A stretch of DNA of 64,000 nt from Promethearchaeota archaeon (GCA_048939995.1 JBHLOY010000005.1:32001-96000), one strand, 5' to 3'; shown: positions 1 through 64,000, counted from the first letter of the stretch. The notes: generated by a model from the sequence alone, not told the origin. Made by a program: numbers and translations.

Positions 1-36
1 ATTTATATAAAAAAACTCATCTCATTTAGAAAAACA

Positions 37-879
37 TTGATCCATAAAATTTTAACTTGTAAAACTGAAAAAAAAATCCTAAAGAGTAGATTAAGTCGAA
101 TAAAGAAGTTAAAGTTGTATTTTAATCGATCAAAAAAGTTTAAAAGCTCCATACTTGAATCTTCTAAAAATATTTTTGAAATCGAGAAATTTAATCTTTA
201 TATTCATGTTATTGAAAAAATTTTAGAATTATTATGGACAACTCCTCTATACACTCACACACAACATATTTTAACAACGGAAGAGATGAAGTTTTTTATT
301 CAAGAGAATAATCTTGAAAAGGATTTTAAAAAGAAATCAACAAATTCTATTTTCTTGCTATGTCTAAGATATTATGAAAAGAAGTACAGATTTGATTTTG
401 AAGAAGAAGAAATTATTAATAAAATAAATGAATTAGAGAATTTTATGGGGAAAATGTGGTTTGATTTCAAAGATAACCATTTCGATTTAGCATTGAAAGA
501 ACTAAATCAACTCTTTAGTTGTTCTATTGATGATCAAAATTATAATATGAAAGTCAGTAAAGTTATAGATGAGCTTATACCAATCTTTTCAATCTATGAA
601 ATATTCAATAGACCTCTGTCTGAAACAGTTTATCCCGAGTCAATTCCGCGTACGAAAAGACCTGGCGCATACATTGCTAGCTTTTTAACTTCAAAATATA
701 ACCCATTTGGCGTAAATCTAATGCACCTCTTCAATAAATTAGCATTTTACAATTGGGGATATTTTATTTTACACAATAAACTAAATAGAAAAAATTTCTA
801 TGAATTCATTTTAAAACTCCCTATCTGGAAATATATTCCTCAGAATATAAAATTAAAAATCTTAAAGCAATCGATTTAA
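37..879 (+). CDS. hypothetical protein
   Basis: 280-aa ORF with a TTG start; overlaps the convergent elf1 by 4 bp; no recognisable motif. Confidence 0.6.
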   Translation: MIHKILTCKTEKKILKSRLSRIKKLKLYFNRSKKFKSSILESSKNIFEIEKFNLYIHVIEKILELLWTTPLYTHTQHILTTEEMKFFIQENNLEKDFKKKSTNSIFLLCLRYYEKKYRFDFEEEEIINKINELENFMGKMWFDFKDNHFDLALKELNQLFSCSIDDQNYNMKVSKVIDELIPIFSIYEIFNRPLSETVYPESIPRTKRPGAYIASFLTSKYNPFGVNLMHLFNKLAFYNWGYFILHNKLNRKNFYEFILKLPIWKYIPQNIKLKILKQSI

Positions 880-1457
880 AATTCCAAAAATCCGGGATCG
901 TCAAATATATCTTCAATTTTTTTTTCCTTTTTTATACTACTCTCATCATGCTCAGAAAATAAGGATTCTTCATCAGTTTTTATCCCTTTCTCCATTTCAT
1001 GGAGGTCCAGTTGATGGAGCGCATCTTTTTCTTTTTTCTTAAATTCCTCTGATTTCAATTTCCAACTGTTAACTTCTTCTAAATTCGCGTTCTCCTCCTC
1101 ATCTAATAATTCTGCGGCTTTTACTTTGCAAAGATCAGATAAAATCGAATAACAAAGAGCTAATTCCCCCCACTCATTTTCTTCTTTCAGTTTTTCAACT
1201 CTTCTTTCTAATCGTTGCATTTCTTGATCAGCATAATAGATATCAATAAAATCGCCAAAAGCATCAACAGGCTCTGAGATGGAATTTACTAATACCTCTT
1301 TTGTTAGACCACAATAACCACATTTAACAGTTGCGATTATTCCTTTTCTAAGCCCTTCAACTTTCACAGACTTCTCTCCACATGAAGGACAGGTGAATAT
1401 TTTTGGTACTTTCTTAACTCTTTTATATGTCTGTTGCTTTCTTTTTCTTCTTCCCAT
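876..1457 (-). CDS. elf1: transcription elongation factor Elf1 with long C-terminal extension
   Basis: Basic N-terminus MGRRKRK; FTCPSC...CGYC zinc ribbon; EPVDAFGDFID motif typical of Elf1; about 115 extra C-terminal residues. Confidence 0.9.
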   Translation of the reverse strand: MGRRKRKQQTYKRVKKVPKIFTCPSCGEKSVKVEGLRKGIIATVKCGYCGLTKEVLVNSISEPVDAFGDFIDIYYADQEMQRLERRVEKLKEENEWGELALCYSILSDLCKVKAAELLDEEENANLEEVNSWKLKSEEFKKKEKDALHQLDLHEMEKGIKTDEESLFSEHDESSIKKEKKIEDIFDDPGFLEF

Positions 1458-1649
1458 ATGAAATCAAGTTAATTTTATTTTTCTTAATCTAATTCACTAT
1501 TTAGTTAGAATTCAAATCTAAAAAATTTTCGTATTTTAAATTACAAGTTAGAGGAAATCGTAAGACTTTTTAGGAATGTTTTATTATATTACTTACTCCT
1601 TTTAACCGAATGAAATTTGATAACTTTATAAAACTAGTGGATTTTAGGT

Positions 1650-2750
1650 ATGGAACATAGAAATTTGTCATTGGATTATGATAAGAATTTAATTGATAAA
1701 ATCCTTGATGATATCGATATGAGATATATCATACTATTTCTTTACATTATTAGGAATGATTTATTTAAAGATTTAGGTGATAAAAGCCTTGTAGAATATT
1801 ATGAGAGAGTCTTAATTTTAGATGATATTTATAAGAGCAATATTCTGAAATTTTGGCCGAAAGATTTTACTGAAATTGCTATCGACTTGGGATTATTCAA
1901 AAATATCCGAACTTTAAGAGAATTTGACCAAAATGAAGAAGATTTTATTATAAAATTAGGAGAACAAACTATAACCTTAGAAAATAATGTGATATCAGTA
2001 CCAGATGATACTCTCTTTTTAATATTAAATAAAAAATTTAAATCTGTATCTAGGAGAAATTTCAATTCAGCGCTCATAAAATTAAAAGCTGTGAGGTGTG
2101 AATCCACTAATGCCATTCATTCTTTAATATATGAAATTAGTGATCATGATTATGCTTTATCTGATGATCTATACTACATCTTAGATCAATACGGTAATAT
2201 TTATCAAGCTATCAAAATAGAAATTACGATAGAGGGTTTTTTCCAAAGATTTAAAGAAATTCAAGATAATATCACTAAACTAATAAACATATTTGAACCA
2301 AAATTAAATAAAAAACCTGTTATATCAAAAATCCATAAAGCAATAGAAGATAGTAAGGATATCTTTGACTATCTCAAAGAAAACAATATTGAGCTACCTG
2401 AAAAATTTAATTTTGAAAAGATAGATACGAAAAATGAAACTTTTCAACAGTGGAAGTCAACTTTACTCGATTTGCTTGAAATAAGCTTTAATTTAAATAG
2501 TATTGAGAAGAATCTATTAGTTAATAAAAAATTATATTCTGGTAAGGGCAAAAAGTATAGTTATCTCACATTTATTGAAAAAGTTTCATATAATGAGGGA
2601 AACATTGTTAATGAGATTCAAGATTCTTTATTAAATCTAAGAGAAGAATTGGTCAGAATTAATAAAAGAATTTCCAAATTATCTAAAAAAGAAGTAAAGC
2701 TATTAAATTTGGATTATGAGAGAGCTATAATAATGAGTAGTGATGAATAA
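1650..2750 (+). CDS. hypothetical protein, predicted winged helix plus helical/coiled-coil region (possibly kleisin-like, MukF/JetA N-terminal type)
   Basis: 366 aa; segment SRRNFNSALIKL...LIYEISDHDYALSDDLYYIL has a wHTH pattern and is followed by long amphipathic helices; family call is inference. Confidence 0.45.
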   Translation: MEHRNLSLDYDKNLIDKILDDIDMRYIILFLYIIRNDLFKDLGDKSLVEYYERVLILDDIYKSNILKFWPKDFTEIAIDLGLFKNIRTLREFDQNEEDFIIKLGEQTITLENNVISVPDDTLFLILNKKFKSVSRRNFNSALIKLKAVRCESTNAIHSLIYEISDHDYALSDDLYYILDQYGNIYQAIKIEITIEGFFQRFKEIQDNITKLINIFEPKLNKKPVISKIHKAIEDSKDIFDYLKENNIELPEKFNFEKIDTKNETFQQWKSTLLDLLEISFNLNSIEKNLLVNKKLYSGKGKKYSYLTFIEKVSYNEGNIVNEIQDSLLNLREELVRINKRISKLSKKEVKLLNLDYERAIIMSSDE

Positions 2751-2752
2751 GT

Positions 2753-3712
2753 TTGAAATGTCCATCTTGTAATATTGAAATGGAGCCTTTAGTTGCTGGT
2801 ATATTTCAATGTCCACAATGCAGAAAAATTCTAAAACAAACTGAAGAAAAAGTTGAAAAGGAACTAAAAAAAATTATTGAGGAGGGTGAATTTCAAGATG
2901 GAGAATATTTTCATAAAAATCTTAGCTTGAATAAGAGCTACGAAGTTTGTGAAAAAGGAATTGTGGTATATAAATCTTCTAATTACCTTATGGCAGTTTT
3001 AATCTGTAAAAGCTCCTATAAAGAAAGATATATAAGACTATCATGGTGGAAAAACTCTCAACATGCAGGATTATTTAAAATCTATGATAAGGAAGTTCTT
3101 AAAAACACTATTAAAGTTTTAGAAAAAATTGATGAATCATTCGATGAATTTTGGAATTGGAAAGGAAAATATGGCAGATCTGAACAAAAGACAGAAGAGG
3201 AATTAAGTAAAGAAAAAAAAATGGAAATAATTAAAGCTCGAATTATTGAGAACCGAACTTGTCCAAATTGTCAAAATAAAATGGAGAAGAACAAGTCTCA
3301 TTATATATGTCAACATTGTTCTGAAATTGTAATATTAGAAGGATATAATCAACCGGTTTTTAGCATATCCCCCTCGGATCTTGACTTAACTTTCCATAGT
3401 AATTTCCCAATTAATTATTACATGCCTGTAAGCGGTATAACAGTAAAATGGTTAGTGGGTGAATGGAAAGCAATCGTAATAATCTATTCTAAAGATAATC
3501 CAAATAAAAAATGGGTAAGGTTCTATTGGTGGGTTCGAGATTTAACTAATTTTATTAAATTCGGTAAAAGAGAAATAGGAAATGGTGTTCAAATGGGATG
3601 GAAAGCGCAGAAAGGTATAGCATCTCCTAATATTTTTGATAAGAAGTTAATAAAACCTCTAATAATTGCGCTAAAAAATATATCTATAGAAATGGAATGG
3701 GATATTGATTAA
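2753..3712 (+). CDS. tandem (Zn ribbon + PC4-like domain) x2 protein
   Basis: CPSC..CPQC and CPNC..CQHC ribbons, each followed by a related domain (YIRLSWWK...KIYDKEVL and WVRFYWWV...KGIASPNIFDKKLI). Confidence 0.55.
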   Translation: MKCPSCNIEMEPLVAGIFQCPQCRKILKQTEEKVEKELKKIIEEGEFQDGEYFHKNLSLNKSYEVCEKGIVVYKSSNYLMAVLICKSSYKERYIRLSWWKNSQHAGLFKIYDKEVLKNTIKVLEKIDESFDEFWNWKGKYGRSEQKTEEELSKEKKMEIIKARIIENRTCPNCQNKMEKNKSHYICQHCSEIVILEGYNQPVFSISPSDLDLTFHSNFPINYYMPVSGITVKWLVGEWKAIVIIYSKDNPNKKWVRFYWWVRDLTNFIKFGKREIGNGVQMGWKAQKGIASPNIFDKKLIKPLIIALKNISIEMEWDID

Positions 3713-3735
3713 AAATAAAAAATACAACAATAAAA

Positions 3736-4875
3736 ATGACTGAAATTTCAGATTCAAATTGGAATGAGCTACTCCAAGACTTCGAAAAGGGTTTAGAGAA
3801 TGCTATAGAACGCCTTGAAAACAGAGACATTGAGAACATTCCCGGTGCTAAACAAGCTTTAATACAGCGACTAAATGATATGAAACTTATTTTTCCAAAA
3901 AATAATGGTGATATTTTTATAAAATCTATTAATGACAAAATACAAAATAGCTTTTTTCCAAACACTACCAATTTTTCAGAAGCTTTTGAGAAGATTTTAA
4001 AATCACGAACTCACGAACAAGACTTTATAATTAATGAACTATTAAACGGTTTTGTTACTTCTAAAGCAAGAGCACTCGCGACTGGAACTCAAGGGCCAGT
4101 TATTGATAGAATGGTTGAAGCGTTTAGTAAGAGAAATGACTTTCACATTGTGGATCATCAATTTTTTGCGATGTTTGGGGATCCAAATAAACCTAAAAAT
4201 TATGTGAAAAAGCAACTTGAACAACTTATAAATATGTTTGGATTAATATCAAAAGAACTTATCGTAGAGAAAGATGTTAGAACTGGTCGCCAAAAAAAAT
4301 ATACCTTTTATACTTTTCCAGAAGATATCATTAAAATCCTTGAAAAAAAATATTTGATAATAGATGATAAATTAGGATATGCTTATGTCTCTGAAGAATT
4401 TGATCGAAACGTATTTATTTGTATGTTCTTAGCAAATATTGCCATTAGTAGGGATAATTTAGAAAAAATAGGAGGAACTTATACTGTTAATGGAATTTCA
4501 GCAATATTTGCAGTAATATTACTGTTGAGTTTTTTACCAAAAATTTCTGTTGATGAAACAAATCCCATCTTAAATGATCCTAATTATGATGATGCAAATA
4601 TGAGCATTGTTCCAAAATCTTGGATGATGAGACAGGTACTGGAAAACTTATTCGAACCTCTTATAAAAATCGTAGCATATAGGTTAGGAGGTGGCTTGTG
4701 GATATCTAAGGTAATAGATTCTGAAGTTAATAAAAGAATTGTAAACCAAATACGATTTTTAATCAAGGATGTTAATAAATGGATCTTAGGTCAGTTAGTT
4801 AGAGTAGAAATCCCAATCTTCATTAGTATAGGAAATATTTTAACTGAAGTTCTAGTAGGATATAGAGAAGAGTAG
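3736..4875 (+). CDS. hypothetical protein with central winged helix
   Basis: 379 aa; KNYVKKQLEQLINMFGLISKE...RTGRQKKYTFYTF resembles a wHTH recognition helix and wing. Confidence 0.5.
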   Translation: MTEISDSNWNELLQDFEKGLENAIERLENRDIENIPGAKQALIQRLNDMKLIFPKNNGDIFIKSINDKIQNSFFPNTTNFSEAFEKILKSRTHEQDFIINELLNGFVTSKARALATGTQGPVIDRMVEAFSKRNDFHIVDHQFFAMFGDPNKPKNYVKKQLEQLINMFGLISKELIVEKDVRTGRQKKYTFYTFPEDIIKILEKKYLIIDDKLGYAYVSEEFDRNVFICMFLANIAISRDNLEKIGGTYTVNGISAIFAVILLLSFLPKISVDETNPILNDPNYDDANMSIVPKSWMMRQVLENLFEPLIKIVAYRLGGGLWISKVIDSEVNKRIVNQIRFLIKDVNKWILGQLVRVEIPIFISIGNILTEVLVGYREE

Positions 4876-4919
4876 GTTAACAGGTGATTTAGATAAGCTA
4901 TAAAAAAAAATCAACAAGA

Positions 4920-6200
4920 ATGGTTAAACCGGGAAGAAAAAGAGAAAAATGGACAGATATATTTCCTAGATATTTAACATTTATTAGCCATATGAGACCA
5001 ATTCTTAGAGAAACACGAAGAATTGTTATCGATTTAGACGCCGATCTTTTATTAGATACAGAAATTTTAGATAAAATCCGAGAAGAGGAAGAAAAAAGAA
5101 ATATTCGAAAGGTAAGAGCATTATCGGAGTTCTCAGCAATGTATCGATCAAATATCTATGAAATTATTAAGGATTTTATTATTAAATATAGAGAAAAAAT
5201 TCCTATGATTGATATTAAAGATTATATTGTAGAGTTTCTTCATGAATCCGTAGATGCTTTAAACATATTAAGGCATATCACTAATCCAGATGAATCTAAT
5301 CTAGAAGATACGTATCTCTATAATTTAGTAAAATTTATCGAGGAAATATTATTTCCCAGAGGAGCAAATTTGAAATTCATCTATGAAAAACTATTAAAAC
5401 ATACTCAAAATTTTTATGAATGTCAACGCCATATGTTGCAATCCCATACTTTTTATCGTGAGAAAATAGAAACTAGTGATGTTTTTGAAATCCCCGTTTT
5501 ATCCCCTAAAGTATTTCAGCTTATCAACAATATAACATCACTTTATAATCTTGATCCGAATTTTGGAAAGTATCCTGAAGATGAGAGATACGAAATTCCA
5601 ATGATATTAAAAAATGATGTTTTTCTACCATATATCGACTCAATAGCTAACACTGAGGAAGAAGCTATACAAAGTATTGCTGAGAGAGTAGGTCTTCGTC
5701 TAATAGATAATATATTTTTGGCACCTCGCGAAGATTTTGTCAACATATTAATAGATAATAATTTTCTGCGTGAAAACAAACAATCAGATGGTATTATAAG
5801 ATTGTATCCTCAGTTTAATAACGAAACTTTACTCCTCTACTACTTAGCTTTTGCTTCTCAGAGACGTGGGTTTTTATCAAAAGAGCTTATTAATTGGATA
5901 TCAATGAATTTTGCTTTTCTAATTTATATGGGTATTTTGAAATGGAAGTTGTCTGATGAAAATATTTTTTATCCTATTTTCAAAGATTTACAAACAAATG
6001 AGAAGGTACTTCCCTATTTGATGAAATTAATTTGCTTCCCAAATTATTTAGGATTGGATAAAATGAAAATAAGAGACTCACCCCAATATAGAAAAGAAAT
6101 TTTTAACTTTATGGGAGCTGAAATAGATAACCTGAAAATCCTTATTTCTGAGATTGCAGAATTTTGTGAAAAATTTGAAAAAGAAAGAAAAAATAATTAA
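4920..6200 (+). CDS. conserved-looking hypothetical protein, helical, possible winged helix
   Basis: 426-aa ORF inside the operon; EDFVNILIDNNFLRENKQSDGIIRLYP resembles a wH wing. Confidence 0.6.
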   Translation: MVKPGRKREKWTDIFPRYLTFISHMRPILRETRRIVIDLDADLLLDTEILDKIREEEEKRNIRKVRALSEFSAMYRSNIYEIIKDFIIKYREKIPMIDIKDYIVEFLHESVDALNILRHITNPDESNLEDTYLYNLVKFIEEILFPRGANLKFIYEKLLKHTQNFYECQRHMLQSHTFYREKIETSDVFEIPVLSPKVFQLINNITSLYNLDPNFGKYPEDERYEIPMILKNDVFLPYIDSIANTEEEAIQSIAERVGLRLIDNIFLAPREDFVNILIDNNFLRENKQSDGIIRLYPQFNNETLLLYYLAFASQRRGFLSKELINWISMNFAFLIYMGILKWKLSDENIFYPIFKDLQTNEKVLPYLMKLICFPNYLGLDKMKIRDSPQYRKEIFNFMGAEIDNLKILISEIAEFCEKFEKERKNN

Positions 6201-7323
6201 ATTACATAAAAAAGAGATGAGATTTATTAGTAATAAAGATAGTGAAAAAAAGATGATATACACTGATGATGTCATCAAAGATAGAATGGGGAAATATGGA
6301 GCAGTATACTTTCCTTATGATATAAAAGAAACCGTTGAGGATATTTTAGGGAATGAAGTTAAAAAAGAAATTTTAAACGACTTTTTTAATGCCTTAAAAA
6401 AATATGACGAATTTACTGAACAGCTGAAAGAAACTAAATTAAACCCGAGTTTAACTGTTCTACTATATGGCCCACCAGGCACGGGTAAAACTTCATTAAC
6501 GAGGGGATTTGCGAAGAAATATGAAATCCCAATATGCGTGGTAGAAACTGATAGATTAGTTTCACCTCTATTAGGAGATACTATTAAACATATAAGACGT
6601 GTAGTAGATTTAGCTGCTGAAATTGCTCGGGAAAGATCTGCTTTTATTTTATTTTTTGATGAAATAGATGCTATTGGATCTGAAAGGTCAAATATCCATG
6701 AAGTAGGAGAAATAAAAAGAGCTGTAATATCCTTTTTACAAGTTATAGATAGAATTAACTATGAAGGTGTTCCATTAGCCATATTTGGAGCAACAAATCA
6801 TCAAAATCAATTAGATTCCGCTATTTGGAGGAGATTCACCTTTCATCTTCAATTTGATTTTCCTGACTTTCATTTAAGAAGGCAAATAATTGATTCATTT
6901 TTACAAAAGATAAAAAATGCAAAAATAGGAGTTGATGAATCTATTTTTGTGAATTTAGAAAAAGAATATAATGAATTTCAGAGTTTAGAAAAAGATTTGA
7001 AACGTAAAGTTGGTCAACAAGCTTCGGAGTTCAAAAATAGTACACTATGGAAAGATATCGAAAAAAAAAGTAAAATAGATGGAATTTTAAAGTTAACTCA
7101 TGGATATTCAGGTTCCGATATCGAACGTGGTACTAAAGTGGCATTGTTAAAAGCTATGAATAGAGAGATTTTGACTTATGATATGTTCTATCAAGCTTTA
7201 AAGTTAGTTGGTGGAACAGCTATTCATGTAGAACGCCAAGATATATTAAGTGACATTAAACAAATTTCAGAAAATGCAAATACAAATAAGTCGGGTAAAA
7301 TAGTAGGCCCTCCTGAAATTTAA
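6154..7323 (+). CDS. classical-clade AAA+ ATPase, single AAA domain
   Basis: Walker A GPPGTGKT, Walker B FFDEID, SRH ATNHQNQLDSAIWRRF, lid GYSGSDI; true start probably ATG 6217. Confidence 0.92.
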   Translation: MQNFVKNLKKKEKIIKLHKKEMRFISNKDSEKKMIYTDDVIKDRMGKYGAVYFPYDIKETVEDILGNEVKKEILNDFFNALKKYDEFTEQLKETKLNPSLTVLLYGPPGTGKTSLTRGFAKKYEIPICVVETDRLVSPLLGDTIKHIRRVVDLAAEIARERSAFILFFDEIDAIGSERSNIHEVGEIKRAVISFLQVIDRINYEGVPLAIFGATNHQNQLDSAIWRRFTFHLQFDFPDFHLRRQIIDSFLQKIKNAKIGVDESIFVNLEKEYNEFQSLEKDLKRKVGQQASEFKNSTLWKDIEKKSKIDGILKLTHGYSGSDIERGTKVALLKAMNREILTYDMFYQALKLVGGTAIHVERQDILSDIKQISENANTNKSGKIVGPPEI

Positions 7324-7362
7324 TCAATTATAGTAAATTAAAATTACCTTTTAATTAAAATT

Positions 7363-8400
7363 ATGAGTTTTTCATTATTTAACCTAGAAAAAATTAAAGA
7401 GTTAAAATCTCCTATTAATGATCTTCAAATTCAACTTAATAAATTGAATGAAATTAAGAAGAAAGTGATTGAAAAGAAGAAATTTCTTAATGAGATCTTT
7501 TCTAAGGATGCTATAATTGATCAATATGAAGATTTAATAGGCATTATTAACCATATAGACAATAAATTGCTTGAGATTTTGAAAATAAACGTGAATCTAT
7601 CTCACTTTTACAATGATAATCTAATAGAGAAATATAAAGAAAATATCAAACAAAAATTAAAACTGGTAAAAATTGATGAGAACCTAACAAAAAAAATCGG
7701 AATAAATTTAATAGAAAATAAGAAAGTCTCCAAGATTATTAATAAAGTAACATATATTTCTTCCATTACTTTAAACCAATGGGTAGATATTATTGATTCA
7801 CTTAAACAGTATTCAATATTCTTGAAAACTATTAATAAAGTTTCCAAATTTTACAATCTCTTGATTCAAGAGAAACTCGATAAGAATTTAACTGAAATTC
7901 CTCAAGGTACGGATGAAAATTTGATACAAGATTATAAACAAAAATTTCTAGAAGATCCGAACATAACTTTTTTTCAATTTATTCAGAATATAGAACGCAG
8001 ACTTTCTACTCAAGATTTGACAATAACAAGGGAGTTTATTAAGAAAAATAAGGAAAAGGAAGAAATTGAAAAATTAAAGAAAAAGCAACAAGAACAACAA
8101 GAGGCATATGAAAATTATTTAATCCTATCCAACGGTGAATTCGAAAGATTAAGACGTAAAAAAAAAAGGCAAAAATTAAAAGATGTCTCTATTAAACAAA
8201 TAAGTGAAGATAAAATTGAAATTCCTGAAGATGTTTCGAAAAAAATAGAGGAATTTAAGTCCCAATTCGAAAGCTCTTTCAAACATAAAAAATTTGTTGA
8301 AGAAAATGAAAATAAAGATCCTTTAGAGTTAATTCGTGAAAGAAAGAATAAGAAAGAAAAAGAATATAAGAAATTCAAAAAGCATATTGAAAATACGTGA
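7363..8400 (+). CDS. coiled-coil hypothetical protein with charged C-terminus
   Basis: 345 aa, K/E-rich heptad patterns, basic patch RLRRKKKRQK. Confidence 0.6.
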   Translation: MSFSLFNLEKIKELKSPINDLQIQLNKLNEIKKKVIEKKKFLNEIFSKDAIIDQYEDLIGIINHIDNKLLEILKINVNLSHFYNDNLIEKYKENIKQKLKLVKIDENLTKKIGINLIENKKVSKIINKVTYISSITLNQWVDIIDSLKQYSIFLKTINKVSKFYNLLIQEKLDKNLTEIPQGTDENLIQDYKQKFLEDPNITFFQFIQNIERRLSTQDLTITREFIKKNKEKEEIEKLKKKQQEQQEAYENYLILSNGEFERLRRKKKRQKLKDVSIKQISEDKIEIPEDVSKKIEEFKSQFESSFKHKKFVEENENKDPLELIRERKNKKEKEYKKFKKHIENT

Positions 8401-10009
8401 TTCTGAAATTCAGAAAAATGATTTTGTGATTAGTATAGGTTCCAAAGAAATAATTTTAACAGATAAGTTCAGTTTAATTAAGGGTAAATTCAAAATCAAC
8501 ATGATATGTCAACATAAACTCAAAAATTTCATAGAATTAGGAGCTAATTTGGATTTAATTCCGCTAGAAAAATTCCTAAATACTTTATATGGTGCTAAAA
8601 AGAAAAAAGAATTAAACAAAATTTCGGGGCTTTTGGAATTTATAAATAATCAAAGTAAAACTATTAGAGAAAATTTGAATTTTGTTTCTGAATATATTAA
8701 CATTTTAAAATTAATACTTTTGACTACAGAGATAAATTCATTAAAAAAAAAGAAAGAAACTTTAGAAAAAGAGTCTGAAATTGCCAAAACTTATAAAGAT
8801 TCAAGAGATTTGAACGCAATTTCAGATTTATTAACGAAGATAAAGAAATCAATAGAAGATAATAAAAAAAGAGCTTCATATTTAGAGGAAGACTATTCTT
8901 TGCAGAGAAATCAAATTGAACAAATTGAGAAAAATATTAGTAATTACGATTTAGAAATCGATAAATTAAATTCTCAGATGAAAATGTGCTTTACTCAAAT
9001 TAATCAAATCTCCCGTTTAACTGAAATATCATCAGAAGACAATAAAAATGAAGCTCTAAAAAGTTTAGGAATTAAAATTGATCTCTCTAATTCAGAGAAG
9101 ATTCGTATGCTACAGTTAAAAGCAAAAGAAATCTCCTACAATATTAAGCAAGCGAAGTCTATAAAAGAAGATCTAGTATTGAAGCTTAATAGATTATATC
9201 CAAAATATGAAATCTATAAGAAGGATTACGATAAGCTTATATCTATAATTGAAAGAGATAATGGAAAGATCAATGAGTTAGAAAATGAATTGAAAAAGAA
9301 ATTAAGAGAAAAGAGTGGAAATTTGACTGAAGAAATCAGTGATCTGAATACTTTAAGACCATTAAATCAAATCGACGAGGATATTAAGGAAGTGGATAAA
9401 AAATTAAATGAAATAATACAATCAAATAAATTAGTAGGAATTAAAGATTGGCAGGATCTATTATCTATAAAAGAAAAACTAGGTAATTTTTCCAATCAAA
9501 TCTCAAAAAAAGCTAATGAATTAACTATAAACGATAATAAGTCTATATTTTTGGAAGCACTCCATAGTTATAGAAAATTTGAACTAATCCTAAATGAAAT
9601 TGAAAAAACAATTAATTATTTTTTGTTGGAGATCAAAATTTTGAGTCAATTTAAAATTGTAACTAATGAAACTAATACTAGCTTTCTTATCAAGACTTTA
9701 CTTAAAAAAAATAATAATAAAGAAATAACATTGATGGAGTTGACAACTCCAGAAAAAGTGTTCTTCACTGTAGCTTTATACTTATCACTATGTATTGTTT
9801 TGAACCAGAAATACATAATATTTTCAAATTTATTCATTCCAAATGACTATAATAAGAGCGGTTCTATTTTAAGAGCATTTAGAAAAATTCTACCAATATT
9901 TAAAAAAATTGACATGTTAAGTAATTTTAATTTAATTCTAATACTTTCAAATATAGAAATTAAAAAACAAATTGAAGATATAAAAATTATAGAAATTAAG
10001 GAAAATTGA
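8336..10009 (+). CDS. SMC/Rad50-like coiled-coil protein with degenerate ABC head
   Basis: Likely start TTG 8387. N-terminus KIRDSEIQ..KEIILTDKFSLIKG follows the SMC head layout but has no GxxGxGKS. Long coiled coil. C-terminus ELTTPEKVFFTVALYLSL...YIIFSNL corresponds to LSGGE...AL.LAL...hhhhDE. Confidence 0.6.
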   Translation: MKERIRKKKNIRNSKSILKIRDSEIQKNDFVISIGSKEIILTDKFSLIKGKFKINMICQHKLKNFIELGANLDLIPLEKFLNTLYGAKKKKELNKISGLLEFINNQSKTIRENLNFVSEYINILKLILLTTEINSLKKKKETLEKESEIAKTYKDSRDLNAISDLLTKIKKSIEDNKKRASYLEEDYSLQRNQIEQIEKNISNYDLEIDKLNSQMKMCFTQINQISRLTEISSEDNKNEALKSLGIKIDLSNSEKIRMLQLKAKEISYNIKQAKSIKEDLVLKLNRLYPKYEIYKKDYDKLISIIERDNGKINELENELKKKLREKSGNLTEEISDLNTLRPLNQIDEDIKEVDKKLNEIIQSNKLVGIKDWQDLLSIKEKLGNFSNQISKKANELTINDNKSIFLEALHSYRKFELILNEIEKTINYFLLEIKILSQFKIVTNETNTSFLIKTLLKKNNNKEITLMELTTPEKVFFTVALYLSLCIVLNQKYIIFSNLFIPNDYNKSGSILRAFRKILPIFKKIDMLSNFNLILILSNIEIKKQIEDIKIIEIKEN

Positions 10010-10018
10010 TTTATTATC

Positions 10019-10492
10019 ATGGAAGAGCTAGTTAAATTAATAACGAACACGATCTTGACGCAACCTCAGAAAATGATTAGAGAGGAAGATCTCAAGAATT
10101 TATGCAAAAATTATGATTTTGATAAAATTATAAGTGAAGTCTATCTCAATCTAAAGAATGTAGGCTTTGAATTTATTAAATCGAAATTTCTCAATGAAAC
10201 ATTCTATATTCTAACTTCTGAAGGAAAAGATGATACAATTTCAGCATCACAATATGGTACATTGGCGTTAATTCTTGCTATCAGCAAAGAGATTGATGAT
10301 AAATTGAAATTTGAAGATCTAAAAGAGATTTTTTCTGAAGTGTGGGAATCTGACATAGAATTTTTAATTAGAAAGGATTATTTAAGAAAAATAGAAGATT
10401 CAAATATTTTGTCAGTAACTCCTCAAGGAAAAGCATTAATGAAAAATATTATTCAAAACTTAAATTTAAAGAATTTATTAGATCTTTTTTAA
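10019..10492 (+). CDS. tandem winged-helix KITE-like protein (ScpB/Nse1/MAGE-like)
   Basis: 157 aa; IISEVYLNLKNVGFEF..FYIL (WH-A) and TLALILAI...DIEFLIRKDYLRK...LSVTPQGK (WH-B); sits directly after the SMC-like gene. Confidence 0.55.
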   Translation: MEELVKLITNTILTQPQKMIREEDLKNLCKNYDFDKIISEVYLNLKNVGFEFIKSKFLNETFYILTSEGKDDTISASQYGTLALILAISKEIDDKLKFEDLKEIFSEVWESDIEFLIRKDYLRKIEDSNILSVTPQGKALMKNIIQNLNLKNLLDLF

Positions 10493-10506
10493 AAAGTTAA
10501 ACAAAC

Positions 10507-10935
10507 TCATTCTTTTGAAGGATTTTCGATATCTAATTTAAATTGATCATATATTTTTTTTACTCGTTCCGCAGATGGACCTGTACCGCGTACACCATTT
10601 TCATCGACTATAATTTTACCATTTAATATTGAAATTATATTCTGATCTGTAATATAATTTACATGACCTTTTGAGAAGATAGTAGCGATTCGATCTGCCA
10701 GAGCCTGCATAGGAAAGGGTTCTTCTTCCACAGTAACATAAAAGTAAAAAGTACTTCTTATCAAAACCTTTGGAAACTCTTTATTCTTTTCATTTTTTGC
10801 ATTTTCAAGGATTAAATTAGAATCTTCACTCACTCCCTTCAATAATCCCACAAAAAATTTATCCTTGTCAAGATAGACCTTTACAATTTTGTCTATTAAT
10901 GTTTGCAGTTCTGTATTATATTGTCTTAAGGACAT
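10507..10935 (-). CDS. Sm-like protein with C-terminal domain (SmAP3/Lsm-C type)
   Basis: Sm1 ELQTLIDKIVKVYL..FVGLLKG..NLILENA, Sm2 VLIRS, plus a C-terminal domain ending GVRGTGPSAERVKKIY. Confidence 0.85.
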   Translation of the reverse strand: MSLRQYNTELQTLIDKIVKVYLDKDKFFVGLLKGVSEDSNLILENAKNEKNKEFPKVLIRSTFYFYVTVEEEPFPMQALADRIATIFSKGHVNYITDQNIISILNGKIIVDENGVRGTGPSAERVKKIYDQFKLDIENPSKE

Positions 10936-11004
10936 TGTAGTTCAGTATTTTTATTATTATTATTATTAATATTGTTTTACATTTATTCTTAATTTAAAAT
11001 TAAA

Positions 11005-11664
11005 CTACTTTTTAAATAAAGTCTCTATCAATTCTGGTATACCCTCCCCTGTTATTGCGCTAGATTTTATGAGTTTAATGTGAGGATTTATTCCCATAGC
11101 ATCATTTATCATTTTATCTATATTAACTTCAACTACATCTAATAAATCGATTTTATTTATTACAGCCAAATCAGACATCTTAAAAAGCATAGGATGTTTT
11201 TCTATAACCCACTCACCTTCAGTAATAGATACGACACATACTCTTTTTTCAGCGCCTAAAATAAAATCTGATGGACAAATGAGATTTCCGACATTTTCAA
11301 TGAAAATTACATTATATCTACTGATGTCATGATTTTTAACTACTTGGGAGATATGATATGAGTTTAAAGCGCATTCTTTACCAGTGTTAATTTGAATTGT
11401 TTTAACACCATGTTTTTCAATGCGATTTGCATCCACACGAGTTGTAACATCACCATTAATTACTAGAATTTGCTTTTCGTTGGAAATTTTTTTGACTATT
11501 ACTTCAATTAGGGCAGTTTTGCCAGCACCAATCGCTCCAACAATTTCAAAACAACGAACTTTATTCCTTTTAAATTTTCTTGAGTTCTGCTGGGCTAACT
11601 CTTCATTATTTTTTATTAAATCTTCATTTAATTCAATGATTTTCGAAAATTCTTCTTTTGGCAT
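11005..11664 (-). CDS. hypB: hydrogenase nickel incorporation GTPase HypB
   Basis: GAIGAGKT, QINTGKECAL, ENVGNLICP, INKIDL, SAITGEG. Confidence 0.9.
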   Translation of the reverse strand: MPKEEFSKIIELNEDLIKNNEELAQQNSRKFKRNKVRCFEIVGAIGAGKTALIEVIVKKISNEKQILVINGDVTTRVDANRIEKHGVKTIQINTGKECALNSYHISQVVKNHDISRYNVIFIENVGNLICPSDFILGAEKRVCVVSITEGEWVIEKHPMLFKMSDLAVINKIDLLDVVEVNIDKMINDAMGINPHIKLIKSSAITGEGIPELIETLFKK

Positions 11665-11738
11665 GAGATATAACTAATTATAATTAAAGTTAAAAGAATA
11701 AATTAAAAATCATTGATATTTTTTTTTATTTCTCTATC

Positions 11739-12677
11739 TTAAGATAGATTCCAATCAAATTTATAAACTAAATAAGAAAATAATATCCCTCCAAGTTCTG
11801 GAATATAATATAATATATAATATGGAGCTATAAATCCATAAAATAGTACTGGCAATAAACGGATTACGACTATTATTATGAGAAACGTTCTACCCTTTAA
11901 TCTGATGGGGAAAAAATAGAAAAAAGCAGTTATTTCTCTATTAGCATTCGGAAGTATCATGTAGGATAATAATCCATAAATTCCTCCCCAAGCAAAACCT
12001 GCATAGAAGATTGACCATTCTAATGGATATAAATTAATTAAAGCTAATCTTAGTAATATAAATATTAACATAGAAGTTATAGAACTAAGTAAGAAAAGCT
12101 TAATTAAAAAGGATGTCCCATAATTTAACTCAATACTTCGAGAGATAAAAAATAAAAAAAATATCATTATAATAAAGAAAAAAAATCCAAAAAGATCAAA
12201 AACGTTGTATATAAAAAGACTGGTAAGAATAGTATGGAATAAATAATCAAAGATCAAGAAATTTAAGTCAAAAAAAATATATTTTCCAAAACCATAAGAT
12301 AAAAGAATGAAACCTAAGATCGAAAATCCCAGGATTAAACCCATTAGAATTTTTGTGCCTTTAATTCGTGACCTTCCCCAAATAGAAGGCTGGGATCGTT
12401 TTTTTAATAATTTTACTTCTCTTTCTTGACGTTTTAAATATTTTTTCAATGCTTTTGGTGCTTTAAATGAGCCTTCTTGTACAGTTACTTTAGATTCTTT
12501 ATTAGTATACGTAGGAATCTCCTTGACATCAACTGGGACTAATGGTACATGTTTCAATTCAAACGTACATTGATGATTTTCAGGTAATCTATGTTTTTTA
12601 CAGAACGTTCCCCCACAATATTTACATTTGAAGGGTAAATAACCAATTTTTTCTCCACAATGTTCACAAAAAGCCAA
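11739..12677 (-). CDS. AN1 zinc finger fused to rhomboid-fold pseudoprotease
   Basis: [23 protein letters not shown]1 finger; rhomboid-like TM layout (LTSLF, SIELNYG); GxSG replaced by GFAWGG and HxxG replaced by PELGG. Confidence 0.75.
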
Positions 12678-12775
12678 TCCTACTCACTTTTAAAGATTAA
12701 TAAAAATTAATATAGTTTATTAAAAAACTTTTTACTTCATAATTCTTTTGATTGTTTTTTAATATTACTTTTTGA

Positions 12776-13738
12776 TTAGTGTGGGATATATGGATTGATA
12801 TCAAATGGAGCAAAAATACTCCAAAGAGTAATAATCAAGAGAATAAGCAGTGGTACCATTAAAAAAATATAAATCTTCTTATTCCATTTCCAAATGTTCT
12901 GACCGTCTAAAATTCCAAATGGTAGCATGTTAAACGCACCTAACATAAAATTAAAATAAGCAGCGTAACCAATAAAGCTATTTAGAGGATATGAACCTTT
13001 TGGAATTAGAAAAGATATAAGGAGAAGTATTGAGCCATAAATTAAATTGATAAAAGGTCCTGCTGCTTTGCATAAGCCAGTTTTTCTACTGACTTTATCT
13101 AAACCCAAAACTACAACCGCTCCAGGTAGTGCGAGCATGGGTAATCCTGGTGATGATGTGAATAATCCATACAATCCAATTATAATGCTAAAACCAGTTA
13201 ATAACATTCCAAATGTGAGTAGTCTAAATTTGGTTTGAAGTCCAAAATGAATTGCAACTTGACGATGCCCTAATTCATGAAAAAGGAAAGTAGTCATATA
13301 AAAAGTAGCTAACATAAATAAAGCCCATGTATAATTAAGATAAATGAGTTCGAAGAACGAAATAAATCCTATAATGAATATTAGGGCAGTACCAATTAAG
13401 AAATGTAGAAGCTCTGACTTATGTGCTAATAAAATTCCCTTAAATTCAATTCCAGATTCTGGATCAAATGCATCATCAGGTATGGATTTTTCTTGGCGAT
13501 ACCAAGTATATGTTCCATCTGTTGTGCCTCGAATGGGAACATCTGAGGATATGAACTGTTGAGTGGGTGGGGTTGTTACAAAATGAGTAGAAGGTGCTTG
13601 ATATGATTTTAAATTTGCTATTACAATATCACATTCATGATCAAGTGGATCTTTATGAAAGCTACAGTAGTTTTGCTGACATTTACTGCAATGATATAGA
13701 TTGTTTGTTTCTCTTCCACAATGATAACATAACGGCAT
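12776..13738 (-). CDS. AN1-like zinc finger fused to M50 (site-2) intramembrane metalloprotease
   Basis: CYHC..CSKC..YCSFHKDPLDHEC; HELGH, AAGP and FNMLPFGILDG motifs intact. Confidence 0.88.
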   Translation of the reverse strand: MPLCYHCGRETNNLYHCSKCQQNYCSFHKDPLDHECDIVIANLKSYQAPSTHFVTTPPTQQFISSDVPIRGTTDGTYTWYRQEKSIPDDAFDPESGIEFKGILLAHKSELLHFLIGTALIFIIGFISFFELIYLNYTWALFMLATFYMTTFLFHELGHRQVAIHFGLQTKFRLLTFGMLLTGFSIIIGLYGLFTSSPGLPMLALPGAVVVLGLDKVSRKTGLCKAAGPFINLIYGSILLLISFLIPKGSYPLNSFIGYAAYFNFMLGAFNMLPFGILDGQNIWKWNKKIYIFLMVPLLILLIITLWSIFAPFDINPYIPH

Positions 13739-13907
13739 TTATCGCTTACCCTTATTTTTTATATAATTACTATAAGAATTTACTATTGATATAAAATTTA
13801 ATATTAATAATTTTAAGCCTAAATTTAAATCAAGGTTTTGATATCTAATTATTTAAATAAGATATTAAATCTATAACAGATAGTAATTTCTTTAAAAAAT
13901 TGAAACC

Positions 13908-14033
13908 ATGAACGAAGAAGAACTTAATGATCAAGAAGACATAGAAGATGAAAGGGAAAAATTGAAGACCTTGGGAGTAAAAAGTACATGGAATATACTA
14001 ACTGATTTAACAAAAAAGAAAAAAGAAAATTAG
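13908..14033 (+). CDS. putative 41-aa small protein (MNEEELNDQEDIEDEREKLKTLGVKSTWNILTDLTKKKKEN)
   Basis: Hand-translated ATG..TAG ORF below the ORF-track cutoff; purine-rich, coding-like composition. Confidence 0.4.
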   Translation: MNEEELNDQEDIEDEREKLKTLGVKSTWNILTDLTKKKKEN

Positions 14034-14169
14034 AGCTGGATTGTTATATTATATATTAAATTATAACTTATTTTTTAATAATACGGGGGCCTTATTTTCA
14101 TAAATTAAATTAATAATTAATCATTACATTTATTTATAGACTTAGAAGAGTATAAAGAAGTGAGGCCAA

Positions 14170-14400
14170 ACGGGTAAAAACGTATATTGCCCTATATGTG
14201 AACGGGAAGTACAATTAAGAAGGAAAAATTTTAATCATTTATATCATGAAGTTTTATTCTTTATGGTTATTCTTACCTTTGGACTAGGTTTCTTCGTCTA
14301 CCTTTTATTAAAATATTTGAAGAAAAAAGATAGATGCCCTAACTGTGAAACACGATTCGATATTGAAACTCTTAAACCTATCGATGTAGAAAAAAAGTAG
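14170..14400 (+). CDS. LITAF-like zinc-ribbon membrane protein, probable ACG start
   Basis: Hand translation: (M)GKNVYCPICEREVQLRRKNFNHLYHEVLFFMVILTFGLGFFVYLLLKYLKKKDRCPNCETRFDIETLKPIDVEKK*; CxxC-hydrophobic hairpin-CxxC; in-frame TGA at 14161. Confidence 0.65.
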   Translation, partial: TGKNVYCPICEREVQLRRKNFNHLYHEVLFFMVILTFGLGFFVYLLLKYLKKKDRCPNCETRFDIETLKPIDVEKK

Positions 14401-14404
14401 ATCT

Positions 14405-14683
14405 TCATTTAATTTTCATTATACTCTTACATCTAGGACAAATTTTATCTTTATCTATCAAATTTTTCTTAATAATTGTTTTTTTATATTTGCATGTACT
14501 TTTAGGACATTCCAACTTAAATTTACTTAAACTTATAATTGGAGAGTCAACTAGCTCTAAGTTTCCTTTTGGCTCTGCACCGCTATTAAAATTATTTTTT
14601 CCTTTTTTCTGTTCAGTCTTAAATTGTTTAGCTTCACTTCTCTCATCTTTTTTTTCTGGTTTTAACCATTTTTCTAAGCTCAA
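14405..14683 (-). CDS. small protein with C-terminal zinc ribbon
   Basis: CPKSTC...CPRC; charged, disordered-looking N-terminus. Confidence 0.6.
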   Translation of the reverse strand: MSLEKWLKPEKKDERSEAKQFKTEQKKGKNNFNSGAEPKGNLELVDSPIISLSKFKLECPKSTCKYKKTIIKKNLIDKDKICPRCKSIMKIK

Positions 14684-14755
14684 GGAACTCTCACATTTTG
14701 AGTTTTATAATAAATAAAAAGAATAAATAATAATATATTTAATCACGATAGAGTT

Positions 14756-16021
14756 TTAAAAAACTTGTTCTTCCCCAGCAATCAACCGTTTTCTTAATAA
14801 AATTAGTGAATCCTTCGATAATAGTTCTTCTGATACTTCTTTTGCTACTTTCTCAATACTTGAAAAGCTTACATTATTTGCTGGAATTAATGTTATGGAA
14901 TTCACCCAAGGATCAGTTATAGGTCTTCCTATTTGTGATAAAAGTTTAACATGGCATTCAATTATATCTCCCTCGCCTCTTTTGTAAATTTCTCGAGCGA
15001 TATTGGTAGCTGCGATATTGTATATTTTTCCCACATGGTTTATTGGATTTTTACCACAAACAGCTTCTAAACTCATTGGTCTACATGGAGTGATCAATCC
15101 ATTTGAACGATTGCCTCTTCCTACTTCTCCATCATCTCCGGATTCTGCTGATGTCCCTGTTATTGTAAGATATATTAAATTTTTTTCTAATATATCAGCA
15201 ACATTTATTTGACACGATACTTCTCTCTCTGGAATAGTTTTAGCAGCTAAATCTAATACAGCATCTTTAATTTGATTAACATTATTAATATATTCGTCAA
15301 TATCACTGACATATTTACTTATCATCGCAGCAGCTACAGTAATACCAACCTTATTTCCAACTCTCTCTGTCATTACTTTGACATCTTCTCCAGATGCTTT
15401 ACATTTATCTTTAAATTTGTTTGAATTGATCAACTTTTCGACTTCAAGAGTTATTCTCTCAGCATCTGAATAAGGAGCATAACCAACTCCAAAACTTGTG
15501 TCATTGGCAAGCGGTACATCTTCTGAATGGTGAGATTCATCAAAAACGCCTGTTAAGTCTGTTGAACCAGGTCTTACAGCATAATCAAACTGAATATCTT
15601 TATCCAAATTAAGATTTCTAAAAATATTTCCCATAACCTGACGTGAAGTATCAAGACAAATGGGAGCAACTGGAATATAATCTAATCTATTCTGATTTGG
15701 AGCACATTCTGTAAGAATTTGATTAATAGCTCTACCGACAATTAAAAAATATTGTGGTTGAATTATTTGTCCTCCATTAAACTCTGGTTTAGCCACACCG
15801 CCAACCAACGCAGCTTTATCAACATTGTGATGGTAAACACGTCCAAATTTATTTAAGTAATACAAGCATAACGCTCTTGAACAAGCGTCGGCAATTGCAT
15901 CACATACGCTATCTGGATGCCCAACTCCCTTCCTTTCGCAAATTTCTGGAAAATCAGAATGTTCAACAGCAAATTTAAGGTCAAGCTGATTAACTTTCAA
16001 CATATTACATAACCAAGTCAA
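14756..16021 (-). CDS. mat: archaeal S-adenosylmethionine synthetase
   Basis: ERKGVGHPDSVCD, HHNVDK, ANDTSFGVG, GEDVKVM, GRGNRSNGLITP, GKNPINHVGKIY. Confidence 0.96.
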   Translation of the reverse strand: MTWLCNMLKVNQLDLKFAVEHSDFPEICERKGVGHPDSVCDAIADACSRALCLYYLNKFGRVYHHNVDKAALVGGVAKPEFNGGQIIQPQYFLIVGRAINQILTECAPNQNRLDYIPVAPICLDTSRQVMGNIFRNLNLDKDIQFDYAVRPGSTDLTGVFDESHHSEDVPLANDTSFGVGYAPYSDAERITLEVEKLINSNKFKDKCKASGEDVKVMTERVGNKVGITVAAAMISKYVSDIDEYINNVNQIKDAVLDLAAKTIPEREVSCQINVADILEKNLIYLTITGTSAESGDDGEVGRGNRSNGLITPCRPMSLEAVCGKNPINHVGKIYNIAATNIAREIYKRGEGDIIECHVKLLSQIGRPITDPWVNSITLIPANNVSFSSIEKVAKEVSEELLSKDSLILLRKRLIAGEEQVF

Positions 16022-16097
16022 ATTTGTTAAAACAATTATTATAGTATAAATTTAAATTCATAATCAAATATAATAATTATTAAAAAAAAAATGCATC

Positions 16098-16118
16098 TAA
16101 AGCATTTATTATGCTTTA
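16098..16118. promoter_or_regulatory. palindrome TAAAGCAT-N5-ATGCTTTA, putative operator between divergent mat and HTH-CBS genes
   Basis: Perfect 8-bp inverted repeat; further GCAT/ATGC palindromes overlap it or lie nearby (AAATGC-N7-GCATTT; TTATGCATAA 16138-16147). Confidence 0.4.
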
Positions 16119-16158
16119 AAATTATAGTAAAAAAACTTTATGCATAAGGTAGAGAACA

Positions 16159-16719
16159 ATTTTACCAGATTATAATAATATTAAACATTTGCGAAAAAGC
16201 CTAAATTTCAGTCAAAAAGAATTAGGAGAAAGATTAGGCATTCCACAATCAACAATTTCGAGAATAGAAAATGGGACAATAGATCCTCCCTATTCGAAAT
16301 TCAAAGTGATCTTTGAATTTTTAGAAAACGAAACCATGAAAAAATCAAAAGCAGAAATGGTTGCAAAAGATATTATGACAAGGAATATAATATCAATAAA
16401 GCCAAAATCCTCAATTAAAGAAGCTATAGAATTAATGTACGAAAATAGTATATCCCAACTACCAATAATAGATAATGGACAGAATCTTGGTAGCATAACC
16501 TCTAAAAAGATACAAAAAGAGATCACTGATAAACCGGAAATATTAAATATGGATATATCACTTCTAAAAGAACTACCCTTTCCGGAAGTTGAACTCAATT
16601 GGAATGCAAAGGATATTTCAAATTTACTAGGTAATTATCCTGCTATTCTTGTAAAAAAAAGTGATAATTATGTGGGAATAATAACAGATTCAGATTTTCT
16701 TAAGCTTATAACTAAATAA
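16159..16719 (+). CDS. XRE-type HTH + CBS-pair transcriptional regulator
   Basis: LRKSLNFSQKELGERLGIPQSTISRIENG HTH plus two CBS repeats. ORF track starts at TTG 16189, but the frame is open from ATT 16159 (ILPDYNNIKHLRK). Confidence 0.88.
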   Translation: MLPDYNNIKHLRKSLNFSQKELGERLGIPQSTISRIENGTIDPPYSKFKVIFEFLENETMKKSKAEMVAKDIMTRNIISIKPKSSIKEAIELMYENSISQLPIIDNGQNLGSITSKKIQKEITDKPEILNMDISLLKELPFPEVELNWNAKDISNLLGNYPAILVKKSDNYVGIITDSDFLKLITK

Positions 16720-16826
16720 AAGTCGTAGACAACATTGTTGTGTTTTAGAATTAAATTAATTAATATCAAATACATAATAATAATAAAGATTTTTATAGCC
16801 GCTAAATTTTTTATTAATGGGATTTA

Positions 16827-17831
16827 ATGACTGAAACGATACTAAATAAGATAAATGAAATTTTGAAAAAATCTGATTTTGAAACATTATTTTTAGATGA
16901 GTATTCTAATAAAAAAAGCAAGTTCTGTTTTGATTTATTAGTAAAAAAAGAAGATTCAATTTTTAGCGTAAAATTAATTTCAAATATTGATAATATTAGC
17001 CCAGAAATTATTAATGATATAAAATCTCTTTCTTTATTATTGAAATCTAAACCTTTATTAATAGGTATTAGAAATAGATACCAAAAATTAGAAGATAATA
17101 CTATTTATATTAGAGAAGGGTTGCCTTTTATAACCTTGAATACATTAGAAAATATTTTAAACAGAAATGTATATCCCTATATTTTAGCTAAACGTGGTGG
17201 AGGAGTTGTTTTTCTAAATGGTATCCTGATGAAAGAATTTAGAGAACAACATCTCATAAGTAGAAAGGAATTATCTGAGAAGCTTGGAATAGCTAAGAGG
17301 ACTGTTTATTCCTATGAGAATGAAAGTTTACGTCCTTCAGAAAAAATTGCTGAAAAAATATCTGATATTTTAGAAAGCAATGATATCTTTAAAAGAATAA
17401 ACGTTTTTGATTGGCCTATTAAATATGATTTAGATAAAAGAGAAAATTCTGAAGAAAGTGATCTTTCGCCCTTCGAGTCTCATATACAAGAAATTATTAA
17501 TGATATTGGTATTTGTACATATTGGTATAAAAAAGGACCTATTCCTTTTCAATTATCCATATATTCACAAATTTCTAAGAGTATTCAAGAATCCAATTTT
17601 TATCCCATATTTTCAGGTATTACTGAAGATCAAAAAAAGATAAATGAATCTATTGTTAAATGCCTAAGATCATTTACAAAATTATTTCATAAAAACGCTC
17701 TTTTCATCATTAATGACAATATAAAAATAACTGATACTTTAATGAAAGAAAAAATACCATTTGTCAAGGTGAAAGATTTAGAAGAGATTGACGATGAAGA
17801 GGAATTCATTGAACTTATCCAAGAATTATGA
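16827..17831 (+). CDS. archaeal HTH-type transcriptional regulator (nuclease-like N domain + XRE HTH)
   Basis: CFDLLVKK..SVKLISNIDNI, PYILAKRGG, FREQHLISRKELSEKLGIAKRTVYSYEN. Confidence 0.85.
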   Translation: MTETILNKINEILKKSDFETLFLDEYSNKKSKFCFDLLVKKEDSIFSVKLISNIDNISPEIINDIKSLSLLLKSKPLLIGIRNRYQKLEDNTIYIREGLPFITLNTLENILNRNVYPYILAKRGGGVVFLNGILMKEFREQHLISRKELSEKLGIAKRTVYSYENESLRPSEKIAEKISDILESNDIFKRINVFDWPIKYDLDKRENSEESDLSPFESHIQEIINDIGICTYWYKKGPIPFQLSIYSQISKSIQESNFYPIFSGITEDQKKINESIVKCLRSFTKLFHKNALFIINDNIKITDTLMKEKIPFVKVKDLEEIDDEEEFIELIQEL

Positions 17832-18495
17832 ACTAATTTGTGGAATTGATGAGGCTGGTAGAGGGCCAGTTCTGGGGCCTATGGTGATATGTGGTGTATG
17901 TTTTCCATCAAATAATTTACGGTTTCTTAATGAGATTGGAGTAAAAGATTCTAAGAAGCTTACAAGCTCAAGGAGAATTGAATTAGCACAAATTATCAAA
18001 AGAGAATGTCATTCTCTAAAAGTTAAGATTATTAGTGCTAAAGAGATAGATAATAGGGTAAAAAGGAATTTAACAATGAATCGCCTTGAATTACTTAAAT
18101 ATATTGAGATAATTAATGAATTAAAACCGAATATAATAATAGTAGATGCTGTTGATGTAAATGAAGAAAGATTTGGAGATTCAATAAAAAGATTATTAGA
18201 TTTTAAACCTAAAGAAATTATCTCAAAACACAAAGCAGACGATATTTATCCTATTGTATCAGCTAGTTCTATAATTGCTAAAGAGATAAGAGATAACTTT
18301 ATTGAGACTTTAAGAAAAAAGTATGGAGATTTTGGCTCAGGATATCCCTCTGACGTTAAAACTATTAACTTTTTAAGAGATTGGATAATTAAAAATAAAA
18401 AACCCCCTTCTATTGCTCGTAAAACATGGGACACTACTAAAAAAATATTAAATGATACACTTTATAGTAAAAATATTAGGGAATATCTAATATAA
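17788..18495 (+). CDS. rnhB: ribonuclease HII
   Basis: GIDEAGRGPVLGPMV, VKDSKKL, HKAD, SASSIIAK, GSGYPSD; true start probably TTG 17809. Confidence 0.96.
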   Translation: MTMKRNSLNLSKNYELICGIDEAGRGPVLGPMVICGVCFPSNNLRFLNEIGVKDSKKLTSSRRIELAQIIKRECHSLKVKIISAKEIDNRVKRNLTMNRLELLKYIEIINELKPNIIIVDAVDVNEERFGDSIKRLLDFKPKEIISKHKADDIYPIVSASSIIAKEIRDNFIETLRKKYGDFGSGYPSDVKTINFLRDWIIKNKKPPSIARKTWDTTKKILNDTLYSKNIREYLI

Positions 18496-19183
18496 TCTGC
18501 TTTACAATCAAGATGATATGATTGGCAGCATACTTGTGAATATTAATATTCCTAATTATCTCATAACCTGCCTTCTTAAATATCTCTTTTTCTCTTTCAT
18601 ATATTTTTTCTGATTTTTGAATGCTATTTATTGATTGGGATTTTATTGCTATTATTAAAAATCCTCCCTTTCTTAAATAATATCTACTGTTCAAAATCGC
18701 TATTTCAGCCTGATTGGGTTGAGCCACATCTTGATATATTATATCAATTTCAGTAAAAATAGATTTTGCATACTTTTCTGGAAAGTTTGCGTCTCCCATA
18801 ATTGGAACTATATTTTTTCTATCCGAAATATTTTGGATAAGTTGTCTCATACTTCTAGGTGCTACTTCTACGCCAAAGATAATACCTTCATATAAAATAT
18901 CCGATAGGTGAGATATTGTGGTTCCCGATGAAGCTCCTAAATACAAGCATTTTAAATTATGTTTAAATAGATCAATACTAGGATTTTCCAGTAATAAAGC
19001 TGCCAACTTGCTTCTAAAAGGATCCCATTCTCTATATTCAATACCTTTATATTTTATTAGTTTCTCTCCGTAAACTCTATTACCGGGAACTAAATTTTTA
19101 GTATATAATTTCAAGTTGTTAGGTTGACCAGAAATATATATATTAGAGAACTTTGGATGAGTTCTGATTTCGATATTGCTCAA
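18476..19183 (-). CDS. flpA: fibrillarin-like rRNA/tRNA 2'-O-methyltransferase
   Basis: VYGEK, YREWDPFRSKLAA, LYLGASSGTTISHLSD, YQDVAQPNQ. Confidence 0.96.
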   Translation of the reverse strand: MSNIEIRTHPKFSNIYISGQPNNLKLYTKNLVPGNRVYGEKLIKYKGIEYREWDPFRSKLAALLLENPSIDLFKHNLKCLYLGASSGTTISHLSDILYEGIIFGVEVAPRSMRQLIQNISDRKNIVPIMGDANFPEKYAKSIFTEIDIIYQDVAQPNQAEIAILNSRYYLRKGGFLIIAIKSQSINSIQKSEKIYEREKEIFKKAGYEIIRNINIHKYAANHIILIVKQIILDIP

Positions 19184-19195
19184 TTGATAAAATCC

Positions 19196-20392
19196 TCAAA
19201 CTTTCTTTCTTTTTTTAACTTTTATTGCTTTTCTCTTAGTTTCAGGTTTTTTAGGATATTTTTTTTCGATTTCCTTTACTTTTTCATCGACTTCTTGTGC
19301 TAATTCTTCTCCTATAAACTTTCCACCAAAAAAGTCTACTTTACTAGCAATGCCAATTTTTCCAGCAATTAATCTTGATATTTTTCCTCGATGATGTTGT
19401 TTACTACCTCTAATTACATTCCACTGATATATTAACCCGTGTTTTGGTCTTTTTTCACCAGACTTTAAAAATCGATATAGTGCTTTTTCTGCTCCTAAAA
19501 TTTGTATTCTAGATGCTGGCATAAATGCTAATTTCTTTAAGCTTCCAGCTTTCGCTATTAATTTAGCTCCAACTAAACTTCCTACTAAAGCATTAAGATT
19601 AGGAACTGTAGATTGCATTATATTCTCTAAATATACTTCTAGTTGTTCTCTAAAATGATCGAGCTGTATAATCTGGTCAGCAAAATTTTGCACCATATCC
19701 AATTCAATAGTAGAACCCATTGATTTTGAAGCCAAATCTTCTAACATCTTTATATGCTCATCCTTGAATTCAAAACTACTCCTTATTTTTTCAAATGAAA
19801 AGTTCCTTCTATCTCCCAAAATACAAACTAATTTAGCGATAATTATATTATCTTCGATTAATTTATCAGTTAATTCTGGAAAATGTAATCCATACCATTC
19901 TCTAAGTCGGCTGGAATACAAACTAATAGATTTTTTAATAGTATCTATTGTATCAATAGTTCGTATTATAATGATATCATTTTGAGCTCCTAAAATGCTC
20001 ACTTTACTTTTAATTAACTGTTCTTCAATGTTCTTTATGCTTTTGAGGACTTCCATTTCAGAAATATGAATTCCAATTTCATTTAAATTTTTACTTAAGT
20101 TAAAGCGAAAATTTCTAAACTCAAGAGCCTCAGTATCCAGTAGGGTTTGATTATCAGGATATTGAGCTACTAAATATTCCAATTTTGCATTATCAAATAC
20201 AAAGTAATTAAATCCAGAGGTTTTTAATTCCGTTATAAACTTTTTAAAAGCATTAGAAATAGTCTTTTCTTCAAGTAATTGATAAAATTCAATAATTTGG
20301 TCCTCATTATTAACATTAATGTAATTTAAGATAGTACCGGCTTCATCGACAGCAAATATTCCAATAAACGTATCTATTATAAAACATTTCAT
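19196..20392 (-). CDS. nop5: C/D box sRNP protein Nop5 (Nop56/58)
   Basis: RLREWYGLHFPEL, PASRIQILGAEKALYR, PKHGLIYQ, K-rich tail; adjacent to flpA. Confidence 0.95.
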   Translation of the reverse strand: MKCFIIDTFIGIFAVDEAGTILNYINVNNEDQIIEFYQLLEEKTISNAFKKFITELKTSGFNYFVFDNAKLEYLVAQYPDNQTLLDTEALEFRNFRFNLSKNLNEIGIHISEMEVLKSIKNIEEQLIKSKVSILGAQNDIIIIRTIDTIDTIKKSISLYSSRLREWYGLHFPELTDKLIEDNIIIAKLVCILGDRRNFSFEKIRSSFEFKDEHIKMLEDLASKSMGSTIELDMVQNFADQIIQLDHFREQLEVYLENIMQSTVPNLNALVGSLVGAKLIAKAGSLKKLAFMPASRIQILGAEKALYRFLKSGEKRPKHGLIYQWNVIRGSKQHHRGKISRLIAGKIGIASKVDFFGGKFIGEELAQEVDEKVKEIEKKYPKKPETKRKAIKVKKRKKV

Positions 20393-20456
20393 TTTTAAGA
20401 TTGTCTGCTACAAATTTTCTTAAATAATAATAATAATATTTCCTTAGGTTATAATA

Positions 20457-21386
20457 GTGATGCTTGAAGTTAATATTTCTGGAATAAAATTAAAAACTCC
20501 TATTATCTTGGCTTCTGGTATTTTAGGAGTTTCATACTCTACTATGAAAAGAGTAATTAATGCTGGAGCAGGAGCAGTAACAACTAAATCCATTGGCCCA
20601 AGAGCTAGAAAGGGCTATAAAAATCCTTCAATTATTGAGATATTCTCTGGAACATTTTTAAATAGTGTTGGTTTAGCGAATCCCGGAATAGATAACTTCA
20701 TTAATGAGATCAAAGAACTTAAGTTACTTGGTATTCCTTTAATTGTTAGCATATTTGGAGAAAACCTTGAATCTTATTTAGAAGTTGCTTTAAAAGCTGA
20801 AAAAGCTGGAGCAGATGCTATAGAACTGAATATCTCTTGTCCACATGCTGAGGTTTCGGCTATTGGAATTGATAAAAACTTAACCTACTCATTAATTACT
20901 GAGTTAAAGGAGAAGATCGATATACCCTTATTTGTAAAATTGACTCCAAACGTTACCGATATTTGTGAAATCGCACTAGCTGCTGAAAAAGCTGGAGCTG
21001 ATGCAGTAGTAGCAATTAATACAATAAACGCTATGGCAATTGATATTAATGTAAAAAGACCTGTTCTCTCACATGGAAGTGGAGGGATGTCAGGAAGAGC
21101 CATCCACCCAATTGCCATAAGAGTAGTTTATGATCTTTATAAAGTATTGAAGATTCCAATTATTGGATGTGGTGGAATCTTTGATTGGAAGGATGCTATT
21201 GAATTTTTCTTAGCTGGAGCGTCTGCGCTTCAAATTGGAACAGCGTTTTATCAAGGCTTTAACCTTATTTCACAGATAAATAAAGATCTTATTAAATACC
21301 TAGAGCATGAAAAATTGAATGCTATAAGCGATTTAATTGGTTTAGCTCATCAATGGAAAGTTCAGGAGGTACCTGATTTTGAATGA
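20457..21386 (+). CDS. pyrD: dihydroorotate dehydrogenase, catalytic subunit (family 1B)
   Basis: LASGILG, TTKS, NSVGLANPG, ELNISCPH, VKLTPN, GGMSG. Confidence 0.95.
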   Translation: MMLEVNISGIKLKTPIILASGILGVSYSTMKRVINAGAGAVTTKSIGPRARKGYKNPSIIEIFSGTFLNSVGLANPGIDNFINEIKELKLLGIPLIVSIFGENLESYLEVALKAEKAGADAIELNISCPHAEVSAIGIDKNLTYSLITELKEKIDIPLFVKLTPNVTDICEIALAAEKAGADAVVAINTINAMAIDINVKRPVLSHGSGGMSGRAIHPIAIRVVYDLYKVLKIPIIGCGGIFDWKDAIEFFLAGASALQIGTAFYQGFNLISQINKDLIKYLEHEKLNAISDLIGLAHQWKVQEVPDFE

Positions 21387-22230
21387 AAACATAATAGAGA
21401 CAGTTAAAATTAAAAGAATCACTACTCATTGTATAGGTATTAAGACCTTAGAATTCAATTTAAAAGAACTCAATCCCTCGAATTATGTCGCCCCTCAACC
21501 TGGTCAATTTGTAATGATATGGGTTCCTGGAGTTGATGAGGTTCCAATGTCTCTATCTGGATCTGATGAGAATGGAAATTGGGCCATAACTGTAAAAAAT
21601 GTTGGAGAATGCACTAGTGCTATTCATAATTTAAAGAAAGGTGATTTTATTGGAGTGAGAGGACCCTTAGGTAACTCTTTCCAATTACCAAAAGAAAGAT
21701 CTACTATCTCTTTTCTAATAGGAGGAGGTTTTGGTATTGCCCCCCTAAAGTATCTTGCTTCTGAATTATCAAAAAAGAAATTTAAAACTATAATTATTGA
21801 AGGTGCTAAGATTGGTGAAGAAATAATATTCATCGACGATTTTAATACCTTAGATAATGATTATTCTGAAATCTTTTATTGCACTGATGATGGAAGTTAT
21901 GGATTAGAAGGAATGGCCTCTGAGACATTTAAAAATTTAATTAAGAAACGTTTAAAATCTGATCTAGCAAATCTAAAAGTATATACTTGCGGTCCCGAAT
22001 TAATGTTATTTGAGATCTTTCAAATCTGTGAGAAATATAATATTGAATTAGAGGCTAGTTTAGAACGAATTATGAGATGTGGTTGCGGTTTATGTGGATT
22101 GTGTGCCATTGATCCACTAGGATTATTAGTTTGTAAAGATGGACCAATCTTCAATTCGAAAATTTTAAGAGAAATGGATGATTTTGGTAAATATAAAAGA
22201 GATTTCACCGGAAAAAAAATTAATATCTAA
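21379..22230 (+). CDS. pyrK: dihydroorotate dehydrogenase electron transfer subunit
   Basis: PGQFVMIW, RGPLGNSF, GGGFGIAP, CGPELM, MRCGCGLCGLC..VCKDGP. Confidence 0.95.
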   Translation: MNENIIETVKIKRITTHCIGIKTLEFNLKELNPSNYVAPQPGQFVMIWVPGVDEVPMSLSGSDENGNWAITVKNVGECTSAIHNLKKGDFIGVRGPLGNSFQLPKERSTISFLIGGGFGIAPLKYLASELSKKKFKTIIIEGAKIGEEIIFIDDFNTLDNDYSEIFYCTDDGSYGLEGMASETFKNLIKKRLKSDLANLKVYTCGPELMLFEIFQICEKYNIELEASLERIMRCGCGLCGLCAIDPLGLLVCKDGPIFNSKILREMDDFGKYKRDFTGKKINI

Positions 22231-22267
22231 TAGGGTGTAAATTTTCTTATAAACGCATCTGATTTTA

Positions 22268-23890
22268 ATGGAAGTATCTGAAATAGAAAAAGTAAAAAAG
22301 ATAGCACGAGCAACTATAGATTATATTCTTCAGCATCCAAATACTCCTAAAGAAAAAATAACAAATATAAAGGGAAGATTTGCAAAAGAATTTCAATATA
22401 ATGGAGTTGTTAAAAATGCCACAATTCTTGACTATTCAACGGAAGAAGAAAAGAAAATTATAACTAAGCTCTTAAGAAGAAGAACGACACGAACTTTATC
22501 TGGTGTATCTGTTATTGCTATAATGACAAAACCGCTTCCTTGTCCCGGTGCATGTATATATTGTCCAGGTCAAGATTCACAGCCTGGGCAAAAAGTTGCA
22601 CAATCATATACAGGACAAGAGCCTGCTGCTATGAGATCAATTAATAATAATTATGATCCATTTAAGCAAGTTCAAAGCAGAATTACAGATTTAGAAGCAA
22701 TTGGTCATGAGGTCGATAAAATTGAATTAGTTATCATGGGAGGAACATTTTTATCTACAAATGTTAATTATCAAGAAGAATTTATCAAGGGCGCTTATGA
22801 GGGTGTAATTAACAAAAAAACTAATTCCTTAAACCAAGCGAAAAAATTTGCAGAAAGATCTAAGAGAAGATTAATAGGATTAACCATCGAGACTAGACCT
22901 GATTTTTGTAAAGAAATTGATGTTGATCGAATGTTGAATTATGGTACAACAAGAGTAGAAATTGGAGTGCAGACCGTTTATAATGAAATTTATACGCTCA
23001 TCAATAGAGGTCATACAATTAGAGATACCATTGATAGTATTAGGATTGCGAAAGATGCTGGTTTAAAAGTAAATGCTCATATGATGCCAAACTTGATTGG
23101 ATCAAATAGATCAAAGGATATTCAAGCATTTGAAGTTTTATTCTCCGAGCCTGATTTTCGACCTGACATGTTGAAAATTTATCCGTGTTTAGTTATTAAA
23201 GGAACCGAATTATATAATTTATGGAAAAAAGGTTTATATCAACCATATTCCGATAAAGAGTTAGTTGATTTAATTGCTAATATTAAAAAAGATATTCCTC
23301 CTTATGTTCGTATCCAAAGAATTATGAGAGATATACCTGCCCAACTAATAGAAGCAGGCTGTAAAAAGAGTAATCTAAGACAATTGGTACAAAAAAGAAT
23401 GAATGAGTTGAATATTAAGTGTTCATGCATAAGATGTCGGGAATTTGGAATTAAAAAAAGAAAAGAATTCATCGATGAAGAATCTTATGATAAGGTAAAA
23501 TTTTATAAATATCATTATGAGGCTTCGCAAGGAGAAGAGATGTTTTTATCATATGAGAATAAGGACGAAAATTATTTGATGGGATATCTAAGATTGAGAA
23601 AACCTTCAAATTTTGCTCACCGAGCGGAAATAAATGATGAAAAAACTATGCTCGTTAGGGAAATTAGAGTCGTTGGAGAATTAGTTCCAAAAGATATAAA
23701 ACCTACTAGAGGTACTCAAATTCAACATCGTGGCTTTGGAAAATCATTAATGTTGCAGGCTGAAAAAGAATCTCTTGAGAAATATGATGCCAAAAAATTA
23801 ACAGTTATTAGTGGTATTGGAGCAAGAGATTGGTTCTATGATTTAGGATATAAGAAAGATGGTCCCTATGTTTCGAAACTTTTAGTATGA
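22268..23890 (+). CDS. elp3: tRNA uridine(34) acetyltransferase Elp3
   Basis: RTLSGV, CPGACIYCPG radical-SAM motif, SYTGQEPA, IETRPD, LKIYP, QHRGFG GNAT motif. Confidence 0.96.
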   Translation: MEVSEIEKVKKIARATIDYILQHPNTPKEKITNIKGRFAKEFQYNGVVKNATILDYSTEEEKKIITKLLRRRTTRTLSGVSVIAIMTKPLPCPGACIYCPGQDSQPGQKVAQSYTGQEPAAMRSINNNYDPFKQVQSRITDLEAIGHEVDKIELVIMGGTFLSTNVNYQEEFIKGAYEGVINKKTNSLNQAKKFAERSKRRLIGLTIETRPDFCKEIDVDRMLNYGTTRVEIGVQTVYNEIYTLINRGHTIRDTIDSIRIAKDAGLKVNAHMMPNLIGSNRSKDIQAFEVLFSEPDFRPDMLKIYPCLVIKGTELYNLWKKGLYQPYSDKELVDLIANIKKDIPPYVRIQRIMRDIPAQLIEAGCKKSNLRQLVQKRMNELNIKCSCIRCREFGIKKRKEFIDEESYDKVKFYKYHYEASQGEEMFLSYENKDENYLMGYLRLRKPSNFAHRAEINDEKTMLVREIRVVGELVPKDIKPTRGTQIQHRGFGKSLMLQAEKESLEKYDAKKLTVISGIGARDWFYDLGYKKDGPYVSKLLV

Positions 23891-24321
23891 AAAAGATTGA
23901 ATTATAGGATTTTTGGTTTTCGCCCTTAAACATTGCTTTTAGACTTATAGCAGGAGTCTCCTATTAAGAAAATTCCTTGACAATAGATTATTATTTTAAT
24001 TCAATATTTAAATTGATATGTTAGATGATAAATCAAAAAATGAAGGTCAGATTATTAAATAAGTCAAAAATTAAGAGAAACTAATATTTTTAAGGATACA
24101 TTTCTGCTTAAAATGAAAACCAATTTAAAATGATTTTGAAAAAGTTCATATTGGTGAGGAACTCAGATATCTAAAGCATTTTTAAAGTAATAATACTGTA
24201 ATCAAACTGATTATTTACTTTTGAATGAATTGTATTTTCAAATATTATAATTATCATTTATCTTAGACATAGATTTAATACTAATCTACTTTTTTATAAA
24301 TTTAAATATATTAGATATAAT

Positions 24322-25383
24322 TTGTTAGTAATGTCAAGAATAAAACAAACCATTTCTATTTCAGATAATCTTAAGAAAAAAATTGACGAATACGTAGGTG
24401 AAAATCACAAAAAATTCCCTAAAGATGAAAGATTTAAGAGTACTTCCGCTTTTTATGATTTTGTTATGAGAAAAACACTTAAATGTTTTGAAAAGGGAAA
24501 ATCCTTAGATGATTTTGAAAAATTTGCCGATAGCGAACTTGTAGACTTATTCGATAAATTTTCTTTTAGACAATTTATACCTATTTTTGAACCTTCATTA
24601 GAAATGAATCGATACACAGAGTTAGATATAAATATGACCATTCGGTTCTTATTCTCATTAAAACGATTGGCATATCAGAGTGGATATAATCCAAATGACA
24701 CTAACACACTAGCAGTATTTATTGAAAGAATGGGTAATTATATCTTTTCTAATAGATTGACTAAAGATTTTAAATTTGATATAATCATAGATGAAAAGAC
24801 AAAAAAACTTAAGAAACTAATAATTGAACTAGCGGGGATTTATAGAAATATAACATTCGAAAATTTTAAGCTTCTGACTGCTGAATGTGCTATTTTTGGA
24901 ACAAAAATCATTAACCTATTTCATTCCCCAGATGAAAATTATTGTAGATTAGAATTAGAACCAACATCTTTATATTTTCAGCAAGCTATTGATAAAAAAA
25001 AAACTTTAGAGTTAATTAAGCAGAATTTAACCTATCTCCTTAATTATAGCAAAATAGTAAATGATAAACCCTATTATTTATGGATAAAAATGGCAAATGA
25101 CAAGGATATAACCCTTTTATTTACCAATGAAAAAAGTAGAGAAAATTGGATTAATTCAGTCGTAGATGAAATCAATAAATTTAGTGAGAAGGAAAGATTA
25201 CTAATAAATATATTAAAATTGTTTGAAGCATTACATTGGATTGATATTGAAGACCTTGAACTGAGGAATTTCCGATTCAGACTATCTAAAGAAAAATATA
25301 AAGAAGAAATCGATTTTCTTCTAAATTACCTATCAAATTATGGAGAAATAAGGACTATAAATGATATTTATTATCTAGATTAA
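24322..25383 (+). CDS. hypothetical protein with N-terminal RHH-like motif (paralog A)
   Basis: QTISISDNLKKKIDEYV..RFKSTSAFY; similar to the next ORF over its whole length. Confidence 0.65.
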   Translation: MLVMSRIKQTISISDNLKKKIDEYVGENHKKFPKDERFKSTSAFYDFVMRKTLKCFEKGKSLDDFEKFADSELVDLFDKFSFRQFIPIFEPSLEMNRYTELDINMTIRFLFSLKRLAYQSGYNPNDTNTLAVFIERMGNYIFSNRLTKDFKFDIIIDEKTKKLKKLIIELAGIYRNITFENFKLLTAECAIFGTKIINLFHSPDENYCRLELEPTSLYFQQAIDKKKTLELIKQNLTYLLNYSKIVNDKPYYLWIKMANDKDITLLFTNEKSRENWINSVVDEINKFSEKERLLINILKLFEALHWIDIEDLELRNFRFRLSKEKYKEEIDFLLNYLSNYGEIRTINDIYYLD

Positions 25384-25399
25384 GAACTGAGCGATTTTT

Positions 25400-26473
25400 A
25401 TGACTTCAAAAAAATTTTTATCTAATAAAAAAACTGCAAACCAGACAATATCGATTTCTCCAGCTTTAAAAGATTGGATTGAACGCTTTGTAAATGTTGA
25501 GAGAAAGAAACATCCTAATGATACCAGATTTAAAAGTATATCTTCCTTTTACACATACATCATGGAGAAAAGTATGGAAATCCTCGAAAGAGGGAAATCT
25601 CTTGAAGATTTTGAGAGATTTGTAGATGGCAATACTGAAAATTTTTTCGATTCTATGACATTTAAAGCATTAATTCCTTTTCATGAAGAAGTGGCTAGGA
25701 CACATAGGTATACTGACATTACTTTTAAACAGTTAACAAGATTCCTTTTTGCTATAAGAAAGTTATATCTGGATGGAATAGAACCTTATGATTACAATAC
25801 GCTTTTAGATAGATTTGAAGTTTTTAGAAAATTCTATTTGGAAAATAAAATTGCAAAGGAAATGAGGCTAGAACTGTTTACTAATGGGAATGTTAGATAT
25901 CCTAAAGCAATTTTTGAGTTTGTTGGGAATTATCAAAATTTATTCTGGGAGAATTGCAAACTAAATGCTGCTGTTCTTGGAATAGTAGGAACTCGAATAA
26001 CGGATGTTATATATTCTGTTAAAGATTTATATTGCAGGTTTAATATAAGCGCCACTGATTTAATATTTAGAAATGATATACCTAAGAAAGATCGAATTAA
26101 ACTAGTGCAGGATAATGTAAATACTTTAATTAATCTAAAGTATGTAATAAATGATGAGGATTTCTACTTATGGATGAAATTGGCTAAGGACAGGGGCCTA
26201 ATAATAAATTTTAATAATGAGAAAGTCAAAAATCGATGGATAGAACTAATAGTTAACGAAATTAAGAAATTTGGTGATAAAGATCAATTTAAATTGGATT
26301 TCCTCAAATTTTTCGAGAAATTGCATTGGATTGAAATAGAAAGTGAAGATCAATTAAGATTCAAAATACGATTATCAGAAGAACAATATAAAAATGAAAT
26401 AAATTGGTTATTAGATCTAGCCTCGAAATATTCAAAAGTGAATCAATCAAATGGTAAATATTATCTAGAATAA
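25400..26473 (+). CDS. hypothetical protein with N-terminal RHH-like motif (paralog B)
   Basis: QTISISPALKDWIERFV..RFKSISSFY; shares GKSL.DFE.F.D, YLW.K.A.D and LHWI.IE with paralog A. Confidence 0.65.
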   Translation: MTSKKFLSNKKTANQTISISPALKDWIERFVNVERKKHPNDTRFKSISSFYTYIMEKSMEILERGKSLEDFERFVDGNTENFFDSMTFKALIPFHEEVARTHRYTDITFKQLTRFLFAIRKLYLDGIEPYDYNTLLDRFEVFRKFYLENKIAKEMRLELFTNGNVRYPKAIFEFVGNYQNLFWENCKLNAAVLGIVGTRITDVIYSVKDLYCRFNISATDLIFRNDIPKKDRIKLVQDNVNTLINLKYVINDEDFYLWMKLAKDRGLIINFNNEKVKNRWIELIVNEIKKFGDKDQFKLDFLKFFEKLHWIEIESEDQLRFKIRLSEEQYKNEINWLLDLASKYSKVNQSNGKYYLE

Positions 26474-26659
26474 TAATTTCCAAACTTCCAGATTCATTGA
26501 ATCACTGTTTTAAATTAAGATAAAATACTCTATAAAAATAAACAAGGATTAAAAAAATATAATCGATTTAATTAGATATTTTATCCACATTGCATTATAG
26601 TTAAATTAAATAACTCTATTTTCAAAATTGATTACGATCTAAAAAAATAGTGATTCTAA

Positions 26660-28576
26660 ATGGAATTCGATTATAAAGAGCTCGGACTGAAGTGTGGCTT
26701 AGAAATTCATCAACAATTAGATACTGAGACAAAGTTATTTTGTCGATGTCCTACTATACTCCAAGGAACAAGAGAGCCAGATTTTACAGTCAAAAGGTAT
26801 ATGAGACCCGTACTGGGAGAGATGGGAACATTTGACAAAGCTATGCTCACAGAATATGAAAAAGGTATGGACATTATTTACGAGGGTTATAATGATGTTA
26901 TTTGCACCTATGAATTAGATGATACCCCTCCTTTTTCATGTAATAATGAAGCTCGAAGGATTGCTCTGCAAATCGCCCTACTATTGAATGCTAACATTAT
27001 TGAAGAAATGCATGTATGTAGGAAAAATTATTTAGATGGAAGCGTTCCGAGTGGCTTTCAGCGGACCATGATTCTTGGAACTGATGGATATATAACATTA
27101 GAAAATGGAAAAAATATTAGAATAGATATATTAAGTCTGGAAGAAGAAGCTGCGAGAAAAATAAAAACTGAAAATAAAACCAACTACTTTCGTTTAGATC
27201 GGTTAGGAATTCCATTGGTTGAAGTAACTACTAAACCAGATATTAGCACTCCTGATGAATGCAAGGAATGTGCGGAACGTATAGGATTATTATTCTGGTC
27301 AACTAATGTTAAAAAGGTTATCGGTTCTATACGTCAAGATGTTAATGTTAGTATTAAATCAGGCACAAGGATAGAAATTAAAGGAGTTCAAAAATTAAGC
27401 TGGATTATCCCTTTAATTAATAATGAAGTTTCTCGTCAGATTAATTTAATTGAAATTAAAAATGAATTAACTAATAGAAAAGTAAATCCTAGTGATATTT
27501 CTAAAGACTTCGTTGATATATCAGAAAAAATGATAAGTATAAAATCTAAGTTTATTCAGAGGGGTTTTAAATCAGCAGAAAGGTTATACGGGATTAATTT
27601 CAAGAATTTTAAGGGAATTTTTGGAAAAGAATTAATGAAAGATTATCGATTTGGAACAGAAGTTAGTAGTAAGGTAAAAGCTATTGCTGGACTTAAAGGG
27701 ATCATTCATTCTGATGAAAATCTCCAAAATTATGGCATTACAGATGATAATGTTGAATTAATTAGAACTTTACTAAATTCAAAAGAAAACGACAGCTTTA
27801 TTTTGTTACTTGGGATTGAGAAAGAAGTGATTAAAGCGCTGGAAGTAATAATTAATCGCATAAAATTCGCTTTTATGGGAGTCCCTCCTGAAACAAGAAG
27901 AGCCTTAGAAGATGGTAAAACCGAATTTCTAAGAGAGCTACATGGTGGAGCAAGGTTATACCCTGATACAGATTCCAAGGCAATAATTAATACATCTCAA
28001 GAAGTCAAAACAATAAAGAAAAATTTACCAGAATACCCTTGGGAAACAATTAAAGAATATTCAACAAACTATAATACAGAAGAACGTATGATAAAAGAAT
28101 TAATTTTTAATGATAAACTAAAGCTGTTTGAAAAATTAATAAAAATCTATCCTGAAAATCCTACAATTTTATTTACAACTCTCTTAGAAACTACTACAGC
28201 TTTAAGAAGAGATGGAAAGAATATAGATTTAATTTTAGACGAAGATTATATCAAAATATTTCAAGAATTAAAAAGTAAGAGTATAGGGAAAGAAGCCATT
28301 GAAGAAATTATGATCACTAAAACAGAAAATCCTAACTTAACCATAAATCAAATTAAAGAAAAGTTAAAAATTGAGAGTATTTCAATTGAAGAATTAAACA
28401 AGATAATACTTAAAATAATTAAAAAGAACATTCAAGTTATAAAAGAAAAGGAAATGAGAGCAATAGGACCCTTAATGGGAGAAATTATGAAGGAAGTTAG
28501 AGGCAAAATCGATGGAGCTATAGTTTCAAAAGAATTAAAAAATCAACTACAAAAAAAGTTAAAGGAGTTGAAATAA
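26660..28576 (+). CDS. gatE: Glu-tRNA(Gln) amidotransferase subunit E
   Basis: GLKCGLEIHQQL, KLFCRCP, SGFQRT, RLDRLGIPLVEVTT, IRQDVNVSI, GVPPETR, RLYPDTD. Confidence 0.97.
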   Translation: MEFDYKELGLKCGLEIHQQLDTETKLFCRCPTILQGTREPDFTVKRYMRPVLGEMGTFDKAMLTEYEKGMDIIYEGYNDVICTYELDDTPPFSCNNEARRIALQIALLLNANIIEEMHVCRKNYLDGSVPSGFQRTMILGTDGYITLENGKNIRIDILSLEEEAARKIKTENKTNYFRLDRLGIPLVEVTTKPDISTPDECKECAERIGLLFWSTNVKKVIGSIRQDVNVSIKSGTRIEIKGVQKLSWIIPLINNEVSRQINLIEIKNELTNRKVNPSDISKDFVDISEKMISIKSKFIQRGFKSAERLYGINFKNFKGIFGKELMKDYRFGTEVSSKVKAIAGLKGIIHSDENLQNYGITDDNVELIRTLLNSKENDSFILLLGIEKEVIKALEVIINRIKFAFMGVPPETRRALEDGKTEFLRELHGGARLYPDTDSKAIINTSQEVKTIKKNLPEYPWETIKEYSTNYNTEERMIKELIFNDKLKLFEKLIKIYPENPTILFTTLLETTTALRRDGKNIDLILDEDYIKIFQELKSKSIGKEAIEEIMITKTENPNLTINQIKEKLKIESISIEELNKIILKIIKKNIQVIKEKEMRAIGPLMGEIMKEVRGKIDGAIVSKELKNQLQKKLKELK

Positions 28577-29944
28577 ATGGAAGATAACTTAAAGGGTTAT
28601 AAAGGAAAAGCTAAAGAATTTCTAAAAAGAAATAAATTAAATATTTGGGATATAGTAAGCTTAAAAACCGAAAAAACTCAATTAGAAGGAATATTGTTAC
28701 CTCGATATGAGCATTCTGCTCCAAATCTAATTGAACTTAAGCTTGAAAATAACTATAATATTGGGATAAATATTAACGAGATCACAGAAATAAGGAAAAT
28801 TGGGAAAAAAGAAGCCCATTATAAAATCCCAGAAAAAAAATTTCCTCATAATAATAAACTACCTAATATTAAAATGTTAGGAACCGGTGGAACTGTGGCA
28901 TCTCGATTAGATTATACCACAGGTGCCGTAATTCCTTCTTTCACACCAGGTGAATTGTTCAGTTCTGTCCCAGAATTAGCAGAAATTTGTAATCTTGAAT
29001 GTGAATCCGTGTTTGAAATATTATCTGAAAATATGAAACCTGAGGATTGGCAAAAATTAGCAGAAAAAATTAAAGAAGCAGCAAATTCAGGCATTGAAGG
29101 AATTATCATCGGTCATGGGACTGATACCATGAGTTTCACAAGTGCAGCATTATCTTTTATGCTAAAAAACTTATCTATTCCAGTAGTCTTAACAGGCAGT
29201 CAAAGAAGCTCAGATCGTCCATCATCTGATGCTGCTTTAAACTTAATTAATGCTGCTACCGTTGCCACATCTGATATTGCAGAAGTGGTTGTTGTAATGT
29301 TGGGTTCACCATCTCACAATTACGGGTTAATTCATAGAGGAACCCTTGTTAGAAAAATGCATTCTTCAGTTAGAGACACTTTTAGAACTATAGATGATAT
29401 TCCTCTAGGGATGGTAAGGAATCGAATTGTGAATATGTTTAAACAAAACTATAATAAGAGAAAAAAGCAAGAAGTCATTGCCCTTACTAAATTTGAAAAG
29501 AAGGTAGCCCTAATTTATTCATATCCAAGCTTAGAACGTGAAGTAATTGATTTCTATATTGATAAAAAATATAAAGGAATTGTATTAGCAGGCACAGGAT
29601 TAGGTCATGTAAGTAATACTCTCTATAAGGCTATTGAAAGAGCCACTCAAGAGGGAATTACGATCTTAATGACAACACAAACCTTACATGGGTTCACTGG
29701 AATGAATGTTTATTCAACAGGTCGAGAATTGCTTCACATAGGTGTAATTCCAGGACGGAATCTTTTACCAGAAACTGGGTATGTAAAACTTGGATGGGTT
29801 TTAGGGCAAACAAGCGAACCAAACGAGATTAAAGAATTATTATTAAAAAATATTGCGGGAGAATTCATAGATAGAGAAATTCCAATCGCCTTTAATTATA
29901 ATATCGACCAACTATTAAAAGATAAAAAACTCTTGCTTCAATAA
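28577..29944 (+). CDS. gatD: Glu-tRNA(Gln) amidotransferase subunit D
   Basis: LKLENNYNIG N domain, TGGTVASRLDY, HGTDTM, GSQRSSDRPSSD, RKMHSS. Confidence 0.97.
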   Translation: MEDNLKGYKGKAKEFLKRNKLNIWDIVSLKTEKTQLEGILLPRYEHSAPNLIELKLENNYNIGININEITEIRKIGKKEAHYKIPEKKFPHNNKLPNIKMLGTGGTVASRLDYTTGAVIPSFTPGELFSSVPELAEICNLECESVFEILSENMKPEDWQKLAEKIKEAANSGIEGIIIGHGTDTMSFTSAALSFMLKNLSIPVVLTGSQRSSDRPSSDAALNLINAATVATSDIAEVVVVMLGSPSHNYGLIHRGTLVRKMHSSVRDTFRTIDDIPLGMVRNRIVNMFKQNYNKRKKQEVIALTKFEKKVALIYSYPSLEREVIDFYIDKKYKGIVLAGTGLGHVSNTLYKAIERATQEGITILMTTQTLHGFTGMNVYSTGRELLHIGVIPGRNLLPETGYVKLGWVLGQTSEPNEIKELLLKNIAGEFIDREIPIAFNYNIDQLLKDKKLLLQ

Positions 29945-30030
29945 ACCTTAATTTTAAAAGTATTGCACAATAAAAAATTTAAGTTAGAAGTATCTTTTTT
30001 TTCTTAATAAATATTTGAGTAGAAAATTCA

Positions 30031-30534
30031 ATGACAGAGCAAGATTTAAGTAAAATGTTCAGTTGTCCTCGCTGTGGAACCATGGGAGCTATTTATGTTT
30101 TAAAAATTGCGGGAGGCAGAATGGTTATTAAACAAAGATGTCCAATTCATGGAGGTCGAAGCTATAACGTTCCTTTAATGCAGAAAGATCTTTTTCTTCC
30201 TTATATTAAAGACGCGGTCTTTCGCTGTTTTAAGTGTGGTCAAGAGGCTAAAGTAGATTACTTAAAAATAAAAGGCCCTTGGACTCTAATTAGATCAAAT
30301 TGTCCGACACACGGAAAAAAATTACCTATCCAGAAAATATGGACTTCTGTCTATAATGAACTTTCAGCTGTAGCTGATCAAAAAATGCCTCCAGATATGG
30401 AACAAAAAGAAATTCCATTAGAAGAAGAAACAACTCCAAGTGAGGAAAAAAAATTCTGTCCCAATTGTGGAGCGCCAATAACTGGAGAAGAGAATTTTTG
30501 TGGCGCCTGTGGTTCAAAATTAGAAAATTTGTAA
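30031..30534 (+). CDS. metal-binding protein: two CxxC...CPxHG modules plus C-terminal double zinc ribbon
   Basis: CPRC..CPIHG, CFKC..CPTHG, FCPNCG..FCGACG. Confidence 0.75.
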   Translation: MTEQDLSKMFSCPRCGTMGAIYVLKIAGGRMVIKQRCPIHGGRSYNVPLMQKDLFLPYIKDAVFRCFKCGQEAKVDYLKIKGPWTLIRSNCPTHGKKLPIQKIWTSVYNELSAVADQKMPPDMEQKEIPLEEETTPSEEKKFCPNCGAPITGEENFCGACGSKLENL

Positions 30535-30652
30535 TTCAATCTAATTTTTTTTTTTCCTAATCGTATCTAAAGATTTAATCCCTTAAAAATCTCTAAAAAT
30601 GAAAAAAAATTTAAACTTTCTTTAATTACAAAAGATTAATTCAATCATATCA

Positions 30653-31390
30653 GTGATCCTTATGGGGAAACGTATATTAGTGCAAAGAAAAGGACACGGA
30701 AATCTATGGGCACGATCTCCAAGTCACCGACATATTGGTAATGTGAAATACCGCCCATTCAAAGAGAAAGAAAAACTTCGTAAATTTAAAGTGTTAGAAT
30801 TTATTCATTCACCTGGAAGAGGTGCTCCAGTAGCGAAAATTCAATACGACGATGGCCAAAAAGGATTTTGGTTACCTCCTGAAGGAATTTATGAAGGAGA
30901 GGAATTTTTTCAATCAAAAACGGGATATGGTCAAGATGTAAATATAGGAAATATCCTCCCTCTTAAAAAGATTCCACTCGGAACTCTTGTTTTTAATGTT
31001 GAGGGGACTCCAATGGATGGCGGTAAGTTTGCTCGCGCATCGGGCGTTGCGGCTATTGTACAGAACAAATCAAAAAGTAAAGTTCAGCTACTATTCCGTT
31101 CCAAGAAAAGCAAATGGTTTAATGAAAATTGTTATTGTACAGTCGGAGTTGTTGCTGGCGGTGGAAGAACTGATAAACCATTCCTGAAAGCAGGAAATAA
31201 ATTTCACTCCTTAAAGTCTAAAGCAGCTAAATGGCCTGTAGTTCGCGGTTCTGCCATGAACGCTAGCGATCATCCTTTTGGCGGCGGACGTCATAAACAT
31301 CCTCACATTTCTACGACCACTTCTCGAAATGCTCCACCCGGAAGGAAAGTTGGATTAATTGCAGCTCGACGTACCGGATATAGAAAATAA
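30653..31390 (+). CDS. rpl2: 50S ribosomal protein L2
   Basis: MGKRILVQRKG, HSPGRGAPVA, GGGRTDKPFLKAG, RGSAMNASDHPFGGG, PPGRKVGLIAARRTG; start probably ATG 30662. Confidence 0.98.
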   Translation: MILMGKRILVQRKGHGNLWARSPSHRHIGNVKYRPFKEKEKLRKFKVLEFIHSPGRGAPVAKIQYDDGQKGFWLPPEGIYEGEEFFQSKTGYGQDVNIGNILPLKKIPLGTLVFNVEGTPMDGGKFARASGVAAIVQNKSKSKVQLLFRSKKSKWFNENCYCTVGVVAGGGRTDKPFLKAGNKFHSLKSKAAKWPVVRGSAMNASDHPFGGGRHKHPHISTTTSRNAPPGRKVGLIAARRTGYRK

Positions 31391-31397
31391 TAATTAT

Positions 31398-32393
31398 TTA
31401 TTTTTGTAAATTTAACTTCATAGACTTATTTTCTAGTATCCATTTAAGAATTATCCCAAAAATTAATGATTCTTGACCTTCCATACTATGACCGCAATTT
31501 CGTAATAAGATAGCATGTTCATCTGGGATTCCCGATTGGATCTTATTTAATTGAAATGTTAGTGAAGGTGGAAAAATGTTATCGTCTTCACCATGAATAA
31601 GATAAACACGATCCTTATTAAATTCGGGATCATTTTTCAAGTAATAGTGTGCACACAATTTTAATGCTTTTTCATCTTTCACCTTCGACATTACACGCCT
31701 CACGAACCATCCGGAGGAGAGAAACGGAAATTTTCCCCCAACTAGAATTTCAACGTCATGTAAAGCACTAATCCCAATAACCATCGCAACACGTTCATCT
31801 TGATAGCATTTTGTTAATACAGAAGTCCCTCCCATTGACTTTCCTATACAACATAAAGATCCTTTCCTAACATCTTCAAAAGAGCAGACTAAATTTATAA
31901 TAATATCAACATCAGTATACAATTTATACCACTCTGATTTATTTCCACCAGCTTCTCCATGCCCTCTTTGATCAAAAGCAATAGTAACATAACCCATATG
32001 GGCTAAAGCAATGAGATTAATTTCATTAACTTCTTTATTCCTCCAAAATCCGTGAAAAAATATAATGGTTGGTCTTGGTTCAGGATATCGACATCCCTTA
32101 GAGGTCAATGTTGTCTCTGAAACTGAACGATAAAAAATCCCAGCCGATTTAACACCATCTTCGAATTTAATTTCTACTTTTTGAATATCTACAGTACTTT
32201 TAGAGATATTTTCAAAATGACTTTCTGGTCTGTGGATTCCTGCTTTGAAAAGCGCAAACCCAACGAAAATAGAAATAATAATATATATAATTCCCAGAAA
32301 TAAATTTTCGTAATCAATAAAAATAACCAAAATCAAAATGCTGTTAATAATTATGAATATAGGAAAAATTAATAATAAAATCCAAAGTCGCAT
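31398..32393 (-). CDS. membrane-anchored alpha/beta hydrolase
   Basis: Two N-terminal TM helices, FFHGF, FDQRGHGE, GKSMGG nucleophile elbow, IHGEDD, CGH. Confidence 0.9.
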   Translation of the reverse strand: MRLWILLLIFPIFIIINSILILVIFIDYENLFLGIIYIIISIFVGFALFKAGIHRPESHFENISKSTVDIQKVEIKFEDGVKSAGIFYRSVSETTLTSKGCRYPEPRPTIIFFHGFWRNKEVNEINLIALAHMGYVTIAFDQRGHGEAGGNKSEWYKLYTDVDIIINLVCSFEDVRKGSLCCIGKSMGGTSVLTKCYQDERVAMVIGISALHDVEILVGGKFPFLSSGWFVRRVMSKVKDEKALKLCAHYYLKNDPEFNKDRVYLIHGEDDNIFPPSLTFQLNKIQSGIPDEHAILLRNCGHSMEGQESLIFGIILKWILENKSMKLNLQK

Positions 32394-32455
32394 TTTTAAA
32401 TAAATAAATTAAACCTATTTTTACTTTGCTTTTAAAAAAATAATGAAGAAAGAGA

Positions 32456-33346
32456 TTAATGACCTTTAAAATTCAAAGTAATATTTTTCAATAATTCTTT
32501 ATATCTGGAGCGGAGAGTCACTTCTGTGACCCCTATTATTCGAGAAATGTCTTTTTGACTCACCTTAACGTTTCTTAATTTTGCTATTAAGTATAAAGAT
32601 CCCGCACATAGACCTTTAGGATCTTTCCCTGATATAGATCTTCTTTTTATATAGTTTTGAAGCACTTGAACTGCCTCTTTTTCCACTTCGATTCCCAAAT
32701 TCAGGTCTGCGCAATAGCGGGGTATTAAGGAGACTGGATCTATATGGGAAATCTTTAAATTTAATTCCCTTATAAGAATTTTGTAACATTTTTTAACAAT
32801 ATTATCATTTATTGAAGCCTCATCTAATATCTCTTGAAGCGTAATTGGCACTCTCTCATCTTTGCAAGCATAATAAGCGCAAGCAGCAACCATTCCGTTA
32901 ATAGAACGCCCCCTAAGCAACTGTCTTTTAAAAACCTCCTTATATAACCGAACAGCTGACTTCTTTACTCTTTCTGGAAAATTTAGATTTCCTCCAATTC
33001 TTTTTAGTTCTGTAATAGCCATGAGCATATTTCTTTTTTCCCATGATAAATGTGTATTCCATTTTGCTGCCCTTCTTAAGTCAGGATTCTTAATTTTTGT
33101 CCTGTCAATAACCGTACTTAAACCAATATCTGGCATTAAAATTGACATGGGTGACCCTGTTCTTTCCTTCTTATCTTTTTCATGTTTTGAATATGCCCGA
33201 ATTCCACTATGATTTATGTCAAGTCCTCTCTCTCCAACAACTAAACCACATTGCTTACATACAGTTTCTCCTCTTTCTTGGCTAATTATTGTTGCACCAC
33301 CACATTCTGGGCAAATATTAGACAGCGCATCTATTTCAACAACCAT
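32456..33346 (-). CDS. tfb: transcription initiation factor IIB
   Basis: CPECGG..GETVCKQCGLV zinc ribbon, ERTGSP, LLRGRSI, GKDPKGLCA, GVTEVTLRSRYKEL. Confidence 0.96.
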   Translation of the reverse strand: MVVEIDALSNICPECGGATIISQERGETVCKQCGLVVGERGLDINHSGIRAYSKHEKDKKERTGSPMSILMPDIGLSTVIDRTKIKNPDLRRAAKWNTHLSWEKRNMLMAITELKRIGGNLNFPERVKKSAVRLYKEVFKRQLLRGRSINGMVAACAYYACKDERVPITLQEILDEASINDNIVKKCYKILIRELNLKISHIDPVSLIPRYCADLNLGIEVEKEAVQVLQNYIKRRSISGKDPKGLCAGSLYLIAKLRNVKVSQKDISRIIGVTEVTLRSRYKELLKNITLNFKGH

Positions 33347-33933
33347 ACTTTAATACCTCAACCTTATTTTTGATAAAAAATTTTTTTGTCGCTTTTTTCA
33401 TGCGAAAATTTTGAACACAATTAGTATGATTTTTTACACACACATATTTTTTTGTTATGATCAAATTAGCTCATTTTAGTATTTAAATATTATGGTCAGA
33501 AACTCACTATTTATAAATGATTTATAAACAAATTTTCCCTTTTTTTTTTTTACAACAAATTAAAATTTTGCTCAGGAGTATAAATTTATTAAAATTTTTT
33601 TTAATAAGGAGTTTGGTGTAAAGGGAGTTAATAAAGACACATAATATCCAGACATGATTTTACAAATAAATGTGGATCTTAAATTTCACCATATTTCAAT
33701 TTTTTCACACGAATTGAAGGGAAAAAAAAGAAATAATTATCACTTTTATTTGGCTTATTACGCCCTTAAATCAAAAATTCTTATTTACATAAAATTAAAT
33801 ATATGAAATACATTATCATCTTGATTTGATAACAAATCTATCCAAATATAAAGGTGATCCTTAAATCACTAAAGCGCCTTATAAATCTGATGACAAGGAA
33901 AAAGAACGGGAATTAGACAAGTCAGATAGAGAT

Positions 33934-34893
33934 ATGAACAAGGATGAACAAAAACAAAAAGATAATGAATTAGATGATATTAGAAGAACATTTAATGAAG
34001 AAGAAATTGAAAATCTTGATTTAGAGAGTGAATTAGGGAAAAAGTTGATAGAATTATATGAAGATCAAACAGAAAGACATGCTGTTTGGCGTGGTAACGT
34101 TACTGAGGCTTTTAAAAAGTGGTTAAAGGGAGAAAAAATATATAGTCGTGAAAAAGAACGCATCTCGTTATATGTAGAAGAAAAAACTAAAGATGAATGG
34201 CAAGAATTTATCAACAAGAATAAAAAGGACTTTCCAACCTTTTCCGAGCTAATTAGACAAGGAGTAAATACATTTATAGAAGATTCTAAACTAGGAGGGA
34301 ATCCATTGTCAAAATTGTATCAAAAAACTATTTCTAATATTTCTCACGCATTAAAGGAACCCCTTACCTCAATCAAAGGTTATTCACAATTTTTATTTGA
34401 AAATGAAACTTATAAAGAAAAATTAAGTGAAGATGTTCAAGAAAAACTTAAGAATATATTAGAACAAAGCAATATTCTTGAAAATAGAATAATAAGCTTC
34501 TTGGACAATATTAAAATCCAGAACCATGAGTATGATATCCTTTTAATCGAAGATGATTTAGCAACAATTCGATTAATTACAAGTTATTTTGATAGCAAAG
34601 GATATATGTGCAAAGGCGTCGTTAGTGGTTCAAAAGGATTAGAGGAATTAGGGAGAGCTCAACCAAAAGTAATTTTACTAGACATAATTCTACCCGACTT
34701 AAGTGGGTATGATATTTGTAAAACCATAAAATCAGATAAGGAGTTTAAAAAAATACCAACTTTCTTTTTAACTGCAATTTCTGGTTCTGAAGTCGAAAAA
34801 CATTTAAAAGAAACTAAAGCTGATGGATATATATTAAAGCCATTTAACTTTTCTGATTTTAGAGTAATTTTTGACATTTTGAATGATGCCTAG
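33934..34893 (+). CDS. RHH + HisKA (DHp) + receiver-domain protein (paralog A)
   Basis: RISLYV...FSELIRQGV RHH; SHALKEPLTSIKGY H-box; ILLIEDD, LLDIILPD, FLTA and ILKPF receiver motifs; no HATPase. Confidence 0.85.
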   Translation: MNKDEQKQKDNELDDIRRTFNEEEIENLDLESELGKKLIELYEDQTERHAVWRGNVTEAFKKWLKGEKIYSREKERISLYVEEKTKDEWQEFINKNKKDFPTFSELIRQGVNTFIEDSKLGGNPLSKLYQKTISNISHALKEPLTSIKGYSQFLFENETYKEKLSEDVQEKLKNILEQSNILENRIISFLDNIKIQNHEYDILLIEDDLATIRLITSYFDSKGYMCKGVVSGSKGLEELGRAQPKVILLDIILPDLSGYDICKTIKSDKEFKKIPTFFLTAISGSEVEKHLKETKADGYILKPFNFSDFRVIFDILNDA

Positions 34894-35034
34894 TCATCCT
34901 TACATAAAGAGTAACTCTTTTATTTTTATATAAAAAATTTTTTATTTTTACAAAAATTAATTTTTATCTGGTAATCAATATTAGTTTTCAAATATTTTTT
35001 ACATACAGATATAAATTTATACATACTGAGATCT

Positions 35035-35988
35035 ATGGCTGAGCAAGAAATTCAAGACAGTAACCATGACGATAAGGATGAGCATAATGCTCCATTAATG
35101 GCTGATGAAGAAATTGAAAACCTTGATTTAAATAGCCAAAAAGTAAAAGGACTGATGAAAAAGTATGAAAAAGAAACTGATAAATATGCTGTCTGGCGTG
35201 GAAATGTTACTGAAGCTTTTAAGAGATGGTTAAAAGGAGAGAAGATTTATGATCGCGATAAAGAAAGAATTTCACTCTATGTATCTGAAGATACTAAAGA
35301 TGATTGGCAAGATTTTATAAACCAGAATAAAGAAACTTATAATACGATTTCGAAACTCATTCGGGATGCGGTTGATTATTTTATTCATGAAAAGTCTAGC
35401 ATTCTCGGTGATCGCTTTAATAAATTGGACACTGAAGCTTTAACAAATCTTTCTCATGCACTAAAAGAACCTTTAACTACAATAAAGGGTTTTTCCCAGT
35501 TATTACTTGAAAATTATCAAAACCAATTGGATGATAAAATATTAACAACTATTCAGAATATCTTTGATCAATCTCTTCTTCTTGAAAACAGGATTATTAA
35601 TATTCTTGATAATATAAAAATAGAGTCAACCCAGTATGATATTCTATTAATTGAAGATGATTTAGCCACAATTAGGCTACTCACAAGTTATTTTGAAAGT
35701 AAAGGATATACTTGTCAAGGAGTTGTAAGTGGCACAAAAGGAATCGAAGAATTAAGAAGTAATCTTCCTAAATTAATATTACTAGATATTATCCTCCCAG
35801 ATTATAGTGGTTATGAGATCTGCAAAATGATTAAATCAGACCCTAAATTAAAAAATATACCTGTATTTGTTTTAACTGCTATCCCTGGATCTGAAGTCGA
35901 AAAACATATGAAAGAAATTAAAGCTGATGGCATTATCCTAAAACCTTTCGATTTTTCTGATTTTGAAATTATTTTCAAATTATTATAA
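35035..35988 (+). CDS. RHH + HisKA (DHp) + receiver-domain protein (paralog B)
   Basis: RISLYV...ISKLIRDAV; SHALKEPLTTIKGF; ILLIEDD, LLDIILPD, VLTA, ILKPF; highly similar to the upstream ORF. Confidence 0.85.
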   Translation: MAEQEIQDSNHDDKDEHNAPLMADEEIENLDLNSQKVKGLMKKYEKETDKYAVWRGNVTEAFKRWLKGEKIYDRDKERISLYVSEDTKDDWQDFINQNKETYNTISKLIRDAVDYFIHEKSSILGDRFNKLDTEALTNLSHALKEPLTTIKGFSQLLLENYQNQLDDKILTTIQNIFDQSLLLENRIINILDNIKIESTQYDILLIEDDLATIRLLTSYFESKGYTCQGVVSGTKGIEELRSNLPKLILLDIILPDYSGYEICKMIKSDPKLKNIPVFVLTAIPGSEVEKHMKEIKADGIILKPFDFSDFEIIFKLL

Positions 35989-36111
35989 AATTCCTCTATT
36001 AAAAAAATCAAAAATTAATGATCTTTTTAGCTTTAGTGTTATCCTAAAATAGAAGATTTCTTATATTATATCTACCTTATTTTACTAAGTAATTATACTT
36101 CTAATATGGAT

Positions 36112-36248
36112 GGGCTATTGGCGCAGTCAGGTAGCGCAAATATCTCATAAATTTTTTATGAGTTAGTAGAACCGGCTCTTAACCGGCAGGTCGGGGGTTC
36201 AAAATTTCATTAGGCTTTCCCTAATGATTGAAAATCCCCTATAGCCCG
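36112..36248 (+). tRNA. tRNA-Lys(CTT) with two non-canonical introns (about 36140-36171 near position 27/28; 36204-36234 at 59/60)
   Basis: Acceptor GGGCTAT/ATAGCCC, D stem GCGC/GCGC, CCGG-CT-CTT-AA-CCGG, T arm GGGGG-TTCAAA^T-CCCCT; both inserts form hairpins. Confidence 0.88.
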
Positions 36249-36366
36249 CTTTTAATTATGTAAGGTCACACTCATCCTAAAGAAAATGAGATTTACTTTT
36301 GTATTATGTAATAGTCAGTTAGAAGTTAAATCAAAATGTTTTACTCTCTTTTTACCCTTATATGAG

Positions 36367-36467
36367 CGCAGACGGAGGGACTCGAACCCTCGAGCGCTTT
36401 CGCGCACCGGCTTGCTTGAATAAAGCTTTACTCAAGGCCGGCGTCTTACCAGCTAGGCTACGTCTGC
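36367..36467 (-). tRNA. tRNA-Ser(TGA) with canonical 37/38 intron (36413-36430)
   Basis: Reverse complement GCAGACG...CCGGC-CT-TGA-G[18 nt]A-GCCGG; long variable arm GCGCGAAAGCGC; GAGGG-TTCGAGT-CCCTC-CGTCTGC-G. Confidence 0.9.
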
Positions 36468-36644
36468 GTATTAAAGATAATCTTTTACCTTATTTAGTAT
36501 TAACATATTTAGTATTAAAATAGATTATATTTAATATAATAAATCTTTTTTTATTCTTTTCTTTACAATGGTAAGGCTTTTACGTTATTTACGGAAAAAT
36601 ATAAATTTTACCCCATATTTAACTCTTATTGAGATGGTGTAAAA

Positions 36645-37127
36645 ATGAGTGCAGCTAAAGATTTTCGATATCTCATACCTCAACGAATTTTTGATGAGAT
36701 TACTCAAAAAGCAGCTGAAGAATATCCCTATATTATACATTTTTGGATATTTGCGGATAGAAAAGAAAATTTCGGGATTGTAAATAAATTCATAATTAAT
36801 ACAGATTTACGCAAGACTAAAGCTCATGTAAAACCTAGGAGTTGGATGCGCTATAAAAAATCAAAAATCTACAATATGCGTAAGTTCAAGCAGGAGCTCG
36901 GTTGTGACATCGTATGGCAAGGACACTCCCATCCCGGAGGCAACGAGAAGCTTCATGGGATTGACAAGAGGATCCTCAAATATTTATCCAATGGCGTCAT
37001 GATAGTAATAATTCCTCCCGTTCCAGATAAGCAACAAGAACCTCATTTGGTAGGATGGTACTATGATAAGAGATATACTAAAAAACCTATAATAGAAAAA
37101 ATGATTTTTGAGATAATCTCTGAATAG
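36645..37127 (+). CDS. JAB/MPN (JAMM) domain protein, degenerate active site
   Basis: IVWQGHSHPGG..LHGID matches HxH-x10-D; N-terminal IPQRIFDEITQKAAEEYP, but no Glu at the usual PxE.xG position. Confidence 0.7.
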   Translation: MSAAKDFRYLIPQRIFDEITQKAAEEYPYIIHFWIFADRKENFGIVNKFIINTDLRKTKAHVKPRSWMRYKKSKIYNMRKFKQELGCDIVWQGHSHPGGNEKLHGIDKRILKYLSNGVMIVIIPPVPDKQQEPHLVGWYYDKRYTKKPIIEKMIFEIISE

Positions 37128-37263
37128 ACAATAGTAAACTATGCTGCTATTGTCATTCTCTTCTTTTTTAGACTTCTATGCTTATATAAAAAAATTAAGT
37201 AAAATTAAAAAGTTTCCAAATTTTTGATTCTGTAATTTTTACTTATTAGCTGAAGAATTAGCA

Positions 37264-38436
37264 GTGAACGAAATATCCATAATAAATCATGAAATCGAAC
37301 CAATCGAATCAAAAAGAGAATACTTTCTTCAAATTGATATCCTTAAAGCACTAATGATATTTTTGGTAATATTTGATCATACAATTCCTTGGGACTACAA
37401 AGATTATATGGGAGTTGCATTATGGGAAAGAATTTCGATACCAATATTTTTAGTAATATTGGGATTTAATGTAGCACACTCATTTAGGCAAAAAGGACAA
37501 GTAAAGTTAAAAGAACTCTATTCTTGGAGCTATTTCAAGCGCAAATTCTGGCGTTATATTTTTCCATTTTTGATTCTCTATTTTGTGTCAACTCTACTTG
37601 GTTTAATTATTAATGGTTTTGAGGCTTTGACTCAGTTTCAACCTCAATGGGATTATAGTCATCTTATTATTGGAATCTTACCTTTTTGGGGACCGGGGAA
37701 CTGGTTTTTACCGGTGCTTTTTACATCTATTATTCTCTTACCACTCATATATAAAGGGTTTTCAGGCAAATTAATATGGAGAATAATCACTCTTATTGCC
37801 TGCTTCGCGGTTGAAATAGCAGTTCGTTTAATATTTTTCTTCTACGTTTATATGCCAACACACTTGGTATCATTTCCAAGTTGGCAGGCTTTCTATAATT
37901 ACTTGCATACATACCTTTGGGTGGCTACGAGCCCACTTTTTATGCTCTCTGCTATTGGATTAGGTATGTGGATTTCTAAAAATCCAAATGTCTTAGCAAG
38001 ACAAAACAAGTTTATATGGGTTTTATTTTTTTTAAGCTTACTTTATCTTATAGAATATCAATTTTTTGGATTTAGATTCACAGCTTTCGGGCTTCCGCTA
38101 ATACAAGGGGATTATAACTTTTTAGTATTTCCCTATTCTGCTTTTCTATTTCTACGAGCGATGAAGGGATTTCCTAAAAAAAGTAATAATAAATTTTTAA
38201 AATCCATTGCTGTTATAGGGAAAGCAAGTTATCACATCCTCTTAACCCAAATTCTTTACTTTGCCATAGTATATTCTATATATGGGGATCATTATTGCGC
38301 TAGTCTTCTTGGAATAAATTATACCAATATTGGGATATGTTTCTTATATTTACTAATTAATTGGTTATATTGTATTCCCTTTGGTGTCCTCTGGTGGTAT
38401 ACAGAAAACAAAATACGTACTTATCGAAAGGGATAA
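37264..38436 (+). CDS. acyltransferase family 3 (OafA-like) membrane protein
   Basis: QIDILKALMIFLVIFDH, IPIFLVILGF, YFKRKFWRY, WFLPVL, IGKASYHILLTQ; many TM helices. Confidence 0.88.
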   Translation: MNEISIINHEIEPIESKREYFLQIDILKALMIFLVIFDHTIPWDYKDYMGVALWERISIPIFLVILGFNVAHSFRQKGQVKLKELYSWSYFKRKFWRYIFPFLILYFVSTLLGLIINGFEALTQFQPQWDYSHLIIGILPFWGPGNWFLPVLFTSIILLPLIYKGFSGKLIWRIITLIACFAVEIAVRLIFFFYVYMPTHLVSFPSWQAFYNYLHTYLWVATSPLFMLSAIGLGMWISKNPNVLARQNKFIWVLFFLSLLYLIEYQFFGFRFTAFGLPLIQGDYNFLVFPYSAFLFLRAMKGFPKKSNNKFLKSIAVIGKASYHILLTQILYFAIVYSIYGDHYCASLLGINYTNIGICFLYLLINWLYCIPFGVLWWYTENKIRTYRKG

Positions 38437-38561
38437 ATTGGATTAAATTAAAATGACTATAATTTTCATAAAATGGAGTTTATTCCTTTTTAATGAAAAA
38501 ATATTAAAATTTTGGATTTTTATATGCAAAATATAGATAAAGTTGCTATTAGGAGAATTAT

Positions 38562-38664
38562 GCTCAGGTCGCTTAGCCTGGTAGAGCGTATATAACGTGC
38601 CTAAAGCGCCGGTCTGCTAAACCGGTGTCCGATGGACCCGTGGGTTCGAATCCCACCCTGAGCG
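38562..38664 (+). tRNA. tRNA-Ser(GCT) with D-loop intron (38586-38603, about 21/22)
   Basis: GCTCAGG/CCTGAGC acceptor, CCGGT-CT-GCT-AA-ACCGG, long variable arm, GTGGG-TTCGAAT-CCCAC; GGTA/TGCC central helix with 3-nt bulges. Confidence 0.9.
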
Positions 38665-38684
38665 TCTCTATAAAGTATATATAA

Positions 38685-38757
38685 GGGCTCGTGGTCTAGT
38701 GGTTATGACGTCGCGCTTACACCGCGAAGGTCGGGAGTTCGATCCTCCCCGAGCCCA
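38685..38757 (+). tRNA. tRNA-Val(TAC), no intron
   Basis: GGGCTCG/CGAGCCC-A, TCGCG-CT-TAC-AC-CGCGA, GGGAG-TTCGATC-CTCCC. Confidence 0.95.
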
Positions 38758-39546
38758 CTAATCTCCAAATAGATTCTTTATTCTTTCGGCTCTAATAGCA
38801 CTTATTTTACAATTGATTAAATATTTACCAATTTCAGAGATTATTCCAGGAGCCTCGGTTCCTTCTTTTAATCTCACAATACTCTCTAAGAAACCATAAC
38901 TTCCTAAAGAGATAATATCTCTTATATGATTAGTTCTAGTAAGAGCATTTTTTACTTTTCCTATTGTTTCTCCACTAATGAAAACACTATCTATATCATC
39001 GCTTATTAATTCTCTATAAAAGCGTAAAGTATCGTCTGCGAATATTCCCTCAATGTGAGCTTTCTCTTTATCCACTTTTTCAATTTTAACAAAAACTGGA
39101 AAATTGTTTATGAAATCATATTTTTTAATAACTTCTGAAATAGAAATCTTTTTCCCACTGCATAATTGATTCCTGATGGCGTAAAGTGTTATTAATACAT
39201 CAGTTTTGGGATTTAATATACCACAATCAACAAAGATGCCAAATCCAACCTTTCCTACATCTACCATTAAAGCTTTATATACGTCTCCAATAGATACGTT
39301 ATCAAAAATCTTAATAGCACCAATTTCTTTTTTTAAAAAGTTGCAGACGAAAACTTCCTCAGGACCATTGATTTCAATTTCAAATCTACTATCGTAAGGC
39401 CTTAACTTTTTTATTCTAATTTTTGTATTTGGAAAAGCCTTTATCTTTTTATTTAAATATCTTAAATATTTAGAGAAGTAACTTTTTTTTTTTTCTTCTG
39501 ATGAGAGATTATAAATCTTATCTATAAGAACTAATTTTTTAACCAT
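38758..39546 (-). CDS. DUF2110-like archaeal protein (S1-like domain)
   Basis: GPEEVFVCNFLKKEIG, VDVGKVGFGIFVDCG, HIRDII, EGTEAPGIISEIGKYL. Confidence 0.75.
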   Translation of the reverse strand: MVKKLVLIDKIYNLSSEEKKKSYFSKYLRYLNKKIKAFPNTKIRIKKLRPYDSRFEIEINGPEEVFVCNFLKKEIGAIKIFDNVSIGDVYKALMVDVGKVGFGIFVDCGILNPKTDVLITLYAIRNQLCSGKKISISEVIKKYDFINNFPVFVKIEKVDKEKAHIEGIFADDTLRFYRELISDDIDSVFISGETIGKVKNALTRTNHIRDIISLGSYGFLESIVRLKEGTEAPGIISEIGKYLINCKISAIRAERIKNLFGD

Positions 39547-39658
39547 TTATTAAAATAAGACCTTTGATTGTAATAGGTTTAATAAAATAATAAAATCCAA
39601 AAAAATATTTTGTTTTTTCCAATATTTAGTCCTAAGAAGATTTAAATTTAAATAATTT

Positions 39659-40075
39659 ATGTTAGATTACACGATAAAAATAAATCTAAATTTGATAAGA
39701 GTTATGGATGAGCAAAGATTTTTTGATTTAGTCGCAGCATTAAGAGAATATGAGGGAACTGAAGAGATTTTTTTATTAAATGCTAATGGTGAAATTCTTT
39801 TTATGTCTGAAAATTTTTCATTGACCAAAGAAGAGGCGAAAGAAATACTAGACGCTTGGAAAGAGAGTAAACCTGCTCTTACATTCCAAAATTTCAGATT
39901 CGCAATATTAAAGAACGATGATATTCAGCTAGCAGCGAAAAACATCACTCAAGGAAAAGGAAATATTGTTGGGTCTATAACAAAAGAAGGAGATTACCTT
40001 GTTGCTCATACAAGAGACGAGGGGATGATCTTACTAGAATGGTCAATATTCATTAACAAAGTTGCATGGAGTTAG
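39659..40075 (+). CDS. profilin-like protein (Asgard eukaryotic signature protein)
   Basis: About 123 aa from ATG 39704; IFLLNANGEILFMSENFSLTKEE, LTFQNFRFAILKNDD, KGNIV follow the profilin secondary-structure pattern. Confidence 0.75.
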   Translation: MLDYTIKINLNLIRVMDEQRFFDLVAALREYEGTEEIFLLNANGEILFMSENFSLTKEEAKEILDAWKESKPALTFQNFRFAILKNDDIQLAAKNITQGKGNIVGSITKEGDYLVAHTRDEGMILLEWSIFINKVAWS

Positions 40076-40093
40076 GACTAATTTTTTTTAGTC

Positions 40094-40120
40094 TTATTCA
40101 AATCATGGAGATTTGAATAA
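40094..40120. repeat. perfect 11-bp inverted repeat TTATTCAAATC-N5-GATTTGAATAA
   Basis: Read directly; lies between the profilin stop and psmA. Confidence 0.8.
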
Positions 40121-40228
40121 ATCTTTAAAACATTAAAAAAAAATATAAATTGAATTATTTATTACTTCAATTTAATCAGTAAAAAATAATGTAAATAAAT
40201 AAAATTAAAAAAGTTAAAGGAGTTTATA

Positions 40229-40954
40229 ATGTTCCAGCAAGCAGGAAGAGGTTATGATATGGCTATAACTCAATTTTCCCCAGAAGGTCGTCTATTTCAG
40301 GTGGAATATGCCATTGAGGCTGTACGGAGAGGGACGACGGCTATTTGTTGTAGAAATAAGCATTCTGTTGTATTTGCCGTCGAAAAGAAGAGCTCTGAGC
40401 TGCAAGAGGTTATTGGTTCAGAGAAAATTTTTAAGATTGATGACCATATTGGAGTGGCGATTGCTGGACTTACGGCAGACGCGCGCGTTCTAGTTGATAG
40501 AGCGCGTGTCCAAGCTCAGGTTAACCTTTTGAATTATGATGAGAAAATTTCTGTGAAGGATTCAACTTTAAACATTTGTGAATATTTACAATTATTTACC
40601 CAAAATGCAGGAGTTAGACCATTTGGTGTAAGTTTACTCATTGGTGGAATAGATCCTGATGGTAATGCTGTTTTATATTTGACGGATCCTTCAGGAGCTT
40701 CATGGGGATACAAAGCATTCGCAATAGGTTCAGGAGCATCTGAAGCAAGGGCTTATCTTGAAGAGCATTATAAGGAGGATATCAATGAGGAAGAACTTAA
40801 ACTACTTCCACTGAGGACGTTAAAGGAAATAATGGGAGATAATTTGAATAAAAATAGTTGTGATATTGCTTTCATATTAAAAGATGATGTGTCATTTAGA
40901 TTGTTAAATTTGAAAGAAAAGGAAGAATTACTAGCTAAACTTGTAACTTCCTAA
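40229..40954 (+). CDS. psmA: proteasome subunit alpha
   Basis: GYDMAITQFSPEGRLFQVEYA, GLTADAR, RPFGVSLL, TDPSG, AIGSG. Confidence 0.97.
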   Translation: MFQQAGRGYDMAITQFSPEGRLFQVEYAIEAVRRGTTAICCRNKHSVVFAVEKKSSELQEVIGSEKIFKIDDHIGVAIAGLTADARVLVDRARVQAQVNLLNYDEKISVKDSTLNICEYLQLFTQNAGVRPFGVSLLIGGIDPDGNAVLYLTDPSGASWGYKAFAIGSGASEARAYLEEHYKEDINEEELKLLPLRTLKEIMGDNLNKNSCDIAFILKDDVSFRLLNLKEKEELLAKLVTS

Positions 40955-41028
40955 AAATTCAAGGTTAGCCTTTAAAGTTAAAAAGACAATACGTAAGCTC
41001 TCAGTATAGGGAAGAGGTCCATTGTATT

Positions 41029-41820
41029 ATGATCGATAGAGCTCGAATTGATTTAGGAGATTTCATTGTTGGACGTGTTGAGAAAGAAGGGAGAGTATTT
41101 GAGATGCTATTAGATCCCGAAAGAGCTTGGGAAGCAAAAAAAATTGTTCGGGATGAAATTAATAAACGTCTTAAGGAAGGAAGTGAAAAATCTCGTCTTA
41201 CTGTTCAAGAAATCTTGAATCATCCTAAAATTTCAATAGATTTAATTTTTGAAAGTTTTATAGTTTTTGAGGATTTAAGGCGGGGTAAAAAAGCAACTGA
41301 CGGGGATATGGAAGCAATATTTAATACTACAGATGGTAGATTAATTGCATGCCATATGTTATTAGATGGTGATATTCAATGGACAAAAACTCAACGAGAA
41401 GAAGAAAGGGATAAGAAATTGAAACAGATTATAACTATAATAACCAAAAATGCTATTAATCCACAAAATAACAAACCACATCCGTATCAAAGAATTGAAA
41501 AAGCAATTGAGGAAGCAAAGGTTAAGATCGATTTAATGAGAAATGCTGAAGAACAAGTTGATGATGTTGTTAAGAGTATCAGAGCGATAATCCCTATAAG
41601 AATGGAACAGGTAGAAATAGCAATAAAGATTCCTTCAGCATTTACAGCTAAAGGTTATAATATCGTTGCCCAAATAGCTCATATTAAAAAAGAAGAATGG
41701 CAATCAGATGGTTCTTGGGTTTCTGTTGTTAATTTACCAGCGGGATTACAAATGGAATTAATTGATAAGTTGAATAAGTTAACACATGGAAGAGTTCAAA
41801 CGAAATTATTAAAATCCTAG
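41029..41820 (+). CDS. ribosome maturation factor SBDS/Sdo1
   Basis: GRVFEML, GDIQWT..QR, INPQNNKPHP..RIEKAIEEA, KEEWQSDGSW, PAGLQ. Confidence 0.95.
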   Translation: MIDRARIDLGDFIVGRVEKEGRVFEMLLDPERAWEAKKIVRDEINKRLKEGSEKSRLTVQEILNHPKISIDLIFESFIVFEDLRRGKKATDGDMEAIFNTTDGRLIACHMLLDGDIQWTKTQREEERDKKLKQIITIITKNAINPQNNKPHPYQRIEKAIEEAKVKIDLMRNAEEQVDDVVKSIRAIIPIRMEQVEIAIKIPSAFTAKGYNIVAQIAHIKKEEWQSDGSWVSVVNLPAGLQMELIDKLNKLTHGRVQTKLLKS

Positions 41821-41893
41821 TCAAAATTTTTTAATTAATTTTTGTTTATATTATTTTTTCATTGATTAGGTTCAATACTTAAAAAAAACATAA

Positions 41894-42685
41894 GTGATAC
41901 TAAATATGGAAAATGAGGAATTTGATTCTGAAGAATTCGATGATTTTGAAGATTCAGAACCCACTAGGGATTTGGTTGTACCAGGAGAAGTTTTAACAAA
42001 AGATGTTGATCATTTCCTCCCCGGAAGAGGCACAATTTTAAATGAACAAAAAGATAAGATCATCTCTTTAAATATCGGTTTAAAAAATATTCAGAAGAAT
42101 TATATAAATGTAATTCCTCTGAGAGGCTTCTATACTCCTCGGCCTGGAGATAAGGTAATTGCACTAGTTGTAGATAAGAATCCAGTGAAGTATAAATGTG
42201 ACATTAATGCTAGGGATTTTGCTCTTCTAAAACCAAAAAATACCTTTAAGAGAAGTAAAATTAAATTTAGAGGTGGTGGAGGAGGGGAACCACCCAGTGA
42301 CTCATCAACAGAGATGTATTCAATAGGTGATATTTTAGTTGCAAAAGTCATTTCTGCTGATCGTTTAAATAAACCAGAATTAACAACAGTAGGCAAATAT
42401 TTGGGGAAAAAATCTAACGGAATTGTAATTTCAATAGATCCTCCAAAAATTCCACGTGTGATAGGGCGGGATGGTTCAATGATTAAATTATTGAAAAATT
42501 TAACTAAATGTAATATTTTTGTAACTCAAAATGGTCGTATTTGGTTGAAAGGAGAAGATATATCTCATGAAAAATTATTGATTGATTCAATAAGGAAGAT
42601 TGAAAAGGAAGCTCACACTGTGGGGTTAACAGATAGAATGTCAGAATTTGTTGAAAATGAAAAAAAAAAAAGAGGTATAAAATAA
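41894..42685 (+). CDS. rrp4: exosome RNA-binding subunit Rrp4
   Basis: LVVPGE, YTPRPGDKVI S1 domain, PKIPRVIGRDGSMI KH domain, QNGRIW, EAHTVGLTDR. Confidence 0.95.
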   Translation: MILNMENEEFDSEEFDDFEDSEPTRDLVVPGEVLTKDVDHFLPGRGTILNEQKDKIISLNIGLKNIQKNYINVIPLRGFYTPRPGDKVIALVVDKNPVKYKCDINARDFALLKPKNTFKRSKIKFRGGGGGEPPSDSSTEMYSIGDILVAKVISADRLNKPELTTVGKYLGKKSNGIVISIDPPKIPRVIGRDGSMIKLLKNLTKCNIFVTQNGRIWLKGEDISHEKLLIDSIRKIEKEAHTVGLTDRMSEFVENEKKKRGIK

Positions 42686-43453
42686 ATGACATTGTTAATA
42701 AAAGATGAATACCCAGAAAAATTATTTCGAGAAGATGGTAAAAGATTAGATGGCCGAGATCTTGATGAATTAAGGCCAATAAAAATGGAAATTGGAGTAA
42801 TTAGTAATGCTGATGGATCAGCTTATTTAGAGTGGGGAAATAACAAGATTTTTGCTGCAGTATATGGCCCTAGAGAAGTTCACCCACATCATTTAGCTAA
42901 ACCAGATAGAGGTATCTTAAGAGTATTTTATCGAATGGCTACTTTTTCTGTGTTTGAGAGAAAACGACCTGCTCCAGGTCGTCGAGAAAAAGAAATCTCT
43001 ATGATTATTACAGAATGCCTAGAACCTGTTTTATTTCTTGAACTTTATCCAGGAACAGCTTTTGAAGTATTTATTGATGTTATGGATGCTGATGGAGGAA
43101 CAAGATGCGCTAGTACCACACTTGCCGCGCTAGCTTTAGCAGATGCAGGAATCCCGATGAAAAGTTTAGTTTCTTCTGTCGCAGTAGGGAAAATAGACGG
43201 AAAACTAGTTGTCGACTTATCGGGTGTTGAAGATAAAGCTGGTGAAGCAGATCTACCGTGTGCTATAACGTGGTTTAATGAAGAAATCTCTTTATTACAA
43301 TTTGATGGTGATATGGATTTAGCTGAATTAGATAGTTTTTTGGATCTAGCTATGCAAGCAATGAAAAAGATCTATGAGATACAATTAACTGCATTAAAAA
43401 GCAAATACGTTAATATTCAAGAGGAATACAGTGGAGGCGAAGAAAAGCAATGA
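42686..43453 (+). CDS. rrp41: exosome subunit Rrp41
   Basis: RLDGR..ELRP, ADGSAY, VYGPRE, PGRREKEIS, ADGGTR. Confidence 0.96.
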   Translation: MTLLIKDEYPEKLFREDGKRLDGRDLDELRPIKMEIGVISNADGSAYLEWGNNKIFAAVYGPREVHPHHLAKPDRGILRVFYRMATFSVFERKRPAPGRREKEISMIITECLEPVLFLELYPGTAFEVFIDVMDADGGTRCASTTLAALALADAGIPMKSLVSSVAVGKIDGKLVVDLSGVEDKAGEADLPCAITWFNEEISLLQFDGDMDLAELDSFLDLAMQAMKKIYEIQLTALKSKYVNIQEEYSGGEEKQ

Positions 43454-44277
43454 TGAATGTAAGGAGAGTAATTTCTACGATTGAAAGAAATTATATTATA
43501 AATAATTTGAAGAATGAGCAGAGAATTGACGGAAGAGGTTTATGGGATTATCGAGAATGGAAAATAAAGCATGATTTTATTGATTCAGCGGAGGGTTCGG
43601 CTGATGTATCTCTTGGGGATACAAGAATAATAACCGGATTAAAGTATGAAATCGGGGAACCATTTCCAGATATTCCAAATGAAGGTGTATGTACCATAAT
43701 GGCAGAGTTATTACCATTGGCATCACCTTTGTTTGAAAGAGGTCCCCCTGATGAGCAATCCATAGAACTTGCTCGTGTAGTTGATAGAGGGATAAGACAC
43801 GCGGATTGTATCCAAACTAAAAAACTCTGTTTAAAAGAGAACGAAGCTGTGTATATATTATTTGTTGATCTTTACGTAATCAACTATTCAGGGAATTTAA
43901 TTGATGCAGGAGGAATAAGTGCCTTAACAGCTTTAATATCAAGCCATATTCCAGAAGGAAAATGGGTTGATGATCATGTAGAGTGGACTGGGAAATATAT
44001 TACTGGAGAAACAATTGTTAAAGAACTTCCAATTGTTTTAACATTTGGAAAAATTGATGATATAATATTTTTAGATCCAAATTTACCAGAAGAATTAATT
44101 TGCGATGGAAGAATATCTATTGCGGTTACTAAAGATAAAATCACCTCAATTCAAAAAAGTGGGTCATCAACGTTTTCAATTGATGAAATAAGAATGCTGA
44201 GTAAAAAAGCTTTAGATTTAGGTAAGAAGATGCGTGAAAGTTTAAATCTCTGGCAATATAAAGTCAATATTGATTAA
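43450..44277 (+). CDS. rrp42: exosome subunit Rrp42
   Basis: RIDGRG, AEGSA, PFPDIPNEG, GPPDEQSIELARVVDRGIR, GNLIDA, SIQKSG. Confidence 0.96.
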   Translation: MMNVRRVISTIERNYIINNLKNEQRIDGRGLWDYREWKIKHDFIDSAEGSADVSLGDTRIITGLKYEIGEPFPDIPNEGVCTIMAELLPLASPLFERGPPDEQSIELARVVDRGIRHADCIQTKKLCLKENEAVYILFVDLYVINYSGNLIDAGGISALTALISSHIPEGKWVDDHVEWTGKYITGETIVKELPIVLTFGKIDDIIFLDPNLPEELICDGRISIAVTKDKITSIQKSGSSTFSIDEIRMLSKKALDLGKKMRESLNLWQYKVNID

Positions 44278-44670
44278 TTTTTTCTATTTTTTCTATTTTA
44301 AGTTTTATATATTATAATTCATTATTTTTGATTCTGCTAACCAGGAACTCGTTCTAACATAAAACTTCCAAATGATTGGACTAAAGCCGCTTTGTTACCT
44401 CTTTCATCCTTGAATGGTATGGGTATAATCGTTCCAACTCTGGCTTTAAGATTATGTTTTTTCCATAATGATCAATTAATTCCAATTCTGAACTAAGGAG
44501 TAAATTGAAATATATGATTCATAAGCTTTTGTGGTTATAACATATCCATCTGGCTGTATTAAAACACTATATAATCCTTTAATTTCTAAAATTAGAAAAG
44601 AAAACTCAAAACTAGAAAAATTTATAGTTAATAGAATTTTTTATTTAAACACTAAACTTAAAAATTCACT

Positions 44671-44970
44671 GTGTTAAAGATGGGAAGAACAAAAAAAACT
44701 GGCATTTCTGCCACTTTCGGTGCTCGCTACGGTTCTAATGTACGAAAAAAATGGAAATTGATTATGGAACAACAAAACAGTAAGAAACTTAAATGCCCAA
44801 GATGCGAGACTAAAGGATCTATACGAAGAATATCTACTGGGATATGGTATTGTAAAAAGTGTGAAGCTCGATTTACAGGTGGGGCATACACAATTGAAAC
44901 ACCCAGAGGATCAGAATCTTTTAGGATCGCAAAAAGAAAACAGAGAGAATTAGAAGTAACCGAAGAGTAA
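44671..44970 (+). CDS. rpl37ae: 50S ribosomal protein L37Ae
   Basis: GRTKKTG..FGARYG, CPRC, GIWYCKKC..FTGGAY; start probably ATG 44680. Confidence 0.96.
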   Translation: MLKMGRTKKTGISATFGARYGSNVRKKWKLIMEQQNSKKLKCPRCETKGSIRRISTGIWYCKKCEARFTGGAYTIETPRGSESFRIAKRKQRELEVTEE

Positions 44971-45239
44971 TGAGCAAAAATAATTATTTTACTATTAAAT
45001 CAATAGTGGAATTTAATTTTAAAGATCCTAATTTATGTGAAATCTCTTATAACTCTTACTTACCTGAATTAAATGTAAGAAAATTGAAGAGATCATTAAT
45101 AACAATGGAAAAAGAAGAAAGATCCATTACTTTTAAGATAGAGAGCAAAGATATTACTGCTTTCAGAGCAGCAATTAATGAAATCATAGGATTTGGTAAG
45201 ATCATTAATAATACATTAAGAATTGTCAATGGTTCTTAA
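44970..45239 (+). CDS. pcc1: KEOPS subunit Pcc1
   Basis: SYLPE, RSLITM, KIESKDITAFRAAIN; conserved position after rpl37ae. Confidence 0.88.
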   Translation: MSKNNYFTIKSIVEFNFKDPNLCEISYNSYLPELNVRKLKRSLITMEKEERSITFKIESKDITAFRAAINEIIGFGKIINNTLRIVNGS

Positions 45240-45243
45240 AATG

Positions 45244-45289
45244 TAATTTATATTCGTAAATTTCATAATTTATATTCGTAAATTTCATA
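45244..45289. repeat. 22-bp tandem duplication (TAATTTATATTCGTAAATTTCA x2)
   Basis: Exact copies at 45244-45265 and 45266-45287. Confidence 0.85.
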
Positions 45290-45336
45290 TTATTTTATAT
45301 ATTCTAAAAACTAAAAAATTGAATTGGTTAAATTAA

Positions 45337-45693
45337 ATGACAATAAATTATGATCAATTAGATGAAGAAACAAAGAAAAAAATTCAAAATCTATCTGCTC
45401 TAAGTCAGAGTTTAGAATTTCTCACTCAGCAAAAGATTCAGATCGAATCATCACTAAGAGAAACAGAATTAGCAATCGAAAGTTTAACTGAAGCTACACC
45501 TGAAACAGTTGTTTATAAAAATATAGGAGGCGTAATGGTGAGAAGTACAAGGGATAAATTGCTTGATGATAAAAAAAATTTGAAAGTTACACTTGAAATG
45601 AGGCTAAAAACTCTACAGCAAAAATTAGATAGAACTAAAACCAGTTTAGAAAGTTTACAAAAGTCTCTCCAAGCCGATTTACAAAATAAATAA
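45337..45693 (+). CDS. pfdB: prefoldin beta subunit
   Basis: Coiled coil, VYKNIGGVMV beta-hairpin, coiled coil; conserved superoperon position. Confidence 0.93.
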   Translation: MTINYDQLDEETKKKIQNLSALSQSLEFLTQQKIQIESSLRETELAIESLTEATPETVVYKNIGGVMVRSTRDKLLDDKKNLKVTLEMRLKTLQQKLDRTKTSLESLQKSLQADLQNK

Positions 45694-45701
45694 GAAAAGT
45701 T

Positions 45702-46703
45702 ATGCTTAAATCTAGGATTGAATCTTTCTTAACCTTTATAAAAGGTAAGAATTTATTGATTATTACTCATCATCCAACAGATTTAGATGGATTCATTAGT
45801 TCAATTTCTTTAAAGTTTTTCCTCGAAACTTTCTTTAAATCCCAAGAAGTCTCAATATATTTTTCAGAACTTTCTAAATTTACTAAAGATTTTCTAAAAA
45901 ATTTTAGGACATTATTTCCTGATTTTAGTTTAAATTATAGTGAACAGATTTATATTCCTCTCTTTGATACTATACTTATTATTGATACTAATAATTTAGA
46001 TCAATTATATTATAAGGAATTAGACTTCTCAACTCCTTTCATATTTATTGATCATCATCTAAATTTAAACAAAAATTATAGGGCCAATTTAGATTCGCTA
46101 AATCTAATATTTGAAAACTATTCCTCAACAGCAGAAATTATCTTAGAATTATTTCGCATAAAACAGGTTTCAATTCCTATTCCTTATAAAGTGCTTCTAG
46201 CTAGTGCTATCATAGCAGATTCAGGACTTTTTAAATATGGGAATAATCAAACAATCCATAACATATCTTTCTTGTTAGAAAATGGGATACCTATTCAAGA
46301 AATCTTAAACTTATTGGAATCAGATTCAGAGCTTTCTGAGAGAATAGCAAGAGTAAAAGGTTTGAAGAGAGTAGGATTGTTAAAAGCAGAAAATTGGCTT
46401 ATTGGAGTTTCTCGAGTAAGCAATTTCAGTGCTTCTGTAGCTACAACGTTAATAAACGTGGGATTTGATGTCGGAATAATTTTTTCAAAAAAAAAAGATG
46501 GAACGATCATTACTACTCGAGCTAGAAAAGAAGTATGCCAGAAAACTGGACTACATTTAGGAAGAATTTTAAGCAACATTGAAGGATGTAGTGGCGGTGG
46601 ACATGATGGTGCTGCATCTTTAAATTGTATAAATAATGCAGAAGGCATTCTAAAGAAAGTAATTGACAAAATTAAAAAAGTATTAATGACCAAAAGTTCT
46701 TAA
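45702..46703 (+). CDS. DHH family phosphoesterase
   Basis: THHPTDLDG, IIDTN, IDHH, SSTAEII, GGGHDGAA. Confidence 0.92.
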   Translation: MLKSRIESFLTFIKGKNLLIITHHPTDLDGFISSISLKFFLETFFKSQEVSIYFSELSKFTKDFLKNFRTLFPDFSLNYSEQIYIPLFDTILIIDTNNLDQLYYKELDFSTPFIFIDHHLNLNKNYRANLDSLNLIFENYSSTAEIILELFRIKQVSIPIPYKVLLASAIIADSGLFKYGNNQTIHNISFLLENGIPIQEILNLLESDSELSERIARVKGLKRVGLLKAENWLIGVSRVSNFSASVATTLINVGFDVGIIFSKKKDGTIITTRARKEVCQKTGLHLGRILSNIEGCSGGGHDGAASLNCINNAEGILKKVIDKIKKVLMTKSS

Positions 46704-46735
46704 TAAATCAAAATAAAAAATCTTACATTTCTATT

Positions 46736-47581
46736 ATGTGCATAATCCGATTTAAGGACTTTTTCTTTCGTTACAAAGGAAATGAAGAATATGCATTAAA
46801 TAATATCAACTTAGAAATAAAAAAAAATAAGTTCATATTACTTGCAGGCGAAACAGGTTCGGGGAAAACCTCTTTAATAAGATGTATGAATGGATTAATC
46901 CCTCAGTTTTATGCGGGATATTACAAGGGATCAGTTCAAGTAGCAGAAAAGGATACAAGCATAACACCAATAGCAGATTTATCTACTGAAGTTGGTATTG
47001 TATTTCAAAATCCTGAAAATCAATTGATCGCAATGAACATTGAGCATGAGATAGCTTTTGGTATGGAAAATTTAGGCATAAAAGAAGAAATTATAAAAGA
47101 AAAGCTAAAATCTGTCATGCAATTGACAGAAATTAGTGAAATTGCCGATAAAGCCCCTTTTGAGATAAGTGGAGGAGAACAACAAAGAGTAGCGATTGCC
47201 TCAATTTTAGCCTTGGACCCAAAAATTATAGTTTTAGACGAGCCTACTGCGAATTTAGATCCTCTTTTTGCTCACAAAATAATTACCCTCTTAAAAAAGA
47301 TCCAACGTGACAAGGATCTTACTATCATAATAAGTGAACATAGAATGGATTTAGTTATTCCAATCGTAGATGAGATTATTTTAATGAAACAAGGGAAAAT
47401 TGTAGCACATAATAGAAAAGAAGATATCATTAATAGTCAAGAATTTGAAAATTTAGCTATAAATAAACCACTTATTTACTCCATATTCAACTATCTAAGA
47501 AAAGAAAATTTGATTCACAAAGATTTGCCAACTTCGATTTCTGAAGCAGTTTCATTAATTAAAACTAATATTTATAGGTGA
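46736..47581 (+). CDS. ecfA1: ECF transporter ATPase A1
   Basis: GETGSGKT, VFQNPENQ, ISGGEQQR, LDEPT, SEH. Confidence 0.92.
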   Translation: MCIIRFKDFFFRYKGNEEYALNNINLEIKKNKFILLAGETGSGKTSLIRCMNGLIPQFYAGYYKGSVQVAEKDTSITPIADLSTEVGIVFQNPENQLIAMNIEHEIAFGMENLGIKEEIIKEKLKSVMQLTEISEIADKAPFEISGGEQQRVAIASILALDPKIIVLDEPTANLDPLFAHKIITLLKKIQRDKDLTIIISEHRMDLVIPIVDEIILMKQGKIVAHNRKEDIINSQEFENLAINKPLIYSIFNYLRKENLIHKDLPTSISEAVSLIKTNIYR

Positions 47582-48444
47582 GGATAATTAAGGGATCTTT
47601 TCCAATAATAACAATGAAAAATGTTAACTATACTTATCCTAGTGGCACCCATGCTTTAAAAGATGTATCTTTGAATATTAATAAAGGAGAACTTGTAGCA
47701 ATAATGGGTCAAAACGGAGCAGGAAAGACTACTTTGATTAGAATGTTAAATGGGTTGCTACGACCCACTAAAGGAAGTGTTTATATCGAAAATGAGGATA
47801 TTGCCCCAAAAACTATTGCTACCATGTCGAAGATTGTCGGAATTGTATTTCAAAATCCTTTAAACCAATTATTCTCGAATACTATTGAGGATGAAATCAA
47901 TTTTTCATTAAAAAATCTTGAATTAACCAAAGAAGAAATCAAAATTAGGAAAGATGCAATTTTGGAGAATTTTGAACTTTTAAAATATCGAACTCGCTCT
48001 CCATTAAATTTATCAGGTGGAGAATCAAAGAAATTAGCAATTGCTTCAATAATATGTAGAAATCCAAGAATATTGGTATTCGATGAACCAACGCTTGGAC
48101 AAGATGCCAAAGAGATTAAGTTTTTTATTGATCTAATTAACCAGGAAATTGAAAAAGATAAAACTATCTTAATTGTGACTCACAATGTTGAATTTACTAT
48201 GGAATATATACCAAGAACCATTTTAATGGCTCATGGGAATATCATTGCAGATGGTCCAACAAAATATATCTTATCAAATGAATTATTACTCAATGAATCT
48301 TCATTGATAATGCCTCAACTTTACCAACTAAAAAACGCATTAAATGAAATAAATTTGAACGTTCCAGATGATTTATTCAGAGAATTGGAGATGATCGAAT
48401 TTCTCGATAAGTATTTAAGAGACCTCAAAGGAGGTGTTAAATAA
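47578..48444 (+). CDS. ecfA2: ECF transporter ATPase A2
   Basis: GQNGAGKT, VFQNP, LSGGE, FDEPTLGQD, VTH. Confidence 0.92.
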   Translation: MRIIKGSFPIITMKNVNYTYPSGTHALKDVSLNINKGELVAIMGQNGAGKTTLIRMLNGLLRPTKGSVYIENEDIAPKTIATMSKIVGIVFQNPLNQLFSNTIEDEINFSLKNLELTKEEIKIRKDAILENFELLKYRTRSPLNLSGGESKKLAIASIICRNPRILVFDEPTLGQDAKEIKFFIDLINQEIEKDKTILIVTHNVEFTMEYIPRTILMAHGNIIADGPTKYILSNELLLNESSLIMPQLYQLKNALNEINLNVPDDLFRELEMIEFLDKYLRDLKGGVK

Positions 48445-49221
48445 ATGTCATTAGAATTTCTTAATGCATTTAAATTTACTAAAAAACATACATTTATCCA
48501 CAAATTGGATCCTCGTTCTAAGCTTCTATTTGCTATAATTTATACTGCGGTTGCTTTATTATTTACTGAAATTGTTCCCTTACTTTTTATTTTCTTGAGC
48601 TTATTTCCTTTTATTCTAATAGGGAATTTATTTAACCAATGGATAAAGAGCATAAGAGGTTTGTCCTATCTCTATTTAATTATAATAATTTTAAACACCT
48701 TATTCATATCAGTAAAAGGATTATCATTTGCAATCTCAATGTCATTAAGAATCTCAATAATGATATCCGCTTTCTCAATATTCTTCTTAAGTGTGGATCC
48801 CAACGATCTCGCACTTTCATTTATTTCAATGAAAGTTCCATATGAATTTGCTTTTTCTTTCTCTCTTGCTTTTAGATTTGTACCTACAATAGCAATGGAA
48901 GCACAAAATATTATTGATGCTCAGCAAAGTAGAGGATATGAAATGCAAAAAAAGGGAATAATTTCTCAAATTAAAAATCTTTTCCCTCTCTTAATTCCAT
49001 TAATAGTAAGTTCAATAAGAAGGGCATTTAATGTTGCAGAAGCACTTGAATCTAGAGCTTTCGGAAGTAAAAGAAAGCGAAGTTATTACTTTAAAATCAA
49101 ATATTCCGCTATAGATTGGATTTTTACCATTTATTTGATTATTTTCTTAATTCTATTTTTATTTATCAGAATTCAATTCGTTATAATGCCGTTATGGTTT
49201 AATTGGAGTTTTCCAGTGTGA
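48445..49221 (+). CDS. ecfT: ECF transporter transmembrane component T
   Basis: HKLDPRSKL, AFRFVP, AQQSRG, ALESRAF. Confidence 0.93.
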   Translation: MSLEFLNAFKFTKKHTFIHKLDPRSKLLFAIIYTAVALLFTEIVPLLFIFLSLFPFILIGNLFNQWIKSIRGLSYLYLIIIILNTLFISVKGLSFAISMSLRISIMISAFSIFFLSVDPNDLALSFISMKVPYEFAFSFSLAFRFVPTIAMEAQNIIDAQQSRGYEMQKKGIISQIKNLFPLLIPLIVSSIRRAFNVAEALESRAFGSKRKRSYYFKIKYSAIDWIFTIYLIIFLILFLFIRIQFVIMPLWFNWSFPV

Positions 49222-49865
49222 TAATTAAAAAGTTTAGTATTGAAGAAAAAGCTTTTTTCATAGGAATAGAACAGTTTAAAATAAAATCAAAAAATTTGTT
49301 TTATGAACAATTTTTCAACACTTTTGAAAACATCCAGAAGAAATACAAGTCTATAGTTATACAAGTTTTTAATGATGAATATGTTTTGAATTCAGACCAT
49401 ATTCTTAATGCTTGTTATTATGTAGAGAAGGCTTTTTTAAATAACTATAATATCTCGAATAAAAAAAATATTGAACTTTTTTTATATCTAGCCGCAAATA
49501 GGCAAATTAAAATCGCATTAGAGGATTTTGGGCTTAATAAAGAAGCGTTTAATAAGGGATTAATTAATTTATGTTCAATCTCTTCAGAAAGTAGTTTTCA
49601 ATCAATTTATGAATTTGAAACAACTTTTAAGATTAATAATTCAGAATATTATTTAGATAATTATTCTCAGCAAAAATATAAGGAGATTAAATTATATCAT
49701 AATTTTTCTGATAATCAAATTGAAACTGTCTTAGCTTCCTATAATATAAAAATAAACCTAAATAATATAAATGATTCAGACCTTCCAAATCTCTATTTGG
49801 CACTAAACGATCTGATTTGTGAGAAAATGGCCTTAATTTACTTAGAAAAGTTTAGTTTTGATTAA
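49203..49865 (+). CDS. cgi121: KEOPS subunit Cgi121
   Basis: IQVFN...HILNA, NISNKKNIELFLYLAANRQIKIALEDFG, CEKMAL; start probably GTG 49218. Confidence 0.85.
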   Translation: MEFSSVIIKKFSIEEKAFFIGIEQFKIKSKNLFYEQFFNTFENIQKKYKSIVIQVFNDEYVLNSDHILNACYYVEKAFLNNYNISNKKNIELFLYLAANRQIKIALEDFGLNKEAFNKGLINLCSISSESSFQSIYEFETTFKINNSEYYLDNYSQQKYKEIKLYHNFSDNQIETVLASYNIKINLNNINDSDLPNLYLALNDLICEKMALIYLEKFSFD

Positions 49866-50385
49866 TATTTTTATTACTTACTTTTATGATATCATCTGGA
49901 GTTAAAAATGAAATTCCTGTGAAATTTCCCAACACCTCGACCTTTATAATCTTATCTGGATGTTCTAGATTGACCTTATTTTTAAAAATTTTTGCAATAC
50001 TTTCAATTAACCCATCACGATCAATCAATTCATTCTTTCTGCGATTTAAATCGATCATAAATGAGTCTTGGTTTTTAATATAATCTTGATAATTCTTTTG
50101 AATGATCATCTTAATTGTCTTTATATCAGTCTGACATACATAGTCAATAGGGGTAATCTTAAGTATATATTGGAAAAAGTAAGGATTCTGGATCAATAAT
50201 TCCTTTATTTTTTTAATAATCTTTCTATGATTCAATGTGGTTGTGGCTGTTATCAATCCTTGAAAATCTAAACTTGAAATGATTGAGTATTGATCTCCAC
50301 ACATTAAAAGCGTGAACCAAATTTCTGCTTTTGCATTATCTTCATTGTAACGAGATGTTGAAATTAATAGATTAAAATTATTCAA
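49852..50385 (-). CDS. THUMP domain protein (Tan1-like)
   Basis: FNLLIST, ILKITPID, FMIDLNRR, KVNLEHPDKIIKVEVLG..TGIS. Confidence 0.88.
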   Translation of the reverse strand: MNNFNLLISTSRYNEDNAKAEIWFTLLMCGDQYSIISSLDFQGLITATTTLNHRKIIKKIKELLIQNPYFFQYILKITPIDYVCQTDIKTIKMIIQKNYQDYIKNQDSFMIDLNRRKNELIDRDGLIESIAKIFKNKVNLEHPDKIIKVEVLGNFTGISFLTPDDIIKVSNKNINQN

Positions 50386-50402
50386 TTATAAAACCTCTAA
50401 TT

Positions 50403-51068
50403 CTAAAACTGGTTTTTTATAAAATCTTGAACTTGCTCTTCAGTGAGAGTTCCAATACGCACAAATTCTGGTTTGTTAGATATACAATTGATTATGGTTG
50501 TTGGTAATTTAGATTTTAATTTACCACCATCAATTATTAAATCTATCGGACTTAAAAATTTTTTTGCTATTTCATCACCACTCATACAAGGAGGTTCCCC
50601 AGAATAATTGGCAGAAGTTCCAATAATTCCTCCAAAATAACCTCTTGATTTTAAAATTTGCAGGATATTTAATATTACTTCATTCCTGGGAACTCTTAAC
50701 CCAATAGTATCTTTAAATCCAGATACTTCTGGGGGAATTATGTTAGGTTCTTTTTTTCTTAATATTAGTGTTAAAAGACCTGGCCAATACTTTTTTGCTA
50801 AAGATGTTGCCAATTTATTAAATTCTGCAATTTTTTTAGCTTCTTCTAGATCTGATACTAGTAGAAGTAAGCCTTTTGAGCGATCTCGAAACTTTATGTC
50901 GAAAATTCTCTTAATTGCGTCAAGGTTTTGAGGGTCAGCCCCGATACCATAAACAGAATCAGTTGGAAAGGCAATTATTTTACCCTCAATGACATTATCA
51001 ACGGCAATTTCAAGATAAGGCTTGATTTCTGCTAAACTCTTCCCTCTAACCTTAATTAAGAATCCCAT
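50403..51068 (-). CDS. tsaC: threonylcarbamoyl-AMP synthase (TsaC/Sua5 YrdC domain only)
   Basis: FPTDSVYGIG, KFRDRSK, WPGLLT, GLRVP, TSANYSG, PTTI; no C-terminal SUA5 domain. Confidence 0.92.
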   Translation of the reverse strand: MGFLIKVRGKSLAEIKPYLEIAVDNVIEGKIIAFPTDSVYGIGADPQNLDAIKRIFDIKFRDRSKGLLLLVSDLEEAKKIAEFNKLATSLAKKYWPGLLTLILRKKEPNIIPPEVSGFKDTIGLRVPRNEVILNILQILKSRGYFGGIIGTSANYSGEPPCMSGDEIAKKFLSPIDLIIDGGKLKSKLPTTIINCISNKPEFVRIGTLTEEQVQDFIKNQF

Positions 51069-51103
51069 TTAGATTCAAAATACTTCATTTATTATTTAAA
51101 AAA

Positions 51104-52087
51104 TTATTTAGGGTATTTCTCTTGACAACTTAAACTAATTTCAAGGCGACTCCATGTATGATCAAGATATTCCTGAAGTTCTATTAAATCTTTCTCTGAT
51201 ATATTAGCAAATCTTTTTTGCTTAGAAAGATATTCAATAAGTTGAACCCTCTTAGACGGATCCAATAATGATTTACTTGGTTTTGATAAATTCATGATTC
51301 CATATTCTACTTCATATAAAATCCAAGATCCTGTTTTAACAGCTAATCTAGCAATTTCAATTGCCTCATTGGATTCGAAACCCCACCCTGGGGCGCAAGG
51401 AGCGAGAATATGAATATACTTACACCCTTCAATAGATTTAGCTTTTTTAAATTTATCATATAAATCAAGTGGTTCACTTATAGAACAAGTAGCTACGTAA
51501 GGAATGTCATGAGCAGCCATTATAGCGGGTAAATTCTTTTTAAAGCGATCCTTTCCCTTTGTAGTCGTACTTGTCCATGCCCCATGAGGCGTGCTCGAAG
51601 ATCTTTGAATACCTGTATTCATATAGGCTTCATTATCATAACACACATAAATTTGATTTGAATTTCTTTCTGCTGCTCCACTTAGACCTTGAATCCCGAT
51701 ATCTGCCGTACCACCATCTCCAGCAAATGTAATTGTTGTCATTTCATCCCAGCCTTTACCGGGAAATCTATATGCTTTTGCTTTAAAAGCAGCAGACATA
51801 CCTGTTGCTGCTGCTGCTCCTGCTGCAAAAGCCATATTTGTAAATGGGAAATTTGGTGCTGTTTTTGGCCATAATCCTACGACTACATTAAGGCAGGAAG
51901 CTGGTGTTACAAGAGCAGTATTAGGTCCCAATGCTTTTATAGCCCATCTAAGGGCGAGTTCTAAACCACATCCCGCGCAACAAGAATTTCCAGGAAGAAA
52001 ATACTCTTCTTGGCAAAATTCTAAAGCTTCTTTTAATTTAACCATTCCTTTATTCAACCTCCAATAACCCGTCCCAGAGAGTTCCAT
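51104..52087 (-). CDS. porB: 2-oxoacid (pyruvate-type):ferredoxin oxidoreductase beta subunit
   Basis: CAGCG, AGDGGTADIG TPP motif, YDNEAYMNTGIQRS, PCAPGW; true start probably ATG 52045; substrate uncertain. Confidence 0.9.
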   Translation of the reverse strand: MELSGTGYWRLNKGMVKLKEALEFCQEEYFLPGNSCCAGCGLELALRWAIKALGPNTALVTPASCLNVVVGLWPKTAPNFPFTNMAFAAGAAAATGMSAAFKAKAYRFPGKGWDEMTTITFAGDGGTADIGIQGLSGAAERNSNQIYVCYDNEAYMNTGIQRSSSTPHGAWTSTTTKGKDRFKKNLPAIMAAHDIPYVATCSISEPLDLYDKFKKAKSIEGCKYIHILAPCAPGWGFESNEAIEIARLAVKTGSWILYEVEYGIMNLSKPSKSLLDPSKRVQLIEYLSKQKRFANISEKDLIELQEYLDHTWSRLEISLSCQEKYPK

Positions 52088-53306
52088 GAATCATATTTTT
52101 TGGAAGTTCTCCAGTTTCATTATATTTAACTAACATTAATAATTGATTTTTTTGCTGTTTAAGCGTTACTTCTCTTCCCCCTAAACCATTAATAATTGGT
52201 AGTAATTTTGCAGTCCCTTTTGTTTCATGCAGAGCAGCTTTGACTTCACAACTAACAGGCCCTCCTGTTTGACACCCAAAAGCAGTAGCTCTGTCTATCA
52301 CTCCCAAAGCTTCTACTTTCTTAGCCACTTCAATAATATCTTCTGTCGGAAACGGTCTAAAATGCCTTAATTTTACCATTCCGACTTTATATCCCTCATC
52401 TCTTAAATCATCTATTGCTTGTTCCATTTGAAGAGCTAAGTCTCCATATGTAATTACTCCTACTTTTGCGTCCTCCATTTTATATTCTTGAATTAAACCA
52501 TTACCATAATTCCTTCCGAAAATGCTTTCAAATTCTTTAGCAACTGATTTAATTTTTTCTTTTGTTCTAATAAGCGCATCATGAATTTTTAATCTAAATT
52601 CATAATAAAAATTAGAAGGCATAATAAGATTTCCAAACATCATTGGTCTTTTTGGATCCATCCAAATATGTGGCCAACCTTCCTCACTTGGTAATGGTGG
52701 TAAAAATTTATCTACAAGATCTTGATCTTCTAAAATGACAGGTTTTGATGTGTGTGAAAGAATAAATCCTCCATAAGATACAAATTTCGGTAAAAGAACA
52801 TCATGATCTTCACAAACCTTATACGACATTAAAATTTCATCATATATCTCTTGATGTTCAGCACAAAAGCAACTCATCCATCCTGTGTCCCTCTGACTTA
52901 TTACATCAGTAAAATCTGCCCATATATTCCATGGTGGAGCTGGACCCCGAGAGGCTATTGCAACAACAATGGGAAGTCTAGCTCCAGCAGCCCAGTGAAT
53001 CATTTCATGAGCATAAAAAATTCCTTGGCCAGATGTAGCGGTAAATGTACGCGTTCCTGCTTTACTTGCACCAATTACAGCAGCAAAAACACTATGTTCC
53101 GACTCCATTTTTATGTACTCAGTTCCTGGCATTAAACCATTATCTACAAATTCAGATAGCTTTTCAACTACAGTGGTTTGGGGCGTTATAGGATATGCAC
53201 TAATAACTTGCACTCGAGCTGATTTTGCAGCATAAGCTGCAGCTTCGTTTCCTTTAATTATGATGGATTCTCTTTTTTGGACAAAATCTTGCTGGCTTTC
53301 AGTCAT
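52050..53306 (-). CDS. porA: 2-oxoacid:ferredoxin oxidoreductase alpha subunit
   Basis: GNEAAA, AYPITPQT, ESEHS, TATSGQG, RDTGW, FRPFP, GLGGR. Confidence 0.92.
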   Translation of the reverse strand: MTESQQDFVQKRESIIIKGNEAAAYAAKSARVQVISAYPITPQTTVVEKLSEFVDNGLMPGTEYIKMESEHSVFAAVIGASKAGTRTFTATSGQGIFYAHEMIHWAAGARLPIVVAIASRGPAPPWNIWADFTDVISQRDTGWMSCFCAEHQEIYDEILMSYKVCEDHDVLLPKFVSYGGFILSHTSKPVILEDQDLVDKFLPPLPSEEGWPHIWMDPKRPMMFGNLIMPSNFYYEFRLKIHDALIRTKEKIKSVAKEFESIFGRNYGNGLIQEYKMEDAKVGVITYGDLALQMEQAIDDLRDEGYKVGMVKLRHFRPFPTEDIIEVAKKVEALGVIDRATAFGCQTGGPVSCEVKAALHETKGTAKLLPIINGLGGREVTLKQQKNQLLMLVKYNETGELPKNMIHGTLWDGLLEVE

Positions 53307-53646
53307 CTTTTATATCACTCTCTCTAATCATTTCTATATTATTAGTAGGACACTCCTTAGCACATATGCCACACCCTTTACAATAACGTAAATCAATTTC
53401 AAAAGAACCATCTTCCTTCCTTTTAATTACACCCTCAGGACAATACATCCAACAAATTCCACATTTATTACACCCTTCTTTAATAACTGGTCTGAAGGTT
53501 CTCCAATCACCAGTTGTACCTAGATTTCCATCAATTGGCAAAGAAATGGGAATTGGTGATAATTCCTTCCAATTTTTATATTCTTGGACTTTCGGGCGTT
53601 CTTTTATGGATTTATTAATTTTCTTCCACTTTTTTGATTCTGACAT
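53299..53646 (-). CDS. porD: 2-oxoacid:ferredoxin oxidoreductase delta subunit
   Basis: TGDWRTFRP, CNKCGICWMYCPE, YCKGCGICAKECP. Confidence 0.93.
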   Translation of the reverse strand: MSESKKWKKINKSIKERPKVQEYKNWKELSPIPISLPIDGNLGTTGDWRTFRPVIKEGCNKCGICWMYCPEGVIKRKEDGSFEIDLRYCKGCGICAKECPTNNIEMIRESDIKDD

Positions 53647-53648
53647 AA

Positions 53649-54236
53649 TTACATCTCTCTTACTGATTCATAAGCGTCTCTTGCAACGCTCATATTTTTT
53701 TCCAATCTTGTTTCTCCAAATTCCTTTTTTATCACTTTTTCCATTGTTTTAAGATTGTAAAAACCAGTAACCTTTCCAAATGCCCCTAACATAGGAATAT
53801 TTAGAATCGGACCGCTTGCATGCATAAAATTATGTTTAATACAAATGCCTGTAGCATCCACGATAAAAACCTTTACATTGCTTGGTAAGGCATTCATAAC
53901 TATAGATTCCGGACTGTTGATTATTAAATTGACTCCTTCCTTTATTGTCGCTTTAATCGTTGGTATTTCCAATAATGAAATATCAAACATAAGAATATAA
54001 TCTGGATCCACCACGCTATCATATGTTTTAATCACCCTAGACTTAGAAACTTTTGTAAAAGCTTGGATTGGTGCCCCCCTACGCTCAGCACCTATTATTG
54101 GTATAGCTATGGTATCTTGGAAACCCTCTTCAAATGCCATTTCTGCTAATAATTGGCTTGCTGTGATACAGGTTTGACCTCCTCTACAATGCATAGATAT
54201 TTCTACAATCTTTTCATCGTTTGACAATTTATTCAA
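53649..54236 (-). CDS. porC: 2-oxoacid:ferredoxin oxidoreductase gamma subunit
   Basis: HCRGGQ, GAERRGAP, VDATGI, NIPMLGA. Confidence 0.9.
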   Translation of the reverse strand: MNKLSNDEKIVEISMHCRGGQTCITASQLLAEMAFEEGFQDTIAIPIIGAERRGAPIQAFTKVSKSRVIKTYDSVVDPDYILMFDISLLEIPTIKATIKEGVNLIINSPESIVMNALPSNVKVFIVDATGICIKHNFMHASGPILNIPMLGAFGKVTGFYNLKTMEKVIKKEFGETRLEKNMSVARDAYESVREM

Positions 54237-54466
54237 CTTAATTTTCTATATTTGTATTGAATGCAATAAGTCAAATAAAGGCACAATGAATAAAAGTTCT
54301 ATTGATTTTACATAAATAACTTCAAGATGAAACAATAGTATAGAATTTATAATAATAATTGTTATAACAATTAATTTATTCACTGAAAACTATTATTTTA
54401 TATTGACTTCAAGGATAATCATTAAATCAACCATTAAATTTAATCAAAATCTATTTAGGAACTATT

Positions 54467-55039
54467 ATGACTAGAAAGAAAAGGAATAGTAAAATTATTC
54501 ATTCTTTTAAATGTCCTTCATGTCAAGAAGGAACAATAGATATTAATAGAAGTATTTATGATCTCCCTGATGGAGATAAAATGCTTATCTTAAATTTTGA
54601 ATGTAATGCTTGCACCTTTCATAAAAATGATATAATTCCACTAACAACAAACATGGAACCAGGAATTATTACTTTACGAATCGAGGGGGAAGAAGACCTC
54701 AAATCTAAAATTTATCGTTCCCCAACTGGTAAGTTAGAAATCCCTGAACTTGATTTAATAGTAGAACCTGGACCGAGAGCAGAATTTTATTATACCAACG
54801 TAGAAGGTATACTCTTTAGATTCGAAAATGCTGTTGCAATCTACAAAAATAATCTTAGTAAAGATGATTCTGAATTTAAGGAAATAACCCAAACTTTGGA
54901 GGATTTAAAAAAAGCACTTGTTGGAAAATTCAAATTTACCTTAAAAATCACTGATAACGGAGGAGGGAGTTATATTATTCCAGTTAATAAATCAAATTAT
55001 AGTTTTGAGAAAATAAAATTAGATTCAAATTTGTCATAA
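54467..55039 (+). CDS. ZPR1 zinc finger protein
   Basis: CPSC..CNAC, IPELDLIVEPGP, TNVEGIL, FTLKITD..GGSYI. Confidence 0.93.
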   Translation: MTRKKRNSKIIHSFKCPSCQEGTIDINRSIYDLPDGDKMLILNFECNACTFHKNDIIPLTTNMEPGIITLRIEGEEDLKSKIYRSPTGKLEIPELDLIVEPGPRAEFYYTNVEGILFRFENAVAIYKNNLSKDDSEFKEITQTLEDLKKALVGKFKFTLKITDNGGGSYIIPVNKSNYSFEKIKLDSNLS

Positions 55040-55096
55040 CTTTTTAATAGAAGACCTCAATATAATAAAATCAACTAACCATTTTGATGAATCAAA

Positions 55097-56245
55097 ATGA
55101 GTATCAAAAAAATTGGAATTTTAACTGGTGGTGGGGATTGCCCCGGTTTAAATTCAGTAATCTATGGTATAATGTTAAAAGCTTACGAAGCGAGAGTGGA
55201 TTGTATTGGTATCCTTAAGGGCTGGAAAGGTTTTTTAAATAATGATACAATTCCTCTTAATATTGCTGAACATGATGACCTGCATACTGTTGGAGGAACG
55301 ATTCTCTATACAAGTAGGACAAATCCTTTTAAGGGGATCACCTCAAAAGAAGAGAGAGCTAAAGAATTAACAGTTAAATTTACTGAATTAGGCATCGATG
55401 CCTTGATAGCAATAGGAGGCGATGATACACTAGGAGTTGCAAATTCAATGCACAAATTTGCTGGAGCAAAAGTGGTTGGCGTACCAAAAACTATAGATAA
55501 CGACCTTTTGGGAACCCATTACACCTTTGGATTTTGGAGCGCTGTCCAATTAGCATCTAACACCCTTGATAATCTCACAACCACCGCACATTCACATCAA
55601 AGAGTATTTGTAGTTGAAATTATGGGCAGGGATGCTGGATTTCTCACCATGTATAGTGGTATATCTGCTGGTGCCGATATTATATTAATTCCAGAAACTC
55701 CATTTGATCTTGAAAGTGATATTATTGATGTACTTAAAAAAAGAGCCAACGCTGGTTATAAATATCATATTATTGCAGTATCTGAAGGAGCTTATCCAAA
55801 TTTAGAGTCATTAGAAAGAGACTTCAAAACGGTTTCAAAAGAAACAATTGATAAATTACCTAAAGATTCATTTGGTAATCCTTTACTCGCTAAATTGGGT
55901 GTTTCTCAAATAATTGTAGATGAATTAAATTTGAGAGATGATTTAAAAAGAGAATTTGAAAATAATGATGTTGAATTTGAATGTAGAAGTGTTGTTCTGG
56001 GGCATACTATGCGAGCAGGTACACCCAATTCGTTCGATAGAATCCTTGGATTAAGATTTGGACTAGCTGCAATGAAATTGGCGCTTGAAGGTAAATTTGG
56101 AAACATGGTCTCTTTGCAAGGTAATAGAATTACAACAGTACCTTTATCTGAAGGAGTGAAAAAGAAGTATATCACTGCAGAAAATGATAAAATGGAACTA
56201 CGGGATTTACTTGTAAAAATAAGATACCTCTCAAAACAAAAATAA
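55097..56245 (+). CDS. pfp: phosphofructokinase, PfkA family, probably PPi-dependent
   Basis: GGGDCPGLN, GGTIL.TSR, GGDDT, PKTIDND, EIMGR, LGH..R. Confidence 0.88.
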   Translation: MSIKKIGILTGGGDCPGLNSVIYGIMLKAYEARVDCIGILKGWKGFLNNDTIPLNIAEHDDLHTVGGTILYTSRTNPFKGITSKEERAKELTVKFTELGIDALIAIGGDDTLGVANSMHKFAGAKVVGVPKTIDNDLLGTHYTFGFWSAVQLASNTLDNLTTTAHSHQRVFVVEIMGRDAGFLTMYSGISAGADIILIPETPFDLESDIIDVLKKRANAGYKYHIIAVSEGAYPNLESLERDFKTVSKETIDKLPKDSFGNPLLAKLGVSQIIVDELNLRDDLKREFENNDVEFECRSVVLGHTMRAGTPNSFDRILGLRFGLAAMKLALEGKFGNMVSLQGNRITTVPLSEGVKKKYITAENDKMELRDLLVKIRYLSKQK

Positions 56246-56255
56246 CTAAAAAGTT

Positions 56256-56516
56256 ATTGATGAACTAAGAGGTATCATTTTTTCTATAATTAAGGGAAAT
56301 GAAACTGAACCTAAAGGACCAGAATACTATATTAGACCGATAGATGATTATTAAATTAAGTGGTTAGAAGTCCTTGTAAGGAAAAAAACTCAAATGTGGG
56401 AGAATGATCCTCAGCTCCATGAATATCTAGATAAAAGAGTGTTGATTATCAGAGAGATAATTGAGACAAAAAGCACAATTACAGTTGACTACTTCAAGAT
56501 AAATCAAATAGATTGA
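56256..56516 (+). pseudogene. probable degraded small gene (about 86 codons)
   Basis: Frame IDELRGIIFSIIKG...GPEYYIRPIDDY*IKW..VRKKTQMWENDPQLHEYLDKRV...; one in-frame TAA at 56352-56354 and no ATG at the 5' end. Confidence 0.45.
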
Positions 56517-56524
56517 AGCTTTAT

Positions 56525-57769
56525 TTAACCAAAATGTTTTTCTTCTTCTGCACCGCTTTCTAAAGCATCTTTCTCAACATCCCGATCAAGCCACTTCTCG
56601 CTTAGAAGCTCTTTATAATATTCGTGTTGTATAATTAGATTCATAATTTCTGTTGTTCCTGTCCAAATCTCTCCAAGACGTGAATCTCGGAGTATCCGTT
56701 CAATTGGATATACCGTAGTATATCCAATGCCTCCCATAATCTGCATCGCATTATTAATAATCTTCCAACAGTTTTTCGTTGAAAACTTTTTTGCTTCAGA
56801 AACTAACCTCCTTTGAAGTGCTGCAGGTGCGCCATTATCAATCGTTTTAGCAGTATTTAAGACAAGTGATCTAGCAGCGTCAAGGAGTGTAATGCTATCT
56901 GCAATTTTAAAATTAATTGCTTGAAAATTATTGATTGTTTGTCCAAAAGCTTTTCTTTTAGTTGAATATTTAGTAGCAATGTGAAGACAAGTTCTTGCTG
57001 ATCCTAATGAGCCTGCAGCAGTTGTAAGGCGTTCAGGAACCATCATCTGATAAAAAATCTTCCCTCCAGCACCTTCTTCAAGAATTAAGTTCTCTCTAGG
57101 TACCTCTACATCTGTGAATTTGAGTCTTCCTGCTCCACCTCCTCTTGTGCCTAGTAATCCATAGACATACTCTGTCTCAACACCCTTATTACGATCTACT
57201 ATAAAAAGACTTAAAGCATAGTGAGGATCAACTTTTGGATCTAGCTTTGTTCTTGCATATACTAGAAAAAAATCTGCACCTTCTGCTCCAACAACAAACC
57301 TTTTTTCTCCATTAAGGATATAATATTCCCCTTCCTTTATTGCTGTACATGTTGCTCCAAAAAAGTCAGATCCTCCTCTGGGCTCTGTTAATGCTTCTGC
57401 AGTGAACTTTTTACCTTCACACATAGGTTTTAAATAATTTATCTTTTGCTCTTCAGAACCGAAAAAATGCATCGCTTCTCCTGTTATAATAGGCAGTGAA
57501 TATAAACATGGAAGAGAGCTACCTAAAACGCCAACCTCTTCAAGGGCTACAACCTCACATTCCCAATTCAATCCACGCCCACCATATTGCTTTGGAAACC
57601 GTAATCCTATTAAATTATGCTTTCCAAGGTTTTTTAAAAATTCAATGGGATAATTTATTTCTTCTTTATCCATTTGTTTAATTAAAGAATGCGGGATTTC
57701 ATCCCTTACAAAATTGCGGACTTCTTCCTTAATTTTCTTAGCATTTTCACTTATCAAATAATCATACAT
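56525..57769 (-). CDS. acyl-CoA dehydrogenase
   Basis: [48 protein letters not shown]. Confidence 0.94.
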
Positions 57770-57941
57770 TATTGATTTTACCTATTTAATTTATACTGCG
57801 ATTAAATAATGATAGACTTAATAAAAATTAAGTAGTATAACTTCAAATCAAATTCTAAGTTCACTCGAAGTTCCAGACTTTAAACTATATATCAGATAAA
57901 TAATTCTTAAAAGTCATATAAATTGATTTAAGAAAACACTT

Positions 57942-59216
57942 ATGTCTGGAAAACTCAAACGTGCATATAATGAATATCCTAACTCATTTAAAGTGCTCAC
58001 TCTTGCCACTTTCATTGATACATTAGGTAGATTCCTACTATTCCCTTTTTTTGCAATTTACATAACTGAACACTTTAATGTTGGACTCATTGAAGTTGGA
58101 TTACTATTTTCAATATTTTCAGCCGGAAATATAATTGGTGGAGTGATTGGTGGTGCTCTAGCTGATAAATATGGTCGTCGTAAGATAATTTTATTTGGTT
58201 TGGTTGTTAGTGGAATCTCGAGCATATCAATGGGCTTAGTTAATGATCTCTATGTTTTTTATATTCTTGCATCGGTTTTAGGGCTAATAGGCAATTTTGG
58301 AGGACCGGCTCGTCAAGCTATGGTTTCAGATTTGCTTCCCAAAGAAAAACGAGCGGAAGGGTTTGGAATTCTTCGAGTGGCTCTAAATGTTTCAGCAGTA
58401 ATAGGACCTATTTTTGGTGGAATGTTGGCTACTCGCTCTTATATGCTGCTATTTATTGCTGATGCTGTGAGTAGTATAATTACAGGGATTATTGTATTTA
58501 TAGTCATTCCAGAGACTAAACCTCAAAGTCTAGATAATAAACCAGAAGAATCAGTATTTAAAACTATTATCGGATATAAGGAAGTTTTAAAAGATGGCCT
58601 ATTTCTATTATTTCTCTCGGTATCCGCTATAACGGTACTAGTATATATGCAATTAAATAGTACTTTATCAGTATTTCTATGGGAAGTTCACTCATTTCCA
58701 GTGGAGACCTTTGGTTGGTTACTCAGTATGAATGCTGTTATGGTAGTTATATTTCAATTTTGGATAACGAAAAAACTTTCAAAATATGCTCCTATGAAAA
58801 TGATGGCTCTTGGAACGCTTTTTTACATGGTTGGTTTTGGGATGTATGGTTTTATCTCAGAACCTTACATGTTTTTTATCGCAATGGGAATTCTAACTAT
58901 AGGTGAAATGATTGTGATACCCGTTAGTCAAAGTGCAGTTGCATCTTTTGCTCCTGAAGATAAGCGTGGACGTTATATGGCGGTGTTTGGCTTACATTGG
59001 GCTATTCCAAACCTTTTTGGGGTTATACTTGCTGGTTTAGTATCAGAAATTTTTGGAGCTAACTGGGTGTGGTATTTAGCGGGTATTCTATGTCTAATTG
59101 CTGTGTTGGGTTTCTGGGTTCTTCATGGTATTGCTAAAGATCGTTTTTCAAGTAAAATGCAACTAGAAGAAATTCAAAAAAAAGAAGAAAAAGAAATTCA
59201 TGAATTAATTGCGTAA
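57942..59216 (+). CDS. MFS transporter
   Basis: GALADKYGRRK motif A, about 12 TM helices, APEDKRGRY. Confidence 0.94.
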   Translation: MSGKLKRAYNEYPNSFKVLTLATFIDTLGRFLLFPFFAIYITEHFNVGLIEVGLLFSIFSAGNIIGGVIGGALADKYGRRKIILFGLVVSGISSISMGLVNDLYVFYILASVLGLIGNFGGPARQAMVSDLLPKEKRAEGFGILRVALNVSAVIGPIFGGMLATRSYMLLFIADAVSSIITGIIVFIVIPETKPQSLDNKPEESVFKTIIGYKEVLKDGLFLLFLSVSAITVLVYMQLNSTLSVFLWEVHSFPVETFGWLLSMNAVMVVIFQFWITKKLSKYAPMKMMALGTLFYMVGFGMYGFISEPYMFFIAMGILTIGEMIVIPVSQSAVASFAPEDKRGRYMAVFGLHWAIPNLFGVILAGLVSEIFGANWVWYLAGILCLIAVLGFWVLHGIAKDRFSSKMQLEEIQKKEEKEIHELIA

Positions 59217-59322
59217 TTTTCATAGAAAACTATTTGGATCATATCCTTGTATACATAAATTATCGTAAAAGAGCAGTTTCACGAATAATTGATTTATAGT
59301 AATAAAAAATAAAATAAAAGAC

Positions 59323-59619
59323 TTATAACTCAAAAATCTCTTTAGCTTTTTCTTCGATAATCTCATTATTTACAAGGTCCCAAATTTCAGCATAGAAAAA
59401 TTCTTTATCATCCTTCACTATTATAGGTATTCCTTCAACACATGCGCTCATATCACAAAATAGGCTGTTGAATGTAGCATTTTTCATTAAAGGATCATCA
59501 AAATCCTTTGGATCTTGGTAATCTAATACTTTATAATTAATATTTTTATCATTAAGCCACTCTTCTAACTTTTCACAGAAAAAGCAATTCTTCTTAGTAA
59601 TAATTTTAAATTGTGTCAT
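59323..59619 (-). CDS. glutaredoxin-like protein
   Basis: TKKNCFFCEKLEEWL..KNINY, cis-Pro segment VEGIPII. Confidence 0.8.
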   Translation of the reverse strand: MTQFKIITKKNCFFCEKLEEWLNDKNINYKVLDYQDPKDFDDPLMKNATFNSLFCDMSACVEGIPIIVKDDKEFFYAEIWDLVNNEIIEEKAKEIFEL

Positions 59620-59693
59620 GTTAAGAAATTAGATAAAATTATTTTTAAAAGTTCTCTTATGAAATTATAAACCTTAATTTTTCTATCATCACA

Positions 59694-60374
59694 ATGAATG
59701 ATTTTTTCACAATATACATTTATACACCATGGGACAGCCTCCATAGTGAAGATTTAACTTCAGTTAAGTTATTATCCCTAAAAAGTATTTTTGAAAAATA
59801 TCCTGTAATTGAGCCAAGCTTTTTTGATGATCTCACGTTGAATATATCAAAACATCAGCATTATTCTTGGTATAAAAGTATTAGAAGAATATTTGGCCCA
59901 GATAAAGAAGATTATGAGATAAAATCTTGGAATTTTATTTGGGCAATGGATAGAGAAAGAAGAATATTTCAATTTTTATTTCAAAGAATCGAATCTGGTA
60001 AAGATTCAAAGCGAATACTCGTAGCTTTAGCTCCTCCTGAATTAGGAAAACTATTTGTGCATTATAAAGGCGATGCAATTTTACGCACTCTCTCATTACT
60101 CAACAAGCCTCAAGAGGTCAAATTTTTAATAGTTCTTACCCCTAAAGGAAAGTCTATAGCCGAAGAACAACAACTAGTTAGATTTAATAAACAAGATCTA
60201 AATGAATCTCAATTAGTTAAAATACTAAAGAAATTGCCTAATGTTGAAGGTCAGTGGTTTCCCAATTTTACTCCAAGATGTCCCATCTGTAATGAACTAA
60301 TGATGGGTTTAAATGGCTATAAAGTGGGATTTGGTAAATTAATCTGTCCTCGTTGTGGCTATAAAAGAGAATAA
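59694..60374 (+). CDS. hypothetical protein with C-terminal zinc ribbon
   Basis: CPICNELM...LICPRCGY. Confidence 0.65.
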   Translation: MNDFFTIYIYTPWDSLHSEDLTSVKLLSLKSIFEKYPVIEPSFFDDLTLNISKHQHYSWYKSIRRIFGPDKEDYEIKSWNFIWAMDRERRIFQFLFQRIESGKDSKRILVALAPPELGKLFVHYKGDAILRTLSLLNKPQEVKFLIVLTPKGKSIAEEQQLVRFNKQDLNESQLVKILKKLPNVEGQWFPNFTPRCPICNELMMGLNGYKVGFGKLICPRCGYKRE

Positions 60375-60528
60375 AATCTTGAATAATTTCATTTATATTT
60401 AAACTTTTACTTATTCTTGAATGAAATTTAATCATAAACTTATTATAAGAAAACACTAATTATGATACTTATAATAGATTTATTATTAACTTTTTATAAC
60501 CAAATAAATTTAAAGGAAAAAATTGTAA

Positions 60529-62067
60529 ATGTTTATCGCAGCTTTAGATCTAGGAACAACAGGTTGTAGGACATTTATTTTTGATATAGCTGGTACAATT
60601 TTAGCTAGCGATTACCAAGAATGGGAAAGTTTTTATCCATCACCATCATTTGTTGAGCAAGATGCTAATACTTGGTGGGAATCTTTAAAAAAAACAATTG
60701 AAGGAGCTATTAAGAAAAGTGGTATTGATAGTTCTGAGATTGTGAGTCTTTCTGTAACAAATCAGAGAGAAACAATAGTACCTGTAGACAGAGATGGTAT
60801 ACCACTTCATAATGCTTTAGTATGGCAAGACCGGAGAACTATTGATCAAGTTGAATTTATTAAAAAGCGAGTTGGAATTGAAAAAATCTATAGAACTACA
60901 GGTTTAACTGTTGATCCTTATTTTTCTGCAACAAAAATATTGTGGTTTAAAGATGTGAAACCTGAAATTTATCAAAAGACTTTTAAATTCTTATTAGTTT
61001 CGGACTTTATAATCTATAAATTAACAGGGAAATATATCACAGATTATTCAAATGCTTCACGAACAATGCTCTTTGACATCAACAAGTTAAGATATTCAGA
61101 GGATATTGCTTCTGAATTGGAAATTGACTTGGATAAAATGCCAGAGGCAGTTGAAAGTGGAGTTGAAGTTGGTGAAATAGTCTCTGAAGAGACATTATTT
61201 GATAAAAAAACTTTAGTTATAACTGGGGCTGGAGATCAGCAATCGGCAGCATTAGGAGTTGGAGTTGTATCACCGGGTCGAATAAAATTAACAACTGGCA
61301 CTGGAAGTTTTTTGTTAGCATTCCTAGAAAAACCAAATTTTGATTCTCAAAAGAGAGTTTTATGTAGTTGTCATGCTATTCCAAATACTTGGGTTCAAGA
61401 AGCTAGTATTTTCACTACAGGTGCATTTCTTAGATGGTTTAGAGATCAAATCGCTCAAAAAGAGTGTATGATCGCCGAAGAACAAAACCAAGATCCTTAT
61501 AACATAATAACTGATAGAGCGGAACAATCTCCTATTGGATCAAATGGGTTAATAACAATTCCTCATCTAGTTGGTGCAGGAGCACCTCATTGGAATCCTT
61601 TAGCTAGAGGCTTAATTTTTGGACTTGCTTTAGGACATAGAAGAAGAGATATTGCAAGATCTATTCTAGAAGGGGTGGCATTTGAGGTAAAAAGGAACAT
61701 TGAGGTATTTAAAGAATTAGGAATAGAAATTAAGGAGCTAAGACTAACTGGAGGAGGATCTCGCTCTGATCTTTGGAATCAAATATATGCTGATGTGTTG
61801 GGAGTCAATTGTCTGAGAAATATAGTAGAAGAAGCAACTTCATTAGGAGCAGCCATATTAGCTGCTTCTGGATCAGGTATCTTTCCCGATATTGCAAAAG
61901 CAGCTGAAAGCATTTGTAAAGTAGATAAAAGATACATCCCTGATGCCCAACATTACGAAAAATATGAAGAGATTTACAATTTTTCGGTAGATCTTTACAA
62001 TCTATTAAATAATGAAAATATGTATCAAAAATTAAATAAAATCTTCCAAAATAAAGGTAATTTATAA
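60529..62067 (+). CDS. FGGY-family carbohydrate kinase (xylulokinase/glycerol kinase-like)
   Basis: LDLGTTG, VEQD, NQRET, WQDRRT, SNASRT, GAGDQQ, GTGSF, GAPHW, LEGVAF, GGGSRS. Confidence 0.93.
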   Translation: MFIAALDLGTTGCRTFIFDIAGTILASDYQEWESFYPSPSFVEQDANTWWESLKKTIEGAIKKSGIDSSEIVSLSVTNQRETIVPVDRDGIPLHNALVWQDRRTIDQVEFIKKRVGIEKIYRTTGLTVDPYFSATKILWFKDVKPEIYQKTFKFLLVSDFIIYKLTGKYITDYSNASRTMLFDINKLRYSEDIASELEIDLDKMPEAVESGVEVGEIVSEETLFDKKTLVITGAGDQQSAALGVGVVSPGRIKLTTGTGSFLLAFLEKPNFDSQKRVLCSCHAIPNTWVQEASIFTTGAFLRWFRDQIAQKECMIAEEQNQDPYNIITDRAEQSPIGSNGLITIPHLVGAGAPHWNPLARGLIFGLALGHRRRDIARSILEGVAFEVKRNIEVFKELGIEIKELRLTGGGSRSDLWNQIYADVLGVNCLRNIVEEATSLGAAILAASGSGIFPDIAKAAESICKVDKRYIPDAQHYEKYEEIYNFSVDLYNLLNNENMYQKLNKIFQNKGNL

Positions 62068-62146
62068 TCTCTTTCTTTTCCAAAAATTATCATAATAATC
62101 AATTTTATATATTTTAATTCTTATTCTTTTTTTAATTAATAAAAAT

Positions 62147-62737
62147 GTGAGAATGATGGAAGCTACAGATTATACTGAAGGGCAAATGAAAGTTGCGAGA
62201 ATATTTTACATAATCATTGTAATTGCATGTTTAATAATAATAGGTGGAACAGTTTGGTCGATTGCAGACTTTATCTCTCCCACGGGAAAGTTAGACGCAT
62301 TTCTTGAATTAAATTGGGGTTATAAAATCGCAATTATTGCAGGATTTTTAGCAGGACTCTTTTTCTTGTTAGTTTTCTTCTATGGCTTATTTAAAAAAGG
62401 AAGCAAATGGATTCTAAGAGTATTTTTTAAAGTCAGAGAACTTGAAGAGAGATTTAAGAATCGTATAACTGTAAAAATCGCTGCTGGTGGATTGCTTACT
62501 AGCATAATACTAGTATTAATTGGAGTTGTTTGGGCTTTAGTTCAAGAAATTCTAATCCCTGAGAGTGGCTCACCATTTTCTGGACTTTTTAGTCTTTTTT
62601 CATCTGGAAACTGGGCTTTATTCATTGGAATTTCTGTATTGGTGGCAGCCTTAATTATACTTTTTATGATATATTTCTGGAAAAACGGTTATCGATTAAT
62701 TCTAAAAATAATGGGTACTTTAGAGAAAGAAAGATAA
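62147..62737 (+). CDS. four-TM membrane protein with internal duplication
   Basis: Two related halves (G.VW...F.KG.KWIL and G.VW...WKNG.RLIL). Confidence 0.7.
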   Translation: MRMMEATDYTEGQMKVARIFYIIIVIACLIIIGGTVWSIADFISPTGKLDAFLELNWGYKIAIIAGFLAGLFFLLVFFYGLFKKGSKWILRVFFKVRELEERFKNRITVKIAAGGLLTSIILVLIGVVWALVQEILIPESGSPFSGLFSLFSSGNWALFIGISVLVAALIILFMIYFWKNGYRLILKIMGTLEKER

Positions 62738-62836
62738 AGCTACAAATTCTTATTTTTTAATATTTTACTTTAATTTAAATCAGAAAATTAACGCTCCTAT
62801 GCTATTTTAATTAATTTTGCTTCTTAATCATAATCA

Positions 62837-64000
62837 ATGCCAGTTAGAGTGGGTGTGGTTTTTAATTTTCTTCAATTGCCAGATGTTTTAAAATATCCTT
62901 TTGTTATTAATAAGAGAAAAGATGATGTTCTAGTAAAGAAGGGGATATTTGTATATACAGAGTCAATTGAAGGATTTTTAATTGGTATAGTAGAGCGAAT
63001 AGTATTATTAAATGAGTATTTCTCAGATGCTCTTACTATTAAGGCTTATAATAGTGAAAATAATCCCAATATATTGAAAGGGTTATTTCCAAGTGAAGAT
63101 TTTGAATATGCAATAGCTATTGTAAGAAATTTAGGTCTTGTTGAATTTAAGGATGATAAGAAAAATAAAATAAGTAAAATAAAACGTATGATGTATCCAG
63201 CAAGCCCAGGTAAGGAAGTTAACTTATTAGAGGAGGATACGCTGAAAAATTTTGTAGGCATAGATACAGAACATGGCCTAAGACTCGGTATATTAAAGGG
63301 TACTAAAATTGAAGCAAGAATTAATATGGATCGCCTGTTTAACAAGCATTTTGCGATTCTTTCTATATCTGGGGGAGGTAAAAGTTATCTTACATCAATC
63401 ATAATTGAAGAATTATTAACCAGAGAAAAAAAATTAGGAACTCCATCTATTATCTTAATTGATGTACATGGGGAATATACTTATTTAAAAAACATACCCC
63501 AGCTTAAAGAAAAAATCAAATTATTCGATTGTTCATTTTTTCAAATTTCAGTTCCAAACTTAAATGCCTCTATTTTTAGAAAGTATCAAGAAAAGATCTC
63601 AAATGTTCAAGTAAGAGAGCTTTCCAACTACATCAGAAAACTTAAGAAAGAAAAGAAAAATTATTCCTTAAGTGATATCATTGAATTGATAGAGAAAGAG
63701 GAAGAAGTCAATAAGAGTACAAAACAAGCACTGATAGGGTGGTTAAGCGAATTAGAACGATTAACACTATTTGGACCTCAAGAAAACCCTAATATTAATT
63801 CAATAGCAACTCCGGGAGAATTAACTATATTTAATCTTCAAAAAGAAATTTCAATTAGAAAAAAGCAAATAATAGTTGATTATATATGTAATCGTCTGTT
63901 CTATTTAAGAAGGATGGAGCAAATTCCGCCTTTTCTAATAATAATTGAAGAGGCACATCAATTTTGCCCTGAAGCTGCATATTCGAAAGCCTTGACAAAA
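62837..64000 (+). CDS. HerA/FtsK-like ATPase, partial (runs off the window; absent from the ORF track)
   Basis: Hand translation from ATG 62837: N-terminal HAS-barrel-like region, PASPG, NKHFAILSISGGGKSY Walker A, IDVHGEY, IIIEEAHQFCPE Walker B. Confidence 0.9.
   Translation, partial: MPVRVGVVFNFLQLPDVLKYPFVINKRKDDVLVKKGIFVYTESIEGFLIGIVERIVLLNEYFSDALTIKAYNSENNPNILKGLFPSEDFEYAIAIVRNLGLVEFKDDKKNKISKIKRMMYPASPGKEVNLLEEDTLKNFVGIDTEHGLRLGILKGTKIEARINMDRLFNKHFAILSISGGGKSYLTSIIIEELLTREKKLGTPSIILIDVHGEYTYLKNIPQLKEKIKLFDCSFFQISVPNLNASIFRKYQEKISNVQVRELSNYIRKLKKEKKNYSLSDIIELIEKEEEVNKSTKQALIGWLSELERLTLFGPQENPNINSIATPGELTIFNLQKEISIRKKQIIVDYICNRLFYLRRMEQIPPFLIIIEEAHQFCPEAAYSKALTK

Follow-up and report, generated by a model that had tools for sequence, protein, structure and literature searches.

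An operon of eight genes in a member of the Promethearchaeota very probably encodes a third Asgard system of the SMC5/6 type, in a reduced form fixed in the chromosome and equipped with its own AAA+ ATPase, and constitutes an undescribed third SMC5/6-type relative in Loki-type Asgard archaea. The role of the complex is much less certain than its architecture, and we give about an even chance to the best full reading, in which a kite-kleisin DNA clamp remodelled by the AAA+ ATPase serves chromosome upkeep. The operon (Table 1) lies in a window of 64,000 nucleotides (GCA_048939995.1, JBHLOY010000005.1:32001-96000). An initial annotation of this stretch had proposed a derived complex of SMC type that has lost its ABC motor and includes a kite and an intact AAA+ ATPase, and the folds and motifs that we found agree with that proposal.

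Table 1. Genes of the operon and its two conserved neighbours (window coordinates)
Feature	Position	Strand	Description	Evidence
Elf1	876..1457	-	divergent left flank, outside operon	Pfam PF05129 E 8e-19; conserved neighbour
g1	1650..2750	+	366 aa helper, helical C-terminal half	orthologues in intact operons
g2	2753..3712	+	319 aa with a pair of zinc ribbons; a copy of a beta-rich repeat follows each ribbon	zinc ribbons in Pfam; repeat by HHalign
g3	3736..4875	+	379 aa, helical bundle with inserted winged-helix-like domain (~residues 105-230)	AF2 model
g4	4920..6200	+	426 aa, most conserved gene of the operon; alternative start ATA 4893 possible	identity over loci; HHalign to g3
g5	6154..7323	+	bare classical AAA+ ATPase, likely start 6217 or ATT 6226	Pfam AAA E 4e-25
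g6	7363..8400	+	345 aa, kleisin-like kite partner, charged tail	complex model with g8 dimer
g7	8336..10009	+	ATPase-dead mini-SMC, likely start 8387	AF2, Foldseek, VIA-align, HHalign, motif counts
g8	10019..10492	+	157 aa kite, tandem winged helix, Nse1/Nse3/MAGE type	HHalign, PDB profile matches, dimer model
Lsm/SmAP3-type gene	10507..10935	-	convergent right flank, outside operon	Pfam Lsm_C E 2e-11; conserved neighbour

The eight open reading frames all lie on the plus strand and the distances between them (2, 23, 44, -47, 39, -65 and 9 nt from g1 to g8) bear out the annotated series of co-directional genes with gaps of at most 44 bp or overlaps. Both overlaps probably derive from start-codon choice; relatives point to a start near 6217-6226 for the AAA gene and near 8387 for the SMC-like gene. 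The GC content of the operon is close to that of its flanks, and scans of the locus for promoters and terminators, made with a bacterial model for an archaeal host, gave chance-level results. The only Pfam matches above cut-off among the eight genes were the AAA domain and the zinc ribbons.

Synteny in relatives was indeed found, as gene order and strand were kept in 45 of the 46 loci that hold all eight genes (the exception having a 1.8-kb gap) and the chromosomal site, among core genes, was conserved along with them. The marker gene g4 was present in 122 of 150 Lokiarchaeia, including the cultured MK-D1, and the operon occurred as a single copy in the source genome, beside two intact SMC operons, and in most other genomes. 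The conservation of g3 and g4 was on par with that of the two flanking genes (mean identity 81% for g4 over 37 loci, with Lsm at 83% and Elf1 at 76%), whereas g6 and g7 evolved fast (45% and 38%, against 70-83% in flanking housekeeping genes). The system is not universal, since neither the kite nor the AAA gene was found in G071 (100% complete) or in G250, and no orthologues were found in 157 Asgard genomes outside two Loki families with a first-pass filter that can miss distant copies. A second degenerate copy of the operon was likewise located among core genes.

The protein encoded by g7 belongs to the SMC5/6 type but has neither ATP-binding motifs nor a hinge. Its AF2 model (pLDDT 84) showed a shrunken ABC head on an antiparallel coiled coil, with only short helices and no hinge domain at the apex, and Foldseek matched it to Rad50 (top), Smc5/6, JetC and LmuB with E-values of 1e-9 to 1e-5, which establishes the ABC-head fold. 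The best structural match was eukaryotic Smc5/6 (Z 12-13; for the head Z 12.1, rmsd 5.3, 289 aligned residues in VIA-align), in a tie with plain coiled coils at 11-12, and HHalign gave 95-97% to Asgard SMC5/6-type profiles. The annotated erosion of the ATPase motifs was confirmed: the Walker A and signature motifs were absent from all 42 orthologues, 34 of which carry LTTPEK at the signature position (9740-9757 in the window), and the CxxC of a zinc hook was found in none of the 42. No operon gene other than g7 matched SMC profiles; g6 as a detached hinge was rejected (at most 0.9%). In a tree of SMC heads, made with their C-lobes, g7 did not group with intact SMCs, the dead heads having long branches and no firm placement; the descent of g7 from the intact SMC type described below is argued from operon context, not from the head tree.

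A kite assignment was obtained for g8, for which HHalign gave 95.6% to the canonical SMC5/6-related kite family of the source genome; the best PDB profile matches were weak (MAGE-G1, E 0.013; human NSE3, E 0.043). It was modelled as a dimer (pLDDT 86), and profile match and dimer model agree with the annotated tandem winged helix. In a kite tree that contained no eukaryotic sequences, g8 fell outside the group of widespread kites related to SMC5/6 (96/99). When the g8 dimer was modelled together with g6, the sole partner candidate that was tried, the ipSAE was 0.74 against 0.00 for the best of three controls. Among 80 solved complexes 58 attained that mark, as did 2 among 110 mismatched pairs; a resemblance to kite-kleisin structures already solved may have contributed to the score. 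Residues 91-167 of g6 (7633-7863), a basic segment, span the kite dimer in the model, where the invariant Y79 and G80 of g8 contact the invariant W140 and G113 of g6, with at least 96% contact agreement between runs and a pLDDT of 76-78 for the partner.

The modelling indicates 7363 (g6) as the kleisin-like partner of the kite. The annotation had considered 1650 (g1) as kleisin, which we reject: HHalign gave at most 0.8% to kleisin profiles, against 87-90% for the control, and in the intact operons the g1 orthologue has a true kleisin, encoded separately, next to it. Sequence homology of g6 to kleisins was rejected too, the likeness being by eye only and the profile scores equal to those of reversed controls. 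No C-terminal winged helix was detected in g6. Its gene sits before the SMC gene and not after it, which we counted against the kleisin reading.

The AAA+ ATPase g5 was annotated as intact, and its Walker A (6469-6492), Walker B, sensor and Arg-finger motifs were indeed preserved in all 33 orthologues. Its nearest library family is IetA (PADLOC E 4e-59; NCBIfam score 180 against a cut-off of 510), the similarity to CdvC is weak (E 1e-23, score 84 against a cut-off of 650), and g5 forms one clade with the AAA proteins of the intact operons (SH-aLRT 99).

Of the remaining genes, g3 and g4 are paralogues (HHalign 97.4%; reversed controls 0.2-0.3%) and g4 is likely the partner of g3. The AF2 model of g3 (pLDDT 79, pTM 0.79) had a best structural match of Z 5.5, and no match of the whole protein was found in the PDB (Foldseek, VIA-align) or the Atlas (TM at most 0.28), which does not show that the fold is new; an Atlas feature match to the FokI recognition domain (0.78) was at chance level. 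The inserted domain matched winged helices at Z ~4, so that of the three winged-helix proteins annotated here the one at 3736 is backed by a model, while a winged helix in 4920 is expected by paralogy. PDB profile searches with g1, g3 and g4 gave nothing significant; g1 has orthologues in the intact operons (E 1e-19 to 1e-12), and its Cys150 and His157, each conserved in 29 of 30 aligned rows, form a possible metal site. For g2, annotated as a duplicated zinc-ribbon/PC4-like protein, the ribbons and the internal duplication (89.6% between the repeats) were confirmed, but the resemblance to Pur/PC4-like nucleic-acid binders is by eye only and neither Pfam nor PDB profile searches returned a PC4 or Pur match. 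Matches of the repeat to artificial alphaRep repeats are an artefact.

Another important finding was an intact form of the operon on six other, scattered Asgard contigs. These operons share g1, g3, g4, AAA and kite, and encode in addition a canonical kleisin (87-90% to kleisin profiles) and a full SMC with Walker A and B motifs, a signature variant and, in Smc5/6 style, a Pro where the H-loop His would be; homologues of g2 adjoin three of them. A metagenome scan with the intact SMC recovered unrelated SMC heads only. On one complete chromosome the intact form is situated between a native g2 orthologue and a broken native kite and has therefore replaced the motor-less version, and such replacement beside the native g2 was seen in two genomes. 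The motor of the SMC has disappeared on at least two occasions (AU p 1.8e-5), and g1, g3, g4, AAA and kite were kept at every SMC decay, from which we conclude that these five carry the retained function.

Archaeal SMC5/6-related SMC-kleisin-kite operons have been described, including a third copy, proposed to be confined to Asgard archaea and to have an 'Nse3-related' kite (van Hooff et al., bioRxiv 10.1101/2024.01.07.573240; Yoshinaga and Inagaki, PMC8665677). The table of the former study lists three kites for a Lokiarchaeum of family SOKP01, the same number as in our source genome, and its 'Nse3-related' kites may include orthologues of g8; the two MK-D1 operons that it presents are three-gene SMC-kleisin-kite sets and not the eight-gene operon. 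Shared with such operons are the SMC5/6-type head, the Nse1/3-type kite, the combination of SMC, kleisin(-like) protein and kite and the occurrence alongside a condensin-type operon. In contrast, the SMC of the eight-gene operon is ATPase-dead, half-length and hinge-less, a canonical kleisin is lacking, and an intact AAA+ ATPase and four helper genes are added, none of which was found described in these accounts. Nor was the operon described in the literature that we searched on Asgard SMC, kite and Wadjet, a search with most subscription papers outside its reach. Eukaryotic Smc5/6 (Nse1-Nse3-Nse4) resembles it in the structural match of g7, the MAGE-G1/NSE3 matches of the kite and the Pro of the intact relatives, but the eight-gene operon has one kite gene, no RING/SUMO ligase, no motor or hinge, and a dedicated AAA+ ATPase.

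No named defence system was matched in the PADLOC run, nor was a JetD-like Toprim nuclease recognisable, as the annotation had stated; with PADLOC and Pfam the window genes matched no JetA, JetB, JetC, JetD, LmuA, LmuB, LmuC or nuclease profile, and the intact SMC gave generic ABC-head matches only. The operon resembles Wadjet (JetABCD/MksBEFG) in combining an SMC-family protein, a kite, a kleisin-like subunit and accessory genes, Lamassu (LmuABC) in its short hinge-less SMC with accessory genes, and both in the patchy, apparently mobile occurrence of the intact form. Both of these systems require an active SMC ATPase, the motifs of which g7 lacks. Like IetAS it has a bare AAA+ protein with IetA as best profile, but below the family cut-off and without the S8 peptidase partner IetS among the eight genes. 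ASRP/ClsN/Sph and Rad50 are likewise short hinge-less coiled coils with an ABC-type head, but carry a zinc hook and both Walker motifs, A and B (PMC9389158), while g7 has neither CxxC nor Walker A.

Because the head ATPase, the hinge and the C-terminal winged helix of the kleisin are missing, the complex would neither close a ring nor extrude loops. Two copies of g8 would wrap residues 91-167 of g6 as kites hold kleisins, giving a static DNA clamp of kite2-g6 carried by a stalk of coiled coil perhaps ~20 nm long. Beside its own AAA+ ATPase the system has three or four helper proteins, of which the g3-g4 pair, g1 and the ssDNA-binder-like g2 may guide the complex to unusual DNA such as stalled forks, bubbles and junctions. 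The AAA+ hexamer could serve as the energy source, pulling on one subunit and so loading or releasing the complex. The likeliest role would be upkeep of the cell's own chromosome beside the two intact SMC complexes, in line with the operon proteins showing no nuclease domain or invariant set of catalytic residues.

The main rival to chromosome upkeep, which we consider unlikely though worth serious attention, is surveillance of foreign DNA in the manner of Wadjet, Lamassu or eukaryotic Smc5/6. Invader DNA, small circular or linear, would be sensed by the complex, with the AAA+ ATPase switching a g1/g3/g4 effector that silences this DNA or halts growth without cutting, the Loki form being domesticated. 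This would fit with g5 being closest to models of the anti-phage protein IetA and of TRIP13, with the fast evolution of g6 and g7, and with the intact form, which appears patchy and mobile, was not found in the 157 other sampled Asgard genomes, took the place of the native form and in one case has MoxR-vWA, RNase III and Piwi genes in its vicinity. However, no nuclease or known effector domain was seen, g3 and g4 are highly conserved, and the operon occupies one fixed site in 122 of 150 genomes, the second degenerate copy also lying among core genes. The initial annotation had read the core-gene location as a sign of a chromosomal and not a defence role; the fixed site supports this, but the argument is weakened by the patchy, seemingly mobile intact form that replaced the dead one at that very site.

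It is improbable that the operon joins two modules, an independent remodeller (g1-g3-g4-AAA) and a slowly decaying SMC remnant (g6-g7-g8) with a minor structural role. AAA and g6 are ~8 kb apart in G008, an intact-type SMC is solitary on a Hodarchaeota contig, and SMC-like protein and kite, or kleisin and kite, occur elsewhere without the other genes, but the halves stay together in 45 of 46 loci and in every distant operon for which sufficient DNA is available, and they travel together in the replacement events. Least probable is that g7 and the AAA+ ATPase no longer handle DNA and were co-opted as a Vps4/CdvC-like protein-remodelling or cell-division scaffold, for although the AAA is bare with weak CdvC similarity, the coiled coils are long and the SMC is unable to use ATP, the kite, the winged-helix-like domains, the zinc ribbons and the basic kite-binding segment are all retained, Pfam showed no ESCRT-III or MIT match, and the operon is replaced at its site by an intact SMC operon.

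Returning to the AAA+-remodelled clamp, we tentatively suggest, at somewhat less than even odds, a new class of SMC machine in which an AAA+ unfoldase and a g3/g4/g1 adaptor module took over the driving, while the kite-kleisin clamp was kept through repeated loss of SMC ATPase, hinge and ring. Described SMC-kleisin-kite complexes use the ATPase of their own heads; if true, the suggestion would mean that the lineage closest to eukaryotes has a complex derived from SMC but powered in trans, and that a mobile, fully powered counterpart is able to replace it. The intact and dead forms at one chromosomal site make a ready pair for biochemical comparison, and since the operon is found in the cultured MK-D1, its expression and chromosome binding are measurable. 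A conserved version without motor, hinge or ring would reveal roles of kite and kleisin beyond loop extrusion. The operon gives substance to the third SMC5/6-type complex that trees had suggested for Asgard archaea, and would bear on how eukaryotic Smc5/6 and the AAA+-driven removal of SMC complexes from DNA arose.

The eight genes proposed as an operon (g1 to g8, numbered in order; coordinates in the table) do lie co-directionally, with intergenic gaps that are all at most 44 nt, and share the GC content of their flanks, in a Loki-type Asgard archaeon (Promethearchaeota). The two long overlaps are probably an effect of start choice, since the lineage appears often to initiate at ATT, ATA or TTG. 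Such starts seem to be used by many genes, in the window as well as in relatives (L052, L054, L056 and L072), and in several relatives the AAA frame runs for 100-250 codons without ATG, GTG or TTG, the start being an ATT preceded by a GAGATGAG-like motif. Automated gene calling would shorten proteins with such starts.

Synteny in relatives was clear: order and strand are kept within 10 kb in 45 of the 46 loci that hold all eight genes, MK-D1 included. We found g4 in 122 of 150 Lokiarchaeia genomes (37 of the 40 of good quality), and neither kite nor AAA in two genomes (G071 and G250), so that the operon is not universal. Averaged over 37 loci, identity to the window was 81% for g4, 78% for g3, 73% for the AAA, 69% for g2, 65% for g8, 63% for g1, 45% for g6 and 38% for g7 (for comparison, flanking Lsm 83% and Elf1 76%). 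Contig C5 of the same genome carries a condensin-type SMC-ScpA-ScpB operon and contig C11 an SMC-kleisin-kite operon related to SMC5/6; g1 to g8 therefore form a third system.

Coordinates of the operon and of related features in the window and in other loci
Locus	Coordinates	Strand	Feature
Window	1650-10492	+	g1-g8 ORFs; divergent elf1 on one side, convergent lsm on the other
Window	876-1457		Elf1 with C-terminal extension of ~110 aa
Window	11739-13738		two tandem AN1 zinc-finger membrane proteins downstream; rhomboid-like and M50 peptidase-like in relatives
Window	2753; 4893; 6217-6228; 8387		apparent ATT, ATA or TTG starts
L045	G008:C7:20000-37000		operon split by ~8 kb between AAA and g6, elf1 gene in between
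L112 (MK-D1)	14819-15559		kite with histone-H1-like C-terminal tail of many Lys/Thr-rich repeats, absent from close relatives such as L113
L194 (G212)	1480-14845 (G212:C1:1133479-1146844)	inverted	intact operon
L129	G000:C11:431681-437587		AAA-like gene directly upstream of smc in the widespread SMC5/6-related operon; likewise L172, L173, L175, L177, L178
L196 (G293); L179	2866-13583; 4319-6829		divergent variant: g2 first, two g1-like genes (one with apparent N-terminal zinc ribbon), 680-aa dead SMC-like protein
L162 (Helarchaeota)	12440-19037		intact operon followed downstream by genes for MoxR AAA, vWA, RNase III and Piwi (Argonaute); g2 homologues as two separate genes on the opposite strand
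L192 (Hodarchaeota contig)	947-4081		lone SMC of this class, intact, with radA and ribosomal protein genes nearby
L169; L170; L171	5889-11926; 5771-10636; 5903-10920		another SMC5/6-type class in Asgard archaea, with an SMC of 950-1000 aa, a putative kleisin and a kite, then small Cys-rich zinc-finger gene, a possible parallel to RING subunits of eukaryotic Smc5/6; in L169 then JAB-like and E1-like genes (by eye)

The description of g7 as an SMC-shaped protein with eroded ATPase motifs was upheld by fold and motifs alike. In its AF2 model (pLDDT 84) the N-lobe is reduced in size and an ABC C-lobe is present; the coiled coil between them is long and antiparallel and bears no hinge. Foldseek matched the model to Rad50, Smc5/6, JetC and LmuB. 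VIA-align placed Smc5/6 on top (head region Z 12.1, rmsd 5.3, 289 aligned), a Z to be read against the 11-12 that plain coiled coils reach, and HHalign gave match probabilities of 95-97% to Asgard SMC5/6-type profiles vs 8% to a single condensin-type SMC. Walker A, signature motif and zinc hook were each found in none of 42 orthologues, 34 of which have LTTPEK at the signature position, while the reading frame stays open across sequences 19-63% identical. Judged by its sequence, g7 is ATPase-dead.

The assignment of g8 (start 10019) as a KITE protein holds, with an HHalign probability of 95.6% to the C11-type kite family; the best PDB matches of a broad g8 profile were MAGE-G1 (E 0.013) and human NSE3 (E 0.043), and in a tree g8 is separate from the widespread SMC5/6-related kites. 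No operon gene matched a kleisin profile (at most 1.6% against full-length profiles; control 87-90%). The initial annotation had proposed g1 (start 1650) as the kleisin, which we reject; intact operons (see below) hold g1 beside a separate true kleisin, and g1 must therefore have another job. When two g8 copies were modelled with g6 residues 1-225, the complex scored 0.74; the highest score among three controls was 0.00. Among solved complexes 58 of 80 attain that mark, and among mismatched pairs 2 of 110, although the score may reflect resemblance to solved kite-kleisin complexes and g6 was the only partner modelled. Model runs share at least 96% of contacts (partner pLDDT 76-78); g6 residues 91-167 span both kite copies, and invariant Y79/G80 of g8 contact invariant W140/G113 of g6. 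A C-terminal winged helix was not seen in g6.

The AAA+ ATPase g5 is intact, as first described, with all catalytic motifs in 33 of 33 orthologues; it lacks an N-domain and is nearest to IetA, yet below the cut-off and with no peptidase partner. Paralogy of g3 and g4 is clear (97.4%, E 1e-11; reversed controls at most 0.3%). In the model of g3 a WH-like domain is inserted into a helical bundle; no whole-protein structural match was found for it, and no catalytic-looking set of invariant residues survives in broad alignments. The proposed duplicated Zn-ribbon/PC4-like protein, g2, does have an internal duplication and two zinc ribbons; its Pur/PC4 likeness is a reading by eye.

Distant kite and SMC matches led to related operons with a full SMC and canonical kleisin (the intact form, the window operon being of the dead form), ordered g1-g3-g4-AAA-SMC(1050-1120 aa)-multi-WH gene-kleisin-kite. 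These occur in one Helarchaeota genome, in three other contigs (one stops within the kleisin) and in two genomes of the window's order (G212 and G298; one operon ends before the kite), and were not found in 157 other sampled Asgard genomes. Walker A, Walker B and an HS[ST]GQ signature are all present in the SMCs of these operons, but Ala or Gly takes the place of the Q-loop Gln. The chromosome of G212 is complete, and its intact operon sits between a g2 of the type found at the original site (59% to MK-D1) and a native kite reduced to a pseudogene, beyond which come galK, lsm and a methylase gene, the arrangement also seen in MK-D1. The left flank has been rearranged, and no second copy of AAA or g3 was found in G212. 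We read this as replacement of the native dead form at the same site. There is also a separate operon in a degenerate state (SMC-like protein of 732 aa, apparent kleisin fragment of 140 aa), which groups with an intact operon, and the g3+g4+AAA tree, in which long branches are present, speaks against the dead forms having arisen only once, a scenario it rejects at AU p 1.8e-5. The descent of g7 from an intact-type SMC rests on operon context, because the SMC head tree gives no resolved placement. Widespread SMC5/6-related operons also have an AAA-like gene upstream, mostly dead and forming a separate tree group; it is eroded in most lineages, with Walker A in L172, and this combination of dead AAA and live SMC is the mirror image of the window operon.

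Pfam, NCBIfam and PADLOC recognise only the AAA+ domain and the zinc ribbons, and no named system matches the operon in PADLOC; Wadjet, Lamassu, IetAS and ASRP were considered and none fits. A third Asgard SMC complex was proposed from an Nse3-related kite by van Hooff et al. (10.1101/2024.01.07.573240), who may have sampled g8 orthologues; the accessible part of that paper does not describe the dead SMC, the AAA+ or the helpers. No other paper on the operon was found. The operon is real, undescribed as far as the literature could be searched, and a variant of the SMC5/6-type kite-kleisin system that works alike but differs in having no ATPase motifs and no hinge.

We give about even odds to a role in host chromosome upkeep, favoured because the site is fixed and g3 and g4 are conserved at housekeeping level. 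Surveillance of foreign DNA appears less probable; what speaks for it is the patchy occurrence of the intact form, the likeness of the AAA to IetA and the fast change of g6 and g7. The usual entrapment and extrusion of DNA by SMC complexes relies on the head ATPase, the hinge and the cap-binding domain; since all three are absent, the Loki complex should not act in this way. Retained at each motor loss are the kite, the kite-binding segment, g1, g3, g4 and an AAA+ with active motifs. In chromosome upkeep or otherwise, the complex may be a static DNA clamp borne by a coiled-coil stalk, which the WH and (by eye) ssDNA-binding helpers would target and the AAA+ would load or strip.
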